DNA of 64,000 nt from Phyllobates terribilis (lineage: Eukaryota), in the NCBI RefSeq assembly GCF_046119375.1, contig NW_027362764.1, forward strand, positions 283,154,001 to 283,218,000, in the 5' to 3' direction. Under the pieces are notes generated by a model. That model was not told where the DNA came from. It ran no database searches and was given only the letters and a program-made list of their open reading frames with translations. Position numbers and translations under genes: made by a program. Each line of letters starts with the position of its first letter. Position 1 is the stretch's first letter. This document shows positions 1-64,000 of the stretch, piece after piece.

Positions 1-1190
1 AAAGAAAAACTAGTGGCCATCATTACTTTAAGAAATAAATTTCAGTCAGTGCGAAAAGTTGGGAAAACTTTGTAAGTGTCCCCAAGTGCAGTTGCAAAAA
101 CCATCAAGCGCTACAAAGAACCTGGCTCACATGAGGACCGCCCCAGGAAAGGAAGACCAAGAGTCACCTCTGCTTCTGAGGATAAGTTTATCCGAGTCAC
201 CAGCCTCAGAAATCGCAGGTTAAAAGCAGCTCAGATTAGAGGCCAGGTCAATGCCACACAGAGTTCTAGCAACAGACACATCTCTTCAACAACTGTTAAG
301 AGGAGACTTTGTGCAGCAGGCCTTCATGGTAAAATAGCTGCTAGGAAACCACTGCTAAGGACAGGCAACAAGCAGAAGAGACTTGTTTGGGCTAAAGAAC
401 ACAAGCAATGGACATTAGACCAGTGGAAATCTGTGCTTTGGTCTGACGAGTCCAAATTTGAGATCTTTGGTTCCAACCACCGTGTCTTTGTGCGACGCAG
501 AAAAGGTGAACGGATGGACTCTACATGCCTGGTGTTCCCACCGTGAAGCATGGAGGAGGAGGTGTGATGGTGTGGGGGTGCTTTGCTGATGACACTGTTG
601 GGGATTTATTCAAACTTGAAGGCATACTGAACCAGCATGGCTACCACAGCATCTTGCAGCATCATGCTATTCCATCTGGCTTGCGTTTAGTTGGACCATC
701 ATTTATTTTTCAACAGGACAATGACCCCAAACACACCTCCAGGCTGTGTAAAGGCTATTTGACCAAGAGGGAGAGTGATGGGGTGCTACACCAGAAGACC
801 TGGCCTCCACAGTCACCAGACCTGAACCCAATCGAGATGGTTTGGGGTGAGCTGGACTGCAGAGTGAAGGCAAATGGGCTAACAAGTGCTAACATCTCTG
901 GGAACTCCTTCAAGATTGTTGGAAGACCATTTCCGGTGACTACCTCTTTAAACTCATCAAGAGAATGCCAAGAGTGTGCAAAGCAGTCATCAAAGCAAAA
1001 GGTGGCTACTTTGAAGAACCTAGAATATAAGACATATTTTCAGTTGCTTCACACTTTTTTGCTAAGTATATAATTCCACATGTGTTAATTCATAGTTTTG
1101 ATGCCTTCAGTGTGAATGTACAATTTTCAAAGTCCTGAAAATACAGAAAAATCTTTAAATGGGAAGGTGTGTCCAAACTTTTGGTCTGTA

Positions 1191-1193
<3 letters not shown>
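1..1193 (+). mobile_element. Tc1/mariner DNA transposon, DD38E (Intruder-like); left end outside the window; frameshifted transposase
   Basis: ORFs 76-546 and 525-1073 give [36 protein letters not shown] and SPDLNPIE, with 38 residues between the 2nd D and E. The right end is ...ccaaacttttggtctgtactg followed by TA. Confidence 0.9.

Positions 1194-1232
<39 letters not shown>
1194..1232. repeat. (TA)n microsatellite at the Tc1 TA target site
   Basis: Pure TA run directly after the transposon end. Confidence 0.95.
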
Positions 1233-1238
<6 letters not shown>

Positions 1239-1794
1239 TACATAGTCTTTTCTCATTATGAATATTACCGTACCTTATTACATAGTGCCCTGTCTTGTTA
1301 TTTACAGCACCGTTTCTTACATATCATATTCTCTCGTTATTTTTGTTATTTATAGCGCCCTGTCTTTATTACATAGCGTCCTCTCTTGTAAGATATAAAA
1401 TAACTGCTGATGGAGCATGGTAAAGCTTTTTTTCTGATGGATTACGCTGATGGACTGGTCGTTTAGTCAGGTTCTGCTCAATCATCAGTCATTTTATATC
1501 TAACAAGAGAGGACTCTATATAATAAAGAAAGGAGCTGTGATTATTAAAAATAATGAGAACATGCTATTTAAGGGACGGTGCTATATATGGCAAGAGATG
1601 TAATAATGGGACAGGACAGCACTGCACATAACAATCGAGGACACTATGTAAAAAGGGATCGCCCCATACATAAGTAGAGAGGAGTATACGTAACAAGGAA
1701 CGCCCCTTCCAGTAATAACATCCTTCATACTGGACCCATTCTAGGGATAAGATCTCCCAACCTTACCTCCTTCCTGTTATAATGTCCCACATTC

Positions 1795-2195
1795 TGGTTC
1801 GCTTCCTGGTATAATGTCCCCCATCCTTGTCCCTTTCCTGGTATAATGTCCCCTTACTGGTATAATGTGCCCCATCCTGGTCCCCTTCCTGAAATAATGT
1901 CCCCCATTCTGGTATGATGTAACCCATCCTGGTCCCCTTCCTGGTATAATGAACCCTATCCTGGTATAATATGCCCTATCCTGGTCTCCTTCCTGGGATA
2001 ATGTGACCCATTCTGGTCCCCTTCCTAGTATAATGTGACAAATTCTGGTCCCCTTCCTTTGATAATGTTCTTCATCTTGGTCCCCTTCCTGGTATAATGT
2101 GCCCCATCTTGGTCCATTTCCTGGGATAATGTGCCCAATCTTCGTCCATTTCCTAGTATAATGTGCCCCATCCTGGTCTATTTCCTGGCATAATG
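1795..2195 (+). repeat. Minisatellite, ~32-33 bp unit (ctggtataatgtcccccatcctggtccccttc), about 12 degenerate copies
   Basis: Repeated cctggtataatgt...catcctggtcccctt units. Confidence 0.9.
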
Positions 2196-2736
2196 TGCTT
2201 TGTTCTGTTCTCCAATATATACATATATATACAGTGTATATTTTAAAAAGATGCTACTAACCTTCCCCCACGCTCCCACGCCACTCAGCGTCATCTTCTT
2301 TATCGGGTGCAGTAGTCGACAGCTAACTTCAGCATCCCCACCATGGTGCATGATGTCACTCGCATGCGCTCCCAGTCACGGGCATGCCAACATCAGCTGC
2401 TGGCCTATGATTGGCCACAAGATCCCCTGCGCCTCAATACATTTCAGCTGAATGTGCATCCAAGGACGCACATCCAGCAGAAATGGGCGCGGGCGTCGGT
2501 GGGCCACCCTACACCTCTGCACCTGCTGCACTGGCAATATGTCTGCCCTGCTCCCATTCTGTGAGCTACTTTTAGTTTTTTGCTGTTAAAGTCTGTGTGG
2601 GGTCATTGAAAATCTTTCTACATAGAATAAATTTGCTGTTTTTCAATTCAAATGACCCATTATTCAAAACTAAAGTTCAGCCAGTTATCTAAGAATTGGC
2701 TTTTAACAAGTGTAGTGTTATATTCTATCATACAAT

Positions 2737-3901
2737 TGACGCGCCCCCTGGGCCAGTGTTGTTGGGGATACCCGGAGCCGGATCAGATGGGGGTTGTAGT
2801 CTCCGAGTGGCTGTGACCCGGTCCGTGCCCAGGGTGTCAAGCTCAGTGTGTGGCAGTCCTTATAGATGTTACTAGATGTTCTTTTATGTCGACTACGCCA
2901 CCCGTTGATTTGCGGTCACTACGGCCGCCGCTGCAGCAGGGTCAGCTGAGGCTGGTGATGTGAGTGCAGCTTAGGTAGTATAACCCCCAACGGGAGGGGT
3001 ATAGCCTCAGGGGGTCAGCCGTGGAGGATGGTGGTTGTGAAGGTGCAGCAAGGAGACTCAGAGACATAAAATGCAGTTCCAGGGTTTTACTTACTGGTGT
3101 TGCTCGGGTCACTGTGTACAGCAGTGACCACCCAAGCCGTGCTGCGTCCACCAGGTCCTGGACTCGGTCAACTCCCAGGCAACTCCGGAGTGTGGTCCTG
3201 AGCTCCTTTCTGTCTCTCCCTTCTTCTGGCCGTTCCCACCAGGGATCCACCTAAGTCCGGCTCCCTCGGGCCTCCTGTTGGTAAACCCTTGTCTCTGGGT
3301 TCCCTGACCCTATTCTTGGTCTGCCTTCCGGGTGGATTTAGTGGGTGGTCGTGGCAGATCCTGCCCACGACCTCCGGTTCCTGGCTAAGGTGTGCTGTAG
3401 CCTCTGCCAGCTTGGGATCCGGTACCCTGTTGCCGACCCTTCACCCTATTAGCTCTCTTATGGGCTCTTGGGGTCCCCTCTGTGCCTCTGGGTCTCTCTC
3501 TCTTCTTCTCTGCTCTGCTTCTCAGGCTCTCAGACAGACTGACGTCTCACAGACTGACCCTGATCTAAGATGGTGCCCACCTTATATACTCCCTCTATGT
3601 GTGAGCTCAGGTGACCAGCACCCAATGAGCTCCTAACTTTACCCAGGCTGCCCCCCCTATCTGCCCCTACACTACTGGAATGTTCCACCCCCCCTCCCAC
3701 TCCAGCCAGGAACAGACACTGTCGTACCTGCACATTTCTCTAGTGGGAGTACCATCGGTCTGTTCCCCGGAAATGGGATGTGTGTAGTGCATGCAGCCTA
3801 CTAGCTCAGTTCCACACTCCATCCTTACCCGGGAGTGGAATATCACACCTCTGGGTTGAGGTGCAATACCCCTGTAGCAGCCGAATCCTCAGGGTGCTAC
3901 A
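2737..3901 (-). repeat. 3' LTR (1,165 bp)
   Basis: Direct repeat of 6287-7451 (offset 3,550); I found five substitutions by eye and no indels. Confidence 0.97.
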
Positions 3902-3910
3902 TTCCCCCCT
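3902..3910 (-). promoter_or_regulatory. Polypurine tract (AGGGGGGAA) abutting the 3' LTR
   Basis: The minus strand reads ...ccAGGGGGGAA|TGTAGC. Confidence 0.85.
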
Positions 3911-4320
3911 GGTAAATCACAGCACGTCCTCGGGCTGTAAAATATAAACATCCAAAACATACAATTTTTTTTCATAAACATAAACATAGAAAACATCATA
4001 TAGATATATCAGCAATAAACTTTTCATATAAATAACATTCTTGTTTCTGGTTCCTCCGGTCACTGTGCAACTTGTGACCGGGTAAAGTGCGACAGTCTCT
4101 CTTGGAATAAAACAGTTCCCTATAAAACCGGTAGGGGGCGCTTTAGGAAGCGCAACTATATACAAGGGGATATGGCCGCTCTCAGTCCTCGGCCAGGTAT
4201 TAGGAACTAGGGACACACGGGCATCAGTTCAATTGACTGGTCCCAACGGGGACTATATTTTAACTAGAACAGTTCTTATACCCTGACGGGTAACTATGTA
4301 CAGTCTCTCTCTACCGTACT

Positions 4321-6105
4321 TCAACGACGGCGTCCTCCTGCTACTTCTTTAGATTCTTCAGACCCGTCCGGGTCCTCTTGCTCCTCCTCACACCGCAGCT
4401 CCTCCTCCGTCAGGCGATGCACATGGAGGGCGTAGGGTCCTTTGGCACACTTGTGCCGGGTGAAGGTGACCTCGTCCCCTACATACAGGTCACGACCTCT
4501 GTGTCCCTCCGGCAGATGGCTTTCTACGTCTCTGCGGGTGACAAAGACGTCGCCGGGGGTATGATGGTCTCTAATGAAGCCCCACCCATGCTGCATGTTG
4601 AATTTTATCACAGTCCCGGTGGAAGGGGGACCATGAGCTGCACGGGGTTTCCTCCTGGTCCGGCTCTTCTGCTCCGCGCTCCTTATCTGCGCTTGCTGTT
4701 CCCGGACCCGCCTCTCTCTCCGCTCCCTCTCGAGGACCTCGAGCTGCTGGCGGCAGCATTCTGCACGCTCCGCTGCGGCCGCCCGAGTCTCCTGGGTGAA
4801 CCCCATGAGGTCTTCTCCAGTGGGGTCCCAGTCCCACTCGAACTGTGCCTCCTCCAGCGGGGGCGAGGTCCTCCTTGCGGGCTTCGGAACCGGAATCAGG
4901 GGTTCGTCTAGGGGTCTCTCTTTCCGGAGTCGGGGATGGTGAAACTCCGGTGGCCATATGAAGGGCTGCCCATCCGGGCACGTATGCTGGGCGAACAGGT
5001 CCTCACCCAGGTGCGGTACTTTAGGTGCTATGGGCGCTGTGGTAGTAGTGGCGCCCGGGTTGACCAGGCCTTGCGACCAGGCTTGGGGCACGCTAAAGGA
5101 AAAGGGCACCGTAAGAACGGCGGCGCCCGTGGTTACTCGGCCCTGCGACCAGGCTGGTGGCTCCGCGGAGGTAGGGGGCGCTGTTGGTATTGCGGCGCCC
5201 GGAGGTACTAGGACTTGCGACCAGGCCGATGGTATTTCCTGTTTGGTCGCGCTCGAGGTCGAGGCGTGTGACGTCACAGGGGTCGCGGCCGCGGTTTCCG
5301 GTTGAGGCCTAGTCGGCGGCGGTGACGATGCAGCGACGGGCACGGCAGGGGGAATTTCGGGCTCTGCGACGGGGAGCTGGGGCAGGCACGCGGTTTCCCG
5401 GCTCGGGGTAGAGACGTCCCCTTTACCTGCCTCCGTCCGTTCAGCTCCCTTCTCGGCGCCGTCTCCTGCCTTCATTCCTCCTGCGCCATCCTCAGAGGCG
5501 GTCTGTCTCCTCGTCTCAGGTGGCGTGCTCCGCTGACGGGTTTCGGTCTGCTGGGCCATCTCTCGGCTCCACTCCGCCAACGTCTCTCGCTGCACCCGGG
5601 CCATCCTCCGTGCGAGGCCCTCCAGCGTGGTCTGTGCACACTCCCGGTCTCGGGGGAGCTGTGCTAGGATCTCCAGCAGGCCTTCTGGAGTGGCGACCTG
5701 CAACAGGCTCCTGACCACTGGGTCGGTGCTGCCTGACTCTCCCTCCATCTCCGGGTAGGCTTTCTCTGGACTCTCTTCCAGACGTCTTGTCTCCGGGTGC
5801 GCTCTCTCCAGACTCCTCCAGGCGACACCCATCTTTGCTCTCTTGTTCTGTCTCCGCCCACATTGAGGGTGGTCCCGGGGCAACTTCAGTTCCAGAGGCA
5901 GTTCTCTCACGCTGATGGACACTTCCAGCATCACAGTCTCTGTTGGTGGGCGCGGTTTCCGCTTTTGGCGCCATTCTTCGACCTGGCCCACAATGGGAGG
6001 TGGCCTCTTGCCACCCTCTGGCACGCCCATAATGGCGTCCACTCTTCCAAGGCGGGAAATCTTTGGAAATGGCGGGAATCGTCTCCCAGTGGCGGGAAAC
6101 TCCAT
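4321..6105 (-). CDS. ~594-aa protein in the gag position: helical N-terminal part, Pro/Ala/Thr-rich linker with 24-aa repeats, coiled coil, C-terminal cold-shock domain and acidic tail
   Basis: The frame is stop-free from 6390 (TTG) and the first ATG is at 6105 (MEFPATG...). The C-terminus GTVIKFNMQHGWGFIRDHHTPGDVFVTRRDV...GDEVTF...KGPYALHV (~4414-4620) fits the CSD pattern, with RNP1-like GWGFI and RNP2-like DVFV. Confidence 0.85.
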   Translation of the reverse strand: MEFPATGRRFPPFPKISRLGRVDAIMGVPEGGKRPPPIVGQVEEWRQKRKPRPPTETVMLEVSISVRELPLELKLPRDHPQCGRRQNKRAKMGVAWRSLERAHPETRRLEESPEKAYPEMEGESGSTDPVVRSLLQVATPEGLLEILAQLPRDRECAQTTLEGLARRMARVQRETLAEWSREMAQQTETRQRSTPPETRRQTASEDGAGGMKAGDGAEKGAERTEAGKGDVSTPSRETACLPQLPVAEPEIPPAVPVAASSPPPTRPQPETAAATPVTSHASTSSATKQEIPSAWSQVLVPPGAAIPTAPPTSAEPPAWSQGRVTTGAAVLTVPFSFSVPQAWSQGLVNPGATTTTAPIAPKVPHLGEDLFAQHTCPDGQPFIWPPEFHHPRLRKERPLDEPLIPVPKPARRTSPPLEEAQFEWDWDPTGEDLMGFTQETRAAAAERAECCRQQLEVLERERRERRVREQQAQIRSAEQKSRTRRKPRAAHGPPSTGTVIKFNMQHGWGFIRDHHTPGDVFVTRRDVESHLPEGHRGRDLYVGDEVTFTRHKCAKGPYALHVHRLTEEELRCEEEQEDPDGSEESKEVAGGRRR

Positions 6106-6263
6106 GGATGGCGGGAAAAAGCTGCAAATGGCGGACAACCGGCGGGAAACGACCTGTGATGGGGTCCGTTGGCGGGGACCCTCCGGAACCGGCGGGAGAC
6201 TTCTTGTTAAGGTAACGGTGAACTTTTCTTCAGGCACGCAGTACCCGGTTGTTGCGGGCACGT

Positions 6264-6282
6264 AATCCTGCCGACTACGCCA
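6264..6282 (-). promoter_or_regulatory. Primer-binding site complementary to the tRNA-Ser(AGA) 3' end
   Basis: The plus strand aatcctgccgactacgcca equals the vertebrate tRNA-Ser(AGA) 3' end plus CCA as I recall it (19 nt). It lies 4 nt inside the 5' LTR boundary. Confidence 0.9.
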
Positions 6283-6286
6283 AAGT

Positions 6287-7451
6287 TGACGCGCCCCCTG
6301 GGCCAGTGTTGTTGGGGATACCCGGAGCCGGATCAGATGGGGGTTGTAGTCTCCGAGTGGCTGTGACCCGGTCCGTGCCCAGGGTGTCAAGCTCAGTGTG
6401 TGGCAGTCCTTATAGATGTTACTAGATGTTCTTTTATGTCGACTACGCCACCCGTTGATTTGCGGTCACTACGGCCGCCGCTGCAGCAGGGTCCGCTGAG
6501 GCTGGTGATGTGAGTGCAGCTTAGGTAGTATAACCCCCAACGGGAGGGGTATAGCCTCAGGGGGTCAGCCGTGGAGGATGGTGGTTGTGAAGGTGCAGCA
6601 AGGAGACTCAGAGACATAAAATGCAGTTCCAGGGCTTTACTTACTGGTGTTGCTCGGGTCACTGTGTACAGCAGTGACCACCCAAGCCGTGCTGCGTCCA
6701 CCAGGTCCTGGACTCGGTCAACTCCCAGGCAACTCCGGAGTGTGGTCCTGAGCTCCTTTCTGTCTCTCCCTTCTTCTGGCCGTTCCCACCAGGGATCCAC
6801 CTAAGTCCGGCTCCCTCGGGCCTCCTGTTGGTAAACCCTTGTCTCTGGGTTCCCTGACCCTATTCTTGGTCTGCCTTCCGGGTGGATTTAGTGGGTGGTC
6901 GTGGCAGATCCTGCCCACGACCTCCGGTTCCTGGCTAAGGTGTGCTGTAGCCTCTGCCAGCTTGGGATCCGGTACCCTGTTGCCGACCCTTCACCCTATT
7001 AGCTCTCTTATGGGCTCTTGGGGTCCCCTCTGCGCCTCTGGGTCTCTCTCTCTTCTCCTCTGCTCTGCTTCTCAGGCTCTCAGACAGACTGACGTCTCAC
7101 AGACTGACCCTGATCTAAGATGGTGCCCACCTTATATACTCCCTCTATGTGTGAGCTCAGGTGACCAGCACCCAATGAGCTCCTAACTTTACCCAGGCTG
7201 CCCCCCCTATCTGCCCCTACACTACTGGGATGTTCCACCCCCCCTCCCACTCCAGCCAGGAACAGACACTGTCGTACCTGCACATTTCTCTAGTGGGAGT
7301 ACCATCGGTCTGTTCCCCGGAAATGGGATGTGTGTAGTGCATGCAGCCTACTAGCTCAGTTCCACACTCCATCCTTACCCGGGAGTGGAATATCACACCT
7401 CTGGGTTGAGGTGCAATACCCCTGTAGCAGCCGAATCCTCAGGGTGCTACA
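6287..7451 (-). repeat. 5' LTR (1,165 bp) with a TATA-like box (TATATAAG, ~7131-7138)
   Basis: Direct repeat of 2737-3901. The plus strand cccaccttatatactccc reads gggagTATATAAGgtggg on the minus strand. Confidence 0.95.
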
Positions 7452-7610
7452 CAATCAAAGTGCAGAAAATCTCGGAACAGAGTATAAATCATTTAATTGC
7501 TGTATTATGCACCAATTCTGACCACAGAAGGTATCTTGAAAACTATTTATGATTTATATGGTATATCATTGTTGTAGGTGGAGCTTTCTTTTAAGCATTG
7601 ATAAACATAT

Positions 7611-7940
7611 GGGCCCCGATCCATCAAGACTGGTGATTTATTCGCTGTTCTAGATGAGGGGGCATGTTGGAGTCAGACACACTTGATTCATTAAGAGGCA
7701 CACACCTGTCAATGAATCAGGAGCAGCTGACAAATGGTATATGCCTCCATGTACCGCACCAGAAAAGCTTGCTCCAGTTCATTACTGGAGTAAGATTTTT
7801 GGCATTAGAAATGCCACAGCTCGTCATGAATTCAATCGGCCAGGCCCAGCTTTAGCCATTTTGATGGAGCTAAAATTTTGCAACTTTTCAAAGCAATTTA
7901 TGCCAGAACTTTTACGAAATTGCTTTTATGAATCAGGGCC
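7611..7940. mobile_element. MITE with gggcc(c/t)gat(t/c)cat termini
   Basis: Ends gggccccgatccatcaa ... ttatgaatcagggcc. Related degenerate pieces lie near 20145-20460 and 26780-27055. Confidence 0.55.
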
Positions 7941-9351
7941 ATGGTCTTCAAGCATAAAAATAGATAAAATAAGTCTTGAACTTACTGTAGCAACCAAAGT
8001 TTTAAAGACCACCATACTCTTTAAACTTTAGACTAAAGTCGTCCGAACCCACCAATATAGAAGGGGTTTGGCTGACAGTCTAATGTGTGTGGGGACTTTC
8101 CCCCAACATATGACGTCGGGAGAGATAAGGATCGGTTTTGGACTGCCGATCCTTTTATTCTGTAACAGATAAGTCGCCACCAGACTTGTCTGGCAGCGGC
8201 TCCCTCTTAGAGAACAAAGGAGGCCATGGCAGAGCGAGCACTCCTGTGTATAGGAGAGTTGGGTGAGAAAGCTGCCTGCTGAATAAGCGACCAAACTATC
8301 GTTCACCCAACAACTATCTAGGGTGTATGGGTGCCTTAGGCATGGTTGTAAGCATATAGAAGAGAAAGGATTGGCTGCTATAGAAATTAACAATATTCAA
8401 ACTTGTAGTTAGAACAATCTCATGAGCAACGGCCATTACTTTCAAAACTTGCATTTGGATTAACAATGTAATTCAATCTTCATTTCTGAACTTTAGAAGA
8501 GATTCATTTCAAGCAAACCAATTAGCGATCCAAGAAATATCACTATTTTAAGCTCTATTCATGGAAGCTCTATAGATGATTAATCTTAGCTGGGAGTTAG
8601 ATATTAACAACTTCACATCAATTTGGGTTGGATCCGTACTCATTGTGATTCTGTTTCAATTTAAATTAATGTGAGAACCATTAGGAAATATAAGGAAAAT
8701 CTCTGTAGTCATATATTGTGAATGATTCATTATCAGTAATGGGAGCAGGATGTTTGTAGAAATTGCATTGAAATACGATGAAATCATGGAGAGAGAAAGG
8801 TTGACATTATTATTCTCTACACTGAAAAACACGTTAATGGAATATCTGCTTGGTTACCATCTAGTGCTTGCAGCACTGCTTGTGTAAGGAGACGATATGA
8901 TTAAGCACAGTAGGATCATTATAGAACCAACATAGGTTTTCATGTTGTTATGGAAACATCAATTATTGTATTAAGAAAAATGATTGACTAAGAGATCGAA
9001 ACTATTATCAACTTTGTGGTTTGTGTTAGATGTGTTTTATAATCAATCACTAAATATTCTAGGAAGCAATATTAGGCTGAGGCATACAACATTGTACACC
9101 CTGGAAATGGCAATCATGGTAATTGTGAAAATAAATTGTATATATTTTCAATAACTTTGTGTGATTTCTTTTAGTAGCCAACAATAGAGTTGAGCAAAAA
9201 GATTTGCACTGCCCTGATCCGGTGCCCAGTCCAGGCCCTCGTGGCAGCCTTCTGTTCTTTGCTCAGCATCCTCGGCCCAGTTTTATGGGCACCTCCTACT
9301 TTTAATAGGCCTAGCAATGTCATGATGTCACCGCTTGACACATGTCATGTC

Positions 9352-12157
9352 TAGAGATGAGCGGTGTTCGACTAGAACTGTTCGCCAATCTCAAATTCGA
9401 GCTGTTTTGGGCGGTGTTCGAGTCGTTCGACGAACGCGAATGATTTGCGAAAAATTCGGCTGTTCAAGGTTATGTTCGATAACTGGTCGTGCACCAAAAG
9501 CGTGTCCTGCATGTCTGGCGCTATTTAGAGCACTAATCATGCAGGGATTGTCTGCCACTCACTGTAATGCCACAGCCATGGTTGTTGTGGCATTACAGTG
9601 GTTGCCCAAATCGATGGGAACAGTGCTCACAGTGAAACATGAAAAGCCGGCAATTCAGCAGCGGCATACACCAGTACCCGACAGTTTAGAACCGAAAGAA
9701 TAGAGTATCACACATAGATTAGATACATAGAAACATGTCAGTTACATATATAATAAGTACAGTGACAGTGTTGGTCACTGTACTTGTCATTTAGTGTTAA
9801 AGGATTTATTTAAAAAAATATTAGTGTTTTCATGCACCGTCTCTTTAAAAAAGCCGGCCGGCAATTCAGCATCGGTACCCGACAATTTATAACAGAAAGA
9901 ATAGAGCATCACACATAGATTAGATAGATAGAAACATGTCAGTCACATATATAAGAAGTACAGTGATAGTGTTGATTACTGTACTTGTCATTTAGTGTTA
10001 AAATAAAGGATTTATTAAAAAAAAAATTGGCGTGGGGTACCCCGTAATTTTAGTCTCTAGCGGAGGTTGAGCAGACGGCTGGGGCAGATGTTTGAAGCCT
10101 GGGAAGGGGGTAATACCTACGGAGCTTCCCAGGCTACTAATATAAGCCCCCAGCTGAATACCTAGCCTTTACTAGCTATTAAAATGGGGGACCCCAAAAA
10201 AAATGACGTGGGGTCCCCCTATTTTAATAGCTAGCAAAGGCTAGGCAGACAGCTGTGGGCTGATATTAATAGCCCAGGAAGGGTGCCATGAATATTGGCC
10301 CCCTCCCAGGCTAGAAACACCAGCCGTCAGCCGCCCCAGAAATAGCGCATCCATAGGATGCGCCAATTCTGGCACTTAGCCTTGCTCTTCCCACTACCCT
10401 GTAGCAGTGGCAGTGGGGTAATAGGGTTGGGGTTGATGTCAGCTTATAATGCCAGCTGACATCAAGCCCAGGTTAGTAATGAAGAGGCGTCTATAAGACA
10501 CCCCCATTACTAACCCCATAGTCAAAGTTACAAAAAAAACACAAACACCTAGAATAAAGTCCTTTAATTGAAATAAACACACAATTCTTTATTGTTCTAA
10601 ATTAAACCATACTTGCCATCACGCCCATTCCAGCTGAAGCCAACGATCTGCAATAAAAGTAAAATAATAAAGCAACATCATCCTTACCTTTCCATGGTTC
10701 TCACGACAGCTTTAGCTCTGCTACATTCACATGACAGGCTGGACCGCAGCAGAACGCTGCCATCAAGCTTGCCATGCAGCAGACACTGAGAAGCGCAGGC
10801 ATGCTTGCGCTCTGCAGTGTCTGGCTGTGACGGCATAAAGATGAGCCGAGTTCAAGTCCAATGAACTCAGCTCACCTCATGCACGTCACTGACAGCGTGG
10901 GAAAATTCTTCTGCGCATGCGGTGAGTGCAGGAGAATTTTCCCATGCTGTCAGTGACGTGCATGAGGTGAGCTCATGTCCAGTGAACTCAGCTCTCCTCA
11001 TGCACGTCACTGACAGCGTGGGAAAATTCTCCTGCGCATGCGGTGAGTGCAGGAGAATTTTCCCACGCTGTCAGTGACGTGCATGAGGTGAGCTCATGTC
11101 CAATGAACTCAGCTCACCTCATGCACGTCACTGACAGCGTGGGAAAATTCTCAGCGCTGGAGCAGGAGAATTCTCCCACGCTGGGATGGCATTGAGATGA
11201 CAGGCTGGATCGCAGCTGAGCGCTGCCTTCCAGCATGCCATCCTTCATAGACACTGCAGAGTGCAGGCATGCACGTCACTGACTGCGTGGGAAAATTCTC
11301 CTGCACTCACCGCATGCGCAGAAGAATTTTCCCACGCTGTCAGTGATGTGCATGAGGTGAGCTGAGTTCATTGGACATGAACTCGGCTCATCTTTATGCC
11401 GTCACAGCCAGACACTGCAGAGCGCAAGCATGCTAGGTATTCAGCTGGGGGCTGATATTAGTAGCCTGGGAAGCTCCGTGGGTATTACCCCCTTCCCAGG
11501 CTTCAAACATCTGCCCCAGCCGTCTGCTTAACCTCCGCTAGAGACTAAAATTACGGGGAACCCCACGCCAATTTTTTTTTTAATAAATCCTTTATTTTAA
11601 CACTAAATGACAAGTACAGTAATCAACACTATCACTGTACTTCTTATATATGTGACTCACATGTTTCTATCTATCTAATCTATGTGTGATGCTCTATTCT
11701 TTCTGTTATAAATTGTCGGGTACCGATGCTGAATTGCCGGCCGGCTTTTTTAAAGAGACGGTGCATGAAAACACTATTATTTTTTTAAATAAATCCTTTA
11801 ACACTAAATGACAAGTACAGTAACCAACACTGTCACTGTACTTCTTATATATGTGACTGACATGTTTCTATGTATCTAATCTATGTGTGATACTCTATTC
11901 TTTCGGTTCTAAATTGTCGGGTACCGGTGTATGCCGCTGCTGAATTGCCGGCTGGCTTTTTTAAAGAGAGTGTCTTCTGAGCAGTTTGTCAGCTTTTGGA
12001 CACCTTTGAAGGTGTTTTCTATGTGTTTTTGTTTGCCTGCCATTGGTTTTAACGGTGTTCGACGGTGTTCTAAGGTGTTCGACGAACAGCTCCACGAACA
12101 TCCCGGTGTTCGACGAACCGAACCGAACTCAAACACTATGGGGGTGGCTCAACACTA
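9352..12157. mobile_element. Non-autonomous hAT element (2,806 bp) with long internal inverted arms and a palindromic tandem core
   Basis: Terminal inverted repeats (TIRs) tagagatgagc ... gctcaacacta. Perfect 8-bp TSD gtcatgtc at 9344-9351 and 12158-12165. Arms ~9652-10166 and ~11432-11952 are inverted. Confidence 0.92.
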
Positions 12158-13119
12158 GTCATGTCGTTAAATGAGGCCTTAGTCTCTTGCAACACTTTAT
12201 GTTGACCTGGCTTTCTTCTGTGAGTCAGGACACCATTGACCTCTTCTATTGCTGCACGCTATGCAGCACAACAGCCACAGGCACAGGCCTGGTTTGACAG
12301 GACCACCCCTGAGAAGACCACTTTTTTTTGCAATTCTGGGTGGTCATCAAAGAGGTTTAACTGTCTTTTAAAAATTCATGGTACAATTGGAGGCACCATA
12401 ACTACTGTTATGGTATCTCTACATTATTAGAAGTTTGGGGCCTACAAAATAGTTTCTTTGGTTGACTGGCACTTTTTACAGTTTAGCTCTTTTGCTCTGA
12501 CACACTTACTCATTTACCTATTGAAATTTGGGGAGATAAAATGTAGAACTCATATCAGTCAAATTGATGCTTTGACTTTCTAGCATGCACTGGAGAAGAA
12601 AAGCTTTAATCTGATCAGTTTCCTCTGGTAATTGCCCTATTATTTATCTACAGTAGTTTTATACATCAGGCCCAATTCAACCTTTTGTTGAAGCTCTGTT
12701 GCCTGATGATAATTTTTGGATTTGTCAGGTCATTGAATTAAAAGTTGCTGTGCCCTAAGAATGTGTTACGTGTGTCGTGTTTAATCAGTCATTTACATTA
12801 TTTTCTATTAAATACATTTTCTTGTCATAGATTTTATTTGAGACAGCTTCTCATTAAAATTTAAGATTTCATTGCTAAGTTCTACAAGGCAAGAAGGTCA
12901 AACTGTAGAAAATGTTTTAAAAAAATTAAACACTTCTAGCTTAATTTTCTTTATTTGGTACTCATAGTCCAAACTCAAATAAGTGAACAATGTCAGGCTG
13001 CAATCTTCAGAAAAAAGGCACCTGCTAAGCCACTGTGACAGCTTAAGTCTGCCTAGACAAAATTATTTTATGTCCATAGAAGCTATAGTGTTGCTGAAAA
13101 GTGCACAATATGTAATAAA

Positions 13120-13330
13120 AGCATAACCTAACCACTTGAGGTCTACCGCTGATTTCTCTATTATTAATTTACTTTTCCCGGAAATAACTTCAGTGCTGCC
13201 TGCTGCAGTGTAATCAACTACCAGATGACTGATGAAGGTCTTACTGACCGAAACGACTTGAATCTGGAATTTCTATGAACAATACAATATTTCAGTCTAT
13301 GTGAAGAAGCGAGTGCCAAGTCTTTCTTAC
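13120..13330 (+). mobile_element. Penelope-like terminal-repeat fragment with a relic type I hammerhead motif
   Basis: ccagat-ga-CTGATGA-a-ggtc-ttact-gacc-GAAAC-gactt-gaatctgg at 13221-13267. Confidence 0.5.
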
Positions 13331-13340
13331 ACTGTTTTCA

Positions 13341-15560
13341 CCTTCATGACCCAAGCCAAATTTTACAATTCTGACCACTGTCACTTTATGAGATAATAAC
13401 TCTGGAACGCTTCAATGGATCCCACTGATTCTGAGATTTTTTTTCCGTGACATATGGTACTTTACGATTGTGGTAAAATTTATTCAATATGACTTGCGTT
13501 TATTTGTGAAAAAAACGGAAATTTGTCGAAACTTTTGAAAATTTTGCAATTTTCAAACGTTTCATTTTTAGGCCCTTAAATAAGAGAGTTATGTCAAACA
13601 AAATAGTTCATAAATAACATTTCCCACATGTTTACTTTACATCAGCACAATTTATGAAACATATTTTTTTTGTTAGGAACGTATAAGGATTAAAAGTTGA
13701 TTTCAAATTTTTCAAACAAAATTTACAAAACCATTATTTTTAGGGACCACATCACATTTCAAGTGACATTGAGGGGTGTATATGACAGAAAATACCCAAA
13801 AGTGACACCATTCTAAAAACTGCACCCATCAAGATGTTTAAAACTACATTCAAGAACTTTTTTTAACCCTTCAGGTGCTTCACAGGAATTAATGGAACGT
13901 GGAAGGAAAAAATGAAAGTTTTACCTTTTCCCACAAAAATGTTACTTTAGCCCGAAATTTTTTATTTTCATAAGGGTAACAGGTGAAAATGAACCCCAAA
14001 ATATTTTGTGCAATTTCTCCTGAGTACACTAATGCCCAATATGTTGAGAAAAACTACTGTTTGGGAGCACAGCAGGGCTTGGAATGGAAGGAGCGCCATT
14101 TGACTTTTTGAATGCAAAATTTGCTGGAATAATTAGCAGACACCATTTGCAGAGCCCCTGATGTGCCTAAACAGTGCAAACCCACCACGTTGAGCTGTAA
14201 AAAAAAGAAATCACATTTTTCCCACAAAAATGTTTTTTTTGCCCCAAATTTTGCAATTTCACTAGGGTAAAAAGAGAGACTGCACCATATAATTTGTTGT
14301 TCAATTTATCCTGAGTACGTCGATACACAATATGTGGAAAAAAACTACTGTTTGGGTGCACTGCAGGGCTTGGAAGGAAAGGAATGCCATTTGACTTTTG
14401 GAATGCAAAATTTGCTGAAATAATTAGCGGACACCATGTTACGTTTTCAGAGACCCTTATGTGCCTAAACAGTGGAAACCCCCCACAAGTGACACCATTT
14501 TGGAAACTAAACCCCTCAAGGAATTTATCTAGATGTGTGGTGAGCACCTTGAACCCATAGGTGCTTCACAGAATTTTACAACGTTGATCTGTGAAATGAA
14601 AAAAATATATTTTTCCCACGAAAATGTTGTTTTAGCCCCAATTTTTTTCATTTTCATGAGGATAACAGGAGAAAATGGACCCCTAAGTTTGTTGTGCAAT
14701 TTTGCTGAGTATGCTGATACCCTATATGTGGTCGAAAATTACTTTTGAGGCACAGTTCAGATTTTGCTGGACTGGTTTGAGGGTGCCGTGTCACATTGGC
14801 AGAACTCCGAGGTTCCAGAACAGCAGAACCCCCATAAGTGACCCTATTTTACAACATAGACCTCTCAATGAGTTTATCTAGGGGTAAAATGATGATATTG
14901 ATACCACATGTGCCTCACATTTTTACCAGCAAAATTTTGTTTTAGCCCCAGATTTTAAGTTGTCAGGCTGGGAAATGGGTAAAAATGGCACCGAAATTTC
15001 TCCCACAATTTCTGCTGAATGTAGAAATACCACATATGTGGCTGTACAGTACTGCTTAGTCACACGGCAAAACTCGGGTGGGACGGAGCGCAATTTGCAT
15101 GCTGGAGCGCAGGTTTTCCTAGAATAGTATGCAAACTCCATATACAGAGCCCCCTAAGGGCAAGAAGAGCTGAATCCCCCCTCAAGTGATACCATTTTGG
15201 AAATTATACTCCTTTGGGAATTTATCTATAGGTGTGGTGACGATTTGACTCAATGGGAGTTTTCCAGAATCAAGCAGCAGCGGATGTTGCTGAGTGAAAA
15301 TTGCAAACTGCCGCTGTAGTGACCAGTACGCTGTAGTGACTAGTACTTTGCTGTTACAGTACGTTGTAATGAACAGTATGTTATTCCCAACTCGTGCTTC
15401 TGTCAGAATCAGCTGACACCAAGCGTCAATTGCGCGCACAGCCTCTGTGCACGCGAAATCGTAAGGAGGTAAAAAAAGTAGAGCAGAAATGAGGGGAGAT
15501 AGGGAATAGTTTTCCCCTTCACAATTCACTTCCTGACAGTGGAGGTTTGCACCGGTTTGG
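13341..15560 (+). mobile_element. Non-autonomous DNA-transposon-derived repeat (probably TTAA/piggyBac-like) with ~290-bp internal subrepeats
   Basis: Starts ccttcatgaccc. Recurring blocks (ttttcccacaaaaatg...aaaactactgtttggg...ccatttgacttttt...gagcccct) occur near 13930, 14215, 14610 and 14930. No coding signal; the superfamily is inferred. Confidence 0.5.
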
Positions 15561-15880
15561 TGCCCCCACTCCTCGTCTACTGCTCCTATGTAGCCCGACC
15601 ACTACTCTACCTGATCAGTCCTCCTCAATAGGTAATCAGATAATATGTAATCTATATATATAAATATATACAATATAGATACTAGTGGGTTGAGGGGTAT
15701 ATCAGCAATATTTTTCAACAATCTGATCCCAAAAAAAAAACCTAAATCCATATATGACGTCCTTGTCAAACAAAGAATATCCCTTCAGATCATAAATGGC
15801 CGGTCAAGTGGCAGTGCAATTACAACCACAAAACATTCATATACCTCATAGTCACATTTCTGTGGTCATGGACTTTCCTT

Positions 15881-15882
<2 letters not shown>

Positions 15883-15918
<36 letters not shown>
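15883..15918. repeat. (TA)n microsatellite
   Basis: Pure TA run. Confidence 0.95.
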
Positions 15919-15919
<1 letters not shown>

Positions 15920-16115
15920 CCTGAATAGTTTTGTACTTAGCTTAATGGCATCTTCTTCTGACACGTTTCCCCTCGCTTTGGGTCATTCAGGGGTTCATCG
16001 AGGAATTCCTTCAATCAGGACAAGAAAAGGAGACCATAAGCCATACTGCAATGAAGATAAGGTATGCCCCCACATAGCCCTTACATACAGTATGAGCCCT
16101 CACACAGTCCCCTTA

Positions 16116-17735
<1,620 letters not shown>

Positions 17736-17894
17736 TATATACAGTATGAACCCACACACAGCCCCCTACATACAGTATGGCCCCCACACAGCCCTTACAT
17801 ACAGTATGAGCCACCAAATAGCCACCTACATACAGTATGAGCCACCACATAGCTCTCTTTACACAGTATGAACCCTCATATAGCCTCCTATATA

Positions 17895-19490
17895 CAGTGG
17901 CATGTAAAAGTTTGGGCACCCCTGGTCAAAATCACTGTTATTGTGAACAGTTAAGCAAGTTGAAGATGAAATGATCTCTAAAATGCATATTGTTAAAGAT
18001 GACATATTTCAGTTGTATTTTAGGCAAATAAATATATATATTGTCTTTTTTTTTCATTTTAAAAAATTAAAATAAGGGAAATGGGCCTATGCAAAAGTTT
18101 GGGCACGCTTGGAGATTTGTGTGCTTTGATAATTTTGACCAAGGTTTCTGACCTTAATTAGCCTGTTAGGGTAATGGCTTGTTCACTACCATCGTTAGGA
18201 AATGCCAGGTGATGAAAATTTCCCAGCTTTATAAAAACCAAGCCTCCTCTAACTTTATGCCAAAAAATCAGCAGCCATGGGTTATTCTAAGCAGCTGCCT
18301 AGCACTCTGAAAATGAAAATGGTGGAGGCCCATAAAGCAGGAGAAGGCTAAAAGAAGATAGCAAAGTGTTTTCAAGTTGCCCTTTCCTCAGTTTGAAATG
18401 TAATTAAGAAATGGCAGTTAACAGGAACAGTGAACGTCAAGATAAGGTCTGGAAGACCAAGCAAAATTTCAGTGAGAGCTGTTAGTACGATTGCTAGAGA
18501 GGCAAATCAGAACCCCCGCTTAACCTCAAAAGACCTACAGAAAGATTTAGCAGACTCTAGCTTTGTGGTTCATTGCTCTACTGTTTAGAGACACTTGCAC
18601 AAATATGACCTTCATGGAAGAGTCATCAGAGGAAAACCTCTCCTGCAGCATCACCATAAAATTCAGCATCAGAAGTATGCAAAAGAACATCTAAACAAGC
18701 CTGATACATTTTGGAAACAAGTTCTGTCGACCGAAAAGGTTAAAATAGAAGTCTTTGGCCACAATGATCAAAGGTATGTGTGGAGAAAAAAGGCCACCAA
18801 ATTTCAGGAAAATAACATCTCGTCAACTATTAAGCATGGGGGTGGATCAGTCATGCTTTGGGGTTGTGTTGCAGCCGATGGTGCATGGATTCAATGAAAT
18901 TTCAACAAATTCTTGATGCAAACATAACACCATCTGTAAAAAAGCTGAAGTTGAAAAGAGGATGGCTTCTCCAAATGGTTAATGATCCTAAACAAACATC
19001 AAAATCCACAATAGGCTACCTCAAAAGGTGCAAGCTGAAGGTTTTACAATGGCCCTCACAGTCCCCTCTTCTGAACATCAATGAAAATCTGTGGCTAGAC
19101 CTCAAAATAGCAGTGCATGCAAGATGACCAAGGAATCTCACAGAACTGGAAGGATTTTCCAAGGAAGAATTAATGAAAATCCCTCAAACAAGAATTGAAA
19201 GACTCTTGTCTTGCTACAAAAAGCTTTTACAAGCTGTGATACTTTCAAAAGGGGGTGCTACTAGGTGCTAACCATGCAGGATGCCCAAACTTTTGCAATG
19301 GTCCATTTTCCTTTTTCGTCATTTTTAAAATGTAAAAGATTAAAAAATATATATGTTTTGCCTAAAATACAAAGGAAATCTGTTATCTTTAACTTCAGGC
19401 CTTTTAGAGATCATTTCATCTTCAACTTGCTTAACTGTTCACAATAACACTAACTTTGACCAGGGGTGCCCAAACTTTTACATGCCACTG
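17895..19490 (+). mobile_element. Full-length Tc1 (DD34E-type spacing) with TA TSD; decayed transposase (18277-19271)
   Basis: Termini cagtggcatgtaaaagtttgggcacccctggtcaaa and its reverse complement. Translation gives MGYSKQL...GRPSKIS and TIKHGGGSVMLWG, with internal stops and the second catalytic Asp mutated. Confidence 0.93.
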
Positions 19491-20642
19491 TACAGTATAA
19501 GCCCGCACATAGCTTCCTATATAAAGTATGAGCCCGCAAATGGCTTCTTATATACAGTATGAGCCCCCACATAGCTCCCTATGTACAGTATGAGCCCACA
19601 CATAGCTTCCTATATAAAGTATGAACCTGCTCATAACTCCCTATATAAAGTATAGATATGGTATATTATTTGAACAGATATATAATACACTGAACTGATC
19701 ACACCTGGACCTGTCTACAGGCTTTCTATATACATTGTGAACCCCTATATAGCCTCCTATATATAGTATGAGCCCACACATAGCTCCCTATATACAGTAT
19801 GAGCCCGCACATAGCTCCCTATAGAAAGTATGAGCCCCCACATAGCTCCCTATGTTCAGTATGAGCCACCACATTATAATCCGCCTATGGTTATAGGTTT
19901 CTGTAAGTTTTGGATTACTAGGTTTTAGTGATACAGAATTATACACTAAATCAAATTGCACAGCCTCATCCATTTAAACATTCCTTTCATGTCTCTGTAA
20001 ATAGAAAATTATTCTACAACATGATAATTAGCCAAGATTTTTCTTTTACCTTTGGCTAAATCAAGCTCCTGAGTTACTATTGTCTATGGTGATTGCTTGG
20101 TTCACTTACTAAATTGTGGAATCTTTTTTATTTGTAATTGGCATACAGACTTAGGTTATGCTTCATCAAAGCTTTTGCGCCAGAATACAAAAAAACCTTT
20201 TAAATGTCATTTTGGCACAAATGACGGCTACACTAAAATTATTAAAACTTTTGGCATTGTCACGCCATTTTCGCCCAACTCCAAACAAAGTGGGTGGAAC
20301 TGGAGAGGGATGGGGCATGGCGACCGTTGCTAGTCAAATTCATGACGAGGGTCGGCATTTGCTATACGCACAAATCTTACTCCAGCAAGAGCGTACGCCA
20401 CTCGCTTGACACTCCTGATTCATGAATTGGCGTTCGCCTCTTCATGAATCAGGAGAGTCTGACTCCAGTCCATCTCCTCATCAAGAGCGGTGTGAACAAT
20501 GTGTGAATGAATGGAGCTCATAGGCTGCAGGGCCTCTCTATAGTAACTTTACTCTGCAGACTCCAATGCTGTCCTTTGGATTTGTCCACTGTTGCTCTTA
20601 GGTCAAAACACTGAAGTCTGGCAAGGTAGGATGGGCTGCAGT

Positions 20643-23600
20643 TAGTGATGAGTGAGCATACTTGTAAGTACTGGTACTCTCCCGAGTACTTGCATGATGC
20701 TCGGGCGGATGCTCGGGGTCCCTCCCTGCATGTTTGGTGCTCTTTAGAGAGCCAATCAACATGCAGGGATTGACTGCCACTCATAGTAATGCCGCAGCCA
20801 TGGTGGTTGTGGCATTACAGTGATTGGCTGGCTGCACAGCGTCATCAGGTCTATATCAGACCTGGCGCCGCTGTTTTCGTCACAGTCACTCCGGAATCAG
20901 GCAGAGTAGGGAGAGGTGCTGCTGTGTCAGGGAGAGATTTGCTTGTGTATTAGGTAGTGTAGGGAGAAAAACCGTACATTACACATATCCATCTTAACAA
21001 ACAGTCCTTCTGAGGACTAATCCATCTGCAGAGATATCAGGCAGGCAGAGTATATAGACAGGCAGTATATATAGCAGACTGCAGTGCATATAGCACAAGA
21101 GGCTCCATTCCAATTCTGCCTTCTGCCGCTGTTAGATATTTCTATGCAAATGCCCAGGTCTCAGGGGCCAGGAATACTTTTTTTTGGATCTTAATCCTCA
21201 TTATTTGCTTAAAAAGCAATCCAGAGAACACCGTTATTCTGCGCCATTTGCTTGTGGCACTGCAGAATACAGCCAGGTCCTTTCCATATTACAGCGCTAG
21301 AAATCCAGCTATTTAAAACTGTGTTTTCTCCGTCACACGGATCACATATATGTTTTCAGAAAATACTAGCATTTTTGGCCCCCATTCCAATTTTTTTTCA
21401 CTGTGTCAGCAAAGTTTTTGACACCGGTTTGCTGTTCAAACTAGTTACCTACAGGCCAGGTATTTAAAACTCTGTTTTCTCCATCACACGGATCACATAT
21501 AAGTTCGCTCCAAACTCAGTCATTTGTAGTGAGCGTGGAAGATACTGTCCTCCATTTAAAATGGGCAAGGCACGTGGCAAGGGACGGGGAACTGGACGTG
21601 ATGGTGATGGTGCATTCAGAGGCTGAGGTCAAGGCCGTGGGCAAGCTGAAATTGTGCCACAACAAACACCCACATCTTCTCGCCTGACCTTCCTGTCCCA
21701 ATTCCTAGGGGACCGCAGCACACCACTATTGAACCCAGAGCAGTGTCAAAAGGTTGTTGGTTGGATAGCGGATAATGCTTCCAGTCACTTAGCCACCACC
21801 ACCACCACCCTGTCTTCCACACGGTCAAGTCTCAGTAGCCGTGAGTCTGGACCGCATATTCCTCACCCTGATCCTCCTTCCTCCCACCATGCCAAGTGCC
21901 CGGAGACATCTGATCCCACACTTGGACACTCTGAAGAGCTGTTCACTTTTCCATTTATGATTCGGGCCACTCGCCCGGTCCACTTGAAGCTGGGCAAGAG
22001 GAGATCGCATGTAGCAATGCCCAAATATTTGAGCAGCCACAGTCACACGAAGGCGATGGTTGGAAAGTGTCACAAGAGTTGGACGATGATGAGACACAAT
22101 TGCCAGACAGTCAGGAGGAGGACCAGGGTACAGAAGTGGAAGACGAGGTGGTGGATCATATAGTAACTGACCCAACCTGGCAGGAGGACATGCAGAGCGA
22201 GGACAGCAGCACACAGGGGGAGGGAGGCAGAGCACCCCAACAGGCAGGAAGAAGCAGTGTGGTGACCGCAGACAGAAGGCAGGCAACCGTTCCCCGTAAC
22301 ACCAACACGAAGGAAGTTGACAGTACAACTGTTAGGTCTTCCCGAGTCTGGTTGTTTTTTAAAGACTCTGCCGATAACCCCAAAAAGGCCATTTGCACCA
22401 TCTGCCAGGCCAGCATCAGCAGGGGTGGCAAAACGACCAGCCTGACCACCACCAGCATGATCAGGCACATGGCAGCAAAGGACCGGACTTTGTGGGCCGA
22501 ACCCCAGGGTCCAGGAACAGTGTCTGCGGGTGGCACCATTGCTTTTTCCGCTGTTGTGCATGCAAGCCAATCCCCTGTCCATGGTGCATGCGAAGATGCC
22601 TCCTGCCCTGCACCTGTCTTTGCACACTCTCAAGTAGCAGCATCAGGAAGCACGTCCATGTCCTTTTCCCAGCGCAGCGTTCAGTTGTCCATACCCCAGT
22701 CCTTGGAACGCAAGCACAAATATGCAGCCAGCGCCCCACAGTCCACACTACTAAATTCTCACATTTCACGACTGCTTGCGCTCGAAATGTTGCCTTTTAG
22801 GCTCGTGGAGATGGAAGCATTCCGCAACCTGATGGCGGCCGTTCCTCGGTACTCGTCCCCAGCCGCCACTATTTCTCCTGGTGTGCCGTCCCCGCATTAC
22901 ACAAGCACGTGTCCCAAAACATTAGCCGTGCTCTCAACAACGCAGTTACCGGGAAAGTCCACCTAACCATAGACACGTGGACCAGTGCTTGTGGGCAGGG
23001 ACGGTGCATGTCGCTGACGGCACACTGGGTTAACATAGTGGAAGCCGGGACAAAGTCGGACCTTGGGACGTAACACGTCCTCTCGATGCCAATGATTGCG
23101 GGTCCTAGATCAATCAGGGTTGCCCCCACGGTCTACAGCTCCTGCACCTCACCCTCCTCAGCCTCCTCCTCCTCTTCAGCCTCCATCTCCAAAATGACCA
23201 CATCAGTCACAAGCTGGAAACACTGCAGCACTGCCTCGGCCAAGCGGCAACAGGCTGTGCTGAAGCTAATATGCTTAAGTGACAAACCGCACAATGCTGA
23301 AGAGTTGTGGACAGCTCTGAAAGAGCAGGCAGATCTGTGGCTCACACCGCTGAACCTACAGCCAGGCATGGTCCTGTGTGACAATGTCGGAACCTGGTGG
23401 TGGCTCTGAGGCGAGGTGAGCTCACTCACATACCATGCCTGGCCCATGTGCTTAACCTCATGGTTCAGCAGTTTCTCAAATCCTACCCGGAGCTGCCGGA
23501 TATGCTTGTTAAAGTATGCCACCTGTGTGCCCATTTTAGAAAGTCACCTACAGCTTCCATAGCCCTTGCCGTGTTTCAGTAGCGTTTGCAGCTTCCGTCT

Positions 23601-25320
23601 CACAGACTGGTGTGTGATGTCCCCACGCGTTGGAACTCTAAACTGCAGATGTTGGGAAGGATTTGTGAGCAGAAGAGGGCAGTTGTTGAGTACCAGCATC
23701 AATAAGGCCGTCGGTATTCAGTTCAGACTCCACACATAAGACCTCAGGAGTGGACATGGATGTCAGACATATGTACCATCCTTCAAAACTTTGAGGACTC
23801 CACCAAGATGGTGAGCGGCGATGACGCCATAATTAGCGTCACCATCCCGCTTCTCTGTCTTCTGAAACACTCTCTGCTCACAATCAAAGAGGATGCATTG
23901 CAGACGGAGCACGATGAGATGGAGCAAGGAACCATACAGGGTGATTACACACAGCCCAGCCTCATCTCATCCCAACGTGGATTGGGTGACATTGAGGAAG
24001 AGGAGGAGGATGAAGGACAGGAGCTAGTTTCATGCGCTATAGACGGTACTACCTGCACAGCTGTCATACTGTCTGTTCAGCGTGGATGGCCAGAGGACAG
24101 AGAGGAGGAGGAGGAGAGCATGGTCAGCCATCCTCTTGGTGAGGACACAGAAGTCTTGCCTGTTAGTAGTCTGGCACGCATGGCTGAGAGTTTAGTTTAT
24201 GCTGCCTTTCCAATGACCCTCGCGTTCTCAAAATTTTGGGTGACAGTCATTACTGGTTGGTGACACTTTTAGACCCACGCTACAAGGAGAACTTTATATC
24301 TCTTATTCCTGAGGCGGACAGGTCTACAAAAATGGGGCAGTACCAGAAGACCCTTGTTGCGGAACTGTTAAAAAAATTCCCATCTGAAAACGCTGGCGGC
24401 ATAGGGCACACTTCGTTGGACAATCAAGGAGTACAGGCGAGAGAGACACAACTTCAATCCATCAGAGGCAGGGGAACACTGTCAAAGTTCTGGGAGAGTT
24501 TTCTCAGACCCTCCCATCGCACAGGCCCTGAGGCGCGGGGTACTCTCACAAGGAGTGCAACGTTTGGGAAGATGCTGAGGGAGTACCTTGCCGACCGTAC
24601 CAATGTCCTCTGTGATTCCTCTGTGCCTTATAATTATTGGGTATCCAAGCTGGATACGTGGAATGAACTGGCTCTATATGCCTTGGAGGTCTTGGCCTGC
24701 CCTGCTGCCAGCGTTTTATCAGAGCGGGTTTTTAGTGCCGCTGGTGAAATTATAACTGATAAGCGCATCCGCCTGTCAACTGAAAATGCTGACAGGCTGA
24801 CTCTTATAAAAATGAACAAGGGCTGGATTGGGCCAGACTTCTCAACACCACCGAATGATAGCAGCATAACATAAACTCAAATCCAGTGTCTTTTCTTGGG
24901 AGGTGTATTCCCATGCACCTTTTCACACCCACACATGGGTATACGCTTCCTGATTTTGGCTATTTGCTTTTGTCCTCCTCCTTCTCCTCATCCTCCACCA
25001 CCATATCACCAGGGTGACCGTGGTCTGTGATGCAACACCAACATAATTTTTTTAAAGGGTGTTTATGATGCCTGTAAAAAAAAAAATTATTCATGTATAC
25101 TCCCCAGGGGTAAATGTTTGTCAGCCCATACACTTAGTGTATGGGCATTACAAGTATAGGAGGCCCACTCCTTTCTAATGGGAACATTTTTTTATGAGGC
25201 CCTCCTCCACGTCTCTTCCAAGGGGCATTGGAGTGCCTCCAAATTTTTGGCAACCCTTGCATTCACTGCATAGGCCAGCACTATGGGAGACCCACTTCCT
25301 AATAATGGGAACATTGTTTT
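20643..25320 (+). mobile_element. hAT transposon with decayed transposase; right TIR not found
   Basis: The left end tagtgatgag resembles the 9352 element, and 20760-20830 matches its subterminal 9539-9602. The right boundary is approximate. Confidence 0.8.
21561..24874 (+). pseudogene. BED-finger hAT transposase pseudogene
   Basis: BED finger (VWLFF...AICTICQ...MIRHM), LLALEMLPFRLVE, CLAHVLNL, DVPTRWNS, LLDPRYK and the dimerisation domain (LACPAASVLSERVFS...KMN). Multiple stops and frameshifts. Confidence 0.93.
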
Positions 25321-25900
25321 GAGGACAGCTTCAGACCAAAATCCAGCGAGTGAGGAGATTCCAGCAATGTGGTGTAATTAAAATTTCCATTTATTCGAAG
25401 GATGATATTTCCATAAAAAATGCACTTACAGAAAGAGCCAATTCACACCATATGGGTAAACAGAGTAAAAAAAACGCTATGCGTTTTGGCTTAGAAAAGC
25501 CTTAATCATGGTTGGTACGGCTGAAAATGACAGGGAGCGATACCTGCCGCTCAAGCACTTGAGTTGGGGTAGAGATTGGCGTGCACTCAGTAGTAATGAT
25601 TTGAGGTGGAGGTGAAGAGGGATGTAACCCGGTAAACCTTGAGAAACGATTCACCGCACACTCTCCTGACAGGACGCAACTGATGAAGGCGCATGAGCAC
25701 ACGTCCACAATGCCACCCCAGCGACCTTATGAATAAGACCCGGGCAGGGTCGAAACGTTAATTTTTCTTAGTCGCAATTCCATGCGCCTTTCAAAGTCAT
25801 TGCTTATGTCTCAATCACTACTTGTGAAATAAACTGTCTGCAATTTATTAAGAGTGTGCGGTGAATCGTTTCTCATGCACTTGAGTTGGCAGATGTCTGT
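25320..25900. mobile_element. Penelope-like terminal fragments with relic hammerhead-like motifs in both orientations
   Basis: Plus strand gaccc-gggca-gggtc-GAAAC at 25737-25756. Minus-strand relic ...aaggct-tttcta-agcc-aaaacgca near 25480-25512. Confidence 0.4.
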
Positions 25901-28129
25901 GGATGTGACGTCACCGGCCCTACTTACCTCCCTCTATGGAAGGTGAGCGGGGCTGATTATCCCTTTAAGACTATAAGGCAGGTCATTGATGGGTTAAAGT
26001 CTAATCATACAATATAATAAATAATGGTATTTTTGTGAACATGTCCATAAACACATATAACTATACAAAGTGGTCACAGATATGTTGTCATGGAGACCAC
26101 CGACAAGAAAAGCACTCAAAAACTAACCCCATTGTTAAAGTGAACAAAATACTTTTTTTCCTTCATAGAATAAATATCTTTCAAATTAAATTTAGAGTTT
26201 AGGGTGCATGTCTTTCTAAAGCGCTGTCCAATATAAAATAATTTTCACTATTAGATAATTTACCAGATAGGGTCTGTTAGTTTCCTTAGAATTTAAAATT
26301 GGGTCTATAATCTCTGCTTTTCATATCTTTCCTGCTTTACTTGCTTTGGCACTGATAGGTCAATCAAGAGGTCAATGTTACTTGCACAATACATCTATTG
26401 AAAATGTACAACTCCATTCTCTTGAAAATACAGAGGTTGGATGCTGTGTTGCTGCTTTTCTTGTGAACTTCAACATTTCTAAAAACAGAATATGACAGAC
26501 CTTATTCAGTTTCTTGTTGGAACCGGAGTACATCTGCGCGAATCTACATGGCTTGTCAGCATGGATGTTTTTACTCTTGCTTTCTAACATTGAAAAAAAT
26601 ATAAATAGGAAAGTGGAATATTAATTTCTGTTCACCATATGTCCAGTGTGTTGGGTTCTCTCATGTAGTTAGCGCTCACACGGTTGATAAAAACATGTTA
26701 GAAAATGTTTCATAATTCGTGTTTTATGCAACACATTTCACACTTTCCCTGACAGATGCTTATGGGGCTTCAAAGGTATGGTGTTTGGCCCAAAAGATGA
26801 AGATGAAGATGAAAAGATGAAGGCCCTGATTATTCAAAGCAATTTTGTCAAAATTCTGGTGTAAGTTGCAAAATTTTTGAGCAACTTGAAATTGTGCAAA
26901 CATTTTGCCGCTTTTGGGCATTTTCACACCAGTTTCTCCCAGCTCTGTCAAAAAGGGAGAAGCTGGGGTGTGACCGGGCCATGACGCCACAGCTTGTCTA
27001 ATTCATGACAAGCTGCAGTTTACCTTACCCCTGAAATCTTACTCCAGTCCCTGAAAATTGGGATCATACGCGTAATTATCAAGGCATTTACACCACAAAG
27101 TCATAGATCAACCTGTCCCATTGTCTTTCCTTTATAGAAAAAAATAAAACTGGGAATCATTAGAATGAACCTAACTTTGCTGTGAAGGTGACATTTCTTA
27201 CAGTTGATGACCTCTTTGTACCACAAACCAGGCACAATTGATAGTGGAAGCCTCTCTTTGCTACAGTTCTTAGTTCAGCGATGGGTATGAAAAGTGGGAA
27301 ATTACAGACTGGTGAAGGCATATACAAAGGTGTAGATAGTTGATATGTAGGATTATTATATTATGCCCCAAATAATTTCCCATACAGTAAATTGCATTGC
27401 TTTATACATTTGCATAAACAAAGATCATGTATTTATTCATTTGATATCTACACTATCCTTACTGCTTCACGATGAATAGTTTTAAATATAGCTGGAATTT
27501 GATTACTGGTTTCATCTGAAGCAATGTAACCCACAGTTGCAGAATGACGTGAACTATACTAAGAGAAACCTCACTAACAAGCAAGCTAGAGGATAAAGAC
27601 TCTATACTAGATTAAAAGGTCATAAAAATATACTAAATCGCTATTTGAATTGTAAATCAGAATATAATATCCTTAGACTTGAAAGCATCATTTTTATTCC
27701 AGGCATGTTCTCTTGTTGGATGTTATAAGTATAGTATTTTGTATAATATGTCAAGTCAATTTATGCCCAATTATATATGGAACAAATGTAATTATAGTGC
27801 AAACAAAATTTGTTATACGTAAATATAAATCAGTTAACTGTAGACATTTCTTATGGATAAGTTGACATAAAATGTTATAAATAATATTGAAAAAAGAAAT
27901 AAGTTGAGTCTAGGAAAAATTGCAAAACAAATAGAATATGGCAGCGTATTTTCAAATTCATTATTATTTGATTTTTATACTGTATATTTAACTGAATAGC
28001 TTACTAAGCTTTTGTACTTTTTTGTACATATGGAAAAATGGAAACTTTAATTTTTAGTTCAATATAGTGTATATGCTGTATAGACGCCATTGCCCTGAGC
28101 AAATTGATACGTTTCTTATAAAAATGTAC

Positions 28130-28740
28130 TGTCACAGGGAATACTGCGACAATGAGGGACCAGAAGATTGTGGCATCTGGTTAACCAAACTCCTGCACTG
28201 ATTAGAACTTCTTCACCATCATACTAAAAAGTGAAGGTTTTCTTTGCTAGGGTTAATCAGTTCAGTTGATCTCCTGGAGCTCTCCATCATGGATTGCCTC
28301 AGCTGTTCTGTGTTGGACACTCCTCTCTGGTATATATGCTTGCCACTGGCATTTGGGAATTGCCAGTGATAGTTCATTCTGCCTGGTTTGGAGTTGGAGG
28401 TGTTGTTCGGTGTTTGGAGTTGGCAGTTGGCCAGTTGTTTTGGAGATTTCTGCATGGAGTTTGCATTTTCATCTTCATCCTCTCCTATTTGGTTTCACCT
28501 ACCTTACCCTCCCCTGTGTTCAACTCTATTGTTTGGTGATTGTATTTTGTATGATTGTAGTTTTCATTTATCCCTATCTATCTTCCTTTGTCTATCTGGT
28601 TAGTGTAATCCTATAAACGTCAGCCTTACACCTTCCTGGAGGGGGGGGGGGGGGGGCAGGGATAGACTAGGGTGCCCCTTAGCATGAAGGATAGGGAAGG
28701 AGCCTCTTGCCCCGAGAAATCCTGCAACAGTACTGTGACA
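28130..28740. mobile_element. Solo LTR (611 bp) of a Ty3/gypsy-type element
   Basis: Termini tgtcacag ... ctgtgaca; 5-bp TSD tgtac at 28125-28129 and 28741-28745. Confidence 0.85.
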
Positions 28741-29727
28741 TGTACCTTACTATTGTAGACAAATCCGCCATTGAAGTTAAATGCAACTTAGCTGCAAGTG
28801 CTTTGGGGAGTGTCAAAGCACATACAGCTCTCCGGCCCTCACTTTTTATACGCCGGCATGTGCCTGGCTCCTGCGTTTGACTGACAGGTCAGTCCAGCCT
28901 CTGTTATCTGTTACTCCTTGCCAAGATCTCGAGTACTGACACTGACAATGATCCCAGGTACTGACTGCTCTTGCTAGAGATTTCGGTGATAGGTAGCAGA
29001 TGACAGAGACTGGACTGACCTGTAAATTAAATGCAGAAAGCAGGAAATGCCCGGGAATAAGTAATGACTGTGGTAGTGTTTTGACCCTTCCCAAAGTATT
29101 TGCAGCTAATTTGCATGTGATTCAAAGGCAGATTTCTCAGCAATGGAAGGGTGGATTTCTACAAAAAAGCTATCAATTTACTAAAGTAACAGCACATATA
29201 CAGCCATACCTTTTAATTTCAGGTATAAATTCCTCCTGACAGGTTTCCCTTAAATAGCACTAGTGCACCAAAAAGCTTTTAATTTAATTGAGAGAACGTA
29301 TAAAGTTTCATCACTGTATTTGGAATTATTGGTAGGGTTGTAAGTGGACCCCTAATGTTACGACAGAAACATTACATTTATTGTAAAACAAAGCTCAAGT
29401 GAAATAGATTTTTACTGTGCTGGAAGTTAGCAAGGGCATTGCCACAGGCCTCATGATTATTCCATTACTTTATCCAAAAAACATGAATCACAGGCAGCAT
29501 GCCCAGAATATAACAATGTTTAATGCCTTTTTTCACTTATAACTGGCCCTGCACAGCTAAAGTGTTTTTCCTTTTATAAGCTTAGGATTGTCATAGTTGG
29601 GGGCACATGCTCAACACCCTCCACTGTGAGCCAAAGTAGAGACCTGCTGCAAAGAGACCCCTGCTCCGGGAGACGTCACTCAAGCATGTATTACATGTGG
29701 CCATGTGTCCACCAATCACTTGGCCAA

Positions 29728-31237
29728 CAGCTACTGTACTTTGCTTACATTTTGGACAGGTGTGGATAAAGTTAGAATGCTTGCAAAAATATAAGTGTTA
29801 ATAGTTTATTTTTATTTTTATTTTTATGAATTAACAAAATACAAAGTGAATGAACCAAAGAGAAATTCAAATCAAATTAAAATTTGGTGTGACCATCCTT
29901 TGCTTTCAAAACAGCATAGAGGTTGTTCCAAACATCTTGGAGAACTATCTAAAGATCTTCTGTGGATGTAGGTTTGTGCAGATCCTTTCATGTCTTCAAC
30001 TAATGTCAAAAAGACTTGATGATGTTGAGATCTCTGTTGTGGCCATATTATAGCTTCCAGGGCTCCTTGATCTTCTTTTCAGTGAAGATCGTTCTTAATG
30101 ACATTGGCTGTATGTTTGGGGTCATTGTCCTTCTGAAAAATAAATTTGGAGCCAATCAGATACCTCTCTGATGGTATTACATGATGGATAAATATCTGCA
30201 TGTATTGCTGAGCGTTGAGGACACCATTAATCCTGAACAAATTCACAGCTTCAGTTGCTAAATGCAGCTCCAAACTTGGGGAACCCCCACCATGCTTCAC
30301 TATTGCTTGAAAACACTCATTATTGTACCGTTCTCCAGCCTTTTGGCAAAATTTTTCTTCTGTTATAGGCTAATATTTAAAAATTTGACTCATCAGTCCA
30401 GAGCATTGGCTGCCATTTTTCTGCACCCCAGTTCCTATATTTTTGTACATGAGTTGGTTGGCCTTGTTTCCATGCCAAAAGTATGGCTTTTTGGATGCAA
30501 TTCTTCCGTGAAGACAATTTACTGTATATGCAGATTTCTCTGAACAATAGATGAGTGCAGCTGGGACCCACTTAATTCTGCCAGTTCTGAGATGTCTCTG
30601 CTGGACATGTTCACATTGCAAAGAAAAGAAAGAATGATTTCTATATAATCTGCTGCACTAAGTTTCCTTGTCTCACCATTGCGTTGGCGGTTCTCAACAT
30701 TGTCCATTACTTGGTGCATCTTCAATTTGAACAGCACATTCTTGAAACCCCAGACTGCTTTCAAATCTTTGTCTGGGGGAGACTTTCCTGATCCGGTATA
30801 ACTACCTTTTTTTCTTGTTACTGTGCTCAGTCTTGCCATGGTGTATGACCTGTGACATGAAACTATCTTCCATAACCTTTCCTTTTGGCTGTTCCTCACC
30901 CAATTTTAAACCTTCTACACAGCTGTTTCTGTTTCAGTTAATGACTGTGTTTCAAACTACTTTTTGAAAATGATGATCATTATCACCTGTTTGGTATAAT
31001 TGATTAATCATACATTTTAATATAATCCTATAAAATTCCTGACTTTATAAAATTGTACCCAGAAGAATTGATTGGCTTTTAAAGAAATTGTGGTCACACC
31101 AAATATTTATTCCTTTTTTTGTTCATTCACTTTATATTTTAATTGATAAAAATAAGACATTAACAATTCTATTTTTGAAAGCATTCTTAATTTGCAGCAT
31201 TTCTTCCACATCTGCATAAAAATATAGCACAGTACTG
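29728..31237 (-). mobile_element. Degenerate Tc1 with DD38E-type spacing
   Basis: Fragments GRIASKKP, MKHGGG and FIFQKDNDPKHTANVIKNDLH*KEDQGALEAIIWP, with the same D-to-WP spacing as the 1-1193 copy. The right end is cacagtactg followed by TA; the left end is approximate. Confidence 0.8.
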
Positions 31238-32729
31238 TATATCTATTGATTACTTTATGCGCATACACACTGTGACTAAGACACTGATTTTTTTCTTGTG
31301 CACAAAAGGGTTGGGCAGTGAAATTCAATATCCCTTATCCTTATTGGCAGGAGGAGTCAGGAGGTCGGATACAAATCAGATGGGTAGCTGGCCCCATTGA
31401 ACTCTGCTATTTCAACCAATTTTAATCTAATCTTTAGATTATGGAGGAAATACTTGTTGATATTGATATCACTAGGCTTTTATCTGTAACAGCTGTATAT
31501 TTATCTTTCCCCCCATTTTTTATTAATCCTGTTTTATTACTACATCCATGAGTGATATATCGACATGAACATTACATCCTATGCTCTGTTTTGTGTCATT
31601 TTAGGCTACTTTCAGCTAAGCATCAATACTCAATGTATTTCCACAGCCTCTGTCCCCACAGTGAAATGAAGCGCCATTAGTGACATCTGTTTCATAGTTT
31701 GGGCTAGTCCTTGCTGTACTTGGCCATTAAACAAACTTTAGAATAACCCTTTAAGGCCCTTCCAGCAAGTTCAGCATAAGAGCAGAATGCAAGAAAATAA
31801 GTGCCTACATTTTAAAAAGGGATTATAGATAGCTTTTGCCATTACTAATGCGAAGTGCATGAATCTGCCAGAAAGAGGTTTTAGATAATAGAATTGTACG
31901 ATGGGCCAAAATAAAGCAGAACCAGAAGTTAATGCTTAATGGGCCTCATTCACCAAAACTGTCTTACAATAAAGATGTCTTTGTTGCCCAGATCAACCAA
32001 TCAGAGCTCAGCTTTCATTTTCCAGAGCGATGTGAGAAATGAGTGAGGCCCACCATATCCTTTTCTGCCAGTAGTGTGCTTCTCTTTGGGGAAGGCAGTG
32101 TGTCCGGAGGCCATATTAGATTAAAAAAAGGGTTGAGATAGTGGTGTCCTTTGTACACACAGGTTCATCCACAGAAACACAGGGTTGTGTCACTGGTCAA
32201 TTTTCAGATTTTCCTGCAAAAAAAACGATATGCGTGGTTTGGCGCTATGGTGGCCCCCTCAAAAAATAGTAAATTCCAAGTTAATTAGAAGCCTAAGGAA
32301 GACTACATTATAATTTTTCCTGCAGGAGCTCATCAGCTGAACAATATGTCACCATGTATTCACATCGCTTTACCTAACACTATACTGAATAGAAGAGTTA
32401 AAGGAGGGGGAGGAAAAGAAGCATGTCGTATAATCCACTTGGCTACTGGATATGATAGCAGATGGCCATTTTGATTTCTAGCATTTCATGTAACAGATAA
32501 GAAGGTCATCCTTACCATCATCTATTATCCTCTATCTTAGGGCAACAAGGATCAGTTTTTGGTGGCCCAAGCTTTTCTATAGCAGGTGTGCTAGGTGGAA
32601 CTGTCTGTGGTCCAGAAAGAACAGATCCAGGAAAGATAAAAGTTGTGTCATTAACACCAAAGAAAACACCAGAATGTATGGAACAACGGGTTCTAGACTG
32701 AGGAGGCAAGGCTAAGGTTATTTAGAAAC

Positions 32730-33000
32730 CGTATTAGGAAATATGCGTGGTACAAACCAAAGACAGCCTTTTGTTATGATATCTACAGTGAAGCATGACG
32801 GCTGAAAAGTATTCAGTTTGCTCTACTGCATCTGGGAATTGTCAGATCAGAGAATCCATTATGATTTTTTTTGTGAAAACTGCCCTGACACATGGCAATG
32901 ACCATAAACATACCAGTAAATTCACCAGGGAATTGCTGAAAGAAACAGGTTTTTGCATGGTCAGGTCAAAGCTTGAAACTAAATCCTAGTGACACGCTGT
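32730..33000 (+). pseudogene. Very decayed Tc1 transposase fragment
   Basis: TVKHDG and HGNDHKHTSKFTRELLK resemble TVKHGG and [10 protein letters not shown]. Confidence 0.4.
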
Positions 33001-34089
33001 TGGTGATGCTAAAGTGCACGTATCATTTTACCAAACTTGACTGATACGCTCCTTAGTTTTTTTTGTTCAGCTCTACCTCGAGAGCAGACAGAGCTATGTC
33101 ATAGAAAGTTGACACATCAGTATTATATAGCTAACAAATTTTGATATCAGTATTATATGTCATAGCGTGTCTATGTGGTAGATATTCTTTAACTCTGCTA
33201 TACATACTTAATCTGTGTCCATTCAGAAAGTCCATGTATGTGCAGCTGTAACCCACAATTTAAGCTGCCACTCAGCCACTAACTCATAAATTGTTCCCCA
33301 TCACTCTGTGGTGTGGCACCATAGATGACCGCCTACTTCGCCTCCTTGGCCTACCTGTTATGGCCTAAGATACAGTTACCATGTGGCCATGTGGATATAG
33401 ACCTCTAGCCTCTCAGAAACCTATGGCTATTGAAAACAGCCATTTCTGGTGGGTGGTAACTGCTCTAATGAGGTTACTGTCTGACAGTGATACAATGGAC
33501 GTGGAGCCTGATCAGAAAGCAGGACAGCTGCTCAACACTCTGTGGAATATAAAGTCTAACCATTGAGTACAGTGACAGACAACTACATCACAAACCTTGA
33601 GGTACCTCATTGAACAAGCGGTTCCAACCATATTGAACAGCAGGAGCATTGGATGAATATTTGATCTAATACAGATATTACGTTAGGTAGTGTGGTAAGA
33701 GACTTCCATTTCCACACATGTCCAATCTGAACATCATTTCATGATATATTTTTTATATTTTTTCGACATTCAACCAAGTATATATAGGGTGGGCCATTTA
33801 TATGGATACACCTAAATAAAATGTGAATGGTTGGTGATATCAACTTCCTGTTTGTGGAACATTAGTATATGGGAGGGGGAAAACTTTTCCAGATGAGTGG
33901 TGACCATGGTGGCCATTTTGAAGTTGGCCATTTTGGATCCAACTTTATTTTTTTCAATGGGAAGAGGGTCATGTGACACATCAAACTTATTGAGAATTTC
34001 ATAAGAAAAACAATGGTGTGCTTGGTTTTAACGTAACTTTAATCTTTCATGAGTTTTTTACAAGTTTCTCTTTGTTTACAGCCATTGAC

Positions 34090-35661
34090 ATGTTGCAGAG
34101 GTTAACACGTGAGGAGCAGGTAGAAATTGTGTTGATGTCTGGTGTACGCAGTACCCGGGTCATTGCAGTAGATTTCAATGCAAGACACCCTACGAGACCA
34201 CCCATCTCCCATGCTACAGTTAGCAAACTGCTTGCCAAATTTCATGTAACAGGTTCAGTGTTGGATTTGCCAAAATGTGGACGCAAGAAAACTGTCACTA
34301 ATGAAGAAACATCAGTGGCTATCCTAGCTTCATTCTGCAAGAGCCCACAGCATAGCACTCGTCGCATGTCACTGGAGAGTAGCATCAATCGAACATCCCT
34401 TCAGTGGATATTAGCTACTCACAAATGGCACCCTTACAAAATCCCGCTGCTGCAGCATCTCAACGAGGATGACCCAGATCGGCGCACTGAATTTGCAGAA
34501 TGGGCAAAACAAAAATTGGAACAGGACCCTCAGTTTACACAGAACATTATACTCAGTGATGAGGCAAACTTTTTTGTGAATGGTGAAGTTAACAAACAAA
34601 ACCACCGCTATTGGTCTGACACTAACCCACAGTGGATAGATCCCTCCAAAACTGTTGGAACACAAAAACTGATGGTATGGTGTGGTATATGGGGTACAAA
34701 GATAGTAGGGCCATTGTTCATCGATGGAAACCTCAATGCTACTGGATATCTGAAATTGCTACATGATGATGTGTTGCCCTCTGTATGCACTGAAGATGGC
34801 AAGTTCCCTGAGTTTTTCCAACAAGATGGTGCACCACCACATTATGGGTGTCAGGTCCGAGCATTCCTACATGAACAGTTTCCTGGAAAGTGGATTGGTC
34901 ATTGTGGGCCAGTTGAATGGCCACTAAGGTCTCCCGATCTGACCCCCTTAGACTTTTATCTTTGGGGTCATCTGAAGGTAATTGTCTATGCTGTGAAGAT
35001 ACAAGATGTGCAGCATCTGAAATAATGGATAAATACACATAAATGGATAATCAGACTCATTTCCAGTATAATATTCTATTTAAGAAAATAATGAGGATAC
35101 CCAATATTAATTGTATTAATTCTCATTAAAGTAAATCAAAGAGTGATGATTCATGTGGCATCAAAATTTATAAGTTTATTACATCAAAAAATTACAATAA
35201 TACACAATCAACAGCCACCCCTTATATAAAATTGCCCCTAAAAAAGACCCGTTTAAAAGACTTGGGCAGTGTGGTTCTAGATGAAAATATAGTTTGGCAT
35301 CATGATTAAATACTTCAATTTAGTAATAGACATGATACAAAGATTAAATTCATAAATTCCCAAGATAGGGTAGCATGGATAACATATATTGTAAGTTTCA
35401 TATACATACAGCTTTATGATAACAATCATTCATAACAATAATTCTAGTTGCAATACATGATTCTGAGATATTAAAGGCAAATATATGTATCACATATACA
35501 AAAATAAAAATCTGAAACAACGGATACTGGAAGCCTGTGCTAGCATTTCTTCTACGGTGTTGCTATCAGTGTGTCAAGAGTGGAAGCAGAGGGTTGCATT
35601 GACAATCCAACACAATGGACAGCACTTTGAACACATTTTATATGTGGTCTTAAACTTGTAA
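34090..35661 (+). pseudogene. DD41D transposase interrupted by one insertion; 358 aa and stop-free once it is removed
   Basis: 34090-35022 (311 aa, ...VQHLK) joins in frame to 35518-35661 (QRILEACASIS...HNGQHFEHILYVVLNL*). Confidence 0.9.
35023..35509. mobile_element. Unclassified 487-bp AT-rich insertion with an 8-bp TSD
   Basis: atctgaaa is duplicated at 35015-35022 and 35510-35517; no TIRs recognised. Confidence 0.75.
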
Positions 35662-36156
35662 ATAACTCATAAAAGAATAAAAATGGCCGACTTCAAAATG
35701 GCCGCCATGGTCACCACCCATCTGGAAAAGTTTTCCCCCTCCCATATACTAATGTGCCATAAACAGGAAGTTGATATCACCAACCATTCCCATTTAATTT
35801 AGGTGTATCCATATAAATGGCCAACCCTGTAGAATGGTATCACACAAAATGCACTCACATCGCAACAAAAAGCGCAAGTGTATTTTTTGCAGTTGTTACA
35901 AATTTTTAGTACTAAGGCAGTTCACACATCAATTCTGAGTACTATATATTGTAATCACTGGTATTTGCATGATATATTTTAATCAAAGTGCAATAATTCT
36001 TCCACAAGGGCCCTGTGGTAGTTTTTATTCAGGTACCATATCACTGATTGTATTTATTTTTATATGTAATAAATTACTAATTGGTGGATTTCTATGTGTC
36101 TATGTGTACTTTTGTTCAATTCTACTACATATTACTAGTATGGCGTTCCACTTTTA

Positions 36157-36430
36157 GGCTATGTTCACACCTGTTGGGTTTTTCAGCGTTTTTTTGCTGC
36201 AATTTTTATGCAAATTGTCAGCTACATTTTGCAGTACCAGCAAAATCTCTGAGAAACTAGAATTCTCTGTTCACACATCTTTTTTTTTGTTGTTGAATAT
36301 TTTGTGCCTTACTTTGGTTTTTGAAAAATAGAGCATGTCACTTCTTTCAACGTTTTTTCAGCGTTTTTCACCCATTGGAAGTAATGGGTAGTGAAAAAAC
36401 GCTGAAAAAAAATGATGTGTGAACATAGCT
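36157..36430. mobile_element. PIF/Harbinger-like MITE
   Basis: TIR ggctatgttcacac ... gtgtgaacatagc. Confidence 0.7.
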
Positions 36431-38712
36431 ATCAGGTTCTCCTGCGTTTTTAGTGAAAATAAGCAAGTACAGCAGTATGTGAAACTCATTTATTTTTGTG
36501 ATTTTACCATCTTGTCTTGGTCACTGAAATGGTTGTTTGTATTAGGAGAGTTAAATTAAATTAATGATGTGTACAGTGTAAACATTGGCTGAGCTAGGTG
36601 TGAGATTGAACAATACCTGTGGCCCAGTGAGGTGTGAAATTGAACAATGCATCTGCAACTGAATGGCAGACTCCATAGTGTGAAAGTAAATAGTGTCATA
36701 CAAACTCAATGCATTGCCAGTGTTTAAACTATTCCTGAACAATTCACCTCCCCCACTATGCCAAAAACAGAATGAGATTTTTTTTTCACAGAACTTTACG
36801 CACATGCATAAATAGAGACAGAAGCACAGTAAAAAAAACTCTGAAAAAACACACAAAAAACACATAAAAAATGCAGCAAAACCTGTGTTTTTGACACAGC
36901 TATTGTCATGTTCGCTGGTTTGTCTGAGACAAGTATGCCCAACATGTTTAAAAATACACCTAGTTGGCTTTGGACTTGTATGTATGAATAATGTGTGTAT
37001 TGACCCTTACAAAGCAAACACGAGAAGGAAAACTTGTTTGCACATTGGATTTAGAGACGGTAACCTGTGATCCTCCATAAGAAAGCTGCAGAGTGAAATA
37101 ACTAGTATAATAAATGTCTTGTATACTGTACTATACAGTAACATACCACAAGGAGCATACTATACTGTTCTGTGCTATACTTCACAGTACCATAATGTAT
37201 TTTACTATACTATCTATATAATACTGTAATAACCATTACTATACTATATTATACGCCGGCGTACTATATCATGTTGCGCTATACTTTGCCTTACAGCACA
37301 TACACTATACAACACTGTACACAATATCTGTACAATACAGTACATTCTCTACTGAACTACACCTAACTTTAGGTGCATTCGATATTTTTATGTAATATTA
37401 TCTGCTAATATGTGTGAGCTGTATATCTGCACGATTTGTGTGCAGTGAGGTACCTCAGTCTCTTCCTTGTCTAACTTTTACAAATGTAATAATACTATCA
37501 CTCACCCAGCATTAAACATTTTTAGGTGCTTTTCAATCTATATTGACAATCATAGTAACAATGATATAGTATTTATTATTCCTCAATAAATGGTAACTGT
37601 TCTTTTAACAAACGTATGCTTATTAGATGGCCAATATAGCTACTATCAGCAGTACAATATACTTACTTTACCAAAAATGTTGCTTTTAGAGGGAAAAATG
37701 GTTTTAAAGTTATCGCCAAGCTGAGTCTTCCTTCCTGGCAACTTGGTGTCAAATGCCTATTGCCAAGACATATCCATCTATAGTTACAGGTAAGTAGCAA
37801 TTCACTGAAAAAGGACATAAATAAAAAAAATATATAACAGGAAAAAAGGCAGCCTTACTCACTGGCACCAGGTAACAATACCAATGCACTACAAGATTCA
37901 GCAGACATCGTGATAAAGGCGGGGGCAACACCAATGCAAAATACTGATGGAGCAAGCACTCACAGACCTGCCAATACATGGAGCGGATGGTTGCATAATA
38001 TTAGAAATGCACACAGATGAAGCTAGCATTGGGCGCCAGTCACACAGATACGTGTGATGCACTGTGTCTAGCTTACAGCCTATTAATGACGCCAATATTA
38101 TTAGATCAGGTGGGCTGTCCAGCAGCATATAAATACACCCCACAAAGACAGACGCCCCAATTCACCAAACCAACACTAAAGAGCCCTGCTGCATCCTGCA
38201 TAAAAATGGAAATACTGTATGTGCAATAAAAATATATGTGCAATGAGATAAAAAATTATGTATAAAATACATGAGGTATTGGTTGATACTTTGGCTAAAA
38301 TATGCAAGCTCGCAACCCAGGTCAATGGTCCTCATTGTCTTGCGAGTCCCTAAACTAAAATAATTACAGATAAGTCGGACAGATTTAAAGTGGAAGCGTG
38401 TCCTTACAAGTCACCCCCTCTGCTGCTAACTGTTATACAGGGTCTCACAACCTCCTCGCTGCACACATCTCAGAGCAGCACGCAGTAGTGAGCTGCTATT
38501 TTCACTTGACTGCTTGTTTATCAAATCAAATCAGCATTTCTATTCTTCCCCTTTTCCCTACTTCCTAAACATATCTACAATGTCCACAAGCTCATTCTCC
38601 GCCTTGCCCCCTTGTTTGTTCTAGAACATTAGCACTTGTATTCTCCCATTTTGTCCGGCCCCCGGCACTTGCCCGGGTACGCCGGGTGCTGACGCCGGCC
38701 CTGCTCCCAGGC

Positions 38713-39873
38713 TTGTCTGCACTATACTCAAAAGAATAGTCTATTCTCATCAGATCTATATCCACAGGTGTACACCACCAAAGTAGTCATATGAGATAGG
38801 GAAAGGGGAGAGTTGGATATATATACCGGTATACCGGCTTTCCTTAGGAAAAAGCCGGTATACCGGCGAAACGCGCGTCAGGGAATTTATCTGAGCTGCA
38901 TGATAGTGTAGGGGGGAATGAGAATCTACCCTAGGAATATGCATAATATGGCAGCATTATAATAAGGGAGAACTGTGTCAGCACCCTTAGCTGTAGCGGA
39001 TCATATAGAGTATAGCCGCAGTGTTCGGCTGTTTGAGTCGGACACATCAAACACGTGTGCAGCTACGAGACAGCGGACTGCTCAACACTGCAGCGATCAG
39101 CTGTTTGTGCTGGGCATGCCGGCACGTGCGTGCAGGGAATGAGACAGGGGATAATATATTATTCCTCACTCGGGCGATCAATTGTACAGCTGGACAGGCT
39201 GAATCACAGTGTGATCGTTAACCTCTGACATGTGAGGAGCCGCTCGGTGCAGCGGACGGCCCCTCAGTGTAACAGAGGAGACAATCGCTTGTCAGTGTGA
39301 TCTCCTCCTGCTAATGATTTTGAACAGTGCCGGCTCATTAATAGCAGCCTAAATACACGTACTGTGCAATTGTGTGATTGAACAGAAGGCGAGTGCTGAT
39401 TTCTGACATCTCCCATTGTTAATATTTAAAACAACTGGATTTAAGCGAGCCTATACATATATACATATATATGTCTGTCAGGTGGTGAATAGTAATGCCC
39501 TATGGCAGATTGATACATGTACATTTTGCTATTATAGCAACTATATGTGTCTTTAGTTGTTCCACCTGACATTCATATTTAGGCTATTCCAATATATGGG
39601 GTTAACATATATATATAACCTCGGTCCTACATTAGAGGGACTTGACTGAGGTGTCCCATAATTTGCCCTACACTACATCCAGCCAGATCTATTAGTGGGT
39701 ACCACTTTTTCAACTAGTAAGTGGTTACCTTATATGCATCTATAGATGCATGAGTAATTTCACATTTATAGGATTTTAACTAATCAATAAAGTTTATGTA
39801 TTTTAATTTAATTTTCTTATATCCACACTTTTCCAACTCTCCCCTTTCCCTATCTCATTTGTCTGCACTATAC
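38713..39873. mobile_element. Composite Penelope-like insertion bounded by 15-bp direct repeats
   Basis: ttgtctgcactatac at 38713-38727 and 39859-39873. 38787-38820 is the inverted copy of ~39825-39858. A hammerhead-like motif lies at ~38840-38886. Confidence 0.5.
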
Positions 39874-40135
39874 AGCTCTTGCCCCTGGGTATTGCATTTG
39901 CCTCCTTATTTCTGATTGCACAGTGGCAGTGTACATTCAAGTAGTTCTTATGGAAACTTATGAAAGTGATGCCAGTGCGCATACTGCTGGCAATCTCCTA
40001 GCACAGTAGACAACCCTACTCTTGAGAGAACTGCAAGATGCCCTGCCAGTAAATCAAGCAGCTAGGAGGGGCAAAAATCAACAAAGAGGCACAAAAAGTG
40101 GCAGTACAGCTATACAGGATTATGCATTTACTTTA

Positions 40136-40942
40136 CAGTACTGTTCAAATGTTTTAGTCAGGTGTGGAAAAAATGCTGCAAAAATAAGAATGCTTTCAAA
40201 AATAGAAATATTTATAGTTTTTTTTTATCAATTAACAAAATACAAAATTAATGAACAAAAATCTAAATCAACTCAATATGTGATGTGACCGCCCTTTGCC
40301 TTCAAAACAGCATCAATTCTTGCAAACAGTTTTTGAAGGAACTCGGCAGGGAGTTTGTTCCAACATCTTGGAGAAATACCACAGATCTGTGGATGTAGGC
40401 TTGTGTAAATCCTTCTGTGTTTTCATGTAATCCCATGCAGACTTGATGATGTTGAGATCAGGGATCCGTGTAGCCATGTCATCACTTTTAGGACTCCTTG
40501 TTCATATTTTCTCTGAAGATGATTCTTAAAGGGAACCTGTCAAGTAAAAAAATGCTATTAACCTGCAGATATGGGGTTAATAAAGCTGTGTAGCCACTGC
40601 ACTGAAAGCCTAGCTGCTGTGAAGAAATGAACTTTATTCCTCCCAGCATCCTCCGGCTTTCAGTCATAGAGGCTTCAGTCACCGCTCAGTACATAATGAG
40701 CGGCACCTTTAACCACGCTCCAGCACTTACTGACAGCCGGCTCTGTACTGATGCATTCATGCTGTTCATAAGGCAAAGCACGGTCACAGCAAATATTGCT
40801 TTGATTTTGATTTCTCTTTTGTTCTTTCACATTGCATTTTATTAACTGATGAAAATAAACTAATAACACTTCTCTTTTGGAAAGCATTCTTTCTTTGCAA
40901 CATTTGTTTTACACATCTGCCTAAAACTTTTGCACAGTATGG
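40136..40942. mobile_element. Internally deleted Tc1 derivative (same TIR family as 29728-31237) containing a ttaaagggaacctgtca (T2/Kolobok-like) MITE fragment
   Basis: Ends cagtactgttcaaatgttttagtcaggtgtgg ... cctaaaacttttgcacagtat; the T2-like start lies near 40527. Confidence 0.7.
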
Positions 40943-42894
40943 TACATTTTCATTCAAATGGCAGGTACAATTTAAATGTGTATGTTACTGGGCGGTTATT
41001 GTCCATATCCATACTTTCCAAATGATGGCTACAATACTGAATTTCAGGGACCAAATTTGAGGGTGCATCTTAACCCCTTCACGACCTTTTGATGTAAAAA
41101 AAAAAATAATTCTAAAATCTCTCAAACGCTGCACATCTCCCAGCTACAATATAACATTTCTAACAAAAAAGTCACAAAAACATTCTATGTGAATCCTGCT
41201 ACCGAATGATTATAGTGCCCTGGAGGCCGATGTCATTGTATATTATATACTGCGTCTTCTGTATGGCAAAGATTTGCTATATATATTTATGAACAGTTTT
41301 CAGTGTCAGATACATATTTTGCAATGAGTATCTTTGACACATACTGTAGCTTCAGGCCATCTTAGGAACAGTAGTCAAACGTCACTTCTTTTTACTGTGG
41401 TTGCTAATGGATGGTGTATTGTAGCACAGACAGTCCTGTCATTTCTGCTTGCTGAGCAGCCTTGTTAAACACTGCAATGTCAATGAAGACAAAAGAAGTA
41501 TAAAAATCAAGCTGTGAAAGTGAACCAGCGCTCAGAAGAAAAAACATCGCCCTAAGAAATAACAAATAACCCAACATCTTGACATATCTGTGCAAGCTTC
41601 CAGTTTTACATATGCCTGCACGATCCCAAAGCATGAAAAACATGTCAGCACCATGCTTTTTGACATTTCCTCTAAATCCTAATGTAGAAAAGGTTCCCTT
41701 TCCACCCCTGTATTCGGGCCCTGAACGGCAGCTTATGGAGCCCCTATGGTCCCCATAGACCTTCTGGGTGCTATGGTATCATGCTATCATGATGGAAAAA
41801 AATTTCATGACAAAATCTCTGTGCCACCAAATGTTGAATTTTGTGAAAGCAAAATCTTACTGTGTGTCACAATGAGTCGGTTTTCTGTGTCAAAGTATTT
41901 TACATTATGTTGTGTGACATAAAGCTCTCCATTTGTCCATATTACAGGTTATTTGAACAAGGGACCAATTAGAGAGTTTGAATCTTAAATTGACAGAAAG
42001 AATGGACAAATAAAGCAACATCCAAAGTATTAAGCGTCACATAATGGTGTAGCAGAATATAGTGGCATTATACTTAGTCCAAACATCTATTAGCTAGTAT
42101 TTAATTAATATCACAGTGTAAAAAATTGTAGAATCTGCCTGAAAATTTAAATCAAAATCTGTGTGTGTTATGTGGAAATTTGTAGACCATATGTTACATC
42201 ACATTGTTTACATGGCATGTTAATATCATTTGGTAATATCCACATTGTATTGCACTTTCTTTGGTTATGGATACCAATATTTTTATGTGTGATTGTCTAA
42301 TTGCTACATTTAGGGTAGTTTAGCAACTAGATTGCAATCCTTAGGTAAAAATTTCAAGCTGTATTCTTGCACAGTTTGATTTTTGTGAATGACCTCTTGA
42401 CAAAGCTGGGCGAAATGCGCGTTGGGGCACACAGGGACACTTGGACGGTACAATATGGGAGTAACTACAGTACTTGTTTATTTACTTACTCTCTTTACAT
42501 GTTTTATCTGACTACATAATATATGATATTCTCGGTAACATATAAGCAGACTATACTATTCAAACTATTTGCTTGTTCAGATTTATATTCATATTTATTG
42601 TAGTAAAACTATGAATGGGTTGTCCCTCTAACCTTGTATTTAGGGCACCCGCAGACAAGTGTATGAAAAATCGTCTGAGTTTCATCCAGAAAGCTTTGAC
42701 GATTTTTTTCTAATTTTCATCAGTTTTTCATCCATGTGCCATCTGTGTATCTGTGTGATATGTGTAATCCATTTTCATACAACTGCATTAAAACACATAC
42801 ATGATCAGATATAGTTTCCTAGCTTTATAACAGAAATCTGTCCATAAAATTCGGATGTCACTCTGATGGTCTGTGTGGGATCCTCAGATAAAGG

Positions 42895-43370
42895 CCGGGG
42901 TCACACGAGCATATGTTCTCATATGCGAGAGAATCGGGCCGATTATGCAAATGACACTTGGAGCAAACTGTGTCAGAGTGCAGTCCGATGTTTCACACAC
43001 CATAGAATTCTCAGATGCAATTTCTCATGTCGAATCGCTGATCTGAGCTGGCCCATAGAATAACACTGGTCCGAGTGCTATGTGATGTTTTATCGCATAG
43101 CACTCGGCCGTGTTATACGCTTGTGTGAGCGAGTCCAAAAGTAGTGCATGCAACGAGTTGTTTTCTCACAAAAATTCGGATTGAGAAAAAAGGGGAGAGT
43201 CACACTGCCATATAACGAGGATCACAACGCAATGCTTGGACAGTGGTTCTCCCAACAGGAGTCACGCTGTATTTCTATGCAGCTGTCACTCTTGAGTCGG
43301 GAGAGCCGATGCCCAGTTCAAGCATTGCATTGTGATCCTCCTCTGAGTTATACGGCCGTGTGACTCTCCA
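42895..43370. mobile_element. Two adjacent small Harbinger-like MITEs
   Basis: ggccggggtcacac...gtgtgagcgagtcc (~42895-43137) and gggagagtcacac...gtgtgactctcc (~43193-43369). Confidence 0.5.
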
Positions 43371-43374
43371 CTTA

Positions 43375-43798
43375 GCCTATGTTCACATGTAAGTTTTTCT
43401 GTGGCTAAAAACACTTCTTCCAAAATGCTAATTTTCCTGCATTTTGGTTGCTTTTTTGGTGTGTCTTTGCGGCATTATTTTGAAGAGAAGTTAGTTTTAT
43501 TCACCCAAAATGAATCAAAAGCCGCTGAAAAATTGCAGCAAAACCTGTTTCTGCACTTTGATTGCTTTTTATGGGTGAAAAAATGCTGCAAAAATGGTGC
43601 AAAGACACTGAAAGAATTGACATGCTGCAGATTTCAAAACCACTGCAGTGGTCAACTTCAGTCAGGAAATAAAACAAGCGTTTGCATGAGATTTCTGAAA
43701 TCTTATAGCTTTTGTTGGTACTGTAAAATGCAGCTTCTTTTCTGCAGAAAAAATGCATCAAGAAAACACTGCAAAAAATGCTGTGTGTGAACATAGCC
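43375..43798. mobile_element. PIF/Harbinger-like MITE with TTA TSD
   Basis: tta|gcctatgttcaca ... tgtgaacatagcc|tta. Confidence 0.75.
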
Positions 43799-45399
43799 TT
43801 ATATTACATACCTTACTGCAATGCGGTGTTTCCACAGAAGTTGTTCTAGAAACATTTCCTATATCTCTATTTTTCCCCCCAAAATTGGATACTGGTTGTA
43901 ACACACACACTACCTTAAGATCTTGTAAAATGCAGACATCAGTCTTGACCTCATAGCTACCTACTGTACTTCTCTGTACAAGCGTGTTAATGTGCTGCAT
44001 TGAAACCATTATGTATTGTGCGGAGATGAATATTGTTGATTTATGATAAGTTATCTTTTTCTGTTATAATATTGTTGGGATGATATAAAGCAAACTCCTG
44101 CTGCTAACAGAAAATTTACGCTTCATTGATTTTCATTCAGCGGCTTGTAGATACACCGCATTGGTTGCCTTCATCATCATTTTCTTTCTAGTTATCGCTA
44201 AATGACTCCCAGTATGCTGAAAATGACAAAGCTAGCTAAAGATATCATCACCTCCAACCCCGCTGCATTGAAGCTCTTTGTACCTACTACTTATCCTAGG
44301 TTTGTAAAATGAAGCATGGGGTGTTCAAAAAGTCTGAACTACTATTGCCTAGCAACCCCAAGCTCTGTTGTCAGAGGCTCAAAGAGCATTGCGTTTCCTA
44401 GCAACACTGAAGCCTATTTCACTTGCTAAAGCTGATGTTACTTTTTGAAAACCTCTACTATTCTTATTCTTTTAGATTCAGATGTATTGTGTTCATTTTC
44501 AATGTCCATTTCATAACTTATTTGGTACTTATGAAGTTTTTGAAAATTAACACTACTTCCTCCTGAAAACTTAACACTGTGCTAATGACTATACTGACAT
44601 TGGATTATAAAAAAAAATTCCATACAGTATTTCATTAAAACCATGTAACATACAATACTGGTCCCTGCTCCTTCACCAGCCTCCCCTGCTGGTACACACC
44701 AGCGCACTGTTCCCATGGGTGGCACTGACAGTGAATCCTTAAATACTAGATGTAACATTGCAGACTGAACTGACTTCCAAGCAACACACCTAGTATTCAA
44801 GGATTCACTGAATTATAATTCTTCTGAAGTGGAAGTGTCCACTTTACCGCTTGCTGACCTCCCCTCCTGCCCCGTTTTTTCTGTACTAACTTTTTCTGAG
44901 ATCTTTCTGATTCACATATATTTCAGACACAGCCTTTTTCCACCTGTCCTTGTGGCTCATCTTGTAACAAACGCTAGGACAATGAAGACCCTAATCACAC
45001 CAGTTCGGTTTCCATATATTTTATTTTATTTTTTCAAAGATGAAGGTTAAATTATGTATATGTACTTTTTCAAATAAGACACTTTATATTTGATGTTTTT
45101 ATGGATTCCTTTTTTCTTGTGTTTTCTTTTATCGTTATTTATATTGCTCATACATATACATCTTTTGGATCCTGTTTGTAACGGCCGAAAGGTTAACTTT
45201 GACATATCATGTGCCCTTTTTGGCGCCTTTATTAAAATGCCAACTCCTCTTATAAGTTGTTTGTTTGTCATTGCATCTTCGTTGTGGATGTATCCTGAAG
45301 AAGTTTGATAACATCGAAACGCGTCGATAAATAAAACCACATTCCTTCATCTCTTGTGTGTCCTGGATCCTTCCTTAAAAACGTCTTAATATTCCACTA

Positions 45400-45679
45400 A
45401 AGCATTTCCCAAAAAATAAAAGTGTTAATAGTTTATTTTTATCAATTAACAAAATGCAAAGTGTTTGAACAAAAGAGAAATCTAAGTCAAATCATTTCTG
45501 TTCTAAAGTCAAACGGTGGTCACAACAAATATTGATTTGATTTAGATTTCTCTTTACTTCATTTACTTTGCATTTTGTTAATTGATAAAAATAAACTATT
45601 AACATTTCTATTTTTTTTTAAAGTATTCTTACTCTGCAGCATTTTTACCACACCTGCCTAAAACTTTTTCACAGTGCTG
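45400..45679. mobile_element. TIR-only fold-back remnant of the same Tc1 family as 29728-31237
   Basis: aatagtttatttttatcaattaacaaaatgcaaag pairs with ctttgcattttgttaattgataaaaataaactatt; ends cacagtgctg followed by TA. Confidence 0.7.
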
Positions 45680-46180
45680 TATATCAGTTACACATTACAG
45701 AGATGCTGTGGACTTCACTCTCATAATAAATATCTGTCGCGCAAACGTCAAAGTGAATATTTAATTTTATATTGGATATGTACAGTAAAATCAATCCTAA
45801 AGACCACTTCTTTTAGAAGACCAGGTCATTTCCCAGTTTTGCTGTGACAGATTTTCAATTCCATATAATCCTCTGCATATTGGCCATTGGCTTTGAGATA
45901 ATTTCCCTCAAAAGATAACTTTTGAACGTAATTTATGAAGTTGTCTTAAAGAGGTTTTACTGAATAATGCAGATACTCACTTTGATAACATGAGGCCATG
46001 GCTGTTGGACAAACTATGATATACCAACCTACTAGTTTAGCTGTGTAAATTGCTGATCTCGGGTTGGGATAAGCCCCTTTCACTCTGGGCTCCTGGGGAT
46101 GTGAACCTGATGCACAGGCAATATGTTCACGAACAGGCAAAGACAACACAAGACTAAAGTTTTAGCAAATTTCATATTAA

Positions 46181-47131
46181 GGCTGCGTGCCCACTATGCG
46201 TTTTTCAAGCGTTTTTGCCTCGGAATTTCCGCAGCGAAGACGCTTAAAAAACACTTGGCAATACGTGCCCCATGGTCCCATGGTCCCCAATGATAATCTG
46301 CATGTGCTGTGTACATGCTGCGGAAATTTCCACTGCGAATTATCATTGCGGAAAAATACGCAGCATGTCCATTAATTTTGCGGATACGCAGCGTAATTGC
46401 TGCCATTGACTTGTATTGAATTGCTTAATATCCGCATGACTACATGTGCACATGCGGATATTAAGCAATTCAATGTGCGGATTGTACCCGGGTCCGGAGA
46501 AGAGGAGACTCTTCTCCAGACCCGGGTACCATGGTACCTGTTAAAAAAAGAATTTAAAATAAAAAATAAACATATACTCACCTTCCGATGTCCCCCGGTC
46601 TCCTGTATGATGCTTCCGGTCTCTTGTACTGCTCGCGATGGTCTAAAAGGACCTTCCATGACGTCATTTAGTCATGTGACAAGTCACGCGACCACTGACG
46701 TCGGCGGTCGCGTGACCTGTCACATGACTAAATGACGTAATGAAAGATCCTTTCGCACCAGCGCGAGCCGCACAAGAGACCGGACGTACCGGAGAAGGAG
46801 ACCGGGGGCCATCAGAAGGTGAGTATAATATTTTTTTTTTTGTTTGTTTTTTTTACAATTTTTAATCTTTTTTTCAACTACTAACTTGGTCACACTATAC
46901 ATGCCGGTTGCATGGATTTATATAGTGTGACTAAGTTGTCAAGCACTTTTCTAAGTGATGCTAAAATTGTTTGGAGAAGCGCTTGATAATCCGCATGCAG
47001 AAATGCATGTGAAAACGCTTGACAAACGCTTCTACCTGGCAGGAGAAACACATGTAATATCCGCATACGTTTTTCCTGCCAGGGAGAAGCGGAAAAAATA
47101 TGCAGCATTTCTGCATCGTGGGCACATAGCC
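46181..47131. mobile_element. PIF/Harbinger-like MITE with an internal ~280-bp hairpin
   Basis: TIR ggctgcgtgcccac ... gtgggcacatagcc. The inner palindrome ~46550-46830 is centred near gtcacgcgacc-actgacgtcggc-ggtcgcgtgac. Confidence 0.75.
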
Positions 47132-47991
47132 TTATAATGTAAAATGTCCACAAGCCATATTTTAAATTGTCAAATTTCAATGTTTGTACATTAATTTCAT
47201 AAATAAAAGATCCGGAACAATGATGGAAAATGTAAATGCAAACCATTTAGACATGACTTTCGGTCTGTATAGGGGATCTCTAGCTCTGTAGCAGAAACCA
47301 TGGGAATATAACAATTGTAAAGATAAATTAAGAAATGAATTTGCCATTTGGATCAAAAATACAAAATGATATTGAAAATCTATGACAAGTGTAAAATGCC
47401 TAAAATTATGGACATGACAGCCACTTTAAAAGGTCAACTCTTGTTTATTATTTCATCTTTTTGCACGGCATCTTTGTTCATGAAGCACAATTGCTGTAGT
47501 TTCATGTTTTTATGGAGTAAGAACCAAAGCTGTTCAGCAATGACATTAAATAAAACAAGTTATTAAAGTGTGAACGTAAAAACCACCCTGAGGGAGCTTG
47601 CTAGCTCTTCTTTGTAAATGTAACAAAAGCGAAATGACCTAAAATAACCTAAAATAAATGGACAGCATTGAACACGCTGTGAAGCTCAGAAACGATATCC
47701 TTGTTAAGGGAAAGTTCAGCGGCTTTATTACAGCAGGAAGAGCAAGAATTCTCAAGGTATTAAAGAGATCAGATCTTTAAATGGTCTTATTTAAACCGTG
47801 ACCTTTCAGGCTATATAATTAATTTAGTAGATCTTAAAAAGTTTTTAATCTCTGTAGCACCGCGGAACACAAAAAAACATGTATTAGAAAAATAAAACAC
47901 TGGCGTTAATAAGCCACCTTTTATGATGAAATTTATCTGACATATTAGCCTTTCCAGACCTATTGCTTCTATGATACTCACTTTTTTTTTA

Positions 47992-48437
47992 AAGGAATCT
48001 AAAATCACTGCTTTAATTGATATTGAAATGAGTTTTAAGTGCTATGGGTGTGACAAAGCACTTCCCAAGCCTCTGCATTCCCTGCTCACTTCCTCTCTGA
48101 GTCCCACCTTCCTCTACTTGACTGACAGCTCACTGCCATGACACATGAGTTGTCACTTAAGCAGTCAAGCAGGAGTAGGTGCAGCTTGATGGGGTTTAGA
48201 GAAGGGAAGGCAAAGGCTTGGGAAGTAGTTTGAAATGCTTAGAGCAATTATGCCTCAATTGCACATGAATTAAAACTGATTTTTATGTCAGGAAGCAACA
48301 GATTGCATCATTGCATCAGTAAAAGCGTAGATGGCATTATCTTTTAGAGAACAACATGACCAAATAAAAAGTGTTTGGGTGAGGTGTTTGCTTGTGGGGT
48401 GTGTGGGGGTGGGGTTGATCCTGCTGACAGATTCCCT
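47992..48437. mobile_element. T2/Kolobok-like MITE at a TTAA site
   Basis: ttaa|aggaatct ... ctgctgacagattccct|ttaa. Confidence 0.55.
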
Positions 48438-51023
48438 TTAAAAACTGCTACTTTACAACTTTCTTGGGGGAACTTATTATTTCAAGTACTAAAATAGTCA
48501 ATGCGATTATGATGAAAGCTGGAAAGATAATGAGCGCAATAGGGTTTTATCCCAGTTAAAAACTAAAAGTAAAGCAAACAATATGCTCACCTTCAAAAGT
48601 TGTGAAAGGCACAATCCCTGTAATCATTGGAGAAAATGGCTGCTTCAGATCCATGGTGCTTCGAAACGCGCTGACAAATAGTAAACCGCATTAATACCTT
48701 CATGGTGTTTCCACTGCATCTTTTACTATTGGCAGTGCGGGTGTATCTCCACTTCCTCCAGATGCACAAAATAGTCAACACAACATTGCTAGTAGATGCA
48801 TTCTGTGCTGTCAACATAAATTCTGATGCTCAATATAATTTAAAGTGTTTGCTACAATCATTATTGTCAAGCATTTATATAAGAACATCATAAAATAACC
48901 TAAATAACAAGAGAAGCCATGCTCACTTCACATAACCACCAGAAATCTAAAGCAGACAAGTTTTGTTCCCCATATCAATGACATTCTGAATCAGAGATTC
49001 GCCTATATATATAACGCCTATATATACAATGGATAACAAAGGATTCACCATTTACAATAGGTGATGGTGACAAGTCTTCTCCTCCACCTACCTTTACAAT
49101 TACTTTTGTCCAATCAGAGCATGCTGCGTAACATGTTTAATTTATACTTCTATACAAATCAATAGGGTCATGGTTTGTCTATGCTTATGTCCATGTGTCT
49201 GCTCAAAAGAAAAATATGAGACTAATATTAGGCCTAGTGGCCAGTGTGAGAATTGTAATATTTTTCTTTTAATATAGATATAGTGATATGGAAAAAAATC
49301 ATTAAATACAAAAAACAATACATTTAAAATAAAAACCTGATTTAACCAATAGGTAATTTTCTCATACCAAAAATAGACTTGTAATCTGCTAAAGGGTTTT
49401 ATGGCAGTCTGTGACTACAGTGCATTGACAGATTACACGCTGCTGTAAACAGTAATTCACCTGATGGGCAGATAGTTCAGTAGGATATTATTAGAATATG
49501 TATGTGGATACGAGAACAGTCACAATAATAGGAAGCATTCATTAGGGAAATGCTAATTACATAAGTTTTTTGAAAAATGCAGCTTTAATCTTGAAATTCA
49601 CTAGAAGAATACTGATGAGTCCAATGGGTTCTGTCAATCTGCATTATAATTATTCTGTTTGGCTTTCTATGTTTGTGTTCTAGACAGATGACTGTCAGAA
49701 ATGGATGTTCACATAAAGATCATTGACCTTTACAGAAAGTCAGCGTTAAAGAGCACATTTTGAGTCCGTAAGGAACAAGGATAAAAGGAGCCGATTTTTG
49801 TACAATTAGATCATGTTTCCTACATTACCTGATCCCTTCCTTTTTAATCTCACCCATGTTTACTTTGAAAATCTTAATAGTTATTGATTATTGCATAATA
49901 CTTCATATATTTACAAGTGGATTATGAAAGTAGGTTGTCTCATCTGAATATCAGATGACTGTTTGATATGGATAGGCGATTTCTAGTAGCCAGATATCTA
50001 GATGCATGTAGAATTTCATCAAAAGCTTTGCTTCTGGTCTTTAAAGGGGTTGTCTATCAACATGTTATTCCATAAATGTCTCATAGTCATGGGTCCCACT
50101 GCTGCATATATTTTGAGAATGTGGACCCTGTTATGTGCTGCCATGAATAGAGATGGAAGCTCTGACAAGTGCAAAGTTCGCTACGTGCTTAACTTTTTTG
50201 GCTTGCATTCTATTGTTACTATGGACCTTCTTATGGATTGGATAAAAAATATATAATCTTGTTCCTTGAGTGGTGTAACTGGCTTCTAAAATTCACAGTG
50301 TTTTGTCCATGACTTAAGGGGAAGACTGATTCGATAAACTTATTCACCTGGATGTTGATCTCCAAAAACGAATAATAAATCACACAGTAACTGCTGTGTT
50401 GTGTAAAACAAGCGGCCACAGCTTTATTGATTATCAGGAAACTAACCACAATCATTTAGCCTATTTTTTATTATAAACTCAAACAACAAAACATGCCCGT
50501 CACTGATGAACAGTGAGCATGTAATTTGAAGGGCCAAAATTTACCGCCAGCTGAGACAGTTAACACCATAACCTCCTAACTTACAACACCAAAAAGGGGG
50601 AGGGAGGGTGGGTGTTATCCTCAGGTCAGAGCTAGGAAAGAGGGGGGATTTTTCCTGCCCACAACTCTATATACCCCTTTGTGACCCTCCCTCTTTCCCA
50701 AAACCAAATCAACTTCATTTGCTTCTTTCAAAACCCCAGTATCACATCCCACTTATCCATAGTTAACCCTTGAAGTCCCTGATTTCACTAGTCATTATGG
50801 TGCCTGCAAAACTGCTTCGATAAACTTATTAACCTGAATGTTGATCTCCAAAGACGAATAACAAATCACACAGAAACTGCTCTGTTGGGTAAAACAAGTG
50901 GTCACAACTTTATTAATCAGGAAACCAACCACAATCATGTAGCCCTATTTTTTATTATGAACTCAAACAATGAAACATGCCCATCACTGATGAACAGTGA
51001 GCATGTAATTTCAAGGGAGGAGG

Positions 51024-51677
51024 TCAAAACCCCTCTTCGATCCTCCGACCACCGCCACCTAACGCATTTTCAACACCTTCCTGTAAACCGGCTAACAAAA
51101 TATTGTCACCAATTGCGTTCAGATAAACCCCGTCTGCCAACAAAAGATCGCCATTGTTGCCCTCAAGCATACGGTGCTGATCCGCTACACCTCCTGTTGA
51201 ACGTACAAAATGAGACACTCTCATGTTCAATAATCTGCGAGCCCTTTCCAGGGCTGCCAAATCACGAGCTCCTCTCCAGACCCGATGAGGCACTATCTCT
51301 GACCATACCAATACACACCGCTGTGCAAACAAATTTTTAAACCTGTTACAGTTGGTTTTTATCAATCCAATAAGTTCAGCCAATTTTATTCTCCCCAAGT
51401 CATTACCACCAGCATGGATAACCAAGACAACAGGATTTTTACATATCTTGATTATGGCCTCGACCCGATTCAACATTTGAAACCAAGGCAAGCCACAATA
51501 ACCTTCCCAATGACAAACAGTATCTATCTGACCCAACATTGTACGTGAAGGTCGAACCCTTGCCCTCTTTTCTGCCCAATATATATAAGATTGTCCAAAG
51601 ATCCACATGTGGGGAAATGCAACATCTGAAAAGATAAAACCAAAACAAACAACAATTTTAGCAACATGCCTAAACAT
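51024..51677 (-). CDS. SGNH/GDSL-like hydrolase ORF of the Ngaro element (217 aa, stop-free)
   Basis: Block I WIFGQSY, block III VIHAGGNDLG and block V DGVYLN. The canonical G-[DH]-S and DGxH are altered (Q for D/H, Y for the catalytic His). Confidence 0.85.
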   Translation of the reverse strand: MFRHVAKIVVCFGFIFSDVAFPHMWIFGQSYIYWAEKRARVRPSRTMLGQIDTVCHWEGYCGLPWFQMLNRVEAIIKICKNPVVLVIHAGGNDLGRIKLAELIGLIKTNCNRFKNLFAQRCVLVWSEIVPHRVWRGARDLAALERARRLLNMRVSHFVRSTGGVADQHRMLEGNNGDLLLADGVYLNAIGDNILLAGLQEGVENALGGGGRRIEEGF

Positions 51678-51678
51678 C

Positions 51679-51753
51679 TTAGAACAAGTCCGGTCTTACA
51701 TATGTATGAAAACATGATGACTTCCATCTACCCAAATTCCTTATCACGTCATC
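51679..51753 (-). pseudogene. C-terminus of the Ngaro tyrosine recombinase
   Basis: The minus strand reads DDVIRNLGRWKSSCFHTYVRPDLF*, which is the LGRWxS...Y motif carrying the catalytic Tyr. Confidence 0.85.
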
Positions 51754-51755
51754 GC

Positions 51756-54386
51756 TAGTGTTGAGCATTCCGATACTGAAATATCGGGTATCGGCCGATA
51801 TTCGCGGTATCGGAATTCCGATACTTAATTCCGATACTTTTACAATATCGAATACCGGAATCGGAAGTTCCCATAATGCCTGCGCTCTGCAGTGTCTCTG
51901 AAGGATGACAAGCTGGATGGCAGCGCTCAGCTGAGATCCAGCCTGTCATCAGAATGCCATCCCAGCGTGGGAGAATTCTCCTGATCGTTTAAAAGCCGGC
52001 GGGCGGTAAAAAGCCGCCGGCTTTTAAACAATCGCACAGCCCCATACTGCTTCCCCGCAGCCTCCCACCCCGATCCTCCGCTCCCCTCGCCACCTCCCAT
52101 CCCGATCGTAAGTTATGACCGGGCGGGGAGCGCAGCAGCAAGGAGCGGGGAGCGAAGGACCCGGGCAGGGAAGCCGGCAGTGAAAAGACTTCACCGTCGG
52201 CTTTCCCGTTCTGTGCTGCGCTTTCCCGCCGGTTATTTCAAATGAACAGCTGAGGTATCAGGTGATGCCGATCAGCTGTTCATTTGAAGTAGCCGCGGTG
52301 CCCTCAGAGGGTTCACGTCAGTTCATGCTTGACTGCATTGCATGAACTCACATGAACTTTCCCACGGCCGCACAGGTCAGCCACACCTCCCAGACGATCA
52401 GCCCGTCATGATTGGTGTGTGCGGGGTGTCTGTGCGTGTGTCTGCGAGTGTGTGCGGGGTGTCTGTGCGATGTCTGCGGGTGTGTGCGGTGTCTGTGCGA
52501 TGTGTGCGGGTGTGTGCGTGCAGGCAGACATAGGCCGATGTGACACTACTACTCCCATCGGCCTATGTCTGTCCCCCGTCCACTCGTGCCAGCAGGATCA
52601 GCTCGATGGGAGCAGTAGTTCCCATCAGCCTGATCCTGCTATTTAAATTGCCCTACCGTGTCCCCAATAAATTTTAAATACATGTCATTGGTGGCCAGTG
52701 GTTACCTACAATAAATTAGTTTATACATTACCTGTCCCCGCCAATCGCCACCTAAAATAAAGTAAAAAATAAAAAACTACACCTATACTCACCTAGACAC
52801 CTAATTCCCCGAAGCCATCGATCTCCTGTAATAAAATATGAAATAATAAACCACAACCTTATCCTTACCCCTCCGTAGTAGTCCACGAGTGTCCCACGAA
52901 GATCTCCAGTTTAGAGCAGCCACATAGAATGTGACCGCTCTGAACCGCTGCCGCCGCTAGAATGACGGGGCCGTAAAGCAGCCCCGTCATTGCATGAGCG
53001 GGTTCGCCGGAGTTCAGGCAGCGCTGCTCCGGTTAGCTCCTTTACGGCCCTGCTGTATCGTGAGAAATTCCCACGGTACAGCAGTGCCGTAAAGGAGGTC
53101 TCCGGAGCTGCGCTGCCTGAATGCACTCCGGTGACTTCAGTCAGTGGCTCCCGCTGCCGGGAGCGGACGTGTTCCCGGCAGCGTGAGCTTACAGCAGCCA
53201 TGCACAGCTGTCACCATCTCCAGATGTGACAGCTGTGCATGGGAGATCAGCGCAGGAACGTGGACAGGTAACTATTTTTTTTAAGTAAACTAAGAATTAA
53301 ATAAAATTGTGTGTTTTATTTCAAATAAATTATTTTTTTTTGGGTGTAGTGTGTTTTTTCTTTTTAACACTTTGTAGGTTAGTAATGGGGGTGTCTTATA
53401 GACGCCCATCATTACTAACCTGGGCTTCATGGCAGATGGCGCTGACATGAACCCCAACCATATTACCCCCTGCCACTGCACCAGGGCAGTGTGGAAGAGC
53501 GAGGCTAAGTGCCAGAATTGGCGCATCCTACAGATGCGCCATTTCTGGGGCGGCTGACGGCTGGTGTTTCTAGCCTGGGAGGGGGCCAATATTCATGGCA
53601 CCCTTCCTGGGCTATTAATATCAGCCCCCAGCTGTCTGCCTAGCCTTTGCTAGCTATTAAATAGGGGGTACCCCACGTCATTTTTTTGGGGGGTCCCCCA
53701 TTTTAATAGCTAGTAAAGGCTAGGTATTCATCTGGGGGCTGATATTAGTAGTCTGGGAAGATCCATGGGTATTACCCACTTCCCAGGCTTCAAACATCTG
53801 CCCCAGCCGTCTGCTTAACCTCCGCTAGAGACTAAAATTAAGGGGAACCCCACGCCAATTTTTTTTTAAATAAATCCTTTATTTTAACACTAAATGACAA
53901 GTACAGTAATCAACACTGTCACTGTACTTCATATATATGTGACTGACATGTTTCTATCTATCTAATCTATGTATGATTCTCTATTCCTTCTATTCTAAAT
54001 TGTCGGGTACAGATGCCGAATTGCCGCCAGCTTTTTTAAAGAGACGGTGCATGAAAACACTATTATATTTTTAAATAAATCCTTTACACTAAATGACAAG
54101 TACAGTAAGCAACACTGTCACTGTACTTCTTATATATGTGACTGACATGTTTCTATCTATCTAATCTATGTGTGATGCTCTATTCCTTCTATTCTAAATT
54201 GTCGGGTACAGATGCTGAATTGCCGGCCGGCTTTTTTAAAGAGACGGTGCATGCAAACACTATTATATTTTTAAATAAATCCTTTACACTAAATGACAAG
54301 TACAGTAAGCAACACTGTCACTGTACTTCATATATATGTGACTGACATGTTTCTATCTATCTAATCTATGTGTGAAGCTCTATTCT
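51756..54386. mobile_element. Second large non-autonomous hAT element, truncated at the right end
   Basis: Starts tagtgttgagc. ~51880-51985 is the reverse complement of 11163-11270, and ~53355-54386 is the reverse complement of the left arm of the 9352 element, with about three ~187-bp units. Confidence 0.85.
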
Positions 54387-54886
54387 TTCAGTTTTGGGCA
54401 CCACATTTTAAAAAAGACATAGACAAACTGGAGCAAGTTCAGAGAAGAGCGACCAGAATGGTGACTGGTCTGCAAACTATGTCCTATGAGGAACGGTTGC
54501 AGGATTTGGAAATGTTTAGCTTGCAAAAAAGAAGACTGAGAGGAGACTTAATAGCTGTCTACAAATATGTCAAGGGCTGTCACATTGTAGAAGGATCATC
54601 TTTATTCTCATTTGCACAAGGAAAGACTAGAAGCAATGGGATGAAACTAAATGGGAGGAGACACAGATTAGATATTAGAAAAAACTTTTTGACAGTTAGG
54701 GTGATTAATGAGTGGAACAGGCTGCCACGAGAGGTGGTGAGTTCCCCTTCAATGGACGTCTTCAAACAGAGGCTGGACAGACATCTGTCTGAGATGATTT
54801 AGTGAATCCTGCTTTGAGCAGGGGGTTGGACCAGATGACCCAGGAGGTCCCTTCCAACTCTACCATTCTATGATTCTATGATTCTA
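54387..54886 (+). mobile_element. 5'-truncated CR1 LINE 3' end
   Basis: ORF2 C-terminus (FWAPHFKKDIDKLEQVQRRATRM...RRLRGDLI...WNRLP), 3' UTR gtcccttccaactc and an (ATTCTATG)n tail. Confidence 0.95.
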
Positions 54887-57250
54887 AATCCAGCTTGGAG
54901 AATACCTTAGCTCCTACAACCTGGCTAAACAAATCAGGTATCAGAGGAAGAGGGTATGGATCTCGGATGATAATTTGATTTAATTCCCGGAAATCTAACC
55001 AAGGACGTAGACCGCCATCTTTTTTCTTCACAAAGAACCCTGCCGCCACAGGAGAAGATGAGGGCCTAATGTGTCCCTTCTCCACATTTTCCGCAATGAA
55101 ATCCTTCATGGCTTGTCTCTCAGGGCTAGAAAGATTATACAGTCTGTACTTTGGTAGTTTAGCTCCGGGGTTCAGGTTAATAGGACAGTCATATGCATGA
55201 TGAGGAGGCAATTCCTGACACCCCCTCTCAGAAAAAACGTCCTCAAAACCAGACAGAAAAGGAGGTAATATTTTTGTAGAGACAGTAGCAAGGGAAATAT
55301 CTAAATAGTTCTCATGGCTTGCCAATTCACTAACGGATTATGTTTCACCAGCCAGGCGAGACCCAAAACGATTGGGGTGAGAAAACTGTCCAGGACATAG
55401 CAAGGGATTATTTCACAATAAACCGACCCCACCCTCAGTTTTACAGTATGTACAGTCTGAGTAAATGCTTTATGTGCAAGTGTCAATGACGTAGATGGAA
55501 ATAGGTTTAGCTAAAGTACAGCAAGTAAGACCATGAGTTTTCACAAACTCAGCATCTACCATGCTGACTCTGGCTCCACTATCAACAAACACAGAAATTT
55601 TCTCGGTTTTGCTCTCTAGCACCACCTCTGCTGTCAGGACAAACCGGAAACTGCAGGTTGGCAACAAATGCACTCCTTGCTTATCCTCCTCCAGACTACA
55701 AAGAGTTAATTGAGTCTCCTTTTGTTTAGGAATTGAAGGACAGGTCCCAACAAAATGTCCCTTTTTCCAACAAAACAAAACATACACCGTTTTTCTTGCG
55801 AATCTTCGGGGAAATGTAGGATGTAAAGGCCCTCCCCAACTGCATGAGTTCCTCCACCTCCCCCTGCACTGGTTCACCACCAGACTACTCCCCCGGCAGA
55901 GGTACATAACCCCGACAAGAAAGCCCCGGAGAAGGTGGTCTCACCGGTTTGTCCCGAAGGCATATCTCAAGACATATGGCCAACGACATGGCAGCCTCCA
56001 AGGACTGAGGGGTTTCATATACTGCCAAGGCATCTTTCAACCTTTCAGTAAGACCCTCACAAAATTGGCTTCTAAGGGCTGAGTCACTCCATTGAGAATC
56101 CGTTGCCCATCTACGGAATTCAAAACTACGTCTCCACTGACCGATTCCCTTGCTGAAGGCGACGTAGCCTAGACTCAGCCAAGGCGACTCGGTCAAGGTC
56201 ATCATAGATGAGGGCCAGAGCCCCGAAAAACCCCTCCACAGACTGGAGACAAACCGAGTCCTGTGGCAAAGAAAACGCAGTATCTCCCTGCAGTAGAGAG
56301 ATCACAATTCCAACCCGTTGCGCCTCATTTCCAGAGGAGTAAGGACGAAGTTTGAAATACAGTTTGAACGCCTCCTTGAATACAAAAAATTGTACCTACC
56401 TCCTGAAAACCTGTCTGGGAGGGCAATCTTGGGTTCAGGCTGGACAGGCCCACCTGCTGAGACCCCCACATTAGCGACCTGTAGCCACTGATACTGTTTC
56501 TGAACCTCACAGCGGAGATTATTCACCTCCAGAGACAGACTGCGCAGCCGCTCTGCGAGCTCTGCAACTGAAACCATTCCGAGGAAGAAAAGAAAAATAA
56601 ACTCCACGCCTAAAAAACACACAAAAAAAAACACCAAATGTCAGTATTTTTTTACTTTTTCAAAATATGTACGGCCAGCGATAATGTCACGCAAGGTGTA
56701 GGAAAGACTAAGTGCAACACGAAGGGAAATGGGAAAAGGGGGCCCAGACTCTAGAGAAAGGGGTAGTGGAAAGCTCCTAGGCTGACCTATATCACCCTGT
56801 CTCCCCCAAACGTCCCTATATTGGTTCCGCACTAATCGCCGAACAGGAACCTTGCCCTGTCTTTCCCTGGCATTTAGCCCTGGCTAGGGAAGGGAGGGGA
56901 TGAGCGTTAGACGATCCCCACTGACAACTAAAGACCACAAGGGAGAACAAACAAGGGAAGACAGCTTAGCTTTAGTCAACTTCAGAGAGATGAACACGTG
57001 TCTTCTTAGCACCAGAGAGGAAGAAGTACTGCACTAGCTCCAAGACTTCACAAGGGGTCATGTGAGTATCGCCGGCACCTCCTTCTAGCAAATAGCAGGT
57101 ATTTATACACCCAGTCCAGGGTGTTAATCAGCAAGAGGAAGGTGGGTCCTAGAGAGACAGCTTCTAGGAAGGTGTCTGTAATGCCAAACTAAGAGATCTC
57201 CTGCAACCACTGCAGGGCAACTGTCTGTCACTTCTCACACACCTGTGACA
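54885..57250 (-). mobile_element. Truncated Ty3/gypsy (sushi/chromovirus-like) element: 5' LTR, gag, protease and the start of RT
   Basis: LTR 56685-57250 (tgtcac...gtgaca). gag from 56577 (PEPKIALPDRFSG; retrotrans-gag helices; degenerate CCHC), protease VDSGA and RT N-terminus (SSPVAAGFFVKKKDGGLR...SKLDL), cut off at the CR1 tail. Confidence 0.92.
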
Positions 57251-60200
57251 TCATGTGGTCAATCAGCCATACACCATTGTAAGTCAAAAAAGCCCCAAAA
57301 CTGAAATGACTTGCATCAGTCAAAAGCCGTAACTCGACACTCGATGCTTCCGACTGCTGACAAACCCATCAAAGATATATAAAAAGGTTTGCCATACCAA
57401 CAAATCTTCTTTAATAACTCTAGAAATGCTCACAAAATGATCGGGCTTCTGCACAACTTTGATTGCCAAGGAAAGACGCCTAGAAAAAACACGTCTTATG
57501 GGGATTATTCGACAAGCAAAAACTAGTAAACCTAAGAGCGATTGTACCTGCTTCAACTTGGCTTTTTTAACTGCCACAAACTGATCAATCAAAGAAGTCA
57601 ACCTTGTTAATTTTTCCTCTGGCAAGCGAAAAACCATCTCTACCATATACAGCTCAATGCCTAAAAAGGAAAGCTTCGTGACTGGACCCTCTGTTTTTTC
57701 TTCAGCAATTGGTACACCTATCCTGTCCATTAAACGCCGAAAAATGTGCAACATATAAGCACATGTATTGGCATTCTCCGGATCTATGAATAAGAAGTCA
57801 TCCAAGTAGTGTATAACTGATGGGATGCCTGACTCAAAACGTACCATCCACTCCAAGAATGATGAAAAAACTTCAAATTAATAACATGAGATGGAGCATC
57901 CCATGGGCAAACACATGTCAACAAAGTAAAACACATCTAAAGTGCAACCTAGACGATGATAACATGAAGAATGGACTGGTAACAAACGAAATGCTGATTC
58001 GATGTCTGATTTTGGTAATAATTCTCGTTTACCATATCGACGCACCCATTGTACTGTGACGTCGAAAGATGTATATGACACCGCCGCTTCTTTCTTTGAT
58101 ATCGCATCATTGACAAACTCGCCACGCGGATGCTATAAATGCTGTATGAGACTGATTTTACCCGCTTCTATATTAGGAACAAAACCAAGAGGAGATACCC
58201 TTAAATTACTAAAAGGGGGAAAGAAAAAAGGCCCGCCATGTGAGACGCGCTTAATTCTTTCAATATCTTTTTTCTAGTCTCCTCTGGTTGTCCGAAAACT
58301 GATTTTACTGGGGATGGATGAAAAGGAGTACGAAAACCGCCCAAAAAGCCTTCAATTAGTATGTTTGCCTACTCTTTCCGCGGGTATTGGTCTAGCCAAT
58401 ACCGCATCATGTTGATGCGCACTTGCCTTTGTGTCGGTACCGGGTCCTGCAGTTTTTTTCAAGCTGCTTGACTCTTCTAAAGCAACGGATTGAGAAATGG
58501 GCACCGCCACATATGGTGCACTCCTGCCGAAATTTGCATGTTGCAAAGAACATGCAATGCCCTTATCTGAATAGCAAACAGGTTCCTGTGGGGCGCTGTG
58601 CCGCTGAGGAAGACACCGAGGCTCCTGCAGCAGCTCCCCCGTGAAAGGGGCAAGACTGTGGACACTGCGATATAATCGAATCTATCCACGCATCTGTTGT
58701 CTTAGCTGCCCAACCAATTGCAGGGGATAAGGCCAACTGACGCCGGATTTCTTCATCATAGCGCCACCAAGGTACACCACCATGCAGCTTGTAGGTGCTA
58801 TAAATAGTGTCTAAATACACAAAAAAGCTCCACCCCTTTCTCAGGAAAATGCTGCGCATGGGAAAACCCTTAAATCCAATTCCCCAAATTTTTTGCCACC
58901 CTGGGTTTTTGGCAGAACAATGCTCAAAATTCCGTCCTCTGTCTACAGTCACCTATCAATGGGTACAAGGGACCAAACATTGACGAATTTGTGCTTGATG
59001 ATTTTTTTCCCTCGTTTCCGTGGACACATGGATACCCAGAGGGGCCACCCCACAAAACATCGAATCCTGAAAAGCAAAATTGGCGCCTAAGTCTGGGTCA
59101 CCAGGCGGAACCATAGATTCCCTTGTAGGACCTGTTTGCAATGGCCTGCCATCCCTCTGCTCAAATTTTGCTAAAAAAACTTTTAAAGTATCAAGGAAAT
59201 TATCGTATGGGTTAACTTGACTATTAATTACTGCCGAGGGCCAAGCCCCATTGCAGGTTGACTCACCCCCAGCAGGCATTTCAGGTGTACCAACTGCTGC
59301 CTCAGGCTGTGGTGGTAAAAAGGATCCTTCAGCCATTGCTTCAGTGAGACTGGACATTGGTCTTGCTTCACTAGAGCCAGGCTGATCCCTTGAATCCTGA
59401 TGTCCATCACTATGATATTTCTTGCCTTGACGTCTCTTCTGGCGACCTCTACCAGGGGACGATTCCACTGTATAAGTGGATGATGACGATGGCTCTGAGA
59501 GTGATGATGGATCATCCTGACAATGCATGCTTCCTTCAATGACAGGCCTGCGGTACTCTCTCCTGTGTTTTCGTCGCTGATAACGACTGCTGCGAGCACC
59601 TCTGCTAGTCACTGCCTGTGAAAGGTAAATCGGCCTGGTACTGGACAACCTAGAAGCTTGCCTCCATGCCCCGTTTGAACCCCTGTTCCTCTGCATGTCA
59701 ACCTTCAGGGACAAGAGGGTCTCTATGATGCTGGGAAACATAAGTGACGCGCCCAGGGGATGGGGACGACTCGGCGCCCGGGCCTTGTTGTTGCCAGACT
59801 CTGGGGGATGTCGCGGTGGTCGACTCCCGGGCCCGTACCCTGGGGTCACTCTTAAAAGAAGGGGGGAAGTTGTATGGGATAGGGGAATGTTCGTGACGCC
59901 ACCTGTGGTGTCTGGTGAGGATCACCAGTGCTGCGACAGTCCTCTGAGGCCAGTATTTAGGCAGCTTAGTTGGAGCGGGGCCTCAGGGCAGCGTGAGTGA
60001 GAGAGATGCAGGACAGAGGGGACCCAGCCGGGTCAGAGGAAGAATAGGCACACACACGACAGTTCACTTCAGTACCTTTACTGGTGGTGTTTCTGGCACG
60101 GTCCAGGGTACTTCAGGGTGAAGGGTGCATATCAGGACTCTCCCCAGTGAGCGGGTGTGGGGCCTCTTGTTCTTTGCCTTTCCTTGATAAGTTTCTGACC

Positions 60201-61560
60201 TGCCTGGAGCTAGGCCTAACTTGGTCTCTGTCTTGCACCTGCTGACCTGGTGGTAGGGCCTTCTGTTGGAGATCACACTCCCTGGTCTCTTGGGCCTCCA
60301 TGACTCCTGACCCTGGTATAACGGTCAGCTTTTGGTGTTCCTGGGACATATAGTTCCCCAGGGGTTCCGGTTGTTTCTGCTGGATGTAAGGAATCCCTGC
60401 AGACGCGGACCCGGTGTCCGGTAAATGGTTTTGGGGTGAGCCGGTTAAGCTCCTCTGCCCCCTATGTAGCTTGCTTACTCCACTCGCCTTCGGCCACGCT
60501 CGGGGCCCTCACTAGGCTTCACACTGGCAGTAGGCCTCGCTACTCTTCACCGCTCTTTTGGCGTCGGCACGCCCTAGGCTCACTAACTAGAGCTCTCTGA
60601 GTCTGGACTGACCTGACAACCTCTCTGGCTGCAGCAGACTTCACACAGACTTCACTCTCTGTGGACTCCAGACTGAACTGCCTAGCTCCACCTTCCCTTT
60701 ATATATCCCTAACGGGTTCCCTCTGGTGGTCTGAGGTGGAAGGTGGAGGTGTGTGAATGCTATGAGGGCCTCTTGTGGAGGAATCCGTCCATGCACCCCT
60801 CTGGGATTTGTGGCACCAATGCGCAGCAGGGCGCCACATAAGGGATGAACTATGAGCAGGTCCATCTCCCCTTAACTACACTATAGTATTGTCCCTCTTA
60901 GCTACAGGTAGCTAAGGGGTGTAACAACTCCCATGGTTGGGATCCACAGCACTCCTTTTATTTCTTCTCTAGTAACCAGACCTCCTCCCTTTATTTGTAT
61001 GGGAAGAGGATTTTTTATTAGTACTAGGCTGCCTCCCAGATGTATTCTCAGCTACAGTGTAGACGGTAGCTTCCATAACTAAAGGCCCAGTTTCCTCATG
61101 ACTGGAAATCCTGCCCCCACCGCTTGCTAATGCAGGCCCGAGTGCCCTTGGATGTGAGGACCTTCTCCGTCTGTCGTTACTCCTGCATACCACCGGCATT
61201 GCATTCCCCGAGGTGAGTCCTGGCTCAGCACACCCGAGGATGATCCGCAACCGCGGGTCTCACAACTTCTGCGCTAGGCTGGGCTGACACACAGTCCTGC
61301 TCAGGCGAATGCAGCCGCAGCTCACTTAGCAGATGGGTGGGGACTGGATAACAACTGGGTCGGCGTGCACACTCTCCGGTGGGGACTGGTCAATAAGCGG
61401 GTAGGTGCGCGCACCCTCCAGTGAGGCCTACCGCGAGGTCCTGGAGAGCTATCGGATCCGAGCTGGATGGAGTCCTCAGCACCAGGCCTTTTATCTGCTT
61501 AATTGAGAATGACATAACGAAGGGATTGCCCACACCTGTCCATGAAATAGCCTTGGAGTC
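57251..61560 (-). mobile_element. 5' part of a Ngaro-type retrotransposon: ORF1/gag with Cys-rich finger, RT and the start of RNase H (decayed)
   Basis: Gag WWRYDEEIRRQLA plus CLLFR*GHCMFFATCKFRQECTICGGAHFSIRC (~58478-58595). RT VSPLGFVP, KSDIESAFRLLP, LPMGCSIS and HYLDDFLF. RNase H LTDAS near 57320. The 5' boundary is approximate. Confidence 0.88.
59745..60838 (-). mobile_element. Solo LTR (1,094 bp) related to the 2737-7451 LTRs
   Basis: The plus strand starts tgacgcgccc and ends gcgccaca. 4-bp TSD taag at 59741-59744 and 60839-60842. TATA-like gggatatataaagg (minus strand) at ~60695-60708. Confidence 0.9.
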
Positions 61561-61570
61561 AATTGTCCAA

Positions 61571-61782
61571 TTACTTTCGGTCCCTTTAAAAACAGGGTGG
61601 CACATGTTAAGGAGCTGAAACTCCCAAACCCTTCATCCAATTTTAATGTGGATACCCTCAAATGAAAGCTGAAAGTCTGAACTTCAACTGCATCTGAATT
61701 GTTTTGTTTAAAATTCATTGTGGTAATGTCTAGAACCAAAATTAGAAAAATGTTGTCTATGTCTAAATATATATGGACCTAA

Positions 61783-61785
<3 letters not shown>
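61571..61785. mobile_element. Terminal fragment of a Tc1-like element followed by (TA)n at 61786-61835
   Basis: Ends ...tatatatggacctaactg followed by a TA run; the left boundary is approximate. Confidence 0.6.
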
Positions 61786-61839
<54 letters not shown>

Positions 61840-63713
61840 TTTTGAATATTGTTCTGAGCAGGATTAAACTTGAACTGGCTGGGATCAGAGATAACGCAGA
61901 TCCTAGTCAGTAACACTTTATAAACCATGGTCAATGGTCACAGCATTTAAGCTGTTAGACTTTCCATAATATGATAGCCGAGTGCCAGAGGTTTATCATG
62001 ACATGTACGGGATTAATAGGATAACCGGAGAATACACAACAATACCAAAGTACAAGACCTCATACATCTCAATCAGAATTTTTGAACTTTGAATTAGCAC
62101 TCTGACAATATAAGTGAGAAAAATAATTTCATTGATATTCTTTCTAAAGGAAGTCTATCTGGTGAGTCTTTCAGTCTTTTTTCATTTGTACTGATGACCA
62201 TTTTATTGCCTTGTTTGATGTTCATCGTATTGTCAGAAATCATATTTTTTATGTATGGTTTGAACCTATCTAATAAAAACTAAACATACAACTGAAAAAA
62301 CTAGCTTTAAAAATATTCTCTCTCTACAATTATTATTTACCTTCTGCTTGACCTTTAGAGGGTCTTCTTGTCAGTAAGCTCACAGTCTTGTGAATTTATT
62401 TTGTTCAAACCAAAGTTGAAGGGGCAGGTGTGAAATAACCTCTAGGCTCTCACAGACATTATTTTGGTATGATGTGCCCATAATTTCTGTGTTACTTTTC
62501 TACTTGTCATGTTTAATGGAATAGTAGAACTGAACTAAATGGTTACTGTAAGTGGTGTCAATAAACTTGTTCATTCAGACCAATGAATTTCTATAAATGA
62601 GGATATTTTCATGTTATATCTATAATGAACGTATCAGGCTGATAAAGTGTAGGAGTATAATTCCCTTTGCCCCATGTACTGCTCATAGTACAGCATAAGA
62701 TATACTTTTCATTTATTTTTTCATGAATGTTTCATATCGAGGGCCGGTTTTAGATAAATTGTAGCCTCAGGCAAAATTCAAAGTCTGACCCTAGATTCTG
62801 AAATACAGCACCAACAACAGCATTACAATCAATATATTACATTCAAATGCGTTTTTGGCTAGTAATAATCTATAAATATCCAAGAAACCATACAAAGCAG
62901 AAAAGAATAAAATCACAATCCACAGATTAAAACATATCACACAGCTGTGTTCTTTGTAGGCGCTTAAAATACAGTTGCTCAGGTGTAACCACTCACCGCC
63001 ATTATGATTGTCACATATGTGATATACTTGAAAATGGCATTTAAAGGTTGGCAAATTATTTAGATATACTGGGAAGAAATAATTCCCTCTATGACAGTTT
63101 TCTGGCATCAAAAAGTCTTTAAATTTGTCAACTTTTGTTTTCCTGCTTGCGCTGGCCCTTGTCATTTTGTCAAAATGGGTGGAGATAGCAAAAAGGGGGT
63201 GGCCAATCATTATGCAATAAATTTATTATAATGTACACCAGAAAATTATTTCAGAAACCTATGCTAGCTCATACTTGTCACATAGGTATTCACCTCTAGG
63301 GGCGTAACTGGGTGCAGGAGTTGCAGCTGCATTCCGGCCCAAGAGCCTAGGAGCACACAAAAGGTCCTTTTGGCCCATGTCAGAAGATCACTTTTATTTA
63401 AGACTTGTGATAGCCAGGGGCCAAATAGAGTTGTTACATTGTAGCACATGAGCTTCAAGGTATGTCACTGTTCACCTCTTCTTACATTCACTGACTTTTT
63501 GTTCATATCTGGCATATGAGAATCACGTCTTAATAATGTCCTTCCACAAGATATAAATAGGGTGAGAAAAATGGAAAAAGAATCTAGGGAGATTTAAAGT
63601 GAAGCATACAAATGTTATTTCACATTATAATAGGTTTCTTGCAATTTTAGCACTTTTAGGATCCCTCTGCAGACTTTTATAGATGGCAGTCTAGTAGTTT
63701 GAAAGTTATTATA

Positions 63714-64000
63714 CAAACCCTGGCAAAAATTATGGAATCACAGGGCTCGCAGGATGTTCATTCAGTTGTTTAACGTTGTTGAAAAAAAGCAGATCACAGA
63801 CATGGCTCAAAACTAAAGTCATTTCAAATGGCAACTTTAGGGCTTTAAGAAACACTAAAAGAAATCAAGGTAAAAAATGTGGTACTCAGTAAGGGTAATT
63901 TTTTGCAGACCAAGCAGAGGGAAAAAATTATGGAATCACTCAATTCTGAGGAAAAAATTATGGAATCATGAAAAACAAACACACAAAAGAACACTCCAAT
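63714..64000 (+). mobile_element. Left IR/DR end of a Tc1-like element running out of the window
   Basis: TA|caaaccctggcaaaaattatggaatcac; the motif aaaaattatggaatca recurs near 63925 and 63955. Confidence 0.7.

Follow-up and report, generated by a model that had tools for sequence, protein, structure and literature searches.

Phyllobates terribilis harbours, within the 64,000-nt stretch analysed here (GCF_046119375.1, NW_027362764.1, positions 283,154,001-283,218,000; hereafter the window, whose own positions are used below), a pol-less LTR retroelement with a single long gene encoding a cold-shock domain (CSD). Such a locus raises the questions of what mobilizes the element, whether its gene is maintained by selection and what the encoded protein may do for the element that carries it.

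Architecture of the element

The element lies on the minus strand and has the complete structure of an LTR retrotransposon, with direct repeats bounded by TG...CA, a primer-binding site (PBS), a polypurine tract (PPT) and a target-site duplication. Its 5' LTR (6287..7451) and 3' LTR (2737..3901), each of 1,165 bp, differ by five mismatches and no gaps, in agreement with the roughly five differences originally predicted; the predicted CAAT duplication and PPT were also located, the former at 2733..2736 (left copy) and 7452..7455 (right copy), read on the plus strand, and the latter at 3902..3912 on the minus strand, adjoining the 3' LTR. Duplications of 4 bp were found at 21 of the 23 loci whose ends were resolved by script, among 30 loci examined. 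The interior (3902-6286, 2,385 bp) opens with an 18-19-nt PBS (6264..6282, minus strand), 4 nt after the 5' LTR, whose sequence occurs once in the window against 0.02 expected matches. Of the predicted 19-nt tRNA-Ser PBS, the site itself is therefore present, while its tRNA-Ser type is presumptive; ARAGORN found no intact tRNA-Ser gene among five scanned loci, which are elements with an extended PBS. The 5' leader that follows (6031..6263, minus strand) contains short repeats and is a candidate packaging signal, and a candidate poly(A) signal, AGTAAA, was assigned by motif match alone at 3086..3091 (minus strand). As a rough check on the decay of other elements, five further open frames of 200-343 aa were found in the window outside the element, two of them with hAT-type Pfam matches.

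The open reading frame and its product

The sole stop-free frame of the element spans 4321-6465 (minus strand) and encodes 594 aa when counted from the first Met. The predicted 594-aa frame is thus real, with a start misplaced by 25 codons: the conserved ATG at 6030 delimits an ORF of 569 aa (4321..6030, minus strand), while the ATG at 6105 is subfamily-specific, being found in just two of the 15 intact copies sampled by position and lying within leader repeats shared with the gag-pol family described below, and was rejected as the family start. The ATG at 6030 is present in all 15, copies that had been chosen for starting there. An overlapping 237-aa frame was also discarded as a gene: translation from its ATG gives 16-203 aa across 16 copies, and most dN/dS values for the alternative frames are 1 or higher.

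The only Pfam family matched by the ORF is the CSD (PF00313), and the element contains no match at E<=1 to protease, reverse transcriptase (RT), RNase H, integrase, CCHC or Gag families, bearing out the pol-less interior that had been proposed. Lacking pol and any detected gag capsid domain, it is not an autonomous Ty3/Gypsy (Metaviridae) element. Interiors of about 2.4 kb are found in all 30 of the closest copies. Ten sequencing runs contain part of this DNA, none of them recorded as RNA.

The protein is predicted to be mostly disordered, followed by a long charged helix and, near the C-terminus, the CSD. The helix (residues 413-459; 4654..4794, minus strand) is rich in Glu, Arg and Gln, and a second, conserved helical segment (residues 96-160; 5551..5745, minus strand) belongs to no known family. 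A search of the ESM Atlas gave no usable match for the whole protein or this segment, and the ORF model, of low confidence (pLDDT 40.7), had no structural match to a capsid fold at E<=0.001.

The cold-shock domain

The CSD (residues 471-540; 4411..4620, minus strand) was confirmed by both profile and structure prediction. The PF00313 match at 4417-4620 (E=1.6e-8) scores 34.7 bits, above the curated cut-off of 27; relatives score 22.8-38.1 bits, four of six falling under the cut-off. The predicted structure (pLDDT 86.5) is a five-stranded OB barrel superposing on CspA (1mjc) with a TM score of 0.89 and an rmsd of 1.7 Å, and on YB-1 with a TM score of 0.79. The domain shares this OB-type fold with the Y-box proteins (YBX1, YBX2 and FRGY2) and bacterial CspA, at 31-36% identity, and the loop after RNP2 is of Y-box length. 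Unlike in those proteins, it is transposon-encoded and follows a long helix close to the C-terminus. The RNP1 aromatics and the RNP2 Phe are retained, while two YB-1/CspA surface residues, Trp in KWF and His in FVH, are replaced, leaving an FVxRRxV-type motif and an incomplete binding face. As this Trp and His take part in base stacking, nucleic acid binding by the element CSD may be weak or different.

Family size, age and selection

A CSD-coding motif has 14,472 matches in the genome and a pattern combining the LTR end with the PBS has 35,423, with no matches for the controls in either case. Forty elements, all matching the LTR 3' end and PBS pattern, were picked by position: 20 contain the CSD (the ORF being intact in 15 and no longer so in five), 12 are gag-pol elements and six are CSD-less or truncated relatives. 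These numbers, together with the dissimilarity of the ORF to the Gag of the gag-pol elements, exclude a one-off deletion of a gag-pol element. Median LTR-LTR identity is 99.7% for 19 CSD copies and 99.3% for the 12 gag-pol copies.

Across 20 intact copies, dN/dS is 0.08 in the CSD, 0.17 in the region preceding it, 0.26 in the helical segment and 0.51 in the linker and N-terminus; the CSD value differs strongly from omega=1 (2dlnL = 301). Dispersed copies, proposed at the outset as a test of the ORF, are therefore far from the neutral value of about 1, and codon substitution patterns indicate that strong purifying selection acts on the CSD gene across a family of >14,000 copies. In a second CSD family with unrelated LTRs the domain has a dN/dS of 0.09 (eight copies).

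A probable Ty3/Gypsy helper

The search for pol-containing elements with the same LTR ends and PBS, suggested with the original prediction, returned the 12 gag-pol elements of the sample, which belong to Ty3/Gypsy, have termini, PPT, leader and age in common with the CSD copies and are the likely helper. Their Pfam matches are PNMA, Retrotrans_gag and zf-CCHC, followed by RT, RNase H and integrase in Ty3/Gypsy order. The shared PBS and LTR 3' end defined the sampling pattern and so carry no independent weight; the common PBS shows only that such helpers exist. The LTR 5' end, PPT, 4-bp duplication, leader and LTR-LTR identity lie outside that pattern and are common to both groups. Similarity is limited to the final ~280 nt of the LTR (71-77%) and the leader (~70-77%), while U3 differs; the PPT is nearly identical and the AGTAAA motif is also present in the helper LTR. 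The few helper target sites (n=10) fit the profile of the CSD element on the left side only. One CSD-type copy (L150) contains tRNA sequence copied past the PBS, a trace of tRNA-primed reverse transcription, and another locus (L079) fuses a leader of the helper type with a 3' part from the CSD family, as co-packaging of helper and CSD RNA would allow.

These observations support the proposed picture of a young family that is non-autonomous and has a Gypsy partner, and none of the outcomes named beforehand as refuting it arose among those examined. On the basis of its sequence, the element is a non-autonomous satellite LTR retrotransposon that has kept the cis signals of its helper (LTR ends, PBS, leader and PPT) and in which gag-pol has been replaced by an unrelated CSD gene. 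Its RNA is very probably packaged, reverse transcribed and integrated by the Gag and Pol of this co-resident PNMA-type family.

The ORF is unrelated to the helper Gag by sequence comparison (profile probability 0.1-0.2%), and no capsid similarity was detected. The helical residues 96-160 could conceivably be a very diverged Gag remnant; a complex prediction of this segment with the helper capsid, run without alignments, scored 0.00, which speaks neither for nor against an interaction.

Possible roles of the CSD protein

The reading that we moderately favour is that the CSD protein binds element RNA, and best of all its own template RNA. While helper Gag and Pol would carry out packaging, reverse transcription and integration, the CSD protein would bind preferentially to the RNA from which it was translated and, like a private Y-box mRNP protein, stabilize or shield it, raising the share of element RNA in helper particles. 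Host YB-1 is described as supporting HIV RNA metabolism (PMC6040738). The benefit would be quantitative and partly shareable rather than essential in cis. Indeed, a strict requirement for the CSD in cis is contradicted by a CSD-less deletion lineage, recognized by the junction of L097, which has reached 133 genome occurrences (at <=2 mismatches) and shows that copies lacking the CSD can spread. In favour of the reading, three other CSD-less elements (L062, L066 and L073) have different breakpoints, and two of them are sister to different intact subfamilies.

The same 133-copy lineage, which implies either complementation or dispensability, is also what would be expected of a trans-acting anti-silencing or derepression factor that dampens the host's silencing or decay of RNA for every related transcript, including those of the helper, so that helper and satellite form a mutualistic pair and CSD-less copies ride along. 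The great abundance and equal youth of both partners, and the occurrence of CSD genes in three families differing in LTR or PBS, fit this alternative, which we nevertheless regard as unlikely: a freely shared product would be hard to hold at a dN/dS of 0.08 among thousands of copies, and CSD copies outnumber CSD-less relatives by 20 to six in the sample.

It is less likely still that the protein forms part of the particle, whether as a chaperone of nucleocapsid type or as an adaptor that recruits its RNA to helper Gag and is co-packaged. The ORF occupies the position of gag, its N-terminal helical segment is conserved, and a long helix preceding a nucleic-acid-binding domain recalls LINE-1 ORF1p. 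However, the helper Gag has its own CCHC knuckle, which makes the originally proposed replacement of nucleocapsid function unlikely; the ORF shows neither Gag profile similarity nor, in its low-confidence model, a capsid fold, and the N-terminus of the second CSD family is different and Arg-rich.

Y-box proteins bind inverted-CCAAT sites, and the CSD could instead act at the DNA level, as a Y-box-like transcription factor on the promoter in the family's own U3. This U3 is family-specific and contains, 38 nt upstream of a candidate TATA box (7132..7138, minus strand; motif match alone), an inverted CCAAT that is missing from the one helper LTR examined; one match to such a 5-mer is, however, expected by chance in 1.2 kb, and this role appears improbable. 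That selection at the host level (addiction or domestication) maintains the ORF, an idea put forward for zebrafish BHIKHARI (bioRxiv 10.1101/2024.03.25.586437), is very improbable, as constraint is seen when subfamilies comprising thousands of young, dispersed copies are compared, the pattern expected from selection during transposition, and an intact ORF is already missing from five of the 20 CSD copies sampled.

Comparison with known elements

The literature searched yielded no description of a CSD in LTR elements. The closest parallels begin with wheat RLG_Sabrina and RLG_WHAM, high-copy non-autonomous Gypsy elements that share PBS and LTR ends with their helper RLG_Wilma, some Sabrina variants having unrelated coding sequence in place of gag-pro (PMC9744471). 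The frog element is likewise of high copy number and shares PBS and LTR ends with a helper. The partner criteria given for wheat are the same PBS, conserved LTR termini, simultaneous activity, some promoter conservation and matching subfamilies, the first three of which are found in the CSD element and its helper. While the wheat cargo is Gag, capsid-like or unknown, that of the vertebrate element is a CSD at a dN/dS of 0.08.

Xenopus laevis 1A11, xretpos and lambda-olt 2-1 are, by description, similar in being frog LTR elements with an ORF unrelated to pol; they are expressed in embryos, number tens to hundreds of copies and are supposed by the authors to have lost transposition, with no helper named and no occurrence of 'cold shock' in the paper (PMC4585706). 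The CSD family, in contrast, has far more copies and a probable helper. Zebrafish BHIKHARI-1 and -2 are also young, pol-less and partner-mobilized, with one 617-aa ORF, but theirs is a Gag with a capsid domain derived from lokiretroviruses (bioRxiv 10.1101/2024.03.25.586437), while the frog ORF has no detectable capsid and its helper is Ty3/Gypsy. A Gag-only, BHIKHARI-type identity was rejected, as the single ORF gave no Gag match by Pfam, profile or fold search (the last with a low-confidence model).

Distribution and implications

Two further pol-less CSD families were found in the genome; no helper for the second family was found among its 12 sampled copies. Ranitomeya, Anomaloglossus and Bufo also have related proteins; two proteins named from Phyllobates terribilis (P0002 and P0003) may come from the host species itself and were not counted as a second species. 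In a tree from which P0089 and L125 are absent (lost at extraction), 16 of 28 entries form one clade (99/99), and the second family and the Bufo proteins fall in a polytomy that also holds three outgroup CSDs, a topology compatible with one origin or several for the element CSDs. If the Bufo copies are element-borne, the Bufo bufo annotation 'Y-box-binding protein 2-A-like' is a misnomer for such an ORF.

The CSD would be an addition to the domain repertoire of LTR elements. With about 14,500 CSD matches against about 21,000 helper RT matches, the satellite rivals its helper in number, and CSD elements would occupy ~70 Mb of the genome if each match represents a full element. The pair provides a testable handle on the competition of non-autonomous elements for the machinery of their helpers and on what has driven LTR elements to expand recently in very large frog genomes. 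More tentatively, these families may belong to an old and widespread class of neobatrachian satellite retroelements whose sole gene is a captured CSD gene, a cassette that predates the split of toads and poison frogs, has been retained by several LTR lineages that use different primers and favours its own RNA in the competition for helper particles. If so, they would be a eukaryotic counterpart of satellite piracy, adding measurably to giant frog genomes.

Structure of the element and its genomic family

The element lies on the minus strand between a 5′ LTR at 6287–7451 and a 3′ LTR at 2737–3901, each of 1,165 bp, which differ by five mismatches and no gaps. It is flanked by a 4-bp target-site duplication (TSD), its primer-binding site (PBS), matched nowhere else in the window (0.02 expected), is located 4 nt internal to the 5′ LTR, and a purine tract directly adjoins the 3′ LTR. 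Within the interior of 2,385 bp there is a single long frame, and at E ≤ 1 Pfam recognises in it nothing but the cold-shock domain (CSD; profile PF00313, E = 1.6e-8), which scores 34.7 bits where the cut-off is 27.

Just left of the insertion is a 32-bp tandem repeat array (1703–2200). Elsewhere in the window are a fragmented hAT transposase (21935–24871, plus strand), whose zf-BED and hAT dimerisation matches fall in different frames, and three open frames without a Pfam match at E ≤ 0.01, of 343 (33994–35022, plus), 321 (58959–59921, minus) and 223 residues (51027–51695, minus). The repeats at 9645–11969, which contain an inverted pair (9645–10166 and 11432–11953), and at 53300–54393 are 90–98% alike and resemble a non-autonomous DNA transposon.

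The 10.6 Gb host genome, which family proteins annotated under Phyllobates terribilis indicate to be that of a poison frog, yielded 7,199 candidate matches to the element interior, and all 40 that were scored were 94–100% identical; the frame was unbroken through the CSD in 26 of 30 fetched interior matches, chosen for likeness to the window element. Degenerate patterns for the CSD motif KFNxQHGWGFI and for the LTR end plus PBS gave 14,472 and 35,423 matches, respectively, and none with either reversed control. The first 40 of the latter by position on one assembly sequence (C1), a sample of one chromosome end whose proportions are rough, comprised 20 CSD copies (the ORF is intact in 15 of them), 12 gag–pol elements, one gag–pol copy with an internal deletion, six relatives that were truncated or lacked the CSD and one unrelated interior. 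These thousands of CSD matches, together with the 20 copies in the positional sample, bear out the original prediction of a non-autonomous family. A one-off deletion of a gag–pol element is ruled out, since the window element belongs to a large genomic family. Tandem arrays of this family (LTR–interior–LTR–interior–LTR) are found at loci L019 and L022 (G000:C4:227604950-227613965, in the host assembly).

The frame of about 594 residues proposed originally is indeed open, but its start at 6105 is present in only two of the 15 intact positional copies, whereas the ATG at 6030 opens all 15, which were chosen for that start; for this reason, the family protein is taken here as 569 residues.

The encoded protein

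The presence of a CSD, as first proposed, is supported by the profile score and by a CspA-like predicted fold. In the structure predicted for the final 141 conserved residues (pLDDT 86.5), a 48-residue helix is followed by a five-stranded barrel whose TM-scores are 0.89 against CspA and 0.79 against YB-1. Selection maintains the ORF as a gene, and its product is not a Gag. Pooled pairwise dN/dS over 20 intact copies, the pairs not being independent, was 0.51 in the N-terminus, 0.26 in the helical segment (residues 96–160), 0.51 in the linker, 0.17 in the pre-CSD region, 0.08 in the CSD (471–540) and 0.37 in the tail. Relative to a model with omega fixed at 1, 2ΔlnL reached 301 for the CSD and 294 for the pre-CSD region, and 65, 28, 6 and 6 for the other four. 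An overlapping 237-residue frame was rejected as a gene because it is not conserved.

Capture of the CSD from an animal Y-box gene is weakly favoured on sequence grounds, since its loop has Y-box length, with a gap of one residue relative to YB-1 and five relative to a bacterial Csp. In the window element family, other residues stand where the canonical binding face has its Trp and His. Among three unnamed proteins with related CSDs (P0115, P0153 and P0123), the canonical Trp is retained in P0153 and in P0115, which has the His as well, and these two may for this reason be nearer to the captured source.

A probable gag–pol helper

The gag–pol elements, termed the helper here, have interiors of 5.3–6.0 kb. 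In the one copy scanned, Gag matched PNMA, Retrotrans_gag and zf-CCHC, the last two below cut-off, and Pol, with the Ty3/Gypsy arrangement of reverse transcriptase (RT), RNase H and integrase, had a weak protease match; a 26-mer from the RT has 20,951 genome matches. A short fragment with 42% identity to the helper RT region is present in the window at 54879–55115 (minus).

Helper and CSD elements are 70–77% alike over the final ~280 nt of the LTR and over as much as ~200 nt of leader, beyond which similarity is limited to stretches below 65 nt. The LTR 5′ end, PPT and 4-bp TSD, which lie outside the sampling pattern, are also alike, and median LTR–LTR identities are 99.3% in the helper (n = 12) and 99.7% in CSD copies (n = 19). 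CSD element target sites (n = 40) form a loose palindrome with TG before the TSD and CA after it, and helper sites (n = 10) match this profile only to the left of the TSD. Of the five features by which PMC9744471 recognises partner elements, the CSD elements and the helper share three, namely the PBS (part of the sampling pattern), the LTR termini and the period of activity.

Two traces of the mobilisation mechanism were found. Sequence of the tRNA beyond the 18-nt PBS is present at 28 genome sites, and the four examined correspond to one CSD-type copy (L150), one helper copy and two other elements; such sequence (loci L149–L152 and L161) apparently reflects primer read-through during reverse transcription, and a short shared sequence links it to an internal site in L150. 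The second trace is L079, an apparent recombinant in which a helper-type leader is fused to a CSD-family 3′ part. The shared LTR ends, leader, PPT, TSD and age agree with the Gypsy partner initially proposed; we infer that CSD elements are mobilised in trans by the helper, on which they are likely to depend.

Proposed function

Strong constraint in a helper-dependent element suggests that most of the protein's benefit goes to the lineage encoding it. We lean towards a self-favouring mRNP factor acting on its own element RNA, and RNA binding would be the simplest route for a CSD; host YB-1 serves HIV RNA metabolism, according to PMC6040738. Oocyte expression of Ty3 elements, distinct from the CSD family, is cited for Oophaga pumilio in PMC11152451. 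Three CSD-less copies are independent deletions, which fits binding of CSD-element RNA with lineage benefit. On the other hand, the deletion junction of a CSD-less copy, L097 (the only one of its lineage fetched), has 133 genome matches, which speaks against a strict need for the CSD in cis and points to a benefit that is quantitative or partly shared; several copies of this lineage (L097:1309-3088, element sense) lie in tandem at ~3.1-kb spacing.

An anti-silencing factor acting in trans seems unlikely, being a shared product where constraint suggests benefit mainly to the encoding lineage. A component of the particle is rather improbable: the full-length model, mostly disordered (pLDDT 40.7), gave no match to a capsid fold, and profile comparison with helper Gag returned probabilities of only 0.1–0.2%. 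There is little to expect of a promoter factor, and selection at the level of the host is very improbable as the force keeping the ORF.

Recurrence and related systems

A second young pol-less CSD family in the host genome shares no DNA similarity with the window element. In the six of eight examined loci that belong to it, the LTRs of ~1.0 kb are 94–99% identical, the PBS is the same, the interiors span 2.6 kb, and the single ORF combines an Arg-rich N-terminus with a CSD 34–39% identical to that of the window element. The family has 513 LTR-end plus PBS matches and a CSD dN/dS of 0.09 (eight copies), its loci (L153–L157, L160 and L162–L173) are often in tandem arrays, and no helper was found among 12 sampled copies. 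An older lineage (L125, L126, L134, L135, L137 and L138) has LTRs 74–95% identical, many stops, a different PBS and interiors of 2.1–3.1 kb; of 14 fetched loci, eight have flanking direct repeats, in one of them (L126) with a clear TSD, and four have nearby pol fragments outside any resolved repeat pair.

Related proteins, known here as proteins only, appear in the annotation of Ranitomeya variabilis, R. imitator, Anomaloglossus baeobatrachus and Bufo bufo. In a tree of 28 CSDs, one group (99/99) unites the window family with the older lineage and with the proteins of Ranitomeya and Anomaloglossus, and a single origin of all element CSDs is neither supported nor rejected. Annotated proteins P0003 and P0157, which fuse a CSD-element ORF to an unrelated transposase-like part or a serine protease, are probably gene-model artefacts.

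The literature searches showed no description of LTR elements that code for a CSD, although subscription journals, supplements, Repbase or Dfam could hold one; a vertebrate co-occurrence of the two in PMC13583293 concerns a host gene. The closest systems are wheat Sabrina/WHAM with Wilma (PMC9744471), which the CSD element probably resembles in its way of working, Xenopus 1A11 and xretpos (PMC4585706) and zebrafish BHIKHARI (bioRxiv 10.1101/2024.03.25.586437). The CSD element belongs neither to the autonomous Gypsy elements nor to the Gag-only ones, and the architecture of a pol-less LTR element with a CSD ORF recurs. The element is real, with good support for the family and for selection on its gene, the function of which we infer.
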